Assembly (NCBI GenBank): GCA_025201805.1
Contig: MU619282.1
Coordinates: 154,540-218,539 of the forward strand
Length of the DNA: 64,000 bases
Source of the DNA: Parasitella parasitica NRRL 2501
Taxonomy: Eukaryota > Fungi > Mucoromycota
Reading direction: 5' to 3'
Of the stretch, positions 1 through 64,000 are shown piece by piece. How positions within the stretch are numbered: position 1 is the stretch's first letter; each line of letters begins with the position of its first letter. The notes below the pieces were generated by a model, which was given only the letters and a program-made list of their open reading frames with translations, did not search any database and was not told where the DNA came from. The position numbers and the translations under genes are program-made.

Positions 1-1018
1 TATTCCCTACCAGTTTTTTTGGAAAGTTAGCTTGGTGAATATCTTCCCCTCCCCCTCTCTTTTACAGTTACAAATAGAACATGCATGTAAATCTTGGAAT
101 GATGACCATTCATTTTCAAAAATTAATAAAATATTGTGTTATTCAATTACTCGAGGTACAAGACTATTTGGCAAAATGAGTATATAAGCTTTTGTTACAT
201 CTTACCACTTTAACGAAGCTAATTAATTTTAATAGGGCACATTTGTCTTTCAAATCAGATAGCCTGTTGACATCTAAAGTCGAGATAGAACTCTAACAGG
301 TTACAAAAATTTAGTATGTACATACGATGCTTGTTATTTCATAATATAAGCTTAATAAATCTCTGCAATGGTGGATAGATTCAACCAAAGAAAACGAAGC
401 ACGGACTTGGCACTTGTAGTACAAAACATTGCGAGCTTAAGCTTTCCAAGTCTAATACACTTTTATAACACAACATATTTATGAATTTTATGCAATAGCA
501 CCATGATTTTTATATTTATTTATCTAAGACGAGTTCTATAGCTTTAGTCTTCCATTGTTATAAACCGCCGTGTACATATAAAACATCCTACTTGCACATG
601 CCAAATGTTCATGTACGTACATCATACATCATTTTATATGTAATGTTGCATCCACAGCAAATCGTTCAAAACCTAGCAAGAAGAGGCAACGGAAAAATGT
701 CTCGTCTACACAGCAACTTTTTTTAAGAGAAAGAAATTTAGTGGTTTATCAAATTTTGAAGGATTAATGAGTTTTGAACGTCGACAGAAATTTTGACTAT
801 AGAATCAGAAATATCATTGTTAACCGAGTGAATATAATGTTACAAAGCTTATCCAGAGATCAGTAGCGGTGATAGCTTGAAACCAGTGTTTAAATTGACT
901 TTGCAGTCAATTACACAAGTTTGTGGTATTGTTTGATATTATGGTTAAAGTTTGGCGGCCTCAAGTTACATATTAACAGGTTTATTGTCGTACGTTTTAT
1001 GTATGCAAGAGAGTAGGC

Positions 1019-1053
<35 letters not shown>

Positions 1054-1847
1054 NNNNNNNNNNCAATTGACAAGATAGATACAACGACTCAAAACATAAT
1101 ATTTTGAAGGCTGCCTAAGCATTTCGTTGAATACTTCTCAACGCTTTGCCAATTGCAAATATTTTGGTATACACTACTCGAAATGCTGTAGTATTAAAAG
1201 AGGTCAGGACAGATAGAGCGAAAAAAAAAAACTCAAGTCTAAATTGCGCTCAAATCCTTTGCTACACAACATACTCACATCACGGAAGGTGGAATAGAAA
1301 GATGATTGTGTGGGAATAAGAAGTGAACCAGCACGGATTTTTCTTGATGCTATGCCTTTCCGCGTATCGAGTGGACTTACTACATGCTGTTGATGCCTAT
1401 ACGGCGAAACGTTGAAATGTATGGTTCTTGCGACATGTCCATTATATACAATGGAATTCATTCCGGTCTGATTTCATTATTGAATTCACGTTCAACTCAC
1501 ACAAGAAGCCAAAGAGAGATCCTCTCATCGTACAAAGCTATCCGAGAGAGTAGGACAATCCATTATCGGTGCATGAGAAAAACAAGCAACTACAGTGCCT
1601 CTACATAGACTCATATTCTGACGTGAAGCAACTAGCAGGAGTAGCATTTTCTTTTCCAAGATATAATCTCATCTTTAACCTTATTAACATGTATAAAGAG
1701 AGGTACATGTATTTCTCTTTTTCTCTCTCTCTTTTTTTCTTTTCTCTATATCATACATTTCAAAACGGTAGTCTCTCTACCCCCATATACGTTCACTTTT
1801 CTTCACGATCCTATCCTTTACTGATTATTATTTCAACGTTTACAATT

Positions 1848-2981
1848 ATGAACAAACTTCACTGGTCTTCAGAGTATCTTGATGAATGTCAACAGAAATA
1901 CATGCCCAAAACAGAGCTTGAACAGCAAGCTTCCTTATTATATTCTGGTAATATAAGAGTCATCGATGTGTGTAGTCATCGCATTAACACTGGCATAGCA
2001 TCGCCTTTCTACGCTGCATCTCTTTGCGGCTCGCCTGCTAATAGTGTCATGTACGGCTGTAAAGAGCCTTTCATGACCAGCCCATCTAATATGACCCGAC
2101 AACATGGCCCCGGAAGCCCAGATTCTTTAATGTCTGGATTTTCTGTGACCCAATCTATTTATCATCACCCTCAAGTATCGCCTCAACTAGTACAATCTTT
2201 GTCTAGTTCAACTGTTCATTCCACGAATAGCGCTAGCTCCGCCTCCGCTACAACCTACTTGGACAAAACAATTGCCAAGGCTTCAGCATTGCCAGAATCC
2301 TTTTATCCTGAGTTTCTTCAACATTCTAAGGAATCATTTGAGCAAAGTGCTTCTAGTGATAATGGTAGCAGTGCTAAAAAACGCAGGCGATTAGATAAAC
2401 ATCAGCAGCACTATCAAGAAGAAGATGACGATCGCGATGAAGAAAAACGCCCTGCCAGCAAGCAAAAAGTCGAGTAAGCTCACACCTTTAAAAGGCTGAC
2501 TGCATATACACGATTTTTAACATTGCATATTTGCTCTCCTAGACTACAGCCAGACTCTTCGGCTAATGTCACTGAATTAAGACGTCAAATTCACATTCAA
2601 TCCGAACAAAAACGTAGAGCCCAGATTAAAGATGGCTTTGAAGATTTGCGTACAGAGCTGCCAGCCTGCCTGAGCAAAAAGATGAGCAAAGTGACCTTAT
2701 TACACAGAAGTAAGATTTTGTTTTATAATTTTTCTATTACTCAACAAATTTAATATTACAGCTGTCCAACACATCCAACACTTGAAGTCTACTCAAACGA
2801 CTATATTGGCCGAGCTTGAACGTCTTGTTCAAGAGAATGGACAACTCAAAAGGCACGTATTTCATATAAAAGAAATGCCACATTAGAAAGCTAAATTACT
2901 CATACCGTATGACACAGCTTTCAACAAGGTGTATTACAAAGGCAAGCACTCGAAAACATGTATTCTATTAGAAACATGTAA
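1848..2981 (+). CDS. bHLH transcription factor (Myc/Max/Mlx-like), spliced, ~4 exons
   Basis: Basic-HLH motif RRQIHIQSEQKRRAQIKDGFEDLRTELP..KMSKVTLLHR; GT-AG introns near 2474, 2710 and 2853; leucine-zipper-like LERLVQENGQLK. Confidence 0.88.
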
Positions 2982-3437
2982 CACATCGCATCTTTCTTCC
3001 CTACATTTTACCATCTCCAATACCCTCCTACTGCTCTCGCGTAGACACAAGTGGTAGAAGCCATTGGCATTTTCCTATTACTGCGTTACGTGTTTCACCT
3101 GCATACCCTGTTATTCGATACTCTATTCCTCAAAGCCCGTTTTTCTCTGCAAAGATCCAACATTTAGAATTTTTATGCCTTTAGAAAGAAAAAGCTACTA
3201 TGCTCTCTCCTACGCTTCTTATACTGATAGAGTAAATGAACTATGAGACCAAACGAAAGCCACAATATTAAGACCGTTAATAAAAAATAGCGCAAAGAGT
3301 AATTGCATATGTACCAACAAAAGAGATGGTTATGTTGTAAAAAAATTATATAGAAGAAAAAGAGGATGAGTTTCTGATAGAAATAAGCTTTATAGAGTTT
3401 CTGAATTTACCGAATATAGCCCTCATCGAGGGCAGGC

Positions 3438-5263
3438 CTATATTCTTTTCTTGTTCAGAAAGACATCAGCAAGTTTGTCGAAATTATCAGTTCTTGAAAA
3501 ACTGGTTTTTGCGTCGAAGGATGGAAATGTCACGCCGAAGACGAGTTGGGCCACACCTGCCAAACCGATCACAAGAGCACTGAGAGTGTCTCTGTTGTGA
3601 GTGTTGTGGGCAGACTTGACAGAGATACAGTCTTTATTGACACAAATGAATGCACCTTTGACTGTCTTGAATTGGGTTTGGTCGTTGTCTCGTACGACAC
3701 GTAACGGGTGAGAGACCAACATAACGCAAAAAGCCTTTCGTTCGTGAACCGACACCAAGTCCGCGATCACCTACAAACATAACAAGGCGCTTGAGCCTTT
3801 TGTCTTCGTCGTCGATGCAATGATTTCGTTCAGTGGAGCATTATTTATCAATGAATTTTCTTTTCCGCAACTCGTATTGTCTCTTCTTTTTTGCAAGGTG
3901 AGCAGAGTTGTAGAAGCTTCGGACCTCCCCAGCACGACTAAACTGTTTGTTCTCCCAGACAAGTAATTCATCAATTGTGTTGACGTCGGANNNNNNNNNN
4001 NNNNNNNNNNNNNNNNNNNNNNNNNNNNNNNNNNNNNNNNNNNNNNNNNNNNNNNNNNNNNNNNNNNNNNNNNNNNNNNNNNNNNNNNNNNNNNNNNNNN
4101 NNNNNNNNNNNNNNNNNNNNNNNNNNNNNNNNNNNNNNNNNNNNNNNNNNNNNNNNNNNNNNNNNNNNNNNNNNNNNNNNNNNNNNNNNNNNNNNNNNNN
4201 NNNNNNNNNNNNNNNNNNNNNNNNNNNNNNNNNNNNNNNNNNNNNNNNNNNNNNNNNNNNNNNNNNNNNNNNNNNNNNNNNNNNNNNNNNNNNNNNNNNN
4301 NNNNNNNNNNNNNNNNNNNNNNNNNNNNNNNNNNNNNNNNNNNNNNNNNNNNNNNNNNNNNNNNNNNNNNNNNNNNNNNNNNNNNNNNNNATAATATGCT
4401 CTTCTTGATCTTGATCCTTTGTAGCAGAGTCAAAACATTCTTGATACATTCGTTGTCTAAAATTTGCTAGCCTCTCTTTACAACCCAACAATCTTTGATT
4501 GATTTCATCCCTTGTGTTTTTCAAATGTTGAATTTGCGTATACAAAGATGTCTGATTTTTGCTATTTGTCCAAGCTCAGATAAGATTCTTCCTGTTTTCG
4601 TTCTTTGTTAAACAATTGCTTTCTTGCATGGTAAGACAGTCTAATAAGTGATATATCGTCAACGGGAATAGAGCTTGCGTATTGTTTGACATTACGAGCA
4701 TTTTGACGGTCCCTTTGACGATCTAAATAATCTCGTTTTTTAGCCTCACGCAAGGGAGCTAAATGAACACGAAGGAGAGCAAGCAACAAATGATTAAGCA
4801 GGGAATAGAACGCCTTGTTGTTGGACCACATGTTTAGAAAATTGGTTTTGTATTTCGCCAAAGCCATCTTCATGATAAAGGAATCTGCTTCGATATCTGA
4901 TTTATTTGTGATAGGAAGTGCCGATATTATAGTTTTTTCGATTCGACGGTTGTCTTTTTTACCAAGTTTATCAAAATATTCAGAATGAATACGATCCAAG
5001 TGGCTGTCATTAAAAAGTTTATCAAATTCTTGAGTGAAAGATTTCATTCGATAGACAATCGCCTGGTAACAGTGGCGGCATTTGTCCAAACCGCGGATTG
5101 AAATGATATCCTGCTGGTAAAACAAGGGCAGGGTCTTGGCCAGTTTTTGGTTCAAGAGCTACACGATCATTTTCATGCAAGACAAAGGATGACGTTTCAA
5201 ATAGCAAGACGATTTTCAATACGGTACCACTTCTGTTTCCTCAATGGCTCTTTTTTTGCCCAT
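3438..5263 (-). pseudogene. Fanzor / TnpB-like RuvC nuclease relic (frameshifted, internal stops, assembly gap 3991-4390)
   Basis: C-terminal VKGAFICVNKDC...NRDTLSALVIG (Zn-finger half plus RuvC-III RD..A..I), VSVHE (RuvC-II-like) and RSFYNSAHLAKKKRQYELRKRKFIDK; ORF fragments 4562-5155 and 3841-4545 on the same strand. Confidence 0.7.
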
Positions 5264-5607
5264 TGATTTCCAGTGTGTAGGAGTGTTTATTTATGTGACG
5301 CCAGGAATATAAGTTAATCGTTGTTTCTTTTTAATTCTAGCCATTTTTCATCCGCAAAGGTTATACAAAAATGAAAAGAGAAAGAAAAATGAATTACAGA
5401 ATATTCATGATTTATTCATGAGAACAAAAGGGTCTGATGCATATGTTTCCAAATTTATCTCTGTGTGACACCTTAAACAATATCGTTCTTCAATTAGAGG
5501 AACAATACGAATCTATCAGTTACTTCCTCGGTGATGTTTTTATGTCGTAGTATTTTTTGTTTATATATGGAGACCTTGGTCCTGATTTTATTTGAGTGAA
5601 ATTTAAT

Positions 5608-5740
5608 GTATCCGTATTTACTCGAAAAAATTAAATAAACATATCCAATCAAAAAAATAGAATACCCACCCATTGGCTGATATGGTTTTTGAGTTACTGA
5701 AAATGGATAAACTTTCCCTTTCTAACTGTTTTTGAGATTA
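5608..5740. repeat. Dispersed repeat, second copy at ~63010-63235 (probable TE end)
   Basis: gtatccgta...aaattaaataaacatatccaatca...ccattggctgatatggtttttgagttactgaaaatggata is shared nearly verbatim. Confidence 0.8.
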
Positions 5741-6214
5741 CAGTACATCTTAAACTTGTAAGTTTATAAGGTGATGAGAGTGGTTAAACCATAGTTAATG
5801 AATTTGCAAAGATATATAAGAACTGCCAAGTCATAATAAATTTTTATAAAAACAAATTGATATTTACTTATATATTTATATAACGTAAAGTAAGTATCTT
5901 CGATAATTTTAATAACTAAACGAGTCTTATATTTGTTCTACATGTAGCATAGTTAATGGTCGTATTTAGTCCTCAATGTTATTATTCCAAATGCTTTGAA
6001 GTCTGATAAGCTTCTTCTTCCATATTTTCAATTCTAGTTCTCGCTTCTCAATGAGTTGCTCTAAATTGATACTATTTTTTAAATCGTCTTCCCATTGTTC
6101 GCTTAATCTTCTTTTTTGTCCAATTACGATACTGACAGTATCATCATCAGATTGAGTATTTTCAATTTTGTGTACAGTAGCAATAGTACTTGCAATAGGT
6201 TGGTGATTTTCAGT

Positions 6215-7360
6215 TTCATTGATTGGCAGCTGTTTTTCTTCCTCTGTCCAGAAGCCATAAGTCTGCATCATTGGAGAACTTATCCCCCAACCTGTGTCCG
6301 AACTGTCCGTGGTGATTATGATCTTGGGCTTCTTTAGTTGAATTTTGTGGATGGGTAACCCGTTCTTCTTGGTTATGAACTACTTCCACCACATTAGCTC
6401 CTCCATTGCTAGTGTGGACAATTGACATCGGTCTTCCCAGTTGTAGTTCCGTTGAGTCAGGCTGATTGCCAAGCTCCTCTGTAAGTGGCGGATGTGCAAT
6501 AAGGCTTCGCCCACCGCAGGTAACATGGCGGTAATCTTCCCAAGTAGTCCAGCAATCCATCGGCAAGATCTTGTTATGGGCGAAAGTGCTTGTTTGATCT
6601 TTTGTATCAGCTTCTTGACCTTCAATTCCGGTACCTTGATCTTCATGGTTACTGTGTTGAATTGAAAACCCAGATATTCCTGTGTTTGGGATGGAGTCAG
6701 CATGCTTTTCCTCCGGTTGATAACGAATCCTAAGGACTCGAGATGATGTATTACCGTCTTTGTTATTTGTTCCAAATCCTTTGCGTCCCTTGATAGCAGA
6801 CAAATGTTCAAATAGTACACCAAACAGATTCCTTGTTTTCTTAACGGTTCGATGGCATGACGCAGTATTTTGGAAAAAATTCTTGGGGCTACATTTAATC
6901 CGAAATTTAGTGATTTGTATTGGTAAATTATGCCTTCGTTTTCGAACACTAAGAAAGGTTTGATTCTGGATGTATAGGTATTACGGTGTATGCGTCCTGC
7001 AAATCCAGCTTGACCATGTAGTCTCCTGATTCTATTAAATCTCTTAACGCCGGGACGCCTTCCATCTTGAAATGCTCCACCTGTATACATTGATTGATTC
7101 GGCGGCAACCCAGAATCGGGCGTCTCTTCGTTGCTTCCTGTAGTGTGAAGAACCTGGATAGGAAACCTCGTGATCGCGGGTTGTGGCATACTTCTATTAT
7201 TCACGCTGTAAGAAATTTGTTTACGGCAATGTTGATTTCGTCTTGCTCTTCTCTTGGAGTTGTAGTTCTTGGTAAGCGCCAAGGACTTGGTGTTTGAGCA
7301 AACTGAATTTGGTAACCTTCTTTGATAATCTTCAGTGGCCACGGATGTTGAACGATCTTT
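6215..7360 (-). mobile_element. DIRS/Ngaro-type retrotransposon RT-RNase H remnant
   Basis: YQYKSLNFGLNVAPRIFSK, degenerate YLDD (YYLNIC), KSMLTPSQTQEYLGF, EELMWWK, then in another frame the RNase H start TIITDSSDTGWG...GFWTEEEKQLPIN. Confidence 0.8.
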
Positions 7361-7409
7361 TGCCAATTGTGTAGACATCGAAAAGATCATTGACTTCGAT
7401 TCACCACCT

Positions 7410-8703
7410 ACCGTAATTCCAACAGTGGACACAACTATGGAAATCGACTCGCTTACGGAAAGCATAAAAGATTGTATCTATTGACGACGGTAGCAAAAAG
7501 TACAAGAAGTACACACCCGAGTAAGTGCGCATGTTCATACAGATAATGCAAGACGAAGGCACTACTGTACCTAAAGCGGCAGTACATTGTAACATTCCTC
7601 GACAAAGCGCTTACAGGCTGCTCAAGGAATTCAACGATAGCAACGGTAGTGTACTGTCTGGTTTTGCTCCGAAAGCCAAGAACAGAGGTACGAAACAAAA
7701 GCTTTTCGATCAGCATTCCCTGTTTTTGATTAATTACCACAAGTCTACAACACTTGGATTGGCCAAAGAAGTTCTTCCCAAGCAATTTCCAGACTTGGAA
7801 GATATTTCTATGCCTTCTCTGTGGAAGCATGTAACAGTAAATTGTGCTTTTTCGTTAAAAAGTGCATCTATATACAACGAAGAAAGAGACGCTGAACGAA
7901 CACTTCGCCTTTGCTGTGAGGTGGTAAGTAGATGGAAGGAAATTGGCGTCGACTTTAAAAAGAATTGCGTATTTGTAGATGAAGCAGGCTTTAATACGCA
8001 TATGATAAGAGGGCGAGCTTGGTCCAAAGTAGGAGAGCCAGCGAATGTTACTGTTCACAAGCAAAGAGGTGCTAATATCAGTATCGTTGGATGCATTGCG
8101 TATTTTGGAACAGTCATTTTTTCAAAAGTAGAGAGCCTTTAACAAAGGTAGCTGCAGAAAAGCTTGAACAAGAGTATGCAAACCCTGCCACCAAAAAAAG
8201 AAAAGCAAAAGACCCTGAGAAGAAAAAGCCTTTGAAAAAGGGAACCACGGCATATCATATTGTCAAGTTTTTGGAAGCAACAATGGAGACACTTGATAGG
8301 CACGACAAAAAGGGATTTTTCATAGTAATGGATAATTGTAGAATTTACCACTCTGCATTTGTTGCTGATGCTATTAATAAGAGAGGGTATAAACCTTTGT
8401 TCATGCCTCCTTACTCTCCTTTTTTAAACCCGATCGAAGAATGCTGGTCAAAAATAAAGAGCAATATCAAGAGAAACCCACTTGATAAAGCAGATAGTTT
8501 GACATCGCGTCTTCCTGGAGCTTGCGGATCTGTTACTGTTCAAGACTGCCAAGGTTGGATCAGACATGCTGAGATCTTCTGGGACAGGTGCATTAACAAA
8601 GAACTAGGATTAAGGTAAATATTATCACTGTATGTTATCTTTTTCTACATATTTAATCCCAAAATGAAAAAATTCGTCCCAACTTATGCGGTATCAAAAC
8701 CTG
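7410..8703 (+). mobile_element. Tc1/IS630-family DD34E transposon, 5'-truncated, frameshifted transposase (7525-8618)
   Basis: CVFVDEAGF, VMDNCRIYH...PPYSPFLNPIEECW; frameshift at ~8135; right end ...aaaacctg|TA at 8703. Confidence 0.88.
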
Positions 8704-8928
8704 TAGTGATAAAAAAAAAAAAGTTTTCAATGCAATGGACAGCGTATGACAGCTAAGCCTTACTTTGTTGTGATATTAAAATTGGCACAATAAATCAATT
8801 CTTTTCAATCATTGAGCTGCTTTCATTGCACAGACACGAGGCGATTTATTATAGATTCTGAGAAAGAAAAATTGAGATACTACAAAGGTATAAAATAAAA
8901 GTAGAAAGAGAACAATAATGGCTATTTT

Positions 8929-9843
8929 TTAGGATGAACTCTTGGGAGCAAGAGTAACAGCCAAAACTACGATAAGAATAATAATAATAATAACAGCAAT
9001 ACTAAAACAGATCCACTTTTTACGACGCATAGACATTGCAGATGTTTTCGCCTTTTCAACAAATTGAACACCTTGTTCCAAATTGGCAGTAGTTTCAAAC
9101 GCACTCTGCTCGATGGTATCCAGCACCTTGGACTGAGCATTCAACATAACTTGCATCTCTTCAAAGAGCAGAGACAGCTCTTGCACGCTTTTGGCCAAGC
9201 GTTTGATGTCCTCATGACGTTCTTGTACGGCATCCAAAGTGGTTTGAGCCTCGTGACGTCTATAATCGCCACTGACAGATTGAAGCAACTGTTGAGTAAA
9301 CACAGCACCTCCACCTTGCTCTGCATTAGCGATGGCTTTTTGAATGTCTTGGGAGGTGGCATTCGGATTAGCAATCTTAATTTGTCTTTCCAGCTGTCTC
9401 CCTTCTTCCTTTTGAAAGTTCAACGCAACTCTACGGTGATTTTCAATGGCATCCATAAAGGACTTTGTTACAGAGCTAAAGGCATTCTTTCTCATGGCCA
9501 GGTCGGTGTGTCGAGAGGTCGGTTCGATCTCTTTCAGCTTTTGTTTAACGTGTGTCATGATGTTTTGAGTGTCTGCGGTGAGTTGATCAAGTCGCTGACT
9601 AGAGTCGTCTCTAGCGTCAACAGTTTGAAGTATGCTCGATTGCAAGGAGCCGATAGCCTTGACGTTGACATTGATCTGGGTTATACTTTCCTTTACATGA
9701 GAGACTTGGTCAAGAAATCCCTCGACAGAAGTGATATCGCCAGTGGTTGACAAAAGGGGGCGCATCTCATAGCCTCCGCCTACATTCCGATCCGAGCTAC
9801 CATTGTTGTCTCTTTTGAGATCTGCAAGTCTATTTACGCTCAT
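8929..9843 (-). CDS. Plasma-membrane syntaxin (Sso1/2-like t-SNARE), intronless
   Basis: Habc helices, SNARE motif (VQERHEDIKRLAKSVQELSLLFEEMQ), RRKKWIC plus C-terminal TM helix; likely start MSVNRLADL. Confidence 0.93.
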   Translation of the reverse strand: MSVNRLADLKRDNNGSSDRNVGGGYEMRPLLSTTGDITSVEGFLDQVSHVKESITQINVNVKAIGSLQSSILQTVDARDDSSQRLDQLTADTQNIMTHVKQKLKEIEPTSRHTDLAMRKNAFSSVTKSFMDAIENHRRVALNFQKEEGRQLERQIKIANPNATSQDIQKAIANAEQGGGAVFTQQLLQSVSGDYRRHEAQTTLDAVQERHEDIKRLAKSVQELSLLFEEMQVMLNAQSKVLDTIEQSAFETTANLEQGVQFVEKAKTSAMSMRRKKWICFSIAVIIIIILIVVLAVTLAPKSSS

Positions 9844-10729
9844 TTGGTAGAGGAAAAAAAAGAAAAGAAAAAAAGGTAAAGGTGTGGAAGAGAGAAAGAA
9901 AAGAAAACGAGGCAAGACATTATTATTGTTATAAACAAATGTCGGGGTTGTGTGATAGACAATCTATTTATATTTCATTTCCTTTAGGCAAAAAAACAAG
10001 GGGCTCAGCCAAAAAGTGTTTATTTGAGTTTGATTAGCACTTTTGTACGTATCCAATTACATTAATCAAGGCAAAGCCAAGCACTCTTTTTATTGCTCTT
10101 TTTTTTATTGAAACACATTAAATCTTGCCTATGGATCTCTCAAGATATTTTTCTTACCCACCATTGCTCCGGTTGTTAGTAAACTGTGATTTTTTATTAT
10201 CAACATATCGGACAACCATCTCACTCTTTGTCCTGACAGATTGTAACAATATAAGCAAACAATAATAATAAAAACATCAGTGAAAGCTGTTAAACAAACC
10301 ATAAACCTTACAAAATAGACACACTAGACAGGCACATAGATCAAGTTAAGCGCCTATCCATACGTGTTATACGCTTAATATTGACTATAATTAATCTTGA
10401 TCGAGTTTACCACCATTCTTGCAGCAACATTCAGTAAGAATAGCGGGATTTGAATAGTGGAGATGGATTCCAGGAACAAAACCACAAAACACCCAATACA
10501 CATGATAAGGGTAGTTGGTGTATTAAGTACTCTCCAATTGATCAAAGTCATGAATTTTTTGATATTTACTTTCTTCTACTATCAATATGCCTCCTTTTCA
10601 GACTAGAAATTGCACAAGCTGCAAAATTTCTCTTCCTGAAACCTCTTCGTTCCGAAAATGTGATTCATGTAGTGTAAGTAAAAATTGTTTGCCGAGTAAA
10701 ACTGTAAATTGAGCAAACTTTTTTTTCAG

Positions 10730-11843
10730 GAACGTGCCCGAAACTAGGCCAGACATAGAGCTGCGTCAAGGCCGGCAGCACTCAGAGCACCCAGAGCACC
10801 CGCAGCTTTTGTTTCTGAATTGGCAAGAATGCGAACCTCTGATCTGGGAACGATGAATGTTGAATGTGATGGTTGTGGTGCCTTGCATTGGGAAGCAGAA
10901 AGAGCTACCAATCAAATGAGAAACGACAATTGCTTCTATGCTTGCTGTAAAAAAAGAAAGGCTATATTGCCCTTACTACAAGAACCGCCTGATCAACGGT
11001 AATCATCCACGCTCAGCGCATTGCTTGCAGCATACGAGACAGTACAACACTTTGTTTACGTTTACCTCATTTGGTGCTGACGCTACCCCTGAGCAACTTC
11101 AACGAGAGAGCCAAGAAGAAATCAGAGGTGGGATCATACTCGAATTCGTGTTCATGGAGAACTGTATCATATGCAAGCTCCTTTGAATTTGAACAACAGC
11201 CCAAAATACAACCAGCTGTATATTTATGATCCGGATTATTCTGCTGCAATTCGATCTGCAGATTAACGGAATGAAGGGTTAGACGAGACAATCATTGAAC
11301 AGTTGAGAGAGATGATTGCTAATCCAGATATTTGTGGCAACCCTTTCGTCCAAATATACAAGCACGCTCACGAAATTTTGAGAGAGGAAGAGGAGCGACA
11401 AGCCCAAAATGGTATCAACGAGGATGCTCACATCAGGCTCAATCCTCAGATGCGAATGGAGCTAATTGTTGGTGAAGACAGACGCACCCAAAATCTGCCA
11501 ACTGTCAACGAGATTGCGGCTATTATACCCAACGAATATGCTGACAGGAGTTTCAGAGATATTTTGATCACATATCGAAATAGCTCCTCCTCCAGTGCTC
11601 AGGGTCTTTTCAAAAGAATTAATGAAACGCATGCTGCCTATATGCCTCTTCATTATGTCTTGCTTTTCCCTAGAGACGAATATCCACAGTAGAGAGGGGT
11701 GGGGTGGGGGGGGGGGTTCAAGGGGGATACCTCCCCCCTGACTATTATGTAAACTTCTCCATTATCAATGCTTTATTGTAGTGTAAATTATATCTTCCCG
11801 CAGGGCGACGCCGTCATCGAGCGAAACGAGATCAAACGGCTAG
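10730..11843 (+). mobile_element. Helitron remnant: Rep N-terminal fragments plus 3' terminus
   Basis: MNVECDGCGALHW, ACC, QYNTLFTFTSFGA, NLPTVNEIAAII, AAYMPLHYVLLFP; terminal hairpin followed by CTAG|T at 11840-11844. The 5' boundary is not determined. Confidence 0.85.
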
Positions 11844-12421
11844 TAAAACTTAATACCGCCAAATGGAAATACCTTGGACATAAATAAGATATTGAAATCA
11901 GCCTCTGTTCCATGCAACGTCAATGTTTAATTATTTATCTCTAACGATATTATTGCAACAAAGCTTGAAAATTTCGACAAAATAACGAGGAAAGAAGGAA
12001 GCACCGTCATCAACAACAGTGGTGTTTTAGTTGCGGTGAGTGTAGGTTACTTTTCAAGCTGACTTGTCGTGGACCTTCAATTGTTTAGTCCAACCTGTAC
12101 AGTCAAACCTATGGAAATTGGCGTTTTCACAAAAATAATTGTCACTTTCATAAAAATGATTAACCGAAAGGCAAAAATAATTGGCGGAAATTGAAAAATA
12201 AATGTCACATGCTCAATTCTTTTTGTAATTTTGGCCAAGAATATTTGTCCATGCCAAGTAATTAAATTAGGCGGTTAAGTTACAATATTGTCCCTTTTCT
12301 TCGTTACTGAATTTTGTTATTTTTTTTTCTACTAAAAACATTTTCTAACAATGAGCACATTTTTTTATGAAGATGGACAAGACAACATTTATAATGAGCA
12401 AGGAGAAATCGTTACGATCCG

Positions 12422-13729
12422 ATGGAGGATGTTCTTACACAAATTGATGATCCGAATGTAATTCTTGAAACAATTACTAGCCAGAAAACCTATTTAAGTG
12501 TTAAACGCCTGGAGAAAACTGTTGAAGAGTCTCCTTCTAAAAAGCAACTGAAGACTAAAGTACCAGATTTGGATAGACCATACAAAAACTATAGCGACTT
12601 TACCAGAGAGACGTTTATAGATCGTATGATTGAAAAGCCTGAAGAACGTGGGTTGGTGACTAAGGTTGCAAATGACCTAAATATCAATTATCGCACTGCG
12701 TTAAGATGGTGGAATAGCTATAAAGAAACAGAGGAGATTCCATATAAGAAATCCGAAGAAAACAGTGGCCCTAAAAGCTCGTTCACTGCTAAACATAACG
12801 AGTATCTACAGGGTCTATTGGATAATGATCCTCAACTATTTTCGGATGATATTATGAAAAGCTTGACTGAACAATTTGAAGGCTTCACCATCTCAAAGTC
12901 GCAACTAAATAATCATTTACGTAATACAATGCTTATCACTATCAAGAAACCATTGTTTGAGCCTGAAATAAGAAATTCACCAGAAAACATGGAGACAAGA
13001 TTTGAGTGGTTTATGAAATGGAAGGACTCTAATCTTGATTTTACAAAGAATTGTGTTTTCATTGATGAAGCCGGATTTCACATTAACATGAGAAATAATT
13101 GGGCAAGATCAAAAAAGGGTAGCCCTGCTATAGTAAAACGACCAAAAACTAGAGCGATAACACATACTATTATTGGTGCTATCCATTCATCTAGTGTTGT
13201 TCATGTTGTGATGAAAAAACCTCCACCAAGAAAAGAAAAGCAATCTATTAGTAAAAAGAGAAAAGCTAATAGTGGAACAAAAAGAATTGTAGCTGAAGTT
13301 GATTTAGAGGATCCAGAGTTTGAAGATCCTACTGATAATAAACCAGTAGCAAAAGGCACGACTACTGCGCATTTCGTTAAATTCATGAATGCGCTTCTTG
13401 ATATAATGGACCTTGATGAAAATTTGAAGGGAAATTATATTGTAATGGATAACGCCTCATTTCATAAATCCAAGCCAATGATACGAAAAATCGAACGTAG
13501 AGGTTATAAAGTGATGTACTTACCTCCGTACTCACCTGAATTGAATCCTATTGAACAGTTCTGGGGAGTAGTCAAAGGCAAAATGAAGCGTGATCGATTA
13601 TTGGCTGAAGAAAATTTATCTGATCGAATTGCTGATGCCTGCAATGATGTCCTTATCAGCGACCTCTATGGTTTCTGTAATCACTCAAAACGTCAGATTA
13701 TTAAATGTTATAAAAAAACACCATTCTAA
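12422..13729 (+). CDS. Tc1/IS630-family DD34E transposase (left arm of element A)
   Basis: HTH region, FIDEAGF, MDNASFH-34aa-PIEQFW. Confidence 0.95.
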   Translation: MEDVLTQIDDPNVILETITSQKTYLSVKRLEKTVEESPSKKQLKTKVPDLDRPYKNYSDFTRETFIDRMIEKPEERGLVTKVANDLNINYRTALRWWNSYKETEEIPYKKSEENSGPKSSFTAKHNEYLQGLLDNDPQLFSDDIMKSLTEQFEGFTISKSQLNNHLRNTMLITIKKPLFEPEIRNSPENMETRFEWFMKWKDSNLDFTKNCVFIDEAGFHINMRNNWARSKKGSPAIVKRPKTRAITHTIIGAIHSSSVVHVVMKKPPPRKEKQSISKKRKANSGTKRIVAEVDLEDPEFEDPTDNKPVAKGTTTAHFVKFMNALLDIMDLDENLKGNYIVMDNASFHKSKPMIRKIERRGYKVMYLPPYSPELNPIEQFWGVVKGKMKRDRLLAEENLSDRIADACNDVLISDLYGFCNHSKRQIIKCYKKTPF

Positions 13730-14870
13730 TATATACATATACATTAAATAAACAATTATTTTTAAAACGGCAAACATATATGATTAACTCTAGCCCCAAA
13801 TTTAACTACTTGATATGGACACTTTTTAGAGATTCATTTGGTCTACAGTATTTTGTGTTTAAAAAATATAATGCTTGGTGGAACTAAATCTGTTTCGTAG
13901 ATCACTCCAATACAAACGTTTCAGAAGAGAGTATAATTGTTAGGCCATTAGTGAATGGGAACCTAACCCAAAGATAACAAGTCATCATTGCACTGTGGGG
14001 ACGGCAGTTTTTTTTTTTGGCGAGATGATCTTTGAATTAAACTGGGGCGAAATAGAGAATTAGGCTGGTATAACGTGTCCTTGGGGATAGAAAGAAGTGT
14101 TGCCTTTTAAGTAATTTTGAATAAAGCTTCCAAAGTAGAGGTATTTTAAATTTAATAAAAATTAAGTTTCTTAAAACAGCCCCAATGGAGTTGCTGTGTG
14201 GTTTCCTATTTCCAAATGAAAGAAGGGTTTTAATACTTCCTGCTTATTAAAAGTAATAGTAAAGGATTACTAGAATACTCAAAGCAACGTAAATGTGTTT
14301 TAGAATTCCTAATAGCGGTGCTTTCTTGTGCTAGCCATTTCTTTAAAGCAACTTAATAGCAATGGAAAATATAAAGAAAGGAGATAACGTATTATTTTAC
14401 TTTTTATACAAAAAAAAGAAATATTATCTGTTTTGATTGATCGTGGCCGCAAAAAAAATTAAGGTAATAGAATGCTGGAAGTATCAGCCGAAATACCATT
14501 CGTTAGTGAAGATTACCCAGAATGTGGCGCCAGTTTCAGATTTTCATTTAATAATGCCATAGCGAAGATCATGTTCGTCATAAAAGATTAATCACAATAG
14601 TCAGCTTGAAGTGTAACAAATGTAATAATGCCCTTAAAAATCATACTTTTTTTGCTAGAAAAGGACTTGACCTTGGCCTCAAAAGAAAGGAGGTTTGCAA
14701 AAAGCACAATAATAGATAAAACAGCCAAAGCGAGATATTGTGATTAGTAATTATGTAAACTGCCTTTCTCATATTTTTATGCTTACCAAACGTATGATCT
14801 AAAAAAGCCTAAAGGCAATGATCAATACCGTGATGAATACAAGGAGATAAAAAACCACCAGGTTTTACTG

Positions 14871-15102
14871 AGGGCCTAGGGTATTACACGCACCTAGTAT
14901 CAGACATAACGGGTCCAGCCTAACGGCCTTCAAGCCTCACGCAATGCTGAATTCCAAAGTCATCGCTAATTGGAGCCAAAGCCTTCAACTCAAATAGCCT
15001 CCAGTCACATTAAATAAAGGGCCAAGGGTATTACGCGCACCTTGTACCAAACATAACGGGTCCAGCATCACAGCCTTCGAGCCTCACGCTATGCTGGATT
15101 CC
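14871..15102. repeat. Two diverged 85-bp direct repeats (14871-14955, 15018-15102)
   Basis: agggcc.agggtattac.cgcacct...acataacgggtccagc...gcctcacgc.atgctg.attcc occurs twice. Confidence 0.85.
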
Positions 15103-15332
15103 TCTATTTGAACTAACTGCTATGTGAATTGTCAGAGAAAAAAGAAAAAAGTTTTAGTGGTTTAAACGGGGGTATACTCACAATTTTTTTCGCATTCTTT
15201 TATCATTCGTCATCATTAAAGATTTTTGAATACCGCTTAGAAGTCTGACGTCATAATTTTTGACATAATTCTATTTTTCTCAAAGAAAAAAAAAACCTTT
15301 CATCACACATTTTTAAGTGAAAAAAAGCCTAC

Positions 15333-18300
15333 ATGTCTGATCTATCAAATGGTAATCTCTTATATTAAAATGATAGAAATCGTAAAAAACAGTCCTCAGC
15401 GCTTAAAATTGAATCGTAAAAAACAGTCCTCAGCGCTTAAAAATGAATCGTAAAAAACAGTCTCCAGCGCTTAAAGTTGAATCGTAAAAAACAGTCATAT
15501 TTTTTCATTCAATGCCATCTTTCATGCACCAAGTGTTACAGTTAAAAGATGGCCATACTGCTCACTCAAGATTTGGAATTTTTCTTAACTGCAATGATTC
15601 ATCTGTGTGTTCTTTGAGACCAAGATCTCTTGGAACAAGCCTTATTTATCTAGGATGAAGCATCGATGAACAGCCGTGATGTTCTCGAAACAGTAGACAG
15701 GACATTTAAAGATGTCATGAAGCAATATTTAAATAGACGAAAGACAGGCTGATTTTCCCTTTGGAGGAAAATTTATTGTATTTGTTGGCAATTTTGGTCA
15801 AATTTTACCTATGGTTCCTCATGGCAGTAAAGAAGAAATCATTCAAGCATGCATTCTGACCTCAAATCTTTGGCTGCATGTACAAGTACTCAGCTTAACA
15901 ACAAGCATGAGAGATTAGCAAGCCATGTCATTACATAACGCTGCATTGGCCACCTCATTACAAAATTTTTGCTGATTTCTTGCTTGCTATTGGCAATGGC
16001 TCCTTCCCTATTCAGCCCAACACAGCTGACTTGATTCGTATTCCGTAATAAAATATGCTTCTGCCTGGCAATGTTATTTCTGTCCTTTGCCAACATGTAT
16101 GTGTCTACAACAACTTTGCGCTCACTGCTGATACCACCCGCGACAACTTAATGTCGAAGGCTATCCTGACACCGACCAATGCTTTTGTTTCTAAATTAAA
16201 TGACTTCATGCTTGAGAAGTTTCCCGGTGAATTCACTGAATTCCTGAGTACTGACACGGCGTTGAGTGAAGACGATGCTTTAGAGCAGCCATCAAAATTC
16301 ATGAATTTTCTCAACTGTGGTAGTCTTCCACCTCACCAGCTCAAGTTGAAAATTGGCTCGCCAATCATGATGCTCAGAAACATCGATCCTGCTCATGGTG
16401 TTTATAATGGTACAAGGCTTATTTGTCGAGCATCCACAAGGAACACTATCCAGGCTGAAGTTGCAACTGGAACTTATCAACGCAATGTTGTGCTCATACC
16501 CAGAGTTACCTTTAAACTCGATAGTTGAGCAAGTCGTCGTAGAATTCAAGCGTTGTCAGTTCCCTGTCAGACCAGCTTTTGCCATGACGATAAATAAATC
16601 GCAAGGTCAAACTCTGGACTTTGTAGGGCTGTATCTTCCTGTCTCAATTTTCTCGCATGGCCAATTATATGTCGCTCTATCTCGAGTTAAAAGGCCAGAT
16701 GACATCTCAATTATCATCAACCCCAAGCCAAGAAGGAGTATATGTACATCAAACGTTGTCTATACTGAGATTTTTCAAAATTAACCAACTTCGAGGATTT
16801 AAACAAAAAATACCAAATAATCATAATATATCGTATCTTTATACAATACGTAAATGTTATTTCCACTCATTGTTTCTTATTTCGTTTGATTTAGCACTGT
16901 GTTAAGTGGGACAGCCCGCTGCAGGCGCGAGCTGTGTACCCCCCAATAAGAACGAAGGTCGAAAAATATCACCGAAGCGAAGCGAAGGTCGATTTTTTTC
17001 ACCATAGTTCGGGGGGTGTTAAAAAGCTCGTAATATATTTAAAATAATAGAAATCATAAAAAACAGTCAAAATCGTTGCTAATTTTCAGTCACTTATACC
17101 CCAACTAATTTAAGAAATTGTGTGTGTGTCCCGAGATATTACAAGCACTTCGTGTAATAAAACAGAAGTGGTTCCAAAGCAATCTGTGTTTGCATCAGTC
17201 CAAAATGTACAAGAAGTTTACTTGGTAAGCCTTTGAAGTAAAACCAACTACGGATTACTTTGAGTACATTCTAAGAAGTCCCGATTATTATCAACATTAG
17301 AAAGTAGCATGTTGTAGCAAACGATTAGAATTAGTATAAATACGATAGAATTATTCATTCAATAAAAAATTACTTTTCATGATATACATAAATCATCCGA
17401 ACCCACACTAAGAATATCACATAAACGGGTCATAGTCGTAGATCTCATAGGAATTGTCCACTCAATCCTGTCAACCTTGCTAATGCTGAAAATATTGCTG
17501 CCTCCACCAATGTTAACGACAATGTAGATTTACTTGCTCTCTTTTTCTTCAAAGTGCATTAATTTTAGTTTCTCTGTTAATAGGTCGATGCCATGGATGT
17601 CGACATGGAACCCGAATTGCCAAATGTTGAGGATTGTCAAAATACCCAGGTTCGATACGCAGCATGTGGCAACAGCTTGGACATTCACGCAGGACAAACC
17701 GCCTTTGTCCATTGAATGCCACCAGACAAACGGAGCGTAGCTTTTTCAAACTTGCCATGCAGACTGCTCATCTTCCTGAGCGACATGACTTAGTTCGAAT
17801 GTCTGTTAGATACTTTTCTTGCAATGCATGAGAGAGGAGTTTCGACCGCCAAATTCCAATTATGCTGTGGTTCAGGCCGATATGTTCTTCCACCTTTATA
17901 AGCTTCTATACCACGAGTCATTGCTGATTTGGTCCAAAACAACAATCGTAGAAGCGTAGAGCTCAAGAAAAATGTGCGCTCTTATAACAACGCACTTTGT
18001 TTCACCTCAAAGGGGAATAACTTGGATAGCAGTGTTCCAAATTCACGAAGTGGTGCTTGCGCATTCAGAATCCATGGAAGCATTTACCATAAAATTGGGT
18101 CCTTACTTCCAACGGAAAATAGTTCGCCTGCATTTGCTCAGATCTATGTTTATGATGCCAGCAATGATACTAGCAATGATACCAGCAACAGACATTTAGT
18201 AGCCAGTCATGTAGATGCTCAGACTTTGGAGGAGCTACAACGCTTAATGTATCGAATCAATACAATCGCGCCAGAGACTAAAACTCAAAGAATTATATAT

Positions 18301-20469
18301 GTCATATCTTTATACAATACATAAATGTTATTTCCACTCAATATGTTTTATTTCGTTTGATTTAGCATTGCATTATGTGGGACAGCCCGCTGCAGGCGCG
18401 AGCTGTGCACCCCCCAATTAGAACGAAGGTCGAAAAATATCACCGTAGCGAAGCGAAGGTTGATTTTTTTCACCGTAGTTCGGGGGGGGGGGTGTAAAAT
18501 AGCTCGTTTTTTTTAAAAAAACTTAATCTTACTGCTATGATAATTAAAAAATACCCAACTCGTAGCAATAGACACTTATATATCTGATCATAAGACTCCT
18601 TCTCTGGCAGCCTTTGTCTTGGACCACCAAAGTCTTGTTTCCACATATATTGGACAATTTGACAAAATTACAGACGCCAAGGCTAATCTTGAGAGAAAAA
18701 TGAGGACTGCATACTTTGCCAAGAATCCCAAGAGAAAACGAGGTCCAGGCTTAAAGGTGAATCTTGAAAAACTGTGGTCATCTTCTAAGCTAGATGATTC
18801 AGTCGAAATCGAAGGAAATAAAACTTTAGAGGCATCTATTAAGGCTAGTGGACGAAAGGCTAGAAAGCGACTAGAGGTATTTATTGAATAAGGCTCACTT
18901 ACATCCGGTTTATGTTAATTTTTTCTTCTAATAGAATAAAAATGCGACAAAAGAGAAAGAGACAAAAGAGAATGAAAGTGAACAATCCAGTGAAGTAGAA
19001 AGCTCTTGTATGAGTGATGAAGAAGAGGAAACAGTGGATGAAATTGCATATAAACTTAATAATGAAGATGCCACTGAATTCGAGCAAGCCTTACTTTCTA
19101 ATACTGACTCACCACATATACTGAAGAATGGTCACGACTTTAGCAATAGCTTCAAGAGATTTCAATTAAAATCATATCAGGAAGCAAGGTCTTCTGGTTT
19201 ATTTATTAACGCCAATGTTCATGAAATATTGTAAGTAGGCTTTATATGCATCATTCATTAGTACAGATTCTGAATGGCACCAATTTAGATCTTTATATCA
19301 CACAGTATTGTTGCGAAAAGACCAGCATGACCAAGCAATGTCAAATGTAATTGGACTCGACAATATTCAAGAATTTCACACGGAACTCTTAAATAAATAT
19401 GTTAACCAAGATATAAAGATGGAAAAGAATCTATTCAATGAACTAACCGACATCTTCAGAGTGAGTATCTAATAACGACATCTGACTTACTTTGACAGCT
19501 TACATCCTTTTTTTTTAGAGCGTAAATGAAAAATCTGATCGTAAAGCACTTAAAGTAAAATTACATAATTTATACGAAGCTGCCGACCCATTGGATTCCA
19601 AGATAATTGATATATTGATTAACCTGTAAGTACAACATACATGACCCAATAAAATATTTCTGTTTGGAGGTCTAACATGTAATACATAGTATAAACAAGT
19701 TACCTGGCAATATTCTCATAAATGAAGTGGTTAAAGAATTCGAATTAATAACTAATTATCTTGATACGGTCCTCAGTCCTATATTTCATGATCCCCAAAA
19801 GAAACTGATGTACAGATGGTAGGTGCAAACGCAAAGATCGTGTGATCATCATGCCAAAAAATATATACGCTAACAGCTTTTCTGTAACTAGGCTAAATAA
19901 AGCAACGGAGTCTTCGGGCGATAGATATCCTGATGGTGGCAGTTGCATTGTCAGTCAAAGACAAATTTCTTGTTCTACTGGCTTCTGTGAAGTGAAAGCA
20001 GATTATATGAAAAACAATACTGTTGGTACACATCTAGATTTACTCAGATTATGCATATTCGGCAAGGATACTATTGACAATGAAGATGTGGAGAATGTTG
20101 TCTTATTGCAAGCAGTTGGTAAATTTAGTATTTGTTACTTGCTATTGCAAAATATATTTACATATAGATTTTCATGATATAGGACACCGTGTGATTGTAT
20201 ATCTGTACCAACAACATGATGGTGGTTTTTATTCTGCCTTTGAAGTTGATAGTATTGAAGTTCCCAAATCGATCCTTGAGTTACCTGGTTTCATAATGAA
20301 ATTGGATGATATTAAACGCTTGATCAACCTCTATGAGCTCTTCTGTGCTACGAAGAAGGACAGGTCAAATTTTTTCAAGCGCAAAATACCCTCACCAAAC
20401 ATTTATGAAATGAACACAATCATCAATACCCGCAAACCTAAGAAGGTAAAGACTTCTCTTGAATTTTAA
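15333..20469 (+). CDS. Cargo gene of element A: ~515-aa PD-(D/E)xK nuclease-fold-like protein, 8 exons, Helitrons in intron 1
   Basis: Exons 15333-15351, 18566-18876, 18935-19230, 19289-19460, 19519-19625, 19690-19818, 19892-20118, 20183-20469 splice in frame (1548 nt, all GT-AG); motifs EFELITNYLD..L, RYPDG, GFCEVK, DLLRL..FGK. Confidence 0.78.
15356..17030 (+). mobile_element. Non-autonomous Helitron unit 1 (PIF1 helicase C-terminal remnant)
   Basis: A|TC 5' start, 34-bp subterminal tandem repeats, LPPHQLKLKIGSPIMMLRN, NGTRL, FAMTINKSQGQT, HGQLYVALSRV; GC-rich 3' end finishing CTCG. Confidence 0.88.
15378..15496. repeat. ~3.5 copies of a 34-bp tandem repeat in the Helitron 5' region
   Basis: aatcgtaaaaaacagtcctcagcgcttaaaa(t/a)tg repeated. 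Confidence 0.9.
17031..18506 (+). mobile_element. Non-autonomous Helitron unit 2 (Rep N-terminal remnant), head-to-tail with unit 1
   Basis: 5' end resembles unit 1 (tatat.taaaat.atagaaatc.taaaaaacagtc); GHSRRTNRLCPLN, SYNNALCFTS, FRIHGSIYHKIGSLLP, FAQIYVYD; ~210-bp 3' end nearly identical to unit 1, ending CTCG|T. Confidence 0.85.
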
Positions 20470-21234
20470 TTACCCTTCTTCTTTCTTCCATCACTTTTTA
20501 CCCTATGTACACAAACACATACGTTTGTACAAGCAGCCAGAATATTATGTACTCCTTAAAAAACGCTTCTTTTTTTTTGCAAATTTAATTTGTAAAATAA
20601 AAAAGTTTACCGTATCACCAATGTTTTTGTTGACTGTCAGCGATCTTTTTCTATTCTATTTATGCCCTATTGAGTTTTGACACTTAAAAATTGTGGTCTG
20701 ATCGGTGTGGGATAAATGAAATTGTCTAATAAAGTTAAAATTAAGTAAAGAAAAAAAAGTCGTCTTAGCCCATATATCTCAATGACTTTATCTCAATGAC
20801 TTTGAAATAGTCTCACGTTAGTTCAATCTCGTCTTAGTGTTGCATTAGTTTTTCTCAACCCTTCTGGGGAAACGTATGACAATTTTTTAAATTGTCTTTG
20901 TAAATTCTCTATTTCGCCCCAGTTTAATTCAAAGATCATCTCGCCAAAAAAAAAAACTGCCGTCCCCACAGTGCAATGATGACTTGTTATCTTTGGGTTA
21001 GGTTCCCATTCACTAATGGCCTAACAATTATACTCTCTTCTGAAACGTTTGTATTGGAGTGATCTACGAAACAGATTTAGTTCCACCAAGCATTATATTT
21101 TTTAAACACAAAATACTGTAGACCAAATGAATCTCTAAAAAGTGTCCATATCAAGTAGTTAAATTTGGGGCTAGAGTTAATCATATATGTTTGCCGTTTT
21201 AAAAATAATTGTTTATTTAATGTATATGTATATA

Positions 21235-22542
21235 TTAGAATGGTGTTTTTTTATAACATTTAATAATCTGACGTTTTGAGTGATTACAGAAACCATAGAG
21301 GTCGCTGATAAGGACATCATTGCAGGCATCAGCAATTCGATCAGATAAATTTTCTTCAGCCAATAATCGATCACGCTTCATTTTGCCTTTGACTACTCCC
21401 CAGAACTGTTCAATAGGATTCAATTCAGGTGAGTACGGAGGTAAGTACATCACTTTATAACCTCTACGTTCGATTTTTCGTATCATTGGCTTGGATTTAT
21501 GAAATGAGGCGTTATCCATTACAATATAATTTCCCTTCAAATTTTCATCAAGGTCCATTATATCAAGAAGCGCATTCATGAATTTAACGAAATGCGCAGT
21601 AGTCGTGCCTTTTGCTACTGGTTTATTATCAGTAGGATCTTCAAACTCTGGATCCTCTAAATCAACTTCAGCTACAATTCTTTTTGTTCCACTATTAGCT
21701 TTTCTCTTTTTACTAATAGATTGCTTTTCTTTTCTTGGTGGAGGTTTTTTCATCACAACATGAACAACACTAGATGAATGGATAGCACCAATAATAGTAT
21801 GTGTTATCGCTCTAGTTTTTGGTCGTTTTACTATAGCAGGGCTACCCTTTTTTGATCTTGCCCAATTATTTCTCATGTTAATGTGAAATCCGGCTTCATC
21901 AATGAAAACACAATTCTTTGTAAAATCAAGATTAGAGTCCTTCCATTTCATAAACCACTCAAATCTTGTCTCCATGTTTTCTGGTGAATTTCTTATTTCA
22001 GGCTCAAACAATGGTTTCTTGATAGTGATAAGCATTGTATTACGTAAATGATTATTTAGTTGCGACTTTGAGATGGTGAAGCCTTCAAATTGTTCAGTCA
22101 AGCTTTTCATAATATCATCCGAAAATAGTTGAGGATCATTATCCAATAGACCCTGTAGATACTCGTTATGTTTAGCAGTGAACGAGCTTTTAGGGCCACT
22201 GTTTTCTTCGGATTTCTTATATGGAATCTCCTCTGTTTCTTTATAGCTATTCCACCATCTTAACGCAGTGCGATAATTGATATTTAGGTCATTTGCAACC
22301 TTAGTCACCAACCCACGTTCTTCAGGCTTTTCAATCATACGATCTATAAACGTCTCTCTGGTAAAGTCGCTATAGTTTTTGTATGGTCTATCCAAATCTG
22401 GTACTTTAGTCTTCAGTTGCTTTTTAGAAGGAGACTCTTCAACAGTTTTCTCCAGGCGTTTAACACTTAAATAGGTTTTCTGGCTAGTAATTGTTTCAAG
22501 AATTACATTCGGATCATCAATTTGTGTAAGAACATCCTCCAT
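21235..22542 (-). CDS. Tc1/IS630-family DD34E transposase (right arm of element A)
   Basis: Protein identical to 12422-13729. Confidence 0.95.
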   Translation of the reverse strand: MEDVLTQIDDPNVILETITSQKTYLSVKRLEKTVEESPSKKQLKTKVPDLDRPYKNYSDFTRETFIDRMIEKPEERGLVTKVANDLNINYRTALRWWNSYKETEEIPYKKSEENSGPKSSFTAKHNEYLQGLLDNDPQLFSDDIMKSLTEQFEGFTISKSQLNNHLRNTMLITIKKPLFEPEIRNSPENMETRFEWFMKWKDSNLDFTKNCVFIDEAGFHINMRNNWARSKKGSPAIVKRPKTRAITHTIIGAIHSSSVVHVVMKKPPPRKEKQSISKKRKANSGTKRIVAEVDLEDPEFEDPTDNKPVAKGTTTAHFVKFMNALLDIMDLDENLKGNYIVMDNASFHKSKPMIRKIERRGYKVMYLPPYSPELNPIEQFWGVVKGKMKRDRLLAEENLSDRIADACNDVLISDLYGFCNHSKRQIIKCYKKTPF

Positions 22543-22866
22543 CGGATCGTAACGATTTCTCCTTGCTCATTATAAATGTTGTCTTGTCCATCTTCATAAA
22601 AAAATGTGCTCATTGTTAGAAAATGTTTTTAGTAGAAAAAAAAATAACAAAATTCAGTAACGAAGAAAAGGGACAATATTGTAACTTAACCGCCTAATTT
22701 AATTACTTGGCATGGACAAATATTCTTGGCCAAAATTACAAAAAGAATTGAGCATGTGACATTTATTTTTCAATTTCCGCCAATTATTTTTGCCTTTCGG
22801 TTAATCATTTTTATGAAAGTGACAATTATTTTTGTGAAAACGCCAATTTCCATAGGTTTGACTGTA

Positions 22867-23755
22867 CCTGGCAATAAAAAGAGAAAGGTTTGTTTAGTTT
22901 ATAACTTTGACCTATCCTAACTATTAAATATCATTACATGTTATTTTAAAGATCTCAAATATCAACCAGGATGGATGTTGGACGATTAATAGCGATGAAG
23001 AATTCTGGGATAGCTGGAGAGAATATCTTGAAGGTTGTGATTGCCACGAGTTTTGGTAAGCCTATAGAACATTGGAGGATAAGCCTTATCCATAATTCAT
23101 TTGTTTTCTAATTTAGCCTGGAGAAAGATCACGTAATTGAATGTGGTTACACCATCAAGTGCAAGCCAAGCTATGACCAAGACCTTTATCACCAACTTGG
23201 TGATTATACAACACAATTAGTAAAGTCACCATTCATGACTCATAGCAGCTACCCCTCTCAAGTAATCAAAGCTTTCATGAGGTAGATATTAGGCGTCAAC
23301 TATTTCTATTCCCATTCTAAAGCTATTTTTATCAAGGGAAAGGAAAGAGCCATTTTAAAAGCTTTATCGTGTGATGCACATTGGGAGTTGATTGAGGGAT
23401 CTAATCCAACTGCAAAATATGCTTATGACTATTTTCAGTTTATGTAATTATTGAATCTATTTTGATAAGATGAAATATTGTGCATTTTTTCTATAGGTAT
23501 ACGTATCAAATCAGTAACAATTCCCGTAATCGAGTTTTGCCCTGGTGAATTATTACTGGCTTCGGCAGATGAAGATTACAAAGCTGATGGCCTTATAAAG
23601 TTCGATGGCATGGAGATGTGTCTTTTAGAGACATCAGGAAAGTATGACCTCGTTGACTCGCCGAGGTTTGGTTTCGACAACATTAAAGGTTCGTTTGGTT
23701 GTCTTATGTTTCTACGTAATTTGTTGAAGATTTGGTATTTCGCCAAATTAAGTAC
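22867..23755 (+). pseudogene. Spliced PD-(D/E)xK-like gene remnant, interrupted by element A and truncated by a Helitron
   Basis: Exons reading FWDSWREYL..CHEF / LEKDHVIECG and DYKADGLIKFDGMEMCLLETSG..FGFDNIKGSFG. Confidence 0.6.
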
Positions 23756-25594
23756 TGAATGGTCTGCAGCTATGACTGAGGCGTCTTTGTCGCAAACTCC
23801 AGCTTCTTTGAGAAAACTATTCTGCATTTAGTGGTGTAATTATGGTTGGATCATAAAGAAAATATGGCTGAAGATTACCTCTTTGCGTATCAACGAGAAC
23901 CAAGAAATGCGCATGAGCTTCGTTTCGAAATTTCTACTGAAATGTATGAGCACTGTCTCCCGGGCTTAAATGATATCTTGGCAGACCATTGTTATGATTT
24001 GAAGTCAATGGAAGGGTTCAGCAGCGTATTTCCCAATACTGATACCCGAACCGATAGAAGCACAAACCACTCCAACACTTATGAGAGAATGCATAGTCTG
24101 CTGTATGCTGAATCATTAGATGCATCTGACCCTGATCTTTTGCCTTTCAATGAAAGCCAAGCTTTAGTTTATGATGCTATCAAAGCATCTGCTTTTCTCA
24201 TAATTCCCCAAGGATCCCGCATTTTCTTCGTTGATGGACCAGGTGGTACGGGCAAGACATTTGCATTTAATGCACTCCTTGATCGTGTCAGACGAGAAGG
24301 TGATATTGCAATTGCTGTGGCATCGAGCGGAACTGCTGCATTGTTGCTCAAAGGTAGACGTATTGCTCACTCTACCTTCAAGATGCCTTTAGAGGTAGCT
24401 AGCACTAGCATGTGCGACATTTCTCCCCGCTCTGACAAAGCCTCATTTATCCAAAGAGCAAAAATTATTGTTTAGGATGAATGCTCAATGATTAGCAAGG
24501 ACTTGATAGCAACAGTTGATCGCTCATTTCGTGATATAATGAACATCGATCTCCGTTTTGGTGGCCTTTTCATGGTTTTCGGTAGAGATTTTTGTCAGAT
24601 TTTGCCAATAATCCCTGGAGCCAGCAGGTCGGTTATTGTTGGGCAGTGCTTGAACAAAGCCAGCTTTTGGCCATTGGCGTTCTCAAGGCAATTGCGTACA
24701 AACATGAAAGTTCAGCAGGCTCTTCAAACTGACAATCCAGGCCTTGCTAACGAGCTTCAACAATTTGCTGATTATCTACCTCAGGTTGCGTCAAGGTACT
24801 GTTCCTACAATTACTCTGCCCAGAGACATACCTTCAGATTTTATCCAAATTCCTTGAGGAGATGCTCATATCTGGAGATAATTTGATTAATTTGAGAAGA
24901 AGCATTTTCTTTGATATTGCCACTGCGGCTAACAGTCTTGATTACTTTGCTGGGAGGGCTATCTTGACTGCAAAAAACAGAGATGTCAAGGTGATAAACG
25001 ATATACTCTTGGAGTGCATTGAAAAGGCGCAAAATGTCGTACGTCAGTAGTGATCAAGCCTGCGAAGATGAATCTCAATTGACAATGCCGGTTGAGATGC
25101 TTAACACCATCGAAAATGGGTCTTTGCCTCCTCATATTCTTGATTTGAAAATTGGTGCTCCAATTATGGCAATCAGAAATATTGATCCTGCGGCTGGCAT
25201 CTGTAATGGTACGAGATTAATCGTCAACTTACTGATGACGAATATCATCGAAGTAATCATTGCTACCGGGCCCAATGCTGGTAACATTGTTGTTATCTCC
25301 AAAATCAAATTCATCTCTCTTGTCACTGAAGACTTCTCACCTTTTAATTTTCAACAAATTGAGTTTCCTGTAAGACTGACCATCAACAAGTCGCAAGGCC
25401 AAACGCTGAATTTTTTCGGTTTGTACCTAAAAAGCCATTCATTTGGTCATGGCCAACTGTATGTCGCTTTATCACATTTGCGGACGCCAACCTCTGTCGA
25501 AATAATGATCTCTGATGATATATCCAAAATAGACAATTACACTGGGTCATATACTCACAACATCGTTTATAAAAAAGTTTACAATGCTGCATAA
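23756..25594 (+). mobile_element. Helitron PIF1-like helicase pseudogene
   Basis: FVDGPGGTGKT (Walker A), AVASSGTAALLL, *DECSM, DFCQILP, CNGTRL, TINKSQGQT, HGQLYVALS; stops and frameshifts. Confidence 0.9.
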
Positions 25595-25739
25595 GAACTA
25601 ATACTGTGCTTCCACTCCCACTTTCCCACTTTTGTGAAAATGCCGCCCACTTTTTTGACATTTGTGTGAGGCCAAATTGCCCAGAAAAATGAGACTAATT
25701 TGGTAATATTGAAGGTTGCTACTGGAATGCAAAACACTA

Positions 25740-26699
25740 TCAAAGAAAATCGTCGAATTTGAATGAAAAAACTGGATATGAGCTTGTTAGTGTCATGTAA
25801 ATTTATATCGTTTTAAAAACCCCTACTTGAATGATTGACAAAATATGTATTAGTCTCGATAAAATGATCAAACACAGTTCTATATTTACCGTCTCGAAGC
25901 CCATTCCATCAGAGGCAGACATCATAATCAAAATATGGGCAGATCTATTTGAGGTTCTTTTCTTTAATACTGGAATCCATATTCGATGGTAAGTTTTACA
26001 TAAAGTTTATTTCTATGAATAAAATTGACTTACATTATTAGGAATAGGGGGGAGAAAGGTTTAACCAGTGATGATGCTGATCACGTATTTTTGAAGTTGG
26101 ACGCAAAACTTGTCTTAGTATATGATGATACAGAATATCCAGTTTCTTGTGTTGAATTTGCTCCATATTCTGGTCAAAAAAAAAATCAAAATGGACAGGA
26201 GTAAATTATTAGTTGAAGCCAAAACAATTTACAACCAAGTAATGGGTGTGGACATTAGTGAGGAAAACAAGGATTTGTTGAGAATCACCAACATCCAAAT
26301 TATGGGTAAAATTGGAATCTATTCCTCACTCTATTACATGACTAAATCATTAACATGTCATTATTTCAGGTCTAGAAGCAGATGTTCTGTCTCTAAACAC
26401 TGCTGGTGATCACTTATACATTGCTAGTTCGATTGAATCATATATACTACCATCAACCGCTTCCCAATTTAAAACACGAAGCAAGCCTATCATTGGCAGC
26501 CTATTTGATTTTAAGGTTGAAAAAAGAAAAGAAACGAAAATAGTAACCTAATACTAATATATTTAACTTTTAGCATTATACCTTGAATACTGCAGATACT
26601 ATAAAACAGGGACTCAATGATAAAAAAAATAAGAAACAAAAGCATGAAAAAAGTCGTAGTCTCTTTCAATCTTCTTTAAAATCAGAAGAAGCGTTTTGA
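25740..26699 (+). pseudogene. Spliced PD-(D/E)xK-like gene remnant (3' portion)
   Basis: SEADIIIKIWADLFEVLF / WGEK..LKLDAKLV...SCVEFA / DRSKLLVEAK; frameshift in the A-run at ~26180. Confidence 0.55.
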
Positions 26700-27689
26700 C
26701 AACCTTGTTAGACTCCATTAGGCTATTGACAGCTGTACTATTCTGTGCACTACTTTAAAAAGAATTGCTACTGTTATCAATGGATTCTTCAAACCCACTA
26801 CTAGTTAAGGATGGCAGTGTTCGTGACATCTAAAATTGGTTTGTTCGGCTTAATGGAATTGTTGTCACTACTTGATTCTCTCTTTTTACTTTTTTTTTTG
26901 ACATAATACTTGATTAATCAGGATAATTAAAATGATAAAAAGGTAAAGAAGACAAAGTTTGATCCTCGAAAATCAATCTGGGCTATTTAAAAGGGCATCC
27001 CCCTGAAAAAACTATCACAAGTAGCTGGTCGAATCGTGCACAAATTAGATTTATTTCAGCAACCAAAAAGCTGGGTTCACTGGTCTGAACTTGCGAAGCG
27101 TATTTCAGATACCAGCAGTGGGCCCCCAAAACCACCAAGAAGATCTCCATGGTAATTAAAACTCAGAACTGCTGGTTTTTGCGTTTTTGAACGAAAGTTA
27201 CAACTTTAGGAAACCATAGTTAGTTTGATTCAGAACATAAATAAATATTGCTGCATTCATTAAGATTTCATGCTTCTTGGTTATCGAATGATGGTCTTTA
27301 CAAATGTATAACATGCGTTACCAGCCCACGCTCCGATTTTGAAAAGTAATTTTCGTGATGGCAAGGAAGAAGGTTGTCTAGGACCTTCTATCAGTTCGAA
27401 AGCTACTAAAATTTAGATGAACTCGTTCTAATGTAGTATCAAAAGATAGGTAAAACACTGGAGAGTCTACTGATGCCATTTTCGCATCATTTGAAATTAA
27501 TTTAGTTTATTTTTATATCTTCTTTTGATGTCTGATGCGTATGGAATAATGCAAAAGTTAATGGTAATATTTGTTTATTATTTTATACAGCAGAGTGTCA
27601 TTTTAACAAAAAGCATAAATCAATTTGACAGATATTACTTCATCTGTATCACACGATAGCTTAATAGAGTCAAGTGATTATGTAGCCTT

Positions 27690-27841
27690 TTCATCCTATG
27701 CCACCTTTCTTTAGCTATACGCCTCAATCTATGCCACCCTCCTTAAACTATATGCCTCAATATGTGCCATCTTCTTTTTAACCTACGCCTTAATCCATGC
27801 CAAAATTCAATTATATGTCACAATCTCAACATATGCCACCA
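27690..27841. repeat. Degenerate ~33-bp tandem repeat
   Basis: ctatgccacc...ctata(c/t)gcctcaat units, 3-4 copies. Confidence 0.65.
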
Positions 27842-29184
27842 CTTACAACTCAAAATTTGCAATCAAGTTCATCTGGCTCAGCTGACAGCAATATAAGAGC
27901 AAGAAGAACCTGCCAAAATTGTTGAATGCAAGATTGTCCTGGCGCTTCGCCTAGAAAATTTTATGTCAACACATTATATGAATAAACTTAGTAGTAATTA
28001 TGTTTTCTTGAGTCATATAAAACGAAAAGCTCAATTGGCAGGTGGTAGATCAAAGAAGATCAGAGTAGATTAGGACAAAGCTCTTAAAATTGACATATTT
28101 GATCACTTCAGGATGATTGCAAAGCTTCGATACTAAGGTGCAATAAAATCTAGTAGCCGTTTATTTTGATGCAAATTGAAGCTTTCTTCATAATGACAAC
28201 GTTTTAAGTAGTGAGCGAATAGGCTTGCTTTTCGTAAATCATGCGAAAGAGGAGAATTTATTGTAAATTTCTCAATTTCTGCAAGGGTTTGATTCAAAGT
28301 AATTCAAAATGCTTCAGGAGATGTCTATTGGCGAGTGTACCTCAAACAAGTGAAAAAATTCATGAGGAAAGCTAGAGGCTCTACTTATTAAAAAATTAAT
28401 TCTGAACTCTAGATATGGTTAGAGCCATATAGAGGAGTCCTCAAGTAGATTGCAGTCCTCATTAAAACAAACTGGCTTTATAGGCTTCACTACAAGGCCG
28501 GCCTTACAAGAAGCTTGTAGAACATTCACCTCTGCAAAAAAAAAAAAAAATGAACAACCAAGACTCACCGAGCTTAATAGATGCATCTTTTGATGTAAAT
28601 GAAAACAGCGTATACCAAGGGAGAATATAAGGGTAGTAACTAAGAAAAGCCACGTGTGGTGTTCAAATCAAACCTTTTTTCCCAAATGAACCGCCCCCAA
28701 GCTCTCAATTCCACGAACGGTAGTGGCATCTTATTTGAAAAACTCAATGAAGTAGATAGACATGACAAATTGAAATCCGGCGTAATCGACAACGCTGAAG
28801 AAAGGCAGAACGAAAAATGCCAATGAGGCGACAACAAAAGGATAGAGTGACAAGAAAGTTGAGGCCAAGAAGCGCTATCGACATTTAATTGCCTAAAAGG
28901 CCAAATCAGCACCCTCGCTACATCTGTCTCTCATCGCAAGCCCGCTAGCATGATCTTATTCATTGGACACAAGCCTAAAGTCAAATGTTTCAATATTAAA
29001 ACGAACAATCAAGCGCAAAGTGCTAATACAAACAGCAGTGTGATGTAGTTTTCATTTTTAGATATTCTGGTAGTGATATATGTTTTTACTTATTGATGAA
29101 CATTGCTGTGGTGGTGAGATGATTGTTTTCTATTTACATTTGTAATATACAACTTTTACTAGTACATACGTGCATGTCTATTGT

Positions 29185-30959
29185 CTAACACAAGAATGAT
29201 TTATACACCACATTATCAGTCTCTTCTATGTGTTGATAACCAAGTTTGACCAGTCGGGCCAAATATGCATCAAAGTCGGTGGAATCTTCAGGAGGTACCT
29301 GGACGCCCAAAAACACTTTACCCATGTCATCACCATGATTACGATAATGAAACAATGATACGTTCCAAGTAGGATCTAGTCCTTCCAGGAATCGGATCAA
29401 TGCGCCAGGACGCTCAGGGAATATAAATCGGAACACACGTTCATTGACAGGTCTACTGCCACCCACCATGTAGCGAGCGTGGCATTTAGCCAACTCGTTA
29501 TCACTGACATCAATGCCCCGGAAGCCTTCCTTATGCCAGCCTTCCAAAATCTCCTTGACTTCGCTATCCAAATCTTTGACCTTGAATGATATGTAAATTT
29601 GAGCCTCATCAGGATCTGAGTAACGATAAGAAAACTCGGTGACAGCTCGGGGTTCCACCTGGTAGATCATTTTCATAAAACTTCCTGGTCTCTCGGGAAT
29701 TATAACTGTGCAGAAAGCCTCTGTCTTTTCACCCAATTCGGCTCTTTCAGCAATAAATCGAAGACGATCAAAATTGACATTAGCACCGGAAACAATGGCG
29801 ATGTGGACCTCGTCTTTAGTTTCGGGATGCAGGTGAAGATATTTTTTGATAGCCGCTAGCGAAAGAGCGCCAGTAGGTTCACAGACCGAGCGAGTATCTG
29901 TTGTAATTTGAGAGAGTTCGAGTCAAAACTAGCAAAATTGGAAAATTCCATTTCGACATACCTTCAAATACATCCTTGATAGCAGCGCATACTTCATCAC
30001 TGTTTACAAGCACAACGTCATCAATGAGGCTAGTTACGAGTCGATAGGTCTCCTCTCCAACCAGACGAACAGCAGCGCCATCAGCAAACAAGCCCACCTC
30101 CTTGAGTAACACACGATCTCCTGCTTTTAAGCTTTGATTCATGGCACAAGCATCATGTGTCTCAACACCAATGATTTTAATATGAGGAGCGATGCGTTTC
30201 ACATAGCTGCCAACACCAGCAACCAAACCTCCTCCCCCGATGGGGATGAAAATCGTAGAGATTTTGCTCAGATCATGCTGTCTCAGGATTTCCATACCAA
30301 TGGTGCCTTGACCAGCAATGACATAGGGATCATCAAAGGGCGGAATATCCAAGAGTCCCTCCTCGGCTGTCAATCTAGCGCACTCTTTCTTGGCCTCATC
30401 AAAATCGTTGCCGTGCAAAACGACTTCAGCACCGAGTCTTGCCACATTGCGCCACTGGAAAATGTAAAGCGAATAAGATTTCGTGGTGTGCAATATTCTA
30501 CTCGACTTACCTTGATCGCAGGAGTGGGTACAGGCATGACAATCTTGGCCTTAATACCCAGCTTTTGGGCCGAGATGGCGACACCTTGAGCATGATTACC
30601 TACCGACTATAGTGTGAGTTTCCTTTGCACTTTGGCTCGAGTTTTTTAAAACTATATATATATTTACCAGCAGAGCAAGCAATAACGCCCCTCTTTTTTT
30701 CCTCGTCAGTCAAATGAGCCAAACGGTTGTAGGCACCACGAATCTTGAAGGAAAAGACAGGGTGCAGATCCTCGCGCTTGAGGTAGATTTTGGAGCCAAG
30801 TTTTGCATTGAGGTTGACAGCTTCTTGGAGTGGAGTTTCTTTGACAATGTCATAGACACGAGCTGTCAAAATCATGCGTAAATAGTCGGGATGCTCAGGA
30901 GCATGAGGTTGATTTTGCGTGCTGGCAGGGCCAGAAGGGGGACGAGTCGAGTTTTCCAT
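29185..30959 (-). CDS. ILV1: Threonine dehydratase, biosynthetic (PLP-dependent, C-terminal regulatory domains), 4 exons
   Basis: [61 protein letters not shown]. Confidence 0.96.
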
Positions 30960-31222
30960 CTATGAGGACAGAGCGAACGAAAGAAAAGGACGCTGGTTCT
31001 CTTTTTTCCATCTTGTTCTTTTATGTAAAAACTGCGTTTTGAATCATCCAAAGTAATTGGCTGCATCGTTTGTATTCTTTATTCCAAATGACTCAGTAAA
31101 ATCCAGTTACTTTTATTGGTTACAGATGTTTAAAAGGAATGGAAGGTATATATGTGTTGTATGTATAATTTTTAGGTGTTATGAGTCAATCATTTTATAC
31201 AGTTTTGTATTATTATCATAGG

Positions 31223-32395
31223 CTATGCAGTGACCTGAGGCTTCAAAGTATTAGCAGGCTTAGTCTTGCGTTTCCATTCTACTACAACGGGCGATGCATC
31301 AGGCCTCTGGATTTTAGGTGCAGCAGCAATTGACTCAATCATATTGTTGCTCGATGCCGCGCTGTTGAGGTGGATTTCAAATCTACCCTTTTTGATGTAT
31401 GTGTCTTGGTTTAGAGCCATGTTGTATTGGCTGTTGCGTTTAAGTTCGTGTAAAATTGGCGGTGGTTCTATGCTTGTGCTAATGAATGTGTTTGTTTTCT
31501 GTATGAGTTCTTGTGATAGTGGCGGCAGTGGTGGGCTTTCGCCAGGTCGTTGCCAGAAATCCTGGTCCCAGATTTGCGGGTCTTGCTCCACCATACTAGA
31601 ATACTCGGCTGCATCTTTATCTAGGTCTTGGTCGTCGTCCATCAGGATTTCGCTCTTGTTGTATATGCTGGTGTTTGTTCTGCACGGCGTGATGACTAGC
31701 GAGGGTATGTCGTTCTCTTCATCGCCACAAAATGCGCATATCTTCTTTTTCAAGAGCGAGCCTTCGCTGTCGTTTTCAAAATCATGGTCGTCATCTTCAG
31801 ATAGAATTCTAATACCTGCGATGTCTGCAAATTCTTTGGCGGTCAAGTCTTCTGAATTCACAGTAATGTTGGACGCAGATATACAGGAAACATGTGAGTA
31901 GTGTCGAACGTGGTGTGCTTTTTTCCTCCTTGTTGTCGTGATGGCGGACTGCGTGCTCTGCGTGTGTCTGTGATGGTATCTTTGTTGATGCGGTTTTGTG
32001 TTGAACAATGAGGCATTGGGTGATTTGTGTTTCATCAGAATGCCAGTGCTTCCTTGTGTCGTTTTGGGCGACGGTGACACATGCTCGTCATGTAGTGTAC
32101 TTGCATTGTTTGTCTTTTTTTGCTGGTTGTATCTGTGTTGCTCAAACCATGCATCATTAGCGAATGGATGCTGCTGGTCATCCTGCTCATCTGAGGGCCG
32201 AAAATAATCGATTATTGCGCTGAGAGACGATCGCCGATTGACATTTTCCACAGTGCTAAACGGCTTTCTTTTTTTATTGCTGTAAAACGAATTAGCGAGC
32301 CTGCTGAAGATTGCATTCAGCTTGGATTCTTTTTTAGCTGAAGCACTTGCAGAACGATCTCTCTTTAGCGAAAGAGCAGAAAACGAATTTGTCAT
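31223..32395 (-). CDS. Hypothetical low-complexity protein
   Basis: Long single-exon ORF with a pyrimidine-rich 5' UTR; motifs LTAKEFADIAGIRI and KKGRFEI; family not recognised. Confidence 0.75.
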   Translation of the reverse strand: MTNSFSALSLKRDRSASASAKKESKLNAIFSRLANSFYSNKKRKPFSTVENVNRRSSLSAIIDYFRPSDEQDDQQHPFANDAWFEQHRYNQQKKTNNASTLHDEHVSPSPKTTQGSTGILMKHKSPNASLFNTKPHQQRYHHRHTQSTQSAITTTRRKKAHHVRHYSHVSCISASNITVNSEDLTAKEFADIAGIRILSEDDDHDFENDSEGSLLKKKICAFCGDEENDIPSLVITPCRTNTSIYNKSEILMDDDQDLDKDAAEYSSMVEQDPQIWDQDFWQRPGESPPLPPLSQELIQKTNTFISTSIEPPPILHELKRNSQYNMALNQDTYIKKGRFEIHLNSAASSNNMIESIAAAPKIQRPDASPVVVEWKRKTKPANTLKPQVTA

Positions 32396-34493
32396 GAAAG
32401 GAAATGAGTGGAGAGTGAGGACGAGAGATGAATGGAGGAAAGTAAACAAAAAAAAAAAAGAAGCGAAAAGCTGAAAAAGGAGAGAGATACACTGCCTTTT
32501 TATATAAGGAGAAGAAGAGGAGAAAAGGATGCGATAAAGAATATGCAGAAAAAGACTATTTTACAAGACAAAAACATCCAACATGTTTGTTATTTATTGA
32601 CAATGATGATAAAATTAGCTTGACTGCTGGGGATATATACAGGCGTTTGCACCTGTATTTATAACACACACTGTAAGAAGATGTATCACGTTTGCACAAG
32701 CTCCCAGCAGAGACAATTGCCGCATGATAGCATCTTTTAATCATAAACCTGGGCTTTCATACCTTGTCTATTTTAGTGAGTTATTCATGCAACTCGTTTT
32801 TTTGTATTGTGTATATATGGATACTATAAGGGGATCAGATAATAAAGGGGGAAAATAGTCCATAATAATCATACGAAATGATGGATCAGCAATAAAAGGA
32901 AATAATTTCATATAGAAACAACAATTATTATGCATTTCGATAAAGAAATCAAAAGGGAAAGGTCTAGGTCTATGTGGGTTTAATCAACATGTCAGAATGA
33001 GACCCTTTCCCTTCATGGCTAATGGATGCTTGACCCCCTTTTATGTTATACAGTATAACGTGCTCTTTATTGTATTTTATTCTTTTTTTATCTATCATGT
33101 AGCATAAATAAATAACACTTATGCATGTAAAATGCTTCCAATTACTAGATCTAGCCATCATCGTGCTTATACGTCAAGGTAATCATACTGTAACGGTATA
33201 CGTTATCCTTGATCAATCACATGTAAGGATAAAAAGACCATTACATGTATATTGCCATTACTACTGTTGCTGCCGTCTGTTGGTTAAACGGACACACAAG
33301 AACTTTATCTCCCAGAGCAAACTTGAATATCTGTAAATTATCAGATTCTCCTCATTGTGTCATTTAGAATAATACACGCTCTCATCGTCTAATAGAATTT
33401 GAGGAGACATTATCGTCTATATTATGATTTAATATAATAGTCAGAGCCTATATATTTGTGTATAAAAATATCAGTTGTTATACATACATCGGAATCTTTT
33501 GCTTCCCTTACATTGCATTTCAAATTATACGCCCTAGAACCATGCAGATTTGTATAATACAGCTCGCATGTGAAATCAAGTAAACATGACAGCAGCAAGA
33601 TGATCTAAACTAATGAATGTCATCTGTTGTGCTCTCATTTTTTAACTTTGCTATATATACTTTCAGTTGCAATATTAAGATCTATTCTTGGAAATTCAAG
33701 TATTTACCATCATCTAACATTACCCGGTAAAACGCAAAGTTAGTTCCTTCTTTCAGACACACATATGTATGCATACCGGGCTTCCGCGAGATAACACATT
33801 TGTGTATACCTGAGCAGCAATGAAAGCCATCCATTTTCATGCACTGTATCTGTATGTTCTAGGTTTCATCATCTTCATCCCTTCTGTTGAAAGTGCCGAA
33901 ACCAAAAAAAAATGTAGTGTACGTCGCTACCTTTAAAATCAAAAGGACAAGGCACAGCACCGGTATGTATACGTTTTATGGCAAATACATGGATTTTTTT
34001 TTTTTGTAAAAACCATTAGTTACAATGAAGGATCAAACAGCCACGTACAAGGTGGACTCATTATTTCATTTGAATTCTATATTTTACATTTATTGTTGAG
34101 CTGTATCTTTATTTTTTTTATTAACAATGACAGTATGTAGGAACGGTGTATAGCGGCTGCTATAACAATGAATATTTCATTAAACTAGACCTAGTTGAAA
34201 ATATACGGGGAAAGTCGTTAGCATATCAATGCTTGGCATTGTTTTATTTTATTTTTTTATTTATGTATTTGAAACCAGCACTGTATACCAACGTTACATG
34301 ACAAAGGCTCGTCTAGTTTACTGTTTCATCTAAAATTGTTGATTGATTGAACCCAGAAAAAAAAAAAAAATGCATCATATATATTTTGTATAGGTAAAAG
34401 GAACAGAAAAAGAGAGTTTTTGTATGGAAATAATAAGGAAGAGAAATGCTGGAAAATTATAAAACTACATTACAGAGGTTATTTTGTTTGAAT

Positions 34494-35831
34494 TTATTTC
34501 TTGCTCTTGTGGTTGGGCGCACTGGGTTTTGTCACCTTGCCACCTTTACTGCGCTTGCCACCTTCAAAGCCAGGACGAGCCTTCTTGGCAGCGGGCTTGA
34601 CCTTGATGCCTCTCTTCTTGTTCTTCTTTTCCTCGATCTTTGCTCGAATATTCTCTTCTCTCTTTTTGATCAACTTCTTTTCGTCATATTTGACCTTCTC
34701 AATACGCTTGTTCCACTCTTGACCACTCTTTGTCTTGAGCTTCTCCTGTCTCTTGATTGTCTTTTTTAGTAATTTAGCATCGTCCTTGGGTTTTTCACCG
34801 GTAGCCAAGGCAATAACTTTGTTCCACTCTTCTTTTTCAATCATTTCTTCTGCTTTGGACTTGTTTTCTTCCTTTAGTTTGTCAATCTTTTCTTTCTTTG
34901 CTTCGAGCATCTTTAATTGCGTCTTGGCATCAGAAGGCCCTTTCTTTTTCTTTTGATCCTTGGAGCCACCAACTGCAAGCTTACCAAAGAACACATCGCC
35001 GTCCATCTTGATAGAATCGGCAGAGGGGCGAGTTTTGTCATGAGAGGCCTGCACGCAACACTACATTAACAACAAAGATGCTACAAAATACTTGACACGC
35101 TACCTTTATATTGTCAAACTTGACGAGCTCTTCAGAAGCTGCTTTGCCGCCCTTCTCCTTCTGTGCCTTTATCGCCTTCTTCCTATCTTCTTTTTTTTTG
35201 TTTCTTGCCACCAATATGTCTTCGCGGCTTCTAGGGTTGGCAGTGTTTGCACCAGGAGCATTTCGCTTTTGACGCAGCTGGCTAATACGTTCATGGAGGC
35301 GATTACGAAGCTGAGCAATGTCACTCTTTTCCATTGGCTGAAGATTGACTAGTAAACATGTTAAAAAGCAATTCAACACTATCGCTCTTGTAACATCTTA
35401 CCAGGCTCTTGCAGAGTTGTTGAGTCAGTAGTGACGGATTCGCTATCATCGAGCTCACTGAAAGTACCAGAGTCAACATCCATCTTTTCAGTTTCTTCCT
35501 GCTTATCGCCATCCTCGTTATCGTCATCCTCATCAGCAGATTCGGCATCGGATTGGTCTTGTGCAAGCTGCTTTGCTCTCTCTTCTTGGACTTCTGTTAT
35601 CGACTTGGCATTGCTAGGATCAAGTTTCGCTTTCTTTGCCTTCCTGGTGGCCTCTTTAATGGCTTGCTTGGGCGCCTTCTTACGTTTATTATATTGAAAT
35701 TTGCCGTTAGCTTCTTCAGCCTTGTCCATGACATAGAACTTTGCGGGTATAAGCTTCAATAAATCGTCGAAAATCTGGACATCGTGCATAAGACGTTCAG
35801 ACAGAGTGTCAGCTATGTGATTCTGTACCAT
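34494..35831 (-). CDS. RRP14: SURF6/Rrp14 ribosome biogenesis protein, 3 exons
   Basis: FDDLLKLIPAKFY, KAKKAKLDP, GEKPKDDAKLLKKTIKR, W..R, RPGFEG. Confidence 0.92.
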
Positions 35832-36774
35832 TTTATTGATGGAATGAACTAAAAAAATTTGTGCAAAATGTTGGATGTCAATGATGAAAAAAAGTTTTGT
35901 GGCTGACTGTGGTCACAATTGTGACCATGATGCCTGTCTGTTTGAATCCATGGTGCATCCCGTTGCTTGGTTACATGCACTATCAGTCTTTGATGATCTG
36001 ATGATTACAATTACAGACAAAACAGCATATACCGTGATAATGATTAAGTCATAAATCAGATTAAAAATAGCTCTTTGGATGGCAATGCTGTATGCTCGTT
36101 ACTATTCTCAATTTACTACTCGATGCAATTAGCTCCTCCTCAGCATCAAAACAAAGCTTTTATAGAGGTATACAGCTGCTAGGAAACTTTTCAAAAGTGT
36201 ATATAAACTCACAAAATCATGAAATTTACAATAAATTCTGCACAAAACTCAAGGTTATGAGCCATATTTGTACTCTGACATTGCCATCCGTCACTGTTAA
36301 GTAGCATAATCCCGCACAAATCAAGCATATTTCTGTTGAACCAAATGCTCGAACCGCGGTACCATGAGGCTCCTTCCATCGTTATCTAATGCCACATGAA
36401 CTAAACAAAATTGTAAAATAAAGCGCATATTTCTGAGCTGATTCTATTTATTGCTGTATTAAAGAGGCAAAAGAAATTCGCACAACACCCCGTTCGGTGA
36501 ATTTGCGAATTCCAAGACAATTGGAAAAATATTGTGTATTCTGCAATGATCCATAATCTAGAATGATCTCGTAAAAAGTAGGCTTAGGTTTTCCAGATAC
36601 CTTTTGAAATATCGTAGTATGATTTCTATGCACTGAGTAGTGGATCACAGAATCTCTAAAGCGAAACATTGGTAGCAGGTTGCAAGTGAACGGAGTTTAA
36701 TTCTTGAAAGTGCTTTTTTTTGCTCCACAATAAAGCGAAAATTTCAGTGTTCCAATACACAAAAACTCGCATAT

Positions 36775-36812
36775 TAAGGGTGGTTGGTGTATTAAGTGTT
36801 CCCCAATTAAAA
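36775..36812. repeat. Short dispersed repeat (possible MITE end), also at ~10507-10542
   Basis: taagggt(g/a)gttggtgtattaagt...ccaatt at both sites. Confidence 0.5.
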
Positions 36813-37663
36813 TTGAATTCTTCGTTTAATCATGTATTTTTTGACTAACTTTTGTAAGAAAATATGTTTGTAAGCTTGAAAAACTTAAAACCGCTGTTTT
36901 TGGATAAAAAACACGTCTGAAGGAATAAAATAAAGTAGTAGTCATTAGAATTATTTATGAATAATTTGCGGCTACAAATTGCGGTATTATATGCCATTAT
37001 AGCTATATTTTTCGTGGAGATATTCAACTTTAAAGACCAAATTTGGACATTTCGGAAAATCGAGGACCACCAAGTATAGGCCAAAACGGAAGTGGATCAA
37101 ACCATTTCATTTGATCTCACTTTTCTCTGCCAAAAATTGGTATTTTTTTAAACTGTAAAATGGAATAGATAGGCGTCATTAAGGGTCATTAAATGAGACA
37201 GAAATATATGGCTTCACTCTATCCATTGATTTTTACGTTACAAAAAACATGAAAAAATACAGAAATTTTTTTTTCTTTGATACTCCAACATGTTGTAGAG
37301 TATTCAAAAAAAAGCTTTTTTCATTACAGCTAAACAGCTGTAGCTTGCTTTCTTGTTAAGATATTACTCTTCAAAGTTGGAAATTTTGCAGTGTAAATAA
37401 AACTCAGCAAAAACTAACAAAGTGCTTGTAAGAAGCAATGTATTGAAAGTCAATTCCTATAGATATCTGTATCCTACGTGTATACGCTTGAATGTAGTGG
37501 CTGTTACAAATTGGAACTCATAGAAATATATGCATACAATGCAAACGCAATCCAGCTTCCTTATTTTACAATACAACTTGTTCGAATATTAAAAACAAAT
37601 GAGAAAACAGGATGTGTCGCATACGGTATTATTAGGAAAAACAAGGGGGTTATGTTTATAGGG

Positions 37664-40161
37664 TTATAATGTTACAGGTGGTTGTTCTTGCTGTTGCTTG
37701 TCCAATTTATCCATCCATTCTTCTGGTATTATTGGTATCATAGAGTGTGAGTTGGTATTATTTTCTTGATTCGGTGAAGATGACGCTTTGAAATCCCAAT
37801 GCGATGAAGTCATGTGAGCAGTCTTTGGAATAGAGAATGGCAGCATGAATCTAGTGTCTTTAGTTTCGTGAACGTCCACTTCTTGCTCATCGTCATTTCT
37901 ATGCAATGTTGTTTGCTCATTATTGGCTTTGAAGGTTATTGGCGGCAGCTCTTCAGATATCGGTGTAGAAGGGCCACTTTTGCTGAGGCCAAGGAACTGA
38001 GTCATACTTTGACGCTTGGACATCTTTTGACTTTGAGTGCGTAACAACGGAGTTGCTCTTGCTTTGTCCACAAACAGTTTCTTTTGCTTATGTCTCACGG
38101 TATCTTCAGCACATTGCATAGCATATTTTTCAATCTCTTCAGGAATGCGTCGTTCATTCACCTCGTATCGATACGAGGTCACACATCTTTTCACTTGAGA
38201 TGCATTTAGCGCATCAAACTTTTTACTTGTATTAATAAAATCAACGAGATCTTCTAGTTGACTGAGACACTGCAGCAGCTGAAGTAGTTGGATGGTAGGG
38301 TTAAGATAGCCAAGCAGATGATTCGGGAGCCGTTTGACAGATACCCAATCCTCCAAATGTGAAAAATTTATGCGCACCTGCATTGCTTTTGAACGGCACA
38401 GCAGCTTTTTGTTTGTAAGTATACGGTTGAAGAGCTCACACGACATGTAGTGAAAGAATTGGGCCATTGCTTGGACGGTAATAATGGGATGAACATTGTA
38501 GGATTGTAGCACAAATAAGGTTGATGACAATAAGCTTGTAATCGATTGAGGTGTTACTGCGGAGATCGGAGCACTGTCGCAACCATCCGCTGGTGGTACA
38601 ACGACTGAGCGCCTTGCGTTTTTGCGAAAGAAACGGTGCCAGTCATCTTTAAAGTCTACTTGATTGATGCCCGAGATTTCTTCGTGGTCCAACATAGCGA
38701 GACACAGTATTTTGGATAATCTCTTTGTTGTGTCTTGAATGATGAGGTTGTAAGTTTCAGATATCAGTTCAGATATGCACAGCTGCTGTTCGGCGGTGAC
38801 TACGACAAGCCCAGTATCTTTTTTGAGGTAAAATAGTAATTGCATTAAATTAGTGATCCAGAAGGCTAAGACGTGAACATTTTGAGCATTTGTCTGATAA
38901 GCTGATTAATGACGATACAGATACAATGCATTGTGCAATTTGTTATTACCTTGATTGCCTTGCGAATTCTATTTAATGCACCTTCCAGCACCTGCTCCAG
39001 GAGCTCAGAGCTCGAAAAGTAATGTGCAAAGCGTGCACAGAGAAAGACGATGTTTGTTGCAACGCATATGTCTCGCTGCTTTGCTAAGGGGAGCTGGATA
39101 TGTGTGATTACTGTGTCTAGGATGTAGTCCAAATCATTCGAGTTGAACACAAACATTTGATCATGAGAGCACCTGTCCCATTGGAAGTGAGTCTCGTCAA
39201 CCTTTCCATTCTCGTCCTCCTCGCTTTCATCTGCAGAATTTTGCTCCGAGTCGTCAAAATCAAGTTGCATGGTAGACTCGAATAGCCTTTGTCGCAATTC
39301 GGCCTCTTCAGACATAAAGTTATTAAATCCCTCAGCTGTAGACTGGTAGTAAAAATCATTTTCTGTACTCGATGTCGACGAAGAAGCGCTACTTGTTCTA
39401 TAAAATAAACTGGATGTGGAAGATACACTATCGCGAGGGTTTGTTGCCAATATCTCGATGATTTTCTGGTTATCCGTGTTGATAAAATCAAACACTGTTC
39501 TTCCTTTGGCTGACTTTGTTTGCGACGACGCACCATGTTCTAGCAGAATCTTGACTAGAGTTTCATGGCTATTGTTTGTAGCCCACATTAGAGCTGACCA
39601 GCCAACTAAAATACAGTAATTAATGTTTGTGCAACATAAGTTATAGTGACAAAATAAAAATAAAAAACAAGGAGGAATTAAAAACTTACAACTATCTTGA
39701 GCATCAATCTGAGCTCCTGCCTCTATCAAGATTTTAGCAATTTCAGTTTTACCAAAGCAGGCAGCATATATCAGCGGCGGCGTGCCGTCTTTGTCTCTGG
39801 CATTTATATTGATATGCTGCTTTATGCTTGCATCAGACAACATTTCCTTGACTTTAGTTACATCGCCGTTAGAAGCAGCACGAGTGAATAATGAAGTCCA
39901 TTTCTTGGTTTCCTCGCTGGTTTCCTCTTGCTCGACTTGGAAATCTTCGTCCAAAGAATGAGAACTGGATGTGGATGCTGTCGAGCTCAGGATTTCTGAT
40001 ATCTGTCGGTTGCTTTCTGCAAGGCGTTGAGACATTTCGTCAAAAGACATGTTTTCATACTTTCTCTTCAGCACATCATGATCGTCTTCGTATTCTTCTT
40101 TTATTTGTGGTAATTCTGTTGGATTTGATTGAAGAAGCGTGTCGCTATAACTGGTGGTCAT
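37664..40161 (-). CDS. Ankyrin-repeat and Dilute (DIL) domain protein, 3 exons
   Basis: GTPPLIYAACFG, GWSALMWA; FQWDRC..DQMFVF; LFNRILTNKKLLCRSKAMQVRINFSHLEDW. Confidence 0.9.
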
Positions 40162-41145
40162 ATCGTTATTAAAGAAAAAATCAAAAGAGTAGAAAGAAAA
40201 TAGAGAGAGAGAGAGAGAGAGAGATTTATTTTTGGATTGATAGTTTTGAGCCTTTTTCATCCCCAATTTTCGTAAGCTAAAAACAGAAAGTCGTTTTGTT
40301 AGCGGAATTGAAACGATTACATACAGGAGCTGAATAGCTGCTGATGGAGACGTCTAGGAAAGACACTAAGAGTACCAGCGGCTTGAGCCTTGCTGCATGA
40401 AAATATAGGTTTATTCTGCTGCAGCTATTATCGTTCTTTAACGATTTAGAAAGACTACATGAATCTGCGAGGATGGAGTAGAGTGAGAAGCTACTCTACC
40501 CTCGCTCATTCGGTTGGAATCCAATGTATATTACGAGACATTATATATATAGACGGCTGCAAAATTGATGCCATTCTGAGCTTTTACTTGTGATTTATAC
40601 ATATATGCAGAATTGAGTCCATTCAAGCTTATGGGATGAGAGAATCTTGAAAGGGCATTTCAAAATATTAGAAAAGAGGGCATGAAAAAAAATAAGGCAT
40701 AGTTTTCTTGAGGTACGCAATGAGAGATACTAATGATGAAAGTACACCCCTCTCGCCAAAAGATTTTTTTCTCAAAAAAGCTGGCTATCGATGGTTGCTT
40801 ATTACTTGTCTTGTGCATATTATTTGACTTTCGTAGACTCTTTGCAGATTGATTCTTTGAATTGATGCACATTTGCTAAACTAAAAGAGGCTTTATCAAT
40901 GTAGCAATAAAAACTTTATTGTCATTTTATACAAAATCTTGTTTTTACAAGTCAAGAACACATCCAAGGAAAGTAGATAAAAAGGTTAAAAGCGGAAGAG
41001 GTTGTCCATCTGCAGAATAAACAGGGATCTCAATTGGGCATCCCCGAGTTTTACAGCGACGCTATATATTATAACACGAGGTTCTCCCCTTTTTTTTTAT
41101 TTTTATTTTTCTCTTTTTTTTTTCCTAACAAACTTCATTATACAA

Positions 41146-43381
41146 ATGGGAGTGGACATACTAGAATTCTGTACCCCTCCTATTCCAGGACAACCTCATA
41201 AATATTACGGAAATGCCCATAATAATTTCATTAAATTGCCTGTAGCTATACCACATACAACCATACAAAAGACAGTGTCGACAAACAACTCCTTACATTC
41301 CATAGCAACCAGTGGCAATTTGACACTACTAAAAAGCATTTTACCGCTCTTACCGACACCTCAAAAAGCTGTAAATGAACCACACCCTTCTACTGGTTTA
41401 ACTCCCTTACATTTCGCTGCTTCAAGAGGTCATTTCAACGTTGTAAAGTATCTCGTTGATGACTATTCTGCTTTAGTAGATGCAAAAGACAGAGAGGGCG
41501 AGGTAGGGACTCTATGGCAGCTTTGACAGCTGGTAAATCTCACTACTAAATTACGTATAGACTGCACTTTTAAAATCAGCCTACAATGGCCATTATCATA
41601 TTGTCGAGTACTTGGTCTCCAAGAGCGCCAATGTACATTTAAAAGACAAAGATGGCTGGACAGCTCTTCATAACGCATGTGCGAGAGGCTTCTTGCCTAT
41701 CGCGCGATTACTTATTAAAAAAGGCGCCCGAGTAGATGTAAAGAGCAAGATGGGACACACTCCTCTAAGTAAGATGTCAAATTTATCACGACAATCAATA
41801 CATATTAGCCATGCTAATGATTTTATGTAGTTAATGCTGCATCCAAGGGCTACATCTCAATTGTAGAGTACCTATTGGTTGAATCTCATGCAAACCCCTT
41901 GATCAAGAATAATTTTGGCGAGGCAGCATATGATGTAAGCGCAGCTGCTGGGGAGTCTTACATATGCGAAATGCTACATAGAGCTGGTAAATCATGGTGG
42001 AAAATGCAACACAACTCGGAAGGTAGCACGTTCTTGTGAGATATTAAAAAAATGTAAAACTAACAATCAATGAAGGCAATGGATCAGCTTCAAGGTACAA
42101 TTTGCTGGATTTCCATGTTACGGTTATGGTCGTCATACATGAAAATGAAAGATCGTCTTCTTTATTGGGGCTATCAAAACCTCAGTTTAGTACTGCGTCC
42201 CTTACAAAGTACGATGTACGCGGTCCTTGGTCTCTTTCTCCTTCAGGTAGACCAAGTACAAAGGAAGAAGTAAAGCTTCCGCAGAATAATAGCAGCGCCA
42301 ATGGATCGGATTGGTTTTGGCTTACAGATTGGCAGATTGATTATAGTGATCCACGTATTGATCCCACATCTGGCTGGCAGTATGCTCATTCTTTTGATGA
42401 TCCTGACGATGTATGGACACCAGTTACGCCTACAAGTGGCTATGGTTGGGTAAGACGCAGGATCTGGGTGCGTGTGATGAAACGAAGAATGGACCTACTT
42501 AAAGGAAGCCACATTGGATCGCCTGCTATGGATGAAGAAGAAGACTATTTATGCAAAGCAGAGGACATTGTTCAGAATTCCAAGCTGGAACCTGCACTAG
42601 CTGCTACGGAAGAGCCTTCAATCCAACAGCTTACTATCGAATTACGTGCTTACGAAGAAGCAGTTCAGTTGCTTCGTGCAGGCATTAAAAGTAGGCTTTT
42701 CATACAATGCTATACTAGATACTTACATGCACATGTACCGTAGATGATGGCAATCAGTTTAGAATACATCAAGCCAAAGCACTGATTACTGCTTATACTT
42801 CTCAGATCGATGCACTTAATTTACAAATAACACAGCTCGCACATACTGTATCAACGCCTATTACACCGCTTCCTGTGCAGCATAATGCAGAATTGGCTCG
42901 GGAATTAGGGTTCAACGATAGACAAGCGCCAGAAAATAACGATCTAGATACAAACCCATGGTCTCGCGACGCTAATACTGCCTCAAACACAGAATGGCAA
43001 GCATCCAGTATCTTGGAAAGCACAAGCTACAATCATGTTGATTTAATCGGCCATGGTATGGAAAGCCAATATGAGTACGATGATCAAGATGATATGGGGC
43101 AGGAAATGAGAGGCCCAAAACAATATATTTGGGAATCTGATTTAGAAGCAAAAGAGTGCAGAGGCTGTAGAAGACGATTCGGTTTCCTTGTAAGAAGACA
43201 TCATTGCCGGTGCTGTGGTTTAATCCACTGTGATCGATGCTCTATGTCTCGAGCCCGTTTGAGTTCGACGCAAATCCTGCAAGATCCAAATGGACCTTTA
43301 GAATCTTTGGAAGTTTTGGCTTCCCAGCACCAGCGAGTGTGTGATACCTGTTATGCAAAACTTGGTGGTATCCCACCTTGA
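41146..43381 (+). CDS. Ankyrin-repeat + dysferlin-like + FYVE domain protein, ~5 exons
   Basis: TGLTPLHFAASRGH; W-rich WFWLTDWQID..GWQYA..WVRRRIWVR; WESD..CRGC...RRHHCRCCG..RVCDTC. Confidence 0.9.
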
Positions 43382-43569
43382 GTTTTAAGCTACATTTTAC
43401 TACAATTAAAAAAAAATATACCACCTTTCTGTTCATTGCTACGGTACCGTATTCATCTCATAACGTACAGTCCTATAGTTACAGTATTGTAAATCATACA
43501 TGTGACTGTAGGTAAACTTCTTTTTGTTTTTGCTGAAGCTTTTGCTCTTATCACTGTTTTTATTAAATC

Positions 43570-44163
43570 ATGTCTGAACAGTCAGAAGAAGATCGTATCT
43601 ATGATTTGATGGTAGATGGTAAGACTTGCGAATTAAAGCCAAAAGTCGAGAAGGTTTGTTAGGATATATCTTGATCACTCCAGTTTGGAAAACCTCATCA
43701 TGTTGAATAGATCCTCAAAGACATTTTTAAAAAGTTTGACAAGGTAAATCAATCGCAATAAAACAGACTCCTTAAACAATTTACATAAATTGCTATCGTT
43801 AAGGACGAGGATGGGAAATGGAATTTAAAGGAGCTTCAAGAATTTGCAACAGCTACAAATGATCAAGCAGTAAAGTGTTAATTATTGGCAAATACTCATC
43901 AGATTTTAATACATTCTTCAAGTTTGAAGATTCTGTGATCGACGAAATTAGAGAGTCATTTCAAGTCGATGGAGAGGGCCGTTTGTTATACGAAGGTTTC
44001 TACGAAATGTATTATATGCAGACAATTTCTGAGCCAAAGGAGACATTAAAGGACTTCAAAAAACGTTAGTTGTCGCTCACATTTTTCAAACGTCTTTTTC
44101 GAAGCTAACAACATTTTCATTTTAAAAATAGATGGTTATGATGATAATTTAGATTTAGAATAA
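43570..44163 (+). CDS. Small EF-hand protein, multi-exon
   Basis: Spliced IFKKFDK/DEDGKWNLKELQEFA; GFYEMYYMQT..P.ET.KDF. Confidence 0.75.
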
Positions 44164-45061
44164 AAACTGCAACCATTCTTTCGATTGTCGAAACTGGCTT
44201 ACTGATAAACGTCCTATTTACAATGAAAACAGTTAAAATAGTAGAGATAATTACTGTAATGGGGTTTGAGGAGCAGCAAACATTCAAGTAAAATGATGGA
44301 TGTATTTCTTTATTTAGTCTCTGTTGCTTTTACTGCCGCTGCATCAGTTATTTTTTCAACATGTTATTATCTTATTAGAGCTTTTCTTATTATCTATTGC
44401 TGTCTTTTTCACGCATAAAAATACCGCATTTTCCCTTCTGCCATTACTGAGTGTTGTAACAACTCATTATTACATAAGGATGGGTGTTGTATCCTAGAAG
44501 AAAATGGTTACCATCAACTTAGCTACGTTGTCATGGCAGCCGTCCCTGGATCGGACCTAATGTTGGATGAAATAGAAGCAATTATTGGAATCTCTTGTAT
44601 AAGAACCCATTTATTATCATATCTTTAAACTTTAGCCTCAGTAGTAGAATCATTCAAGATACTTGCCACGCGGAATCGACACCCAAAAACGTGAAACTGT
44701 TTTTGCAGGTGACTTTAGATAGAGACGTCGCCCAGTGGGAAATCAAGTTATGCTCAGATAACAATGATCATGCTCCTTTGATATTTTTGGAAACCCCAAC
44801 AAAAGAACAATAGCATACCACTCAGAATGACTTTTGGACATATCCCTAGGTTAATTTCAACCCTCTAATTAACATCTATTCTGTTTCTTTTTTTTTCTTG
44901 GGGGGGGGGATGTAATGCTACCGAAAATCTCAGTAGAAAGTGATACACGGTGATATTCCAGGTTGCAAGTTTCCAATGCGTCTCAATAATACTCCAGGAC
45001 ATGCAGTGCTCACACAAAATGGAAATGTGAAAAGAAAGTGTTTCAACATCCTTATATTTAT

Positions 45062-47527
45062 TTATACATGACCCATAACAACGGTAAACCTCAAAGTTGG
45101 CCCACTATTACTTGTTGAGGATGTGCTTTTTCCAGCGTTGTTCTTTTTTACATTACTATTCAATGCAGTTTTAAGTGTTCTCAAGTCATAGGTACTTTGC
45201 AAAGAATGAAGCTGATTGGAGGTCTGAGGAGCGTAGATCAGGGGCGGAGGAGACGAGGATGTAGTCGTAGCCGCAGTGTCATTGTTGTTGCTACCGCTGG
45301 AAGCTTGCTCATTTGCGGTGCTACTTGTTGCAGTGCCCAAGTGAATATTATTGGAATCTTCATCAGCGCAAAGAGTGGTACTTCTCCACCCCTAATTTTT
45401 AGCAGTACAGATTTAGTCAAGTAAGAAAAAAAAAAAAAAAAAATAGATCAGGCGGCATCTTACCCAGCTTTGCAAAACCGAAAAGTTATCAGGGCTGCTT
45501 TGAAACAAGGTTAATGCATGCTTAGGCCCTCTTGTTGGACAGTATATCTTGAACCAGGTTTTGACAACTTTCCGCTTGTCTGAATAGCGCGAAAATGACC
45601 AAGCTTGTTGATTGGAAGCAGCAGATGCCAAAGATAATGAAGGAGATGCATTGCTAGTGTTGGGATACAATTCTTGTTGCTGTGGCTGTGGCTGTGGTTG
45701 TGGCTGTTGCTGTTGCTGTTGCTGCTGCTGCTCTTCCATAGAAGCCGAGGGACCGTTGTGGTTTTGAGGCACTGATTGACGGTGTAAATAAACGCCTAAT
45801 TGAAGTATGCCTTTTCGCTGCGATCTTGTTTTTTGTATGTACATGTTCCAATTAGACCTGTTCAGAAACTTAGGACCTAATAGTCATGCCAATTTCAGCT
45901 GTAATTTACTCACCCCGCATAAAATACCGTATCCGAGTAAACTCGCATGCCATGTTTAAGCGATGATACATCTGCAAATTCAACGCTGAATCGAAAAGGA
46001 GGGTAGACCGAGAATTGATCCACAGCAATGATAGGTTGCGATAGTATTCGTTTTTTGTTATAGTTCGCTGTTGATGTGGATGAGGCCAACGTTATCGCAG
46101 ATTCTCCAGTGTATGTAGTTGTGTCATCTGTAGGGATCGGATAGTATCTTCTAGTCGACTCTTCGTCAAGGCCATCGTCAAGGCCATCGTCATCAACGTC
46201 TTCTTCCTCTGTTTCGCTGTCGTCATCTCCTCCGCCATCCTCTGTGCGATTCTTGCTTCTTTGGTTATTGGCAATTTTCGTATCTAGCTTTTGCTTTTCC
46301 AGGCTGGATATGGTCATGTTATTGAGCTTGATATCTCGTTCAGAAGCTGATTCTATCTTTGACCTCAATTGCACCTGCTGCCACAGCGCTTCCTTCAAGA
46401 TTTTTCGAGGGACTAGCCGTTGCTTTGTCAAAGGGTGTATATCGCTTTGTATGGATTCCAGCTGTTCAAATGTCATGTGCATGTAAAATATTGACTGTGA
46501 AATAACATGGCAATTTGCATTGGTATCTAATTCCGTCAAGACAAAAGAGGTTGATTTCGAGCTGGAATAAATGTCGTACCGCGCACGTATAATCTGTTGT
46601 ATAAACTGGTATCTCTCGTATTCGCTTCCGAAAAAAAGGTTAACAAAAGTACTGCATTTCCTGCTCTACAACTAGCTACCTGGGTACCCAGAATGCATCG
46701 CTTTCAATGACTTTCTCCAGCCATTCCAATGGCAAGGAAGCCAAAACTGATCGGTCCATATGATACGCTTCTCGGCATAAAAAGGTAAACACAGCATCGC
46801 ATATTCTATCGCTGCCTTGGACCATCAGTTCATTGGTAAAAAGCAGATAGTCCACGACATTTTGGTGATTGAGGTTTCTCAAAATAAAATCTACACAGAT
46901 GCCGCACACGTCCAGCTGAAAATACGAGCTAGTAGCCAAAATCTGCCTCACGTTTGCTTGAGAGATCAGGGGTTCGTCAATCTTTCCATACAGATATTCC
47001 AATACAAACTGAAATGACTCCATTGTGATGAAAGAATTGTCTTTATCGAAATGCAGTGTGATTTTGCTCGACTCGGCTTCCCGGAATCCGCCCTGCAGCA
47101 GTAGTTTAAAGTATGGGTTTTGGTCGAGCACCAACCGATGCAGTTGATACGTTTTGTTCCATGAGGGAATGTGGACCTGGACGTCGCTACCAATGCCTTC
47201 TACAAGGCCGCGTGTGAAAATATGTCGACACAGCATCAAAGAGTGAAGCCTCCAGTCGTATTTTGAACTGCTTGCTACGGTGGGTATGCTGGCCGAGGTT
47301 GACATTGTCGCAATTGAAGTGTTGTAATTGGTTGATTTGGCTTCTATAGATGAGCTGGGCGAGGGACCTTGATCTGAATAGGGTGCGCCGGCAGTGAGCC
47401 AAGGATGGTCTGTTACCTTTGCAGTAGAGCGTATGTCTCTGGGTGTGGAAGAGCTGGTTCTTATGGAGTTAGTTTGTGCATTGGCACCGCTGCTGCTGCC
47501 ACGTCTACTCGAATTATTATCTTCCAT
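45062..47527 (-). CDS. BTB/POZ-domain protein with C-terminal MATH-like region, spliced
   Basis: GSDVQVH..YQLHRLVLDQNPYF, ESDAFWVP, PPFRFSVEF, YSDTVFYAG; polyQ tract. Confidence 0.88.
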
Positions 47528-47733
47528 GATTCAGGCGAATGAAAAGAGAGAAAAAAAGAAAAAGAAATGAAAAGTGGAAAAGGGCGAAAAGAAAGGGAGG
47601 GGGGTGTATATGAATAAAGACCATGTAGCAGTTGCAAGAAATACACAGCTGACACACGTGACAAATGGCAAAGCGAATATGATCATTTATATATAAACAT
47701 ATTAAAAACAAGGTGCTGTGAAGAATGGAATAA

Positions 47734-49045
47734 TTATTGGGCTACAGCAGGATCTTCCAAGGACGAGGCGACTTCGATCATGGGAGGGCTGTTTATTTGC
47801 GTTAATGCACGACTCAATAATGCTGCCCGCAGGTCTATATATAAAAACACATACCTCTGTCTTCTGCCTTCTTTAAAAGGAATTTTCACGGCAGGATGGT
47901 CCATTGGTGTCAGCAACTCAAAGCTGCACAACAGTTCTTCGTTGACGCTCATAATGGCACCAAAGTTATCAAACTCGCCACAATAGTTTGGAGCACTGAA
48001 CACTGTGACAAGAGTCCTTTCGTTAAAAAACTGGTAGCCGTCCTCTACAACCATGTGTGCCCTGCACACCAGATCGAGGTCGAATTTGGATAGAAATTCA
48101 TTCACAATCTTTTTTCCAAAGCAGTAAGACACGCCTCGCTCACTGTCTTCCCAATCAAGCGCTGTATCAGAGGGGTCTGCCCATAGCAGATCGTTTAGCA
48201 AGCCAAATTCAGGCACATCTGTCGGTCGAACAATGGTCCGAATGTCTTCCATTGTGCTCAGAGACGGACTCAAGCCGCCGTGGACACAGAATATCTTTCC
48301 TGCAACTAGCCCCGCAATGGGCAGAGAATTGAATACATCCACAAACGTCTTCCAAATCTTGACATTGGTGCGTCTTTTGCACTCGTCATAAAAGCCGTAC
48401 ACTTGCGTCCTTGTTAATAACCGCATACTGTATGTCCAGGCTGGCTGTGCTTACCTCTAGTAACGTTGGCACATTCGTGGTTTCCTCGCAATAAAAAGAA
48501 ATTTTCAGGGTATTTGATTTTGTAGCAAAACAATAGCAGTATCGTCTCTAAGCTCTGTTTCCCCCTATCAACATAGTCGCCTAGTAGCAGATAGTTTGAC
48601 TCTGGCGGAAAGCCGCCCATTTCGAATAGCCGGATCAAATCTTGAAACTGCCCGTGAATGTCACCCATAACTTTAACTGGAGGGTTCAATTCGATCAGAG
48701 TGGGCTGGCTCATGAACGCTTGATGCACTGCTTTACATATAGCCACAATTTCCGAATTTCGAAAGCATATCGACTTGGATACCTTCCCGCTTGTGCCAAC
48801 TTGTATTAATCTGTTGATACATTCGTCAATGTCCAAGTTTTTTCCGAACGATTGCGCTGATGCGGCTGTAAGCTGGTTTTGGGAGCTCAAGCTCATTTGA
48901 TTTATAGACGTGATTGTATCTTGATCAACATCTTTGGTGTTGTTGTTATCAGAGCTTGTGTCGTTGTTGGCTGTATTTTTCGGTGATATTGCATTCGGAA
49001 ATGGATAGCAATCTTTGGCTGTGTTGGGAATGTCCATAGGCGTCA

Positions 49046-49077
<32 letters not shown>

Positions 49078-49202
49078 TGGTTGACTAGAATGGAGTTTAC
49101 CGATGTTGCTGTTGTATTGGAGTATTCGTTGTCTGGTATATCATTCTCTGCTCGAATAACACTTGGCCTTGCTTTGCGTTTCTTTGAAACGGCATTTCCC
49201 AT
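47734..49202 (-). CDS. PP1-related Ser/Thr phosphatase with N-terminal extension (Ppz/Ppq-like), spliced
   Basis: MGN (myristoylation-type) start, GDIHGQ, GDYVDRG, LRGNHE, SAPNYC. Confidence 0.93.
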
Positions 49203-49474
49203 ATTGCTTGATCAAATGATATTATATAAAATTAAAAGGCAAAGCATAAAACAAAAAGAAAAAGAAAAAGAAAAGGTTTTAATTGAGGTTGTTTCAAAGC
49301 TAATTAGAATTCTCAAAATCCATCAAAACATTGGCCTTGATTTGTGCGAAATGCATGAATTTCATAATGTATTCCCCGACCCTTTTTTTTTTACATGCGG
49401 AAGATTTTCATTTGTCATGTTGTGATTATTGTTTAGTATGATTATCATTATTGTTGTTATTACAATGGTACGGA

Positions 49475-51661
49475 TCAGTTTAGCTTCAATTCCTTTAGCT
49501 CTCTTCTAAGGCTTTCGTTTTCCTTTTGCAGCCGAGCATTCTCCTTGAGAGTTTGCTGGATCGATTTATCTAAATGCTCCACGGTAGCAACTAAATCGAC
49601 ATTGTTTCTAACACGGTAGTAAGGTTAGTTTTGGCGTGGAACACAAAAAAAAACACCGTAGAAACTTACTGCTGCTGTGGCGATGCTTCATTCTCGCTTT
49701 CATTGGCAACAGAATGAGCAGCCGTCTTTTTTAAATTCAATCTTAGTTCGTGCAACAGGATTCTTTGTGATTCGTTTGATCGAAGTAGCTCCTCGATTTG
49801 ATACTGAGGATTGATGATGGCAGGGGCTGGTGTATGCTGTTGATGATGATGATGAGTATCTAAATGGCTTGATGAAATGCTGCCTCTGGGTGTAATGTCT
49901 ACAGATGAGCTATTTGATCCACCAGTTAGCTCAAAGCGACCTATTTTTCTGGAGGATTCGGTCAGCAATGCAATATTCTCCGTGGTTAATAGCTCTTGGG
50001 GTGGGTATCGCTTCTCTGTTACTGCAGTAACGTTTGGTTTGCTGTTGGCTGAAGAAGAGGAATAAGAAGAACCATCGCGAGACAGTGGCACTGGTTGGTA
50101 TAGCATGGGCGAACTTGTGTTGGAGGACACTTCAAATCTTGATTTGCGGTCATTTGCAGATAAAAAGTCTTGGCTAGGCATTTTGTGCAATTGTTGCTGT
50201 TGTGCCTGTGGTTGGTCCTCTTTGACATAAAACCTGCCCTTCATCACTTCACAATCCTCGTCATGCGTCGGGCTGGATGATCTGACAGAGGATGAAGTGT
50301 CTTGAGATGACTCTTCAATAACAAAACGGGATTTCTTGGGAGGCGTCATTGATAACGGGGGAGAGGTGGATGTCAAAGCAGGAGCATGATCAGCAGGATG
50401 CACCGACATGCTATTATTACGAACTACAACATCACCAAAGGAGATGTGTCTCGCTGATGGCTTTGGCTTTGTGTTTTCTTGTGGTTGCTGATTCAGGACC
50501 AACTGCTCGGCAGCAGGGCCGTTGTGATCTGATAATAAAAGCTCCTCTACTTCTGTGTCAACATCATTACTGTTTCCATCATCGAAATCCCACTCATCGG
50601 TCTTTGCTATAGCCACTTGTTTTAGGGGTATCTTCTTGCGAGGCCTCTGCTCCAGCGGAGGCAGTTCGTAGAGGATGGTTTTGATCAGATAATCCTTTCT
50701 CTTGGACAGCTTGAAAAACGGATGCAGCAGCAGCTTTTCCGCATTGGGTCTCTTCAAAGGGTCTTTGGACAGGCAGATATCGATCATCTCTTTGAATGAC
50801 TTGGAGTACTTGTGGATTGTGCTGTCACGATCCAATGTGGGTGGTTCGTTAGAGAGTGTCATCATTAGCACCTGTACGGTATGTTTGTTTGTTTTAATTG
50901 ATCAGATGCTGCATTCAACATTTTAATATACAGCCATACCTTTAAAGGCGGGAACTTTGCAAAAGGAGCATGGCCAGTTGCTAATTCAATCGCTGTGATA
51001 CCGAAACTCCAAATATCAGCCTTATAGTCGTATTCCGCTTGTTCCATGACCTCGGGAGCCATCCAACATGGCGTACCTACAAACGTCTTTCTCATGCCTC
51101 TTTCGCCTGTTTCCATCAACGAGCTGGAAACACCAAAATCAGCAAGCAAAACTGTGCCGTCTTCATCCATCAGCAGATTCCCCGCCTTAACATCACGATG
51201 GATGTGTCCATTTTTGTGCAGATAAATCAAAGCCTCCAGTGTCTGCTTCAATATAGTGGCGATGCTCGTTTCATCTAGGCCCTCAGGAAACCTGGTCTTC
51301 ATGATGTCCAGACAAGATCCCCCAGCAAGATATGGAGTGACGATATAGAGCTTTGACCCATGCACAAACGAACCATACACACGTAACACATTGGGATGTT
51401 TGGAGAGTGCCATTAATGCTGTTTCACGCTAAATAAATTCAAACCTCGACGTTAGTGGCATACTCCTTCACTCCTTCACTCCTTCACTCCTTCGCTCCTT
51501 AGCAAACGCTTACTCGGAGTTCATCGATTTGATTCCTTTCAAACTTGTCAAGGTCAATCATCTTGAGCGCCATGCGTCTATTTAGCGGCTTGTAGATGGC
51601 CTTGTAGACTATAGCGGAGGAGCCGTAACCTAATATAAAAAAAAAAAAAAAAAAAAAAACG

Positions 51662-51696
<35 letters not shown>

Positions 51697-51970
51697 GATC
51701 TGTTATACCAATGGCTTCTTTGATTTCAAAATCGTCAATTTGGCTAAAGTGATGCTCAGATAACAGTTGGGACGAAACAGGAGAAGGCGGAATAAGACTG
51801 TCGCTATTCGGCGTGCTGCTTGTCATGATTTTCAGGCCACTCAAAAACTCTATGCCGCTGATGGATCTCTTTGCGTGGTGATGGGACGACGGCGGTGATG
51901 TGGATGGAGGTGCGATTAAAATGGGCCTTGTGATTTCTTTGTCAGAGTGAGTGCTATCTATACGCTCCAT
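49475..51970 (-). CDS. STE20-family kinase, OSR1/SPAK/Fray-like, 5 exons
   Basis: [30 protein letters not shown]; RFxV-like motifs in the tail; C-terminal coiled coil. Confidence 0.92.
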
Positions 51971-53355
51971 TTGACGAGTTGTATTACAGACAGATGGGAG
52001 AAACGGGAACAACACAACAAAGAAAAAGGGAAAAGGTAAAAGGCTTTTCGAGTCAAATTTATACTAATTTTAAGGAACGAGATTATTTTTTGTGCGCAAA
52101 AAGCACAGCCAGCAGGCAGACAGGTAGACAGGCAGACAGGCAGACAAGGCTTGTGCGCCAAGCTTTCTTGCACACGATGTAGAGAATTAATGACGCAGCC
52201 TTCAGCCTGTCTCTTTGTCAGTTTATCCCAATAAATTATGTTGTCCAGACCGAACAAAATGTCACCTAATCAGAAGTAAAATGTTAGCCAACCAGGAATT
52301 AGATTTTACTCTCACAGATTACTTTTTCTTGAGCTTACGAGATGAATATTTATAGTGAAAGCGGTCAATTAACGTAGGATATTTTATGTCAACTATCGAC
52401 GATTCCAATATTGTTCTAGAAAATTTGGTTACTCATTCTTCTTGTATGAAAATAAAGCCGACTGGAAACAAAAAAGTTCTTCCCGACAAAGAATTGTTAC
52501 ACACCAGGGCGGGCTCGCTGGGTGCGCTGCAGGTCCCCTCAAGCGAATTCCACCCCCATCAACTTTTTAGAGCAACACTGATTCTTCCTCGTCTATGAAA
52601 GACAAGACTCTCTAGCGCCGGCGGAAGGGACGACCCTGGCTTTTGTGGTTTGATAAGGTGAGTCGTCCTTGGCCAAGCTATTTTCAATAGTTGCGGTAGG
52701 GTGAATCTCAGAAAAGCGCTTGTTGCTAATAGTATTAAAAGTGAATACCCTAGTATTCTTCAGGTTTACGACTTTCGTAGACTGCCCCCCAAATGGTTCA
52801 TTTGGTGAATGTCCTTCATTGAAGAAACATCAAAAAAATAACCGTTGTGGAAATCGAAAAAGACGACTGTGGAAGAGGATGGCAAAACTGTCCCTATTAC
52901 GGTGTCCAGAATCTTGAGATTCTGTTTGTGTTTATCTGGATTTACCTATAGTATTACACTGTAGATGCGGTACATTTAGTTGTTTAATCGTAGTAAATTA
53001 ATCGATATTTTGCAGCATCTGTAAGCATTTGAACCGTAGCACAAGCATCAGAGATAGGTTTGCTATTTGCACTCGCCGCCAAGTGCTGCTTCGGGCTCAA
53101 AATCTTGAATTCATGAACTTTACTGATTGATTTTTATTTACATATTGACAGGCTTATCGCACTAAAAAAAAAAAGGTCATCACTCTTCTGCAAACAAATC
53201 AATTTTTGTTGCTACGTATCGTTTTTTGGCTAACTGAATGTGCTTGACGTTGAAGGATTTTAAGGCACTAGCAAGTGAAAAATTATAAATTTCAATCAGC
53301 TCCTTTTTGGTTTCTTTGGGTGGAGACAAAGAAAAAGAAGATTTTCGATGCTGGT

Positions 53356-54460
53356 TTAAGAAGACAAGATATTTCTTAATGAGCTTCTAACAGGGCTAAG
53401 ATAAAAGTCATCTTGAGCTAGCATTTTCAGTAGCAGCTCGTTCATCTCTTTTTGATGTATTTCTTGGTATGCAAAGGACTTGATTACAAGCGATGCAGCT
53501 GAATGCATGATATGTCGACTTTCAAATAATAATAGGTTCGCTGGCGAGAAGCCATTGTCCTCATACCTCTTGCTGTAGAATCCCCCGTTGTTTTTTGCAT
53601 TTAGCTTATAGTATTGGTTCATTATCCTGTTCTTGCGAATGTATTCTTTTTGTTTGATGGCAATGAAAATCTCATTGATCGAGATGGTTCGATAGCTTGT
53701 TGTGATAGTAGGTGGAAGCAATGAAACTGATGACCCAAGGAAAGGGGAAAAAAAACGTACCATCCACTGAGCCAAAGAATCCACTTGTTGCGAGTAATTC
53801 AACATAACCAAACCTGTAACTCAATTCAAAGTAGTCTTTTCCAAGTTTTGTCTTTCTTCTGATAAAAGCCACGGCTTTTTCTTGGCGTCCTACCTTTGAC
53901 ATGTCGGCACAATCATCTATCTGGTTGTTGTTATGAATGAAACAGGAAAAGCTGGTCGTAAAAAACCAATATAACAACTGATTCGACAAACTTTGGTCCG
54001 TACTCATTAACGATTCTCGAGGCTTCCACTGCATCCAGGTCTGTCTTCTTCATTAACAAATCGTCGCTAAAATCGTTTTTCCAGACGCGATATTCTTTGG
54101 AGTTGAAGAATCGATTGATAGAGGAAGCGATCATATGGCTAAGGTTACCCTTCATGACTATAGTTTCTTTGTTGGCAAGGTAATAATCGCGTTTTAGGAT
54201 GTCTTTTGCGCGTTCAACTTATGTTCTAACTGCTTCTGGAGTGACATTTTCATTGATATCAGTGAGCTGCTCGTCTCCACTGATCTTTAAAGTGACATGA
54301 TCCATTTCATCTTCTTCCACTATGAACTTGAATTTCCGTTCAAATCTTTCAGGTACAATGGAGGTAATCTTCTTGTGCTGTGGCACTTGAAAGTATGTTG
54401 TTGACCCTTTGCCCGACATACCTGAGTTAATTGCTGATTTTCTGTTAGACCGGTATTCAC
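53356..54460 (-). pseudogene. Fragmented gene of unknown family
   Basis: Consecutive frameshifted ORFs 54219-54488, 53931-54155, 53672-54034, 53356-53811 on one strand. Confidence 0.5.
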
Positions 54461-54461
54461 C

Positions 54462-54837
54462 ATGACCATCAACAAGGCCCAAGGTCACTCGACTTTCTTG
54501 GTCTTTTTCTCACATGGCCAGTTATATGTTGCTTTCTCGCGCATTAAGCAGCTATCTTCAATCAAAATTCTTCTGCAGAGAAAAACCTCAACTGCCAAAA
54601 ACTATACTGGATCATACACCGATAATACTGTATTCCATAAAGTATTTAGATAACTCTACTGATTTTTACATTTTTTTTTCTATTATGCCTTACTACATCC
54701 ATATTTTTATTTCTGCCTAACAATATGTTTTAAGTTACAATAAAAGAGCATTGAATATCTGATTAGCATTTATCAAAAGATTGAGCTCCTGGCAGGGCGA
54801 CGATGGCCGTCGTGAGCGAAGCGAGCAGGTCAGCTAG
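54462..54837 (+). mobile_element. Helitron 3' remnant
   Basis: MTINKAQG..FSHGQLYVAFSR; terminal gcagggcgacg...gagcgaagcgag...CTAG. Confidence 0.85.
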
Positions 54838-56498
54838 CCTTATATGTGTTTTTGCGAATTACTAAATTTGTGGTATATAGGGGCATCCTTAGGAATTAGC
54901 TTTCTTTACTGCTAGTGTCTGGTGCAACATTGCGAACTACAACCACCATATAAATGCCACCCTCTCCATTGTTATCGTACCCTTCTCTCATTTTTACCAA
55001 TAATCTCAATTGGTATGAATAATAACATTTAAAGTTGGTTGATATGTTAAACTAGAAATCACGGTCTACAATTGCCCTCAAAAGAAACTCCTCAAATTAA
55101 ATCTTATAATAAAAGGACCTAGGGTTTGATCAAGTCTTTTGAAATCACAAGCGTCATAGCAAATGATAGTATGCCAAAGCGTCTCTTCCTCAAGACAGGA
55201 GTTCAAAAACAACAATTCCGTATTTACGGTCTGATGCTAAGGCTTATATATTGGGCAAAGATGAAAGCGACGGGATACATGTACGAACGCTCCTCTGCAC
55301 AGCTCAAATGGCTTACCACAGTCGTTTTTGCCAACCACGTAAGGTGGGTGTCGACAACAGCATCTTTTTTGGTGTTGTTACTTTTTTGGGATCAGATGAA
55401 CTTCTACCTTCTCGTGGTTGATCCTGTTAATCATTATAACTTAACAGTTATTTTGAGAACTAAAAGAAGTTTCAGTCTATTTGCATTTATATTAATAATC
55501 AATGAATAAATAAAAATGTTTTGTAAATTACATCTTGACTTTTTAGTTTCTTGTAAATGCTTTTTTTTCAATGCTTGCAATAATAACGGGGTTTTATAGA
55601 GATTCTTTAGGGCTCTCTGAATTGAAGCAGCTGCAGTATTTATGATAGAACTTGCGAATATTGTGCTGGTCTCTTCATCAATCTTGAGTTTTGAAGTAGA
55701 GTTTGCGATGGTAATCCTAAAGCTCAGGTTCTAGATGCAGTTGCTTCACATTAAGAAATTTGAAGTGTTAATTCTAACCTCATACTCTGTACAGTATCAA
55801 ATAAAGAAGTTGTGTTCTTTGTCCTCTGGTTTTTTATAGTAAACTGAAAGCTAATAGCATAACATTAAGAATCAACGGAATCTTTCTCAAGATATTTTAT
55901 TTTGTAATCGTCCATGATCAAATAGTTAAATTGAAAGGTTTTGTCCTTGATGTTCATCGTGCCCTTTGATGATCTGTCATCTACTGTTACTTTTAATGTT
56001 GCTGCTGATGTTTTTCATGCTGTTGTTCTTTCCGTTGTTCTTTCTGTTGTTGTTGCTTTTGCTGTGCCCTTTCCACCTCGCTTTCACATTTATGCTTATG
56101 ATAATGCTGGTTACAGCCCATCCGGCAAAACAAAGCAAAGAAAATAATAAGTGCATTATCCTTACAACAATTCATAATTTCTTTTTTGTTACCTTTCATA
56201 CAATAGCCGCTCGATTTAAGGCTGTTCGATATAAGGCTATTCACGATATAAGGCTAAAATTTTTGTGAATTTTTTTTTTAAGCAGGGAGTTAGCCTTATT
56301 AGCCTTATTCGATAACAGTGCTCACGGTACCAATTTGCGGTTTTATATTTTTTTTTGCGGGTTTACAAACTTCCAATTTGCGGGTTTTTCATTGGCCAAT
56401 TTGCGGTTTTTTTATTCTCACTTTACGGGTTTGCTAGATCCCAATTAGCGTTTTTATTTTTTCAATTTACGTTTTACTTTACAAAATAAACAGCTATT

Positions 56499-57833
56499 AT
56501 GTTTTCAATTTCAGGCAAGATCATCTTCGAAGATGGCCAAGGAAATCTCTATAATGAGGATGGAAAAGAGGCAATGGACTGGGAAGAAGATGTAGATCCC
56601 TACAATTTAGAAAACCTAACTAACTTGACTCAGTATAAAGAACATCAACCAGTTGAATTAGATTCAAATGATCCCGCTTTGGATAAACGAATGGAAGACA
56701 TTCAAACCAAAGTTTCAACGGGAAATACTGCAGTTAAATACAAAACATATTCCGTTGACCAAAAAACTTTGTTTTTGTATTATATTAAGATCAAACTTTT
56801 TAAAGCTGCAAAAGCTGCAAAATTGTCTGGAGTAAACGAACGCACTGGACAGCAATGGGCGAAAAGACTTAGGGAAGATCCTGAATGGGATATATATGAA
56901 AAAAACACGAACAAAGTTAACCGAAAATCCAGTCAGCTTCAAGAGGAGCATAAGCTGTATTTGATAAACTACTTTGATGAGTTTTCTCAGGCACGCACAA
57001 AAGACGCAGTAGATAGTTTGACTGAAAACTTCGAAAACTTTAGTTTAAAAGAAACAGTCGTTGGAGAGTTTATCTCAAGGGAGTGCAATCTTTCTATCAA
57101 GAGCGTAACCCGTCACCCTAAAGCTCGAAATAGCCCAGAGAAGCTTAAAGCTCGTCGTGAGTGGGTAGAGTTATGGTCTGAAACCTCAATGGATTTTAAT
57201 ACCAATTGCATTTTCATCGATGAAAGTGCTTTTGATATAAACATGAGGCCACCTACTGCAAGATCGGTTAGAGGAACACCGGCTGTTGTTGTCACGCCTT
57301 CTACTAAGGCTATTAGCCATACTATTCTTGGTGCTGTTTCTGCATTGGGAATAATAAACATTGAGATACGAGTTCCAGTACCACCAAAAAAAGTAAAAGT
57401 AGTAGGTAGCCGTAAAAGAAAATCAACTGCTGTAAAGAAGCCTTCTTTTGGAGGAACTAATTCCGGTCACTACCTTAATTTTATTAAGAAAACTCTCGAT
57501 CAAATGGATAAATATCCTGAGATGAAAGGATTTTATCTCATTATGGATAACTCTCCTATTCATGATAAGAAAGACGGTGATATTGACAATATTATTGAAT
57601 CTAGAGGCTATAAATGTGTTTATCTTCCTCCTTATTCCCCAGAACTTAACCCCATTGAGCAGTTCTGGGCAGTAGTTAAGAGTAAAGTTAGAAGAAGCCA
57701 GTTTGGGAACACTGAGGATCTTAAGACCAGGATCAGTGAAGCATGTAATGAAATTCCTTTCAAACATCTTCAAGGTTTTGTTAAACACTCATTCGATACT
57801 TTTGAAAGATGTTTGAACGAGGAACATATATAA
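56499..57833 (+). CDS. Tc1/IS630-family DD36E transposase (left arm of element B)
   Basis: FIDESAF, MDNSPIH-36aa-PIEQFW. Confidence 0.95.
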   Translation: MFSISGKIIFEDGQGNLYNEDGKEAMDWEEDVDPYNLENLTNLTQYKEHQPVELDSNDPALDKRMEDIQTKVSTGNTAVKYKTYSVDQKTLFLYYIKIKLFKAAKAAKLSGVNERTGQQWAKRLREDPEWDIYEKNTNKVNRKSSQLQEEHKLYLINYFDEFSQARTKDAVDSLTENFENFSLKETVVGEFISRECNLSIKSVTRHPKARNSPEKLKARREWVELWSETSMDFNTNCIFIDESAFDINMRPPTARSVRGTPAVVVTPSTKAISHTILGAVSALGIINIEIRVPVPPKKVKVVGSRKRKSTAVKKPSFGGTNSGHYLNFIKKTLDQMDKYPEMKGFYLIMDNSPIHDKKDGDIDNIIESRGYKCVYLPPYSPELNPIEQFWAVVKSKVRRSQFGNTEDLKTRISEACNEIPFKHLQGFVKHSFDTFERCLNEEHI

Positions 57834-58740
57834 AAAAAAATATTTTAATAAAACGTAATTTGAAAAAATAAAAACGCTAATTGGGATCTAGCAAACCCGT
57901 AAAGTGAGAATAAAAAAACCGCAAATTGGCCAATGAAAAACCCGCAAATTGGTACCGTGAGCACTGTACATCTTTTTGGCAACTTATTTGTCACTTTTCT
58001 TGATGAAATAGAATATACAGTGAATCCATTTTCACATTGCGAACTAGCTGAAAATTTTCATACATGTGACGAAGTTAAATCCAATCAAATGCAGAAATAA
58101 GCTTTTTACTAAAATACAGTCCGGCTGGTGGACATTGTCGGTTACAAGAAAGATAACTGGATTTAATTTGTTAATTAATATAAAAACAATTGTCGGTCAA
58201 ATACGAATAAAATATAATAAGAGGAAAAGATGCTGCTAGGCTTAATTCATAGTGATTAGCCATGATTTAACTAACAGAATCATACAGTGTTTCGGTTTTC
58301 GTTAAAATTAATAGATATTTATTCAATTACAAGCTTTGTCAAGACACTTCTTCAACTGAATTTAGAAAAATAAATAAAAAATTTAAGCCATAACTTATAA
58401 TTATCATTGCAAAAAGCTATATAATAAACCCAAGTACAAACTGTTTGGGCGTAAAATGTCACAAAGATCTATGGTCGCTTACGAATGAACGTTTTTGATA
58501 ATTTTATATGCTATTTTTATAGATGCTATACAACTGTGGTCACGGAGAAAATTCATAGCGTGTCTTTCCAATACTTTAATGTTTTACCATAAATATACAT
58601 ATACTATTATTAATATTAGAGAACATATTAAATGAAATAATTTATTTTTGTGATATAAATTTAACAGCAAACAAATAGTGTTTCTCTTAACAATAAGAAT
58701 AATATTCGTTGTGAGAGGACTTAAAATGATAAACGAAGCA

Positions 58741-59595
58741 TTAAAAATCCTCTAATCGTCTTAACTTTTTCTGTAATACCTCAACCTCCTGTAATTTTCT
58801 TTCGATTTGTTTTTTAATTTTTGATTTAGCCTTTTCAATATCCTCGTTATAGTCGTCACTTGTACTAATAATAGTAGAAGCTGTCGTATTTGGATTGGTA
58901 TTTGTTGATGTTGTACTAGATTCATGATTATTTGCATCAATTGTAGAAATGACAGGCGTATCGACGTTACGGTTGCTTGGATTGGTATTTGTTGATGCTG
59001 TACTAGATTCATGATTATTTGCATCAGTTTTAGAAATGACAGGCGTATCGACGTTACGGTTACTTGGATTGGCATTAGATGTTGAATTGTTGCTGAAACT
59101 TGCGGTGGAATCATTGCTAATGTTAGTGCCAAGAGCGATAGAGCAATGGCACATCAATTTTGAGGATGAGCTAATTCGTGGTTGTACTTGAAAATTACTC
59201 TAAATAAGAATGTTAAGTATACTCTAATTTCACTTAATAGTAAATAGTGAAGCCTTACATAATTAATAGGCTTGTTATCTAATAGACTTGGGTTTACTCC
59301 TATTCCTTCAAGTCTTTTGCATATAAGCTTTTTCTGAATACAATAAACATAGTAAAAAGTCGAAGCATCAAGTTCAGATTCGAAATGAATGAGCGCAAAG
59401 CTACTATCAAAAGTTAAATCTTAGTCAAATACTGTGATATTTTGCTTACTTTTTTTGCTCCGTTTTGATAACATGTAGGGGCTTAACAATAGAACATTCT
59501 TTCAGAATTTGTTTTAATCGTTCACTTTTGATGCCTGTTATGCTATCACCACAAAGCTGAACGTGGCATTTTCTGTTACCACACGTCTCGCACAT
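58741..59595 (-). CDS. Cargo gene of element B: ~248-aa protein with Cys-rich N-terminus, RRM-like domain, S/T/N-rich repeats and C-terminal coiled coil; 3 exons
   Basis: Exons 59595-59450, 59400-59259, 59199-58741 splice in frame (GT-AG): MCETCGNRKCHVQLCG..SERLKQILKEC..KNFALIHFESELDAS. Confidence 0.75.
58893..59072. repeat. Two coding 87-bp tandem repeats
   Basis: NPSNRNVDTPVIS(KT/TI)DANNHESST(A/T)STNT occurs twice. Confidence 0.9.
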
Positions 59596-59887
59596 GAAAG
59601 AAATCTGTGGGAAAGCAAAAAAAAATTAATTTTTTTTTTTTTAAATGAGTTTTATTTGTCGCACGTAAAGATGGACTTACAGACCATCAGAAGCGGTGCT
59701 CAACAATGTGAAAATATGGATAAGGATAATTATACTGAAAAGAAAAAGATAAAATAAATCTAAGATAATAGCGCGAGGAGAAAAAAAATTAATGTAGTTT
59801 TGTTCTTGCTATTTCACAAGACTGTAACTCAAAATAAGTGATGACGTAATTAAATTAATTTTATTTATAGTGACCTAGCGTTTTTTT

Positions 59888-60032
59888 TTACTTTCGTGGT
59901 AGGCATTTTTTTATTTCTTTTGAGTCATCTTTCGTGGGTGGCATTAGGTTTACTTTCGTGGTAGACATTTTTTTATTTCTTTTGGGTCATCTTTCGTGGG
60001 TAGCATTAGGTTTACTTTCGTGGTAGACATTT
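59888..60032. repeat. ~61-bp tandem repeat containing five CTTTCGTGG motifs, upstream of the RRM-like gene
   Basis: tttactttcgtggtag.cattttttt..gtcatctttcgtggg..gcattagg, ~2.3 copies. Confidence 0.85.
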
Positions 60033-61122
60033 TGGATATGAATTGCTAATCACCTCCTCGTGGTCATATCTGGACAACTACTATTTCTATGGAAGTAGTA
60101 GGCTAAGTATTAGCATTTTGATTAGTTTAGCGCTTTTTTTTTTTAAATAAAGTTTATTGGTTATTGTTAGAGTTAGAAAGACAAATGATTGCTTACAAAC
60201 ATATGATTTTGGTAATTTTATATATACTGTTTTTATAGACGCTATACAACTGTGGTCATGGAGAAAATCCACAGCATGTCTTTCCAATGCTTTAATGTTT
60301 TACCACACATAAAATGGGAAGGTTCAAAAGTCCAGAATTTCTTTTTTACAGTAGTGTCTATACTTAATATATTAGGCACAGCGTCTCATTGCTAAATTAT
60401 TTCAGGGGTCAAGAATGAGTGCAGAGAAATGAATAGTAAAATTTATTTTATAATCCTTACGCTAGTCTTTTAATTACTTCTTCAGATCCATTTTTTACAT
60501 TTTACGCCCAAACAGTTTGTACTTGGGTTTATTATATAGCTTTTTGCAATGATAATTATAAGTTATGGCTTAAATTTTTTATTTATTTTTCTAAATTCAG
60601 TTGAAGAAGTGTCTTGACAAAGCTTGTAATTGAATAAATATCTATTAATTTTAACGAAAACCGAAACACTGTATGATTCTGTTAGTTAAATCATGGCTAA
60701 TCACTATGAATTAAGCCTAGCAGCATCTTTTCCTCTTATTATATTTTATTCGTATTTGACCGACAATTGTTTTTATATTAATTAACAAATTAAATCCAGT
60801 TATCTTTCTTGTAACCGACAATGTCCACCAGCCGGACTGTATTTTAGTAAAAAGCTTATTTCTGCATTTGATTGGATTTAACTTCGTCACATGTATGAAA
60901 ATTTTCAGCTAGTTCGCAATGTGAAAATGGATTCACTGTATATTCTATTTCATCAAGAAAAGTGACAAATAAGTTGCCAAAAAGATGTACAGTGCTCACG
61001 GTACCAATTTGCGGGTTTTTCATTGGCCAATTTGCGGTTTTTTTATTCTCACTTTACGGGTTTGCTAGATCCCAATTAGCGTTTTTATTTTTTCAAATTA
61101 CGTTTTATTAAAATATTTTTTT

Positions 61123-62457
61123 TTATATATGTTCCTCGTTCAAACATCTTTCAAAAGTATCGAATGAGTGTTTAACAAAACCTTGAAGATGTTTGAAAGG
61201 AATTTCATTACATGCTTCACTGATCCTGGTCTTAAGATCCTCAGTGTTCCCAAACTGGCTTCTTCTAACTTTACTCTTAACTACTGCCCAGAACTGCTCA
61301 ATGGGGTTAAGTTCTGGGGAATAAGGAGGAAGATAAACACATTTATAGCCTCTAGATTCAATAATATTGTCAATATCACCGTCTTTCTTATCATGAATAG
61401 GAGAGTTATCCATAATGAGATAAAATCCTTTCATCTCAGGATATTTATCCATTTGATCGAGAGTTTTCTTAATAAAATTAAGGTAGTGACCGGAATTAGT
61501 TCCTCCAAAAGAAGGCTTCTTTACAGCAGTTGATTTTCTTTTACGGCTACCTACTACTTTTACTTTTTTTGGTGGTACTGGAACTCGTATCTCAATGTTT
61601 ATTATTCCCAATGCAGAAACAGCACCAAGAATAGTATGGCTAATAGCCTTAGTAGAAGGCGTGACAACAACAGCCGGTGTTCCTCTAACCGATCTTGCAG
61701 TAGGTGGCCTCATGTTTATATCAAAAGCACTTTCATCGATGAAAATGCAATTGGTATTAAAATCCATTGAGGTTTCAGACCATAACTCTACCCACTCACG
61801 ACGAGCTTTAAGCTTCTCTGGGCTATTTCGAGCTTTAGGGTGACGGGTTACGCTCTTGATAGAAAGATTGCACTCCCTTGAGATAAACTCTCCAACGACT
61901 GTTTCTTTTAAACTAAAGTTTTCGAAGTTTTCAGTCAAACTATCTACTGCGTCTTTTGTGCGTGCCTGAGAAAACTCATCAAAGTAGTTTATCAAATACA
62001 GCTTATGCTCCTCTTGAAGCTGACTGGATTTTCGGTTAACTTTGTTCGTGTTTTTTTCATATATATCCCATTCAGGATCTTCCCTAAGTCTTTTCGCCCA
62101 TTGCTGTCCAGTGCGTTCGTTTACTCCAGACAATTTTGCAGCTTTTGCAGCTTTAAAAAGTTTGATCTTAATATAATACAAAAACAAAGTTTTTTGGTCA
62201 ACGGAATATGTTTTGTATTTAACTGCAGTATTTCCCGTTGAAACTTTGGTTTGAATGTCTTCCATTCGTTTATCCAAAGCGGGATCATTTGAATCTAATT
62301 CAACTGGTTGATGTTCTTTATACTGAGTCAAGTTAGTTAGGTTTTCTAAATTGTAGGGATCTACATCTTCTTCCCAGTCCATTGCCTCTTTTCCATCCTC
62401 ATTATAGAGATTTCCTTGGCCATCTTCGAAGATGATCTTGCCTGAAATTGAAAACAT
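61123..62457 (-). CDS. Tc1/IS630-family DD36E transposase (right arm of element B)
   Basis: Protein identical to 56499-57833. Confidence 0.95.
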   Translation of the reverse strand: MFSISGKIIFEDGQGNLYNEDGKEAMDWEEDVDPYNLENLTNLTQYKEHQPVELDSNDPALDKRMEDIQTKVSTGNTAVKYKTYSVDQKTLFLYYIKIKLFKAAKAAKLSGVNERTGQQWAKRLREDPEWDIYEKNTNKVNRKSSQLQEEHKLYLINYFDEFSQARTKDAVDSLTENFENFSLKETVVGEFISRECNLSIKSVTRHPKARNSPEKLKARREWVELWSETSMDFNTNCIFIDESAFDINMRPPTARSVRGTPAVVVTPSTKAISHTILGAVSALGIINIEIRVPVPPKKVKVVGSRKRKSTAVKKPSFGGTNSGHYLNFIKKTLDQMDKYPEMKGFYLIMDNSPIHDKKDGDIDNIIESRGYKCVYLPPYSPELNPIEQFWAVVKSKVRRSQFGNTEDLKTRISEACNEIPFKHLQGFVKHSFDTFERCLNEEHI

Positions 62458-63433
62458 AATAGCTGTTTATTTTGTAAAGTAAAACGTAAATTGAAAAAAT
62501 AAAAACGCTAATTGGGATCTAGCAAACCCGTAAAGTGAGAATAAAAAAACCGCAAATTGGCCAATGAAAAACCCGCAAATTGGAAGTTTGTAAACCCGCA
62601 AAAAAAAATATAAAACCGCAAATTGGTACCGTGAGCACTGTAAGGCTCTTATTTTACAGTAAATTGACGGTATTTAAATTTGTGTTGTGTTGGAAACTGA
62701 GCATTATGCTACAGATTTCGTACTTTTGCTCGATAGTGAGACGCTCTCTTGATTGTTGATTAATGCTTATAGTATAATTGTTTGTCAAAATATGCTTTTT
62801 TAAGAATAAAGAACTAAATGAATTTGACTGGACATGTGTCAAATTAATCTAATAGCTGTAGTACCGTATCAACTATGCATGTGACTGTTTTAAGAGTAAT
62901 AGTCACATGCACGATATAAGGCTATGTAATAATTGTGGCTTACGAACGATATAAGAATAACTCAGATAACAGACCAGATAATTGTTATGATGCAATCATA
63001 TAATATACTGTATCCGTATAACCACTCAAAAAAATTAAATAAACATATCCAATCAGAAAAATAGAATACCCATTGGCTGATATGGTTTTTGAGTTACTGA
63101 AAATGGATAGACTTCCCCTTTGGGAAAAAAAGATCAAATTTACCTTTTATTTCAATATTTTTCTCAAATTAAAGGTGCCCTGGAGAGACTTGAGGGCCTT
63201 TATGAGAGTCTCTCAACTGTTTTTGATATTTTGTAGATATACCAAGGTAGAGTGTTAATTGTATATCTTACTGATATTGAGGAATAAATAAATCGAAACA
63301 AGTAGCTTTCGATATATAATTTATTGTCTGACAAATTATATGAATTGCATGTTAAGAGCAAAAAAAAAAAGAGGCATATGTAAGTATTAATTATTTTTTG
63401 AAATAGTTTATATTGTAAATGTTATAAATATTA

Positions 63434-64000
63434 TCAAGGCTCAGGCTGGTAAGGAATAAAAGATATATCCTTTGCTTTACCTTTTCCCTTCGTTCTTCGG
63501 TTTTTGGCCATCAAAGGAGGCGTCGGTCTAATATGAAGAGGTGTAAGAGGGCGAGAGGGTGGAGCAGGGACAAAAGGCACAGAGGCAGAGGGCACAAAGG
63601 CGGAAGGCACAGAGGCGAAAGGCACAAAGGCAGGAGGCATAGAAGCAGAAGGTAAGGCGGTTGGAAGAAGAGAGGCAGGAGGAACAGAGGCAGATGCTGC
63701 AGAGGGAGAAGACACAAAGGCAGAAGATCCATAATTACTACCTTGGCCAGCCAAGGCAAGTTGTAGCTGCGACGTTAGGAATTGTTGGCTTGTTAACATT
63801 GTCTGGATCATGGCCTGTTGCTGTTTTATCTGTTGATCTTGCTGTTGCAGCTGGAAGGACAGTGCATTCAATAAAGAATTGTGGTGAGATTTGGCCTCAA
63901 CTTCTTGTTTATGATTGCTGTTGATGGTATGCATCATAAAAGCAAATTGCTTGTCAAAGTGTTGGTTGGTGCGCAAGATCTGATTGTTTATTTGCAGAGT
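63434..64000 (-). CDS. 3' part of a hypothetical Q/P/S-rich protein, probably extending beyond the window
   Basis: Open frame with QQQ coiled coil and ASVPPAF-like repeats. Confidence 0.55.
   Translation of the reverse strand, partial: TLQINNQILRTNQHFDKQFAFMMHTINSNHKQEVEAKSHHNSLLNALSFQLQQQDQQIKQQQAMIQTMLTSQQFLTSQLQLALAGQGSNYGSSAFVSSPSAASASVPPASLLPTALPSASMPPAFVPFASVPSAFVPSASVPFVPAPPSRPLTPLHIRPTPPLMAKNRRTKGKGKAKDISFIPYQPEP

What the first reader, a model, noticed from the sequence alone, without database searches (positions are those of the whole stretch)
12100..22864. Eukaryotic composite transposon A: two identical inward-facing Tc1 transposases bracket a cargo nuclease-like gene
Seen: a 10.8-kb unit bounded by TA|CAGTC...GACTG|TA whose 1962-bp inverted arms each encode the same DD34E transposase; the spacer contains an in-frame 8-exon gene. 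Known: this layout resembles bacterial composite transposons (Tn10: inverted IS pair around cargo), whereas eukaryotic Tc1/mariner elements are normally ~1-2.5 kb with one transposase. Inference: a cargo-carrying Tc1 'macro-element' mobilised through its two outer ends. The same design recurs in a different family at 56.3-62.6 kb, suggesting a recurrent gene-mobilising system in this lineage.
Basis: partly seen in the sequence, partly recalled or inferred. Interest (0 to 1): 0.93.

Follow-up and report, generated by a model that had tools for sequence, protein, structure and literature searches.

The report
Long-armed Tc1 transposon carrying nuclease gene
A real 10.8-kb jumping-gene unit in a mucoralean mould has two perfect mirror-image 2-kb ends, each with a transposase gene, around an intact nuclease-type gene; it is one transposon with overgrown ends, not two independent ones, and the nuclease gene is a regular passenger of such transposons in these fungi.

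Summary
Observation confirmed. Arms 12100-14061 and 20903-22864 are 1,962 bp with 0 mismatches. They are bounded by TA|CAGTC...GACTG|TA, and each encodes a 435-aa DD34E (Pfam DDE_3) transposase. K-mer depth on the arms is about 2x that of the flank, and unitigs cross both right-hand junctions, so this is not an assembly duplication.

Interpretation partly supported. The arms are not whole Tc1 elements. Only a 37-nt relic of the inner TIR survives (13785-13821), and 240 bp of non-Tc1 DNA is duplicated with it. The unit is therefore one element with a hugely extended TIR (a "sandwich" with dead inner ends), not a Tn10-style pair of insertions.

The spacer gene (7 exons, 18700-20469, 464 codons, open) belongs to a Mucorales family of more than 1,200 clusters. 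The family has a near-invariant E...PD...ExK signature and a restriction-endonuclease-like fold. In this genome 8 of 11 copies lie beside Tc1 transposases, so it is a transposon-borne partner gene rather than captured host cargo.

About 3.1 kb of the spacer is multi-copy Pif1-helicase (Helitron-like) debris. Both arms share a 1-nt deletion that puts the conserved N-terminus out of frame, so this copy is probably non-autonomous. The same inner junctions occur in other samples with different flanks.

The scan found this design before on other contigs of this genome.

The parts
12098..12099 (.). left TA target-site copy
12100..14061 (+). left arm (1,962 bp), identical to the right arm
   Evidence: 0 mismatches
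12100..12282 (+). Tc1-type terminal inverted repeat proper. It starts CAGTCAAACC and has three direct copies of the 13-nt motif AAAAATAATTGKC at 12131, 12173 and 12194.
   Evidence: 10 matches against 0.84 expected in the window. Relatives on C83, C77 and in Rhizopus delemar share the same terminus after a TA.
12352..12421 (+). conserved transposase N-terminus (MSTFFYEDGQDNIYN...), out of frame because of a 1-nt deletion shared by both arms
   Evidence: alignment with L055, L056, L042; extra base at 22550 in X8, X11 and X17, absent in X1
12422..13729 (+). transposase ORF, 435 aa, DD34E, Pfam DDE_3
13785..13821 (-). relic of the inner (3') TIR, matching TIR positions 146-183. The outer 145 nt of that TIR, cleavage site included, are missing.
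   Evidence: score 37 against shuffles 21.8 +/- 2.8; the C83 relative starts its 3' TIR at this point
13822..14061 (+). non-Tc1 sequence that is nevertheless part of the duplicated arm
   Evidence: no match in C83 or the R. delemar relative
14062..15354 (+). left part of the spacer, element-specific. It is contiguous with the arm in an independent JGI contig (L056, up to 14562) and follows a short TIR on C77 (14353-15186, 93%).
15355..17044 (+). multi-copy repeat piece with Pif1-type helicase C-terminal scraps (Helitron-like debris)
   Evidence: Pif1_2B_dom 3e-16; more than 20 genomic copies, 87-100%
17092..18521 (+). second multi-copy repeat piece (same repeat family on C70). It ends near 18507-18521 and is absent at that position from organism D's copy.
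   Evidence: (X11 loose end before 18507)
18700..20469 (+). 7-exon gene, 464 codons, open, for a PD-(D/E)XK-fold protein. The PD and ExK motifs are in exon 19892-20118.
20903..22864 (-). right arm (1,962 bp) with transposase ORF 21235-22542
22865..22866 (.). right TA target-site copy

Best explanation
Unit A is one Tc1/mariner (DD34E, TA-target) element of a Mucorales lineage. Besides the transposase it carries a spliced gene for a PD-(D/E)XK nuclease-fold protein.

Proposed history:
1. The original 3' TIR was interrupted after its innermost ~38 nt. The element then ran from the 5' TIR, through the transposase, the spacer and the nuclease gene, to a distal TIR.
2. The transposase-bearing end (1,722 bp of Tc1 plus 240 bp of adjoining DNA) was copied in inverted orientation onto the other end. 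This could have happened by template switching during gap repair after excision, or by gene conversion spreading inward from the short TIRs.
3. The result is a 1,962-bp perfect TIR with two convergent transposase genes.

Only the two outer TA|CAGTC ends can be cut, so whatever moves, moves as the whole unit, as in the engineered Sleeping Beauty 'sandwich'. The copy in this genome later received helicase-repeat debris. It also carries a shared frameshift, so it is probably mobilisable only in trans.

Shown: anatomy, copy number, junctions, gene family, fold, and recurrence. Inferred: the order of events, the copying mechanism, and mobility of the whole unit.
For: - The arms are identical and bounded exactly by Tc1 termini plus TA.
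- No inner termini exist. An inner-TIR relic at 13785-13821 lies where the C83 relative starts its 3' TIR.
- The arms are real. X1 unitig depth is 281-301 on the arm against 112-135 on spacer and flank, and unitigs cross 20902/20903 and 22864/22865.
- A single-transposase, short-TIR relative exists in Rhizopus delemar (L055: 93% over 1,660 nt, then ~2.9 kb of other DNA, then a 52-nt TIR). A degenerate ~4.9-kb relative with ~170-nt TIRs lies on C83.
- Inner boundaries of such arms are arbitrary elsewhere. On C74 the arms are 1,109 nt and cut the transposase. In unit B each arm is a complete Tc1 plus 496 bp. In Mucor circinelloides the left side keeps only residues 2-62.
- The same left junction is present in JGI contig L056 (12123-14562, 96.7%). 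The same right junction is present in organisms D (18767-20977, ~99%) and C (20179-20932). The right flank 22909-23400 is absent there, and the loose ends at the terminus differ.
- Nuclease family: E142, P182, D183, E202, K204 and D218 are near-invariant in 73 sequences averaging 15% identity. The model has pLDDT 91.7. Best structural matches are restriction-enzyme nuclease domains: DrdV, HsdR, BpuSI, NgoMIV and SgrAI, Z 5-7, Foldseek prob 0.99.
- 8 of 11 genomic copies lie within 5 kb of a DDE_3 gene.
- In M. circinelloides the gene lies inside a TA|CAGTG element with ~215-nt TIRs.
Against: - No empty site was found. The immediate flanks are unique in this genome, so insertion of the whole unit in one step is not proven, and a TA on both sides is a weak duplication signal.
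- Whether organisms C and D hold both arms in cis is inferred only from depth (40 vs 23 in X11).
- C87 has the same layout with transposases only ~40% alike inside 98.5% identical TIRs. That fits an old, maintained design or a nested element better than a recent accidental duplication.
- Structure matches are moderate (Foldseek E 0.01; VIA Z about 7; the best VIA rows are mitoribosomal proteins at Z 9).
- Nuclease activity is untested.
Confidence: 0.68

Rival explanations
1. The layout is a maintained, functional design. In this Tc1 lineage two convergent transposase genes in long TIRs plus a central PD-(D/E)XK nuclease form the normal autonomous element. Arm identity is kept up by the element's own mechanism, for example nuclease-induced breaks repaired from the other arm, or a TnsA/TnsB-like two-nuclease transposase.
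For: - The layout recurs with different Tc1 subfamilies: A, C25, C74 and C87 in this genome, and M. circinelloides L049.
- C87 keeps the layout although its two transposases are only ~40% alike.
- The arms of A show 0 differences in 1,962 nt, while copies in other samples differ by 0.2-2%.
- The catalytic signature is conserved over more than 1,200 clusters.
- The gene in A is open, and a relative is spliced and polyadenylated.
Against: - Arm boundaries differ from locus to locus and sometimes truncate the transposase.
- Long arms also occur without the nuclease gene: unit B and C45.
- The nearest relative of the arm, in R. delemar, has one transposase and short TIRs.
- Many family members in other species show no Tc1 neighbour.
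- No interaction or activity data exist.
Confidence: 0.2
2. It is a true composite transposon of the Tn10 kind. Two separate insertions of the same Tc1 element happened to land in inverted orientation around resident DNA and now move it.
For: Two identical inverted transposase-bearing arms lie around 6.8 kb, with TA at both outer ends.
Against: - The arms have no inner termini.
- Both arms are truncated at the same base and share 240 bp of non-Tc1 DNA.
- The 'resident' DNA is transposon-associated and repeat debris, not host sequence.
- In unit B the duplication runs 496 bp past the complete inner end.
Confidence: 0.03
3. It is an assembly artefact: one arm is a mis-assembled inverted copy.
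For: Perfect identity of long inverted repeats is a known failure mode of long-read assemblers.
Against: - Independent unitigs from reads give ~2.1-2.7x depth on the arm relative to spacer and flank.
- Unitigs bridge both right-hand junctions.
- The left junction is seen in an unrelated JGI contig, and the right inner junction in two other organisms.
- Only two copies at 99% or more exist in the assembly.
Confidence: 0.03
4. The element is chiefly a silencing trigger. Read-through transcription across the unit would give a 2-kb hairpin RNA of the transposase, as with maize Mu killer, and the host keeps it because it silences the family by RNAi.
For: The geometry alone (convergent identical arms). 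That Mucorales have active RNAi is general knowledge, not tested here.
Against: - There was no RNA coverage of 19903-20904 in the one RNA run laid, which in any case comes from another organism or copy.
- No small-RNA data were available.
- This idea explains retention, not origin.
Confidence: 0.08

Closest known systems
Sleeping Beauty 'sandwich' (SA) transposon vector (Zayed et al. 2004, as described in PMC4229213)
   Same: It belongs to the Tc1 family. Two inverted copies of an element flank several kb. The inner ends are disabled so that only the outermost ends are substrates, and it was made to move large cargo.
   Different: SA is engineered: its arms are complete elements with mutated inner CA ends and no transposase gene. 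Here the unit is natural, the inner ends are lost by truncation, each arm holds a transposase gene, and extra non-Tc1 DNA is duplicated with the arm.
Bacterial composite transposons (Tn10, Tn5)
   Same: An inverted pair of transposase-bearing repeats surrounds other genes, and movement is through the outer ends.
   Different: IS10 and IS50 arms are complete insertion sequences that can move alone and arose by separate insertions. The arms of A cannot and did not.
KolobokP composite-like eukaryotic DNA transposons (Kojima & Bao 2022, PMC9587614)
   Same: It is a eukaryotic DDE transposon lineage with unusually long terminal repeats and an accessory nuclease gene. That paper also lists KolobokE, which has a PD-(D/E)xK lambda-exonuclease-like nuclease.
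   Different: It belongs to the Kolobok superfamily and has TTAA targets. Its long repeats are direct, not inverted. The transposase lies in the internal region, and the nuclease is a His-Me finger.
Ciliate Tec1/Tec2 elements and Fanzor-bearing fungal Tc1/mariner elements (PMC3212892; PMC3627910)
   Same: These are Tc1/IS630-type transposons that carry a second DNA-processing enzyme gene (a tyrosine recombinase, or a TnpB-like RuvC nuclease). Tec elements have long TIRs (my recollection: ~700 bp).
   Different: The second gene here is of another fold (PD-(D/E)XK). Whether Tec TIRs contain the transposase gene I could not check, because the paper is not held.
Tn7 TnsA/TnsB (general knowledge, not tested here)
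   Same: A DDE transposase is paired with a restriction-endonuclease-fold protein encoded in the same element.
   Different: There is no sequence relationship and no evidence of interaction. Tc1 transposases cut both strands unaided.
Long-TIR / foldback elements such as Galileo (PMC4168063) and maize Mu killer (general knowledge)
   Same: These are cut-and-paste elements whose TIRs have grown to kilobase size, or inverted duplications of a transposase-bearing end.
   Different: They belong to other superfamilies (P, Mutator), and Galileo TIRs do not contain the transposase gene.

Membership tests
Tc1/mariner superfamily (Tc1-like, DD34E) | DDE_3-type catalytic domain with a D, D, 34 residues, E spacing | tested here: met
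   Pfam PF13358 at E 1e-25. D215, D343 and E378, with 34 residues between D2 and E.
Tc1/mariner superfamily (Tc1-like, DD34E) | TA target duplication and TIRs beginning CAGT | tested here: met
   TA|CAGTC at both outer ends. The same terminus follows a TA at C77, C83 and the right end in R. delemar; the R. delemar left terminus is damaged and the L056 terminus is truncated.
Tc1/mariner superfamily (Tc1-like, DD34E) | Intact full-length transposase | tested here: not met
   Both arms lack one T of a T-run, so the conserved N-terminal ~24 residues are out of frame. A 435-aa ORF from an internal Met remains.
Composite transposon (Tn10/Tn5 type) | Each arm is a complete insertion element with both of its own ends | tested here: not met
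   The terminal 24-mer is found only at the two outer ends. The inner TIR is reduced to a 37-nt relic. In unit B this feature is met.
Composite transposon (Tn10/Tn5 type) | Arms arose by independent insertions around resident DNA | tested here: not met
   Both arms are truncated at the same point and share 240 bp of non-Tc1 DNA. The spacer is transposon-associated or repeat DNA.
Composite transposon (Tn10/Tn5 type) | The whole unit transposes through its outer ends | tested here: inconclusive
   The TA flanks and the same inner junctions in other samples with other flanks speak for it. No empty site and no second full copy with its own duplication were found.
PD-(D/E)XK nuclease superfamily | Conserved E ... 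PD ... (D/E)xK catalytic signature | tested here: met
   E142, P182, D183, E202 and K204 are 90% or more conserved in 73 sequences. The window exons keep YPDG and CEVK.
PD-(D/E)XK nuclease superfamily | alpha-beta-beta-beta-alpha-beta core fold | tested here: met
   The model of a paralogue has pLDDT 91.7. Matches are restriction-enzyme nuclease domains: DrdV Z 7.2 and Foldseek prob 0.99, HsdR 6.9, BpuSI 6.8, NgoMIV, SgrAI and DUF820. These scores are moderate.
PD-(D/E)XK nuclease superfamily | Metal-dependent DNA cleavage | not testable with these tools
   This needs purified protein.
Helitron (for the spacer debris) | Rep (HUH) domain plus Pif1-type helicase in one ORF | tested here: inconclusive
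   Only helicase C-terminal scraps were found (Pif1_2B_dom 3e-16), with no Rep hit. The pieces are multi-copy.

The most novel reading that the evidence does not exclude
Mucorales harbour a so far undescribed lineage of two-enzyme Tc1 transposons. In it a PD-(D/E)XK nuclease is a working partner of the DD34E transposase, either for second-strand or donor cleavage as with TnsA, or for break-induced copying. The kilobase TIRs that contain the transposase gene are produced and kept identical by that mechanism. These units also cross genus boundaries by horizontal transfer: TE genes are 92-95% identical between genera whose syntaxin is 68-79% identical.
Probability: 0.2. Interest if true: 0.85.

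Novelty: new variant of a known kind. Interest (0 to 1): 0.62.

Why it matters
Tc1/mariner elements are the textbook minimal transposon, with one gene and short ends, and their activity falls steeply with size. Three things make this unit matter:

- **A natural 'sandwich'.** A natural element with dead inner ends shows how such transposons can carry 7-11 kb in a eukaryote.
- **A possible second enzyme.** The regular partnership with a large, fast-evolving nuclease-fold family confined to Mucorales points to a second enzyme in the life cycle of these transposons. It is a candidate for new DNA-cutting activities.
- **Gene movement between moulds.** The near-identity of these elements between genera bears on horizontal transfer among moulds, some of which fuse with their hosts.

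For the scan, this turns a 'bacterial-style composite transposon' claim into a more precise and testable anatomy.

Tried and rejected
- **Empty site.** The flanks 11847-12099 and 22865-23664 are unique in the genome. The part left of 11846 is another repeat.
- **Metagenome scans.** An exact 26-nt pattern across the right inner junction and a protein search with exon 7 both found nothing.
- **Annotation of the nuclease family.** Pfam finds nothing on the nuclease exons or on intronless paralogues. A profile search of PDB sequences gives nothing. The ESM Atlas returns only unnamed Mucoromycota clusters.
- **First structure model.** A model from 17 sequences was poor (pLDDT 52.7). It was replaced by one from a 73-sequence alignment.
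- **Shared gene between spacers.** The spacers of A, B, C45 and C25 were compared. Only A and C25 share one.
- **Joined gene model.** The joined (spliced) model of the window's nuclease gene was not sent to any search or fold tool. The exons were searched separately by reference. The joined frame was only checked for length and stop codons inside a script, and the fold was predicted for an intronless paralogue of the same genome (L043).
- **Complex prediction.** Complex prediction was not used, because no locus offers an intact transposase and an intronless nuclease that are clearly partners.

Full report
**1. What is there**

The repeat finder gives one pair of inverted arms, 12097-14061 and 20903-22867 (1,965 nt, 100%), with 6,841 nt between them. 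Read directly, the element runs from 12100 to 22864 (10,765 bp). The ends are TA|CAGTCAAACC... on the left and ...GGTTTGACTG|TA on the right, and the 1,962-bp arms have no mismatch. The 24-nt terminus occurs nowhere else in the window, even with 3 mismatches.

Each arm holds a 435-aa ORF with Pfam DDE_3 (E 1e-25) and D215/D343/E378 with 34 residues between the last two, so DD34E. The first ~110 nt of each arm carry three direct copies of a 13-nt motif, an IR/DR-like arrangement.

**2. Not an artefact**

Logan unitigs of a run of the same organism (X1, possibly the source sample, but assembled independently from reads) behave as follows:
- One unitig crosses the spacer/right-arm junction (19362-20932).
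- One crosses the right arm/flank junction (22838-23400).
- A new unitig begins exactly at 20903.
- Depth is 281-301 on the arm against 112-135 on spacer and flank.

The assembly holds only two copies at 99% or more; the next best are 79-85%. An unrelated JGI contig (L056) runs from 12123 through the left inner junction to 14562 at 96.7%. Contigs of two other organisms cross the right inner junction (X11 18767-20977 at ~99%; X8 20179-20932).

**3. The arms are not whole elements**

A degenerate ~4.9-kb relative on C83, with nested insertions, has ~170-nt TIRs. Its 3' TIR begins at the point corresponding to window 13821. In the arms only TIR positions 146-183 survive there, inverted, at 13785-13821 (score 37 against shuffles 21.8 +/- 2.8). 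The outer 145 nt, cleavage site included, are gone. The next 240 bp (13822-14061) are unrelated DNA that is nevertheless duplicated in both arms.

Two independent insertions cannot give the same truncation and the same extra DNA. The arms must stem from an inverted duplication of one end.

The nearest named relative, in Rhizopus delemar (L055), is 93% identical over 1,660 nt. It has one transposase, ~2.9 kb of other DNA and a short distal TIR. That looks like the state before the duplication. A fragment on C77 joins TIR positions 1-231 to spacer 14353-15186 (93%), so the left spacer is old element DNA.

**4. The spacer**

- 15355-17044 and 17092-18521 are pieces of a repeat with dozens of copies, carrying Pif1-type helicase scraps.
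- Organism D's copy diverges left of 18507, so at least the second piece is a later insertion in this copy.
- The gene at 18700-20469 has seven exons with GT..AG introns of 58-73 nt, 464 codons and no stop.
- A poly(A) RNA contig of a ~91% identical relative removes introns 18877-18934, 19461-19518 and 19626-19689 but keeps 19231-19288.

I did not send the joined model to any search or fold tool. The exons were searched by reference.

**5. What the gene is**

The two core exons match about ten diverged paralogues in this genome. An intronless paralogue (L043 722-1729, 335 aa) has 46 close homologues, all unnamed proteins of Mucorales without a Pfam domain. A profile search finds 1,252 clusters at E 0.001 or better. 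Ten that I looked up are all Mucorales.

In 73 sequences averaging 15% identity, E142, P182, D183, E202, K204 and D218 are near-invariant. The window's exons keep them. With this alignment the model reaches pLDDT 91.7.

Foldseek's best rows are the nuclease domain of DrdV (prob 0.99, E 0.01). VIA-align lists DrdV, HsdR, BpuSI, NgoMIV, SgrAI, DUF820 and other restriction-endonuclease-fold proteins at Z 5-7, under two mitoribosomal proteins at Z 9. 'Nuclease-like' is therefore supported at the level of fold and catalytic signature. Activity is untested.

**6. Cargo or partner?**

Of the 11 loci with this gene in the genome, 8 have a DDE_3 homologue within 5 kb. At least 388 DDE_3 candidates lie in 32.8 Mb, so about 1 in 9 loci would have one by chance.
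- C25 has 1,853-nt arms (99.9% alike) around the gene.
- C74 has 1,109-nt arms that cut the transposase.
- C87 has 199-nt TIRs (98.5%), TA|CAGTG ends and two convergent transposases only ~40% alike around the gene.
- In Mucor circinelloides the gene lies in a 3.8-kb TA|CAGTG element with ~215-nt TIRs and remnants of inward-facing transposases on both sides.

In other species several members show no Tc1 neighbour. I read it as a transposon-borne gene family, sometimes left behind or domesticated, not as a captured host gene.

**7. Recurrence**

A DDE_3 scan lists equal-score pairs on one contig. Eight are convergent (A, B, C128, C25, C66, C30, C29, C45) and two are divergent (C38, C14). Only 150 of 388 candidates were scored, and I could not fetch the unexamined ones.

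Unit B (56316-62640) differs in detail. Each arm is a complete Tc1 (56316-57969, TA|CAGTG at the inner end too) plus 496 bp of inner flank. B and C45 lack the nuclease gene.

The common feature is that the outer edge of the duplication is always the Tc1 terminus while the inner edge is arbitrary. That is what template switching during repair of an excision gap, or inward spread of conversion from the TIRs, would give. This mechanism is inference.

**8. State of this copy**

Both arms lack one T of a T-run near 12411-12413. The base is present in R. delemar, in L056 and in the contigs of X8, X11 and the RNA run X17. The conserved N-terminus (FYEDGQxNxYN, also in unit B and C178) is therefore out of frame. 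The unit is probably non-autonomous now.

Transposase RNA contigs 99% or more identical exist in a fungal RNA-seq sample in which the spacer right of the gene is uncovered.

**9. Mobility and transfer**

The right flank (22909-23400) is absent from organisms C and D, although the unit's non-coding DNA is ~99% identical there, and their contigs leave the terminus into other sequence.

Across genera, the element's DNA and the nuclease family's protein are more conserved than a host protein:

| Sequence compared | Identity |
|---|---|
| Arm DNA vs R. delemar | 93% (nt) |
| C287 nuclease paralogue vs Rhizopus and Mucor proteins | 92-95% (aa) |
| Syntaxin next to the unit vs Rhizopus | 68% (aa) |
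| Syntaxin vs Mucor | 76-79% (aa) |
| Syntaxin vs the annotated Parasitella parasitica protein | 87% (aa) |

This pattern suggests horizontal transfer. It also means that the species name given in earlier notes needs checking.

**10. Comparison with the literature**

My searches found no description of Tc1 elements with transposase-bearing kilobase TIRs or with a PD-(D/E)XK partner. The nearest are:
- the engineered SB sandwich (PMC4229213);
- KolobokP and KolobokE (PMC9587614);
- Tec and Fanzor-bearing elements (PMC3212892, PMC3627910).

Earlier follow-ups of this scan reported the same design on other contigs of this genome (s1-694314, s1-715787, s1-691409, s1-694325). My results on C25 and on the Mucor element agree with them.

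**11. Verdict**

This is a real and unusual, but explicable, derivative of a known superfamily: a new variant of a known kind. The Tn10 analogy holds for how it would move, not for what it is or how it arose.

Noticed in passing
window 56316-62640: Unit B has 2,150-nt arms with 2 mismatches. Each arm is a complete 1.65-kb Tc1 (56316-57969) with TA|CAGTG at its inner end too, plus 496 bp of duplicated inner flank. The outer TIR has ~41 nt more of the CCAATTTGCGG repeat than the inner one. The left outer flank reads AA, not TA, before CAGTG. The spacer has no nuclease-family gene.
   Followed up: partly
L037 (G000:C87) 2174-8677: A TA|CAGTG element has 199-nt TIRs 98.5% alike, yet its two convergent DDE_3 genes are only ~37-44% identical to each other. 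They flank a nuclease-family gene. This is the same layout as unit A without identical arms.
   Followed up: partly
L043 (G000:C287) 722-1729 (-): An intronless 335-aa nuclease-family ORF on a 5-kb contig is 92-95% identical to proteins of Rhizopus arrhizus, R. delemar and Mucor circinelloides. A host syntaxin is 68-79% identical to the same genera. This is a horizontal-transfer signature, or a contaminant contig.
   Followed up: partly
L055 (Rhizopus delemar GCA_011763605.1) 3327-7953: A Tc1 relative of the arms is 93% identical in DNA, with one transposase, ~2.9 kb of decayed internal DNA, a 52-nt distal TIR and a damaged left terminus.
   Followed up: partly
window 8932-9915 (-): A syntaxin/t-SNARE gene is only 87% identical to the annotated Parasitella parasitica protein (Mucor 76-79%). 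Either this is a paralogue, or the genome is not the sequenced P. parasitica strain named in earlier notes.
   Followed up: no
window 15378-15496 and 14871-15102: There is a 34-bp tandem repeat (3.5 copies) at the start of the helicase-repeat piece, and an 85-nt direct repeat (87%) in the left spacer.
   Followed up: no
window 6383-7465 (-) and 11300-11846: A reverse-transcriptase (RVT_1) ORF lies upstream, and the end of a ~20-copy repeat lies 250 bp left of unit A. The neighbourhood is transposon-rich.
   Followed up: no
L051 (Absidia cylindrospora) 6001-7825 and 11954-13809: Two nuclease-family paralogues (464 and 479 aa) lie convergently 4 kb apart, with no detectable Tc1 transposase nearby.
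   Followed up: no
run X8 (organism C, 61 Mb) on window 18500-20900: Two sequence variants of the nuclease gene region occur at about equal depth, and arm depth is ~7x spacer depth. That organism holds several copies of the family.
   Followed up: no

Follow-up and report, generated by a model that had tools for sequence, protein, structure and literature searches.

The window analysed here, a stretch of 64,000 nucleotides from contig MU619282.1 of Parasitella parasitica NRRL 2501, contains a 6.3-kb block in which two perfect inverted arms (56315-58465 and 60491-62641; 2151 nt each, 100% complementary) enclose a 2025-nt spacer (58466..60490) that is unique in the genome apart from a MITE. A repeat search of the window returned only one other inverted repeat of comparable size, element A, and a perfect 2.1-kb inverted repeat is far too improbable to have originated by chance. 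The original prediction of an inverted Tc1 pair with cargo describes a real design, and its dimensions can now be corrected from 2144 to 2151 nt for the arms and from 2037 to 2025 nt for the spacer. Each arm is made of a complete 1652-bp Tc1-like element, here called T (predicted at 1651 bp), and of 498 bp of non-element DNA. The two T copies are convergent, as had been proposed, the left one lying on the forward strand (56316..57967) and the right one on the reverse strand (60989..62640). In the left arm the non-element extension can be divided into a piece A (57968..58179), which ends at TTAATTAA, and a piece B of 286 bp (58180..58465); the mirror of both occupies 60491..60988 in the right arm. 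The block is situated 1.36 kb from the contig end.

T is a member of the Tc1/mariner superfamily, with a DDE domain above the Pfam threshold, terminal inverted repeats (TIRs) and a TA target. Both copies carry an intact transposase ORF of 444 aa (56499-57833 on the forward strand and its mirror, 61123-62457, on the reverse strand) that matches DDE_3 (PF13358) at 3.6e-21 and 76 bits, for a cut-off of 28.6. The catalytic triad maps to D241/D350/E387; its second D and its E are separated by 36 residues, which makes it a DD36E transposase, as first assigned. This spacing is shared with the DD36E/Incomer family, which was however described from animals (PMC6875036), whereas the close relatives of T are all found in Mucorales and the T transposase also carries a long, 108-residue insert between D1 and D2. 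The ends of T read CAGTGCTCACGG... and those of element A read CAGTCAAACC..., and the proposed independence of the two structures holds for both transposase family and ends. The TIRs of T are 30 nt long, and the left copy also has 104-nt subterminal inverted repeats (56373-56476 and 57849-57952). The outer end contains repeated CCAATTTGCGG motifs and exceeds the inner end by 43 bp, which correspond to two putative binding-motif copies. Three of the four T ends in the block read TA|CAGTG, the left outer end being A|CAGTG. A genome search found only two T copies in the 32.8 Mb, the next best match being 67% identical. The exact transposase is not on record in the protein databases searched, where the nearest proteins are full-length homologues of 444 aa with 81-88% identity, present as single copies. 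The relatives in Helicostylum (86.6%) and M. saturninus are single elements flanked by TA, with TA|CAGTG at every end seen (both ends in Helicostylum, the left end only in M. saturninus). Low-depth RNA contigs cover parts of the transposase gene (56494-56923 and 57463-57818).

The spacer was expected to hold an intact three-exon gene, and it does: a spliced, RNA-derived contig (run X15) and the annotated 248-aa protein P0001, to which the gene product is equal, place it on the reverse strand at 58741..59595, with CDS exons at 59595-59450, 59400-59259 and 59199-58741 and two GT..AG introns (59401-59449 and 59200-59258). The gene is thus transcribed and spliced, and the reading frame stays open across the joints when the exons are joined. 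Exon 3 contains two 87-bp tandem units (58890..59063) encoding a 29-aa repeat, of which the Backusella and Mucor proteins are one unit short in the alignment. A MITE of about 170 bp (59612..59780), with more than 20 copies in the genome, lies just upstream of the start codon; it is missing in organism C, where a contig of run X7 joins 59611 to 59781, and its site is empty in the Backusella and Mucor copies of the gene. Searches made with the separate exons and then with P0001 retrieved homologues from Mucorales only, besides one decayed paralogue in the Parasitella genome (C124:66844-66984). The gene is 92-97% identical at the DNA level in Backusella and Mucor circinelloides, introns included, as compared to 83% for a housekeeping gene, and, judged from these sequences, such similarity across genera is far too high for vertical descent. 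In other genera the cargo segment is present alone, without T. The protein has a coiled coil and weak RRM-like signals, which remain below threshold against Pfam RRM_1 (14-18 bits, cut-off 20.7); its AF2 model is poor (pLDDT 47) and the RRM-type look-alikes retrieved from the Atlas, with TM-scores of 0.5-0.62, are leads only.

A structure of this kind could be produced by the assembly itself, through a collapsed or chimeric repeat close to a contig end, and the original prediction named misassembly as one of the outcomes that would overturn it. The short distance to the contig end is in line with such an artefact, as is the 100% identity of the arms, which a collapsed graph node would yield, and in the arm stretch 57981-58036 the assembly disagrees with all three DNA runs. 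We examined depth and junctions in contigs from public runs, which carry coded organism labels. In run X1, the arm contigs have a depth of 243-277 and those of the spacer 103-117, and contigs without a single mismatch span 58465/58466 and 60490/60491, the junctions being bridged at single-copy depth. The same inner junctions are also bridged, with about 99% identity and a 2:1 depth ratio, in X7 and X14, independent runs labelled as other organisms. Since the arms have twice the depth of the spacer and both arm/spacer junctions are bridged, the block is not a misassembly, and we regard an artefact as extremely improbable.

The block occupies a single TA within a host repeat of about 425 bp, of which at least 15 uninterrupted copies exist elsewhere (the left part is matched in at least 18, at 95-99%). 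The left part of the interrupted copy (56198..56314) and its right part (62642..62927, junction CACTG|TA|AGGCT) frame the block, and in the paralogues the flanks 56198-56314 and 62648-62927 are contiguous, the left part running on into the right part and reading ...CGATATAAGGCT... The edges of the block match the T termini to the base, the insertion reading CGATAA[CAGTG...CACTG]TAAGGCT in the window. The site is not a textbook target site duplication (TSD): the left outer junction, A|CAGTG, is without the T of the expected TA, and the interrupted repeat copy is without 21 bp just to the right of the block. The prediction that two chance insertions were not involved is borne out, the 6.3 kb being one insert in a single TA.

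These flanks, together with the arms, also bear on the classical composite transposon, in which two T copies would have inserted independently on either side of a resident gene. Two complete inverted T copies, with a TA at each inner end, are what such a history would leave. However, (i), the mirror identity persists for 498 bp past both inner T ends, (ii), there is no third T copy in the genome to serve as source and, (iii), the paralogues have the two flanks joined, so that the cargo does not belong to the resident DNA of the locus. We rejected two independent insertions on the first two grounds, and a classical composite is very improbable. The 498 bp of non-element DNA in the arms argue that the pair comes from a duplication; with identity extending so far beyond the inner T ends and no other T copy at hand, a single inverted duplication is the reading that follows. 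The term composite transposon, used in the original prediction, is therefore appropriate for the layout as a single mobile unit, which has other flanks elsewhere, but not for an origin in two separate Tc1 insertions.

Whether T moved the duplicated block can be approached from its occurrence in other organisms. The search for the same unit at other loci, proposed with the prediction, gave a positive answer at the level of contigs: in X7 (organism C) the same inner junctions occur with other flanks, the outer end being preceded by a sequence foreign to the window (a 30-nt consensus) that ends in TA|CAGTG. The arms of organism C differ from those of the window mostly at positions common to both arms, one site (58450 vs 60506) differing between them. 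Organism D has additional rearranged or internally deleted copies, such as one with the joint 58207>60809 and 30 nt of filler, and deletion joints with filler are typical of transposon gap repair. Database searches found no named genome with the whole sandwich, and neither an excision footprint nor an empty orthologous site came to light. It may be argued from these data that the inverted duplication is real and is no longer, or never was, mobilised by T, its different locations resulting from horizontal transfer or from recombination of a larger segment. There is one copy of the block per genome, with no proliferation seen within genomes, the left TSD is imperfect, the RNA depth of the transposase is very low and the cargo segment occurs without T in other genera, all of which would suit this explanation. 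It is nevertheless rather unlikely, because, at the TA in the host repeat, the edges of the block agree to the base with those of the T copies, the outer end adjoins a TA again in organism C and the deleted copies of organism D resemble products of gap repair.

How the arms became identical can be approached from their extensions. Contig C51 has a Tc1-like element with a long TIR, a part of which is homologous to piece A (about 92%); there, the sequence runs unbroken across the TA that T occupies in the block. On C51 the counterpart of piece A runs on outward for about 125 bp, up to a Tc1-type terminus, TA|CAGTCAGG; TACATC is therefore not an element end. This outward continuation also led us to reject the idea that the inner 3 kb form an element with long TIRs whose ends are abutted by the Tc1 copies. 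Piece B is contiguous with the spacer in Backusella, where a single HSP of locus L074 to window positions 58189-58989 (92.7%) spans the boundary 58465/58466. The cargo homologues in L073 and L074 do not extend over the right joint, 60490|60491, and B', the mirror of B, is absent from the far side of the cargo in the Backusella and Mucor copies. The left arm boundary thus reflects ancestral continuity, the right boundary occurs in the sandwich alone, and the joint 60490|60491 is likely a novel junction created by the inverted duplication. A donor locus did not turn up. On inspection by eye, this joint offered no convincing case of fold-back priming or microhomology. We also considered B and B' as the TIRs of a TTAA-inserting element, a candidate for which we saw no support, since the Backusella and Mucor copies lack B' and have ends that do not resemble the piggyBac-like ones of C51.

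The same extensions are relevant to a further scenario, in which a long inverted repeat already surrounded the cargo, T entered one of its arms, either gene conversion or insertion into a hairpin stem placed a second copy at the mirror TA of the other arm, and the outer-end pair then moved the block. That piece A belongs to a long TIR on C51, intact across the TA of T, fits this order of events, and the differences that organism C mostly shares between both arms suggest concerted evolution. But the arms also include the 286 bp of piece B, which in Backusella adjoins the cargo on a single side, a natural B' on the other side was seen in no genome, and the C51 repeat ends about 36 bp beyond the TTAATTAA site, not 286 bp. 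Copying from arm to arm is thus a possible explanation that we take seriously while doubting it.

We favour, with a probability of about 0.68, a real 6.3-kb sandwich transposon that arose by one inverted duplication and was then transposed in one piece by its outer ends. It would have started from an autonomous T located beside a horizontally circulating Mucorales gene segment, and T probably sat originally at a TA of a different Tc1-like element, inside the long terminal repeat of that element. In a single inverted duplication, T would have been copied together with the neighbouring 498 bp to the opposite side of the segment; this would have created the joint 60490|60491 and left the product with an identical, full-length left end of T at either outer edge. 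The T transposase may then treat this outer pair as it would the ends of a single transposon, and the whole block, with two transposase genes and the cargo gene, would be excised and integrated into a TA in one piece. Two routes to the duplication can be envisaged: alternative transposition of the left ends of sister chromatids, with subsequent re-replication and joining of ends, or a repair by fold-back.

One architectural parallel is man-made: in engineered sandwich Sleeping Beauty vectors, two complete inverted elements surround a cargo and the outer ends mobilise a large insert. The Parasitella block has the same architecture but is natural and carries two transposase genes of its own. It also resembles bacterial composites (Tn5, Tn10 and Tn630, the latter built from IS630), in that inverted copies, of the IS630/Tc1 superfamily, bracket a cargo (PMC11544213). 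As in these, two complete copies lie around the cargo, the outer ends delimit the mobile unit and the whole unit sits in one target site, the X7 contigs showing it with flanks other than those of the window; unlike in these, the identity of the repeats does not stop at the element ends but takes in 498 bp of DNA that is not part of T, and a spliced gene is carried in a eukaryotic host. The Composite Insertions of maize Ac/Ds show that, through alternative transposition, duplicated flanking DNA can become enclosed by transposon termini in a new target site (PMC4270019). These and the related macrotransposons would share with the block the outward termini around a duplicated flank, the new internal junction, the new target and an end pair drawn from two element copies (PMC4270019, PMC9910405). 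Ac/Ds are however hAT elements with 8-bp TSDs and involve two neighbouring elements, whereas the Parasitella block is a Tc1 structure with a TA target, its arms mirror the same end of one element, and the product persisted and spread between fungi.

The general view is that cut-and-paste transposons of eukaryotes mobilise nothing but themselves and their deletion derivatives. In bacteria, the transport of genes by paired elements is textbook knowledge; in eukaryotes, it is known mainly from maize genetics and engineered vectors. A Tc1 pair that occurs in nature, has two intact transposase genes and carries a transcribed cargo is therefore a concrete and testable system in which to study the formation of these units, to ask if they are preferred as substrates and to follow the movement of genes among early-diverging fungi, and it offers a natural model for large-cargo transposon vectors. 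It is tempting to speculate further, and this is tentative, that the sandwich is a currently active transposon whose outer left ends are the substrate preferred by its own transposase, that a single step of alternative transposition, with the same end on sister chromatids, gave rise to it, that it shuttles an expressed, host-type gene between Mucorales genera, and that it may spread through the cell fusions between the mycoparasite Parasitella and its hosts. If so, it would be a eukaryotic counterpart of the bacterial composite transposons.

A repeat search of the window recovered a perfect inverted repeat at 56315-58465 and 60491-62641, whose arms of 2151 nt are 100% complementary and lie 2025 nt apart; we call the arms and their spacer the block (6.3 kb). 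The first part of each arm is T, a complete Tc1-like element (56316-57967, mirrored at 60989-62640), and the second part is an extension of 498 bases (57968-58465, mirrored at 60491-60988). T encodes, in an intact 444-aa ORF, a transposase that matches Pfam DDE_3 (76 bits) and has the triad D241/D350/E387 (DD36E); the terminal inverted repeats of the element measure 30 nt and the subterminal ones 104 nt. The original prediction described this architecture correctly, but its sizes for arms, spacer and T (2144, 2037 and 1651) were wrong by a few bases. It also placed an intact three-exon gene in the spacer (the cargo), which is borne out by a spliced contig of public run X15, by a reading frame open through both exon joints and by a product identical to P0001, a 248-aa protein annotated in Parasitella parasitica. 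The contig lies on the minus strand (59611-59450, 59400-59259 and 59199-59032, with GT..AG introns), and X15 is RNA-derived because 59800-60490 is uncovered.

The cargo protein has a sub-threshold RRM_1 match, its look-alikes in the Atlas are RRM-type and may be taken as leads only, and its AF2 model is poor outside a C-terminal coiled coil (212-247); its middle is rich in serine, threonine and asparagine and contains a 29-aa tandem repeat. A database search found homologues in Mucorales only, and a decayed paralogue is present in this genome on contig C124. Directly upstream of the start codon sits a MITE of ~170 bp (59612-59780), of which the genome has more than 20 copies; the rest of the spacer is unique. 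Insertion of the MITE is marked by a duplication of ~10 bp (an A-run plus TTAAT), the cargo transcript contig extends into it, and it is missing at the cargo in organism C, Backusella and M. circinelloides.

Logan contigs from four public runs were placed on window 56000-61999. Those of X1 (organism A) equal the window without differences over nearly all of this interval; depth is 243 in the Tc1 core contig and 277 in the arm extension versus 103-117 in the spacer contigs, a 2:1 ratio, and zero-mismatch contigs span the junctions of the spacer with either arm (58430-58973 and 60004-60526). These two junctions are likewise bridged in X7 (organism C) and X14 (organism D), at ~99% identity and with the arms at double depth. 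Since the arms stand at 2:1 and the junctions are bridged in all three runs, misassembly is excluded for the inner junctions; contigs as short as these do not show which way round the spacer lies with respect to the flanks. Over one ~50-bp stretch (57981-58036, mirrored at 60920-60975) the assembly disagrees with all three DNA runs: position 58036 is A in the window and T in the runs, and a double-depth X1 contig carries a 48-bp segment inverted, plus an AAGAA insert, followed by window-like sequence up to 58459. The junction of this contig is absent from the assembly, and the discrepancy could reflect either an invertible segment or a short palindrome that the assembly collapsed.

The flanks of the block (left, 56198-56314; right, 62648-62927, the right part of the repeat starting at 62642) belong to one repeat of ~425 bp, MITE-like in appearance. 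It has at least 18 copies (95-99% identity), and in these the left part runs directly into the right part. Uninterrupted copies read ...TTCGATATAAGGCT... and the window reads CGATAA[CAGTG ... CACTG]TAAGGCT; by this comparison the block extends from one T terminus to the other and sits at a TA. Its right junction is canonical; at the left junction the T of the expected TA is absent, and 21 bp present in the other copies are missing immediately right of the insert. In the left flank, an X15 contig skips 86 nt at high depth (56106-56193, CT..AC, that is GT..AG on the minus strand), indicating that an unannotated spliced transcript adjoins the host repeat. Further right, at 63559-63738, a 15-bp tandem array of ~10 units lies within a 180-aa minus-strand ORF (63434-63976), near the end of the contig, which terminates at window position 64000.

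T occurs twice in this genome, both times in the block, the next best match in a genome search being 67% identical. In organism C, two contigs with non-window sequence precede the outer end 56315, ending ...CTA/TA/CAGTG (30-nt consensus flanks), and the window's unique left flank has almost no coverage. The block, with its internal joints unchanged and without the MITE, therefore lies at another site in organism C, with a canonical TA; a search for the unit elsewhere with different flanks was the check proposed in the original prediction. Organism D has extra rearranged versions of the block, one of which is internally deleted (58207>60809) and carries 30 nt of filler at the joint, a pattern typical of transposon gap repair. 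Homologues of the T transposase are all from Mucorales. TA/CAGTG borders the relatives of T in Helicostylum pulchrum (86.6% DNA identity) and Mucor saturninus, which are ordinary single elements. The outer ends of the block exceed the inner ends by 43 bp, equal to two extra CCAATTTGCGG motifs; because motif number also differs from end to end in the Helicostylum element, an advantage of the outer pair could be put forward only as a possibility.

How did the arms arise? Two separate insertions of T are ruled out by the 498 mirrored bases past T. The first part of this extension, piece A (57968-58179), matches, at ~92% identity, a portion of a long terminal repeat that belongs to a Tc1-like element on contig C51; the terminus of this element, TA/CAGTCAGG..., resembles that of element A, the other large inverted Tc1 pair in the window. 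As the C51 sequence is continuous across the TA where T sits in the window, T at one time inserted inside a long terminal repeat of this type. In Backusella, the second part, piece B (58180-58465), runs without a break into the spacer. Since one Backusella alignment spans 58465/58466 and no cargo homologue crosses 60490/60491, the left arm/spacer boundary would be an old continuity and the right one a new joint. The main alternative is that T may have inserted within a pre-existing inverted repeat and been copied from arm to arm; the two arms of organism C share most of their differences from the window and disagree with each other at one site near the inner edge. The simplest history would be one inverted duplication, which copied T and pieces A and B once and attached the inverted copy at the far side of the cargo segment. 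The Composite Insertions of maize Ac/Ds demonstrate how transposon ends can come to enclose duplicated flanking DNA at a new target, through alternative transposition, then re-replication and end joining (PMC4270019); by analogy, transposition would have acted jointly on the left ends of the two sister copies of a single T.

Mirror-image pairs recur elsewhere in this genome, in inverted repeats that contain distant Tc1 relatives: L068 (C66:63049-70999+, arms of at least 1153 nt, 99.6%), L067 (C69:21062-25115, 535 nt, 98.9%) and L069 (C120:56186-59856, 349 nt, 99.7%). Element A is itself a perfect inverted repeat with 1965-nt arms (12097-14061 and 20903-22867) 6841 nt apart, outer ends TA/CAGTCAAACC on both sides and convergent 435-aa ORFs (12422-13729, plus strand; 21235-22542, minus strand). 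Because no matching inner TIR is evident in its arms, they look like one Tc1 end with its transposase and ~260 bp more. The C51 element (L042 4125-7250, ~52120-55250) ends in CAGTCAGGCTTATT and is bordered on the right by a TA; piece A falls within its repeats, which are ~330-370 nt long, and its core contains a large, partly N-masked ORF that, judged by eye, resembles a piggyBac-type transposase.

Cargo copies without any T are found in Backusella circina and Mucor circinelloides, at 92-97% DNA identity, introns and flanks equalling exons in this respect. The M. circinelloides copy is flanked by housekeeping genes, and the surroundings are unrelated in both species. Given that M. circinelloides and Parasitella have 83% identity in chorismate synthase, our yardstick, and that a Backusella neighbour gene yields no DNA match at all, we conclude that the cargo segment moves horizontally. 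In the M. circinelloides locus (L073 5772-7356) the segment is rearranged, containing an 86-nt inverted repeat, which consists of the 62-bp tandem units, and part of the 3' flank copied in inverted orientation; this suggests that the segment is prone to mirror duplications in other genomes also.

Composite transposons are standard in bacteria. For IS630, the first composite was not described until 2024 (PMC11544213). Text searches of the literature returned no natural Tc1/mariner sandwich in a eukaryote, and the nearest analogues of the block are engineered Sleeping Beauty sandwich vectors and maize macrotransposons. What the block contributes is (i) intact transposase genes, (ii) an expressed cargo, (iii) a second locus in another organism and (iv) boundary evidence that points to one duplication behind the arms.

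Follow-up and report, generated by a model that had tools for sequence, protein, structure and literature searches.

How does a gene come to lie between two complete, mirror-image copies of the same transposon? Members of the Tc1/mariner superfamily are the most widespread DNA transposons. Two of them, identical and inverted, enclose a small gene in the pin mould Parasitella parasitica NRRL 2501, a parasite that fuses with other Mucorales, within a 64,000-nucleotide stretch of contig MU619282.1 (assembly GCA_025201805.1, 32.8 Mb). This stretch, C46:154540-218539 in our contig numbering, is called the window below. Either two elements inserted independently on both sides of the gene, or both arms stem from one event. 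A literature search on mirrored Tc1 pairs in Mucorales found no paper. New for the structure described here, composite B, are the single origin of its arms, their reading as unequal copies, the identity of the flank that they share and the comparison with Mucor circinelloides.

Overall architecture of composite B

By direct base comparison, positions 56315-58459 are the exact reverse complement of 60497-62641 (2145 of 2145 bases), with the neighbouring base at either end mismatched. A mismatch-tolerant repeat search returned slightly longer arms of 2151 nt (56315-58465 and 60491-62641), with two mismatches within the six extra bases. A perfect inverted repeat of 2.1 kb cannot have arisen by chance. 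Each arm consists of one complete Tc1-like element of 1651 bp (element B), a TA dinucleotide and 491 bp of DNA from outside the element; the spacer between the arms, S, measures 2037 bp. From tip to tip the block is 6325 bp (about 6.3 kb) long, and the structure ends 1.36 kb before the end of the contig. The original prediction, made from the letters alone, had the same 493 bp following both 3' tips. The direct comparison bears this out to the base, 57967-58459 being the reverse complement of 60497-60989, TA included.

Table 1. Features of composite B and of composite A, in window positions.
Feature	Position	Strand	Remarks
Composite A arms	12097-14061 / 20903-22867	+ (first arm)	1965 bp, 100% identical; tip-anchored, starting with CAGTC after TA
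Left outer flank	56213-56315	.	Array of CGAT[A/T]TAAGGCT motifs in both orientations; ends ...TCGATAA beside the tip
Left copy of element B	56316-57966	+	Complete, 1651 bp; tips CAGTGCTCACGG... / CAGTGCTCACGGTACC... at both ends
Outer (5') terminal inverted repeat	56316-56476	+	About 44 bp extra relative to the inner repeat
Transposase ORF, intact	56499-57833	+	444 aa; D241, D350, E387; 36 residues between the second D and E
Inner (3') terminal inverted repeat, left copy	57849-57966	+	Shorter form, from repeat comparison
Flank F	57967-58459	+	TA + 491 bp; duplicated in both arms; full length only at the B locus genome-wide
J2, probable fusion junction of short and long arm	58459/58460 (58455-58464)	.	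D4a starts at most 5 bp away
Spacer S	58460-60496	.	Single copy apart from the MITE; interpreted as the surplus of the longer arm, running on into F' at 60496/60497
D4a	58460-58595		Direct repeat of D4b, 81-88% identical; repeat length 136-140 bp
Passenger gene	58744-59625	-	Three exons (about 59625-59449, 59420-59262, 59199-58744) from six-frame reading; layout matches P0121
MITE	59623-59782	.	About 150-160 bp, upstream of the passenger gene; more than 15 genome copies; absent from the M. circinelloides locus
D4b	60172-60311	+	Continues leftwards into M. circinelloides-homologous DNA
F' (mirror copy of flank F)	60497-60989	-	From direct comparison
Right copy of element B	60990-62640	-	Identical to the left copy; transposase ORF 61123-62457
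Right outer flank	62641-62923	.	TAAGGCT directly at the tip; further GATATAAGGCT at 62913

Element B and its relatives

The transposase of element B matches the Pfam family DDE_3 (PF13358) with an E-value of 3.6e-21, and with D241, D350 and E387 present its catalytic triad is intact. This triad, the CAGTG-type tips and the TA target duplication place the element, by sequence, in Tc1/mariner (IS630-Tc1-mariner). In Mucorales, 378 relatives of the transposase were found, of which three close ones likewise have 444 residues. The closest relatives share 81-88% protein identity, and the DNA of three of them was compared. A single copy in H. pulchrum (L069), 86.6% identical to B at the DNA level, is bounded by TA-CAGTG...CACTG-TA; with a second copy from that species and one from M. 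saturninus included, the single copies are 83-87% identical to B and have identical tip endpoints. The three relatives (two from H. pulchrum and one from M. saturninus) contain no homology to flank F in their DNA. These copies, which end at the tips, rule out that F belongs to the family of B. The original prediction was open to the objection that the 493 bp are an ordinary part of single copies; the flank is absent from those in H. pulchrum and M. saturninus. Its claim that the arms are not two independent insertions stands with this result, since related elements in other species stop at their tips and lack the 493 bp.

The composite has the longer 5' repeat at its two outer ends and the shorter 3' repeat at its two inner ends. 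Because the H. pulchrum copy has the longer form at both ends, the shorter inner repeat of B must be derived. Other members of the family in the P. parasitica assembly are fragmentary and at most 84% identical. An exact look-up of the B transposase in public assemblies gave no record, and Tc1-B was not found in M. circinelloides protein sets, where the best match is 56%. No mirrored partners were seen around three further relatives (Circinella minor, one JGI metagenome), on short-read contigs that carry little weight.

Foldback elements have long arms made of short subrepeats, usually with no Tc1-type transposase inside the arms. Composite B was considered as such an element and rejected, as each of its arms holds a complete Tc1 with an intact ORF together with unique DNA.

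The shared flank and an older Tc1 family

A palindrome on contig C51 has both arms 83-92% identical to bases 1-212 of F, and this homology ends exactly at the TA adjoining the 3' tip of B. The outer 125 bp of the C51 arms start with a tip and subterminal motifs resembling those of element A, the other composite in the window (TA followed by CAGTCAGGC...). Bases 148-369 of F are also present on contigs C57 and C10, where they lie antisense to A-like transposase remnants and directly downstream of them; bases 213-493 are absent from the C51 arms. Judged by these matches, F from base 1 to about 370 is the 3' subterminal region of a different, older (A-like) Tc1 family, and B had inserted into an element of this family, 125 bp from its tip. 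The portion of the older element that should follow beyond the opposite end of B is missing; therefore, B and F would have moved away from it together. Spacer S was searched for transposase remnants of the older element and none were found. The flank had originally been described as donor DNA. It does lie outside the family of B, but it is part of another Tc1 family rather than anonymous host DNA.

The C51 palindrome itself (L065:3120-6254, corresponding to C51:52119-55253) is interrupted in the middle by a 2.46-kb transposon, of which more than 15 copies with 95-99% identity exist.

Spacer and fusion junction

The inner boundaries of the two arms differ. Since D4a starts within 5 bp of the left boundary and D4b continues leftwards past its repeat unit, we read 58459/58460 as the break that cut the repeat and 60496/60497 as native. 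The fusion point of the arms is thus most likely 58459/58460, as far as the repeat structure tells. Measured from the tip, the two copies are then 2145 and 4182 bp long. Identical arms can recombine and flip S, so neither outer flank is assignable to the short or to the long copy. Tc1-tip-like pseudo-ends were not seen at the inner arm boundaries. The MITE next to the passenger gene has no counterpart in the homologous M. circinelloides DNA and must therefore have inserted after the lineages split.

The passenger gene and its relative in M. circinelloides

Pfam searches with the three passenger exons, each queried separately, found no family; the 'RRM-like' label given to the gene earlier was not confirmed. 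The last exon has 15 relatives, the best being P0121 of M. circinelloides (215 aa, 89% identity), the gene for which has a perilipin-like gene on one side and chorismate synthase on the other, in a contig of 3.2 Mb (L075, GCA_973907015.1). At the DNA level, positions 58471-60269 of S are 94.8% identical to L075 over the gene and its 3' flank and 96.6% over the upstream non-coding part. In P. parasitica, the perilipin-like and chorismate synthase genes are adjacent on contig C28, with a gap of 988 bp as against 1908 bp in L075. These neighbour genes are 81-83% identical to their L075 counterparts in DNA and further syntenic genes 73-74%. The passenger gene is absent from the syntenic C28 site, and its only other trace in the genome is a fragment with 37% protein identity on contig C124. 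The gene had been predicted to be captured, and this agrees with finding its nearest relative in an ordinary chromosomal locus of M. circinelloides and no copy at the corresponding site here.

Two genes on the contig of composite B served as controls. The syntaxin at 8932-9915 has 87% protein identity to Parasitella parasitica and at most 79% to Mucor species and the M. circinelloides group, and the kinase tail 5 kb to the left of composite B has 35% protein identity to M. circinelloides. By the syntaxin alone, Parasitella is the nearest named relative. Judged by these identities, the passenger is far too similar to M. circinelloides for vertical descent. Because its DNA is closer to that species than the rest of the genome is, the comparison suggests that the block or its cargo crossed between species, the capture having taken place in another species or the block having come from one.

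Passenger homologues in M. fragilis and M. hiemalis are about 40% identical and lie in unrelated contexts. The M. circinelloides locus (L075:9772-11356) is itself a small inverted duplication, in which the 3' end of the gene (10674-10833) is mirrored at 10913-11073 with 98% identity, and the unit is bracketed by inverted repeats of 86 bp (9772-9857 and 11060-11145). With such unrelated contexts and an inverted duplication in M. circinelloides, the gene unit is restless in several species. Within the last passenger exon there is an 87-bp tandem duplication (58890-59063, 95% identity), which repeats a 29-residue block rich in Asn, Ser and Thr. The M. fragilis homologue contains many more repeats of Asn/Ser/Thr-rich blocks; it is part of a 3.4-kb tandem duplication (L076:1-3419 and 6761-10184, 99.85%), with a long array of repeats of about 50 bp between the copies.

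Insertion site of the block

The 11-mer GATATAAGGCT occurs three times in the window (56228, 56245 and 62913), always beside the composite and on both sides of it. This distribution suggests that the two outer flanks were once adjacent and that the block landed between them as a unit. The target duplication is imperfect: on the left, TCGATA-A precedes the tip, leaving an A, and on the right the tip is followed by TA-AGGCT, giving TA.

The nearest relative of the neighbouring kinase (L078, 79% DNA identity) has an upstream gene that is not in the window and is too diverged to display the insertion site. Neither an empty site nor a second copy of the composite was found; composite B is single-copy in the assembly. 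The original prediction proposed looking for a donor locus, a single Tc1 followed by the 493 bp. When the assembly was searched with F, element B and S, no such locus appeared, the B locus being the sole match, and a metagenome scan for sequence joining the 3' tip of B to F gave no match. The donor may belong to a different species.

Element A and other inverted Tc1 pairs

Palindromes were examined at sequence level in six cases. The arms of composite A run about 240 bp past the point, some 1725 bp in, that corresponds to the 3' inverted repeat of a related copy on contig C83; these 240 bp have no other match in the genome. Comparison with the C83 copy thus upholds the earlier observation that A duplicates about 240 bp beyond a remnant of its terminal repeat. 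On contig C66, arms of 1472-1473 bp differ by seven mismatches (99.5% identity). The left arm lacks the final 72 bp of the element at the 3' tip, and the right copy is complete, with 3' repeat and tip, and continues into a 5.6-kb spacer. Its seven mismatches in 1473 bp mark C66 as an older, real event. The palindromes A, B and C66 are all anchored at the 5' tip of a Tc1 element and have arbitrary inner ends, from 72 bp before the 3' tip in C66 to 493 bp past it in B. In B, C66 and C51 the outer limits deviate from the Tc1 tip by no more than one base, and in A and C120 by no more than 3-5 bases.

The outer dinucleotides are CA and TA in C66, GA and TA in C51, and TA on both sides in A and C120. 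In three of the five tip-anchored palindromes, NA (AA, CA or GA) at one tip stands opposite TA at the other, as if one T of the target were missing. These asymmetric junctions are at window positions 56314-56316 and 62640-62642, at 728-730 and 9320-9322 in C66 (L067), and at 3119-3121 and 6253-6255 in C51 (L065).

In a genome-wide census of DDE_3 matches, at least nine inverted pairs have equal scores and lie no more than 10 kb apart, and one further inverted pair (C45) has diverged. Convergent orientation, as in A and B, is found in eight of these ten. The census showed no pair of identical copies in direct orientation. The pairs on C128, C25, C38, C14, C30, C29 and C45 were judged by coordinates and scores only. 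Arm identity is 99.5% in C66, 98.9% in C69 and 91-97% in C51, where the arms differ by 3-9%. The divergence of the arms at these three sites argues for a real class of palindromes, of varied ages, and against a product of assembly.

The C69 palindrome (L066:3062-3595 and 6582-7116) is of a different kind from A, B and C66: its arms, 534 bp long, come from the interior of a B-like transposase gene, are divergent in orientation and lack tips. Identical DDE_3 matches also occur at the same or similar offsets on separate contigs (C182:2305-2520 and C225:2305-2520; C121:97321-97527 and C152:72120-72326), which may be duplicated contigs or uncollapsed haplotypes.

Origin of the arms

For maize Ac, composite insertions have been described in which alternative transposition at the time of replication gives two unequal inverted copies of the same 5' terminus, fused at their broken ends and sometimes including donor flank (Wang et al., bioRxiv 10.1101/2020.01.07.897926). 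Composite B has the same terminus at both borders, as well as unequal arms with arbitrary ends and donor flank. We consider it somewhat probable that both arms derive from one Tc1-B copy and the DNA on its 3' side through alternative transposition of the maize type. The original prediction had proposed this model; the anatomy matches that in maize, but the mechanism is deduced from sequence, the TA duplication is imperfect (A against TA) and the assembly holds no donor.

In the donor genome, B would have been located inside the remnant of the older Tc1 element, about 0.7 kb from the small gene. During or after replication, the transposase would have engaged two copies of the same 5' end, on sister chromatids or at a re-replicated end, instead of a 5' and a 3' end. 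The two copies would then have been extended or broken at unequal distances from the tip, 2145 and 4182 bp, and joining of the broken ends at 58459/58460 would have given a block bounded by 5' tips that both point outwards, in which the surplus of the longer copy became the gene-bearing spacer. This block would have been placed as a unit into a TA within the local motif array; the intact site would read ...TCGATATAAGGCT.... Weakened 3' ends may have contributed, the inner repeat of B being about 44 bp short and that of A lost, which would favour pairing of 5' with 5' ends. With its outer tips and both transposase ORFs intact and its inner repeats shortened, the B block may still be mobile as a single unit.

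Two separate cut-and-paste insertions of element B on either side of the gene would explain that both copies are complete and that TA is present at each inner end. However, 493 bp of identical, mirrored DNA that is not part of the element are common to both copies and cannot be produced in that way, and we reject this explanation as next to impossible. Assembly error is also very improbable. The arms are 100% identical and the structure is close to the end of the contig, as might be expected of a chimeric or folded read giving a false mirror, but a fold-back read would neither contain a unique spacer of 2 kb nor begin at a transposon tip, and about ten such pairs exist in the genome, those on C66, C69 and C51 with diverged arms. 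The mirror might also have formed in place, without transposase, by a template switch in replication or a fold-back, in which a fork or broken end copied its own DNA in reverse. Such events typically leave inverted duplications around a unique spacer, and weak residual similarity is present just inside the arms (58460-58470 against 60484-60496). Against this, the outer limits coincide with Tc1 tips in B, C66, C51, A and C120, apart from the small offsets given above; a rare motif is common to both outer flanks, as if they were once adjacent; and the cargo is foreign to the local chromosomal neighbourhood. We regard formation in place as quite unlikely.

The alternative that we consider least improbable, although still unlikely, starts from a pre-existing F-S-F' palindrome of the older Tc1 family. 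B would have inserted into one end of it, arm-to-arm repair would have copied B across, and the B transposase would then have moved the inner block from the outer tips. The similarity of F 1-212 to both C51 arms, which start with an A-like Tc1 tip, fits such a history, and so does the end of this homology exactly at the TA beside the 3' tip of B. It is at odds with several observations: the outer 125 bp of the older element are missing on both sides of B, bases 213-493 of F are not found in the C51 arms, and those arms differ by 3-9% where F and F' are identical. C66 has the same design with no homology beyond its truncated arm. The start of D4a at J2 is left unexplained, and three steps are needed. 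Alternative transposition from a single Tc1-B copy is retained as the preferred reading.

With the shared flank, what looked like two transposons around a gene becomes one copying accident anchored at a transposon tip. Such an origin would account for the pairs always being inverted, for their arbitrary inner ends and for neighbouring genes as passengers. If true at some ten sites, Tc1/mariner elements have a natural route by which host genes can be captured and moved. That the passenger is 95-97% identical to another Mucor species suggests that they are also able to export genes. We put forward, tentatively, that same-end transposition of Tc1 elements is recurrent in P. parasitica, that it builds self-mobile, gene-capturing 'sandwich' blocks, and that at least the B block brought a chromosomal gene of the M. 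circinelloides lineage into this genome. On a small scale, this would be a eukaryotic equivalent of the way in which bacterial composite transposons transduce genes.

Comparison with known systems

Mucorales have a strong RNAi system, and an intact transposase gene in arms mirrored perfectly over 2.1 kb is an obvious candidate hairpin-RNA trigger for it. In maize, Mu killer, an inverted duplication of a partial MuDR element, silences its family. Like Mu killer, composite B is an inverted duplication of a transposon with adjacent DNA that could yield hairpin RNA; by this analogy, silencing is possible for B.

Bacterial composite transposons (Tn5 and Tn10; also the IS630 family) resemble B in that inverted IS-like copies bracket passenger DNA and can move bacterial cargo. 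They arise by two separate insertions, whereas the shared flank points to a single duplicative origin of B. Classification of B as a classical composite transposon, with independent insertions and unrelated inner flanks, was rejected on the identity of the 493-bp inner flank.

The engineered Sleeping Beauty 'sandwich' vector, in the account of it given in PMC4229213, consists of two complete inverted elements around a cargo, the inner ends being disabled by a defined mutation (Zayed et al. 2004). As described there, it shares with B a Tc1-type pair inverted around cargo and weakened inner ends that favour use of the outer ones. B differs from the vector of that account in being natural, in having inner repeats that are merely about 44 bp short, and in that its mobility as a unit is a prediction.

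A close counterpart in design is that of maize Ac/Ds, where composite insertions come from sister-chromatid or reversed-ends transposition with re-replication (Zhang and Peterson; Wang et al.). Ac/Ds are hAT elements with perfect 8-bp duplications, and their alternative transposition has been demonstrated genetically, with reciprocal products; B, in contrast, is a fungal Tc1/mariner structure with an imperfect duplication, for which the same route is proposed from sequence. In both systems the same terminus is present in inverted orientation, the copies are of unequal length and fused at their breaks, donor flank can be included, and the product lies at a new site.
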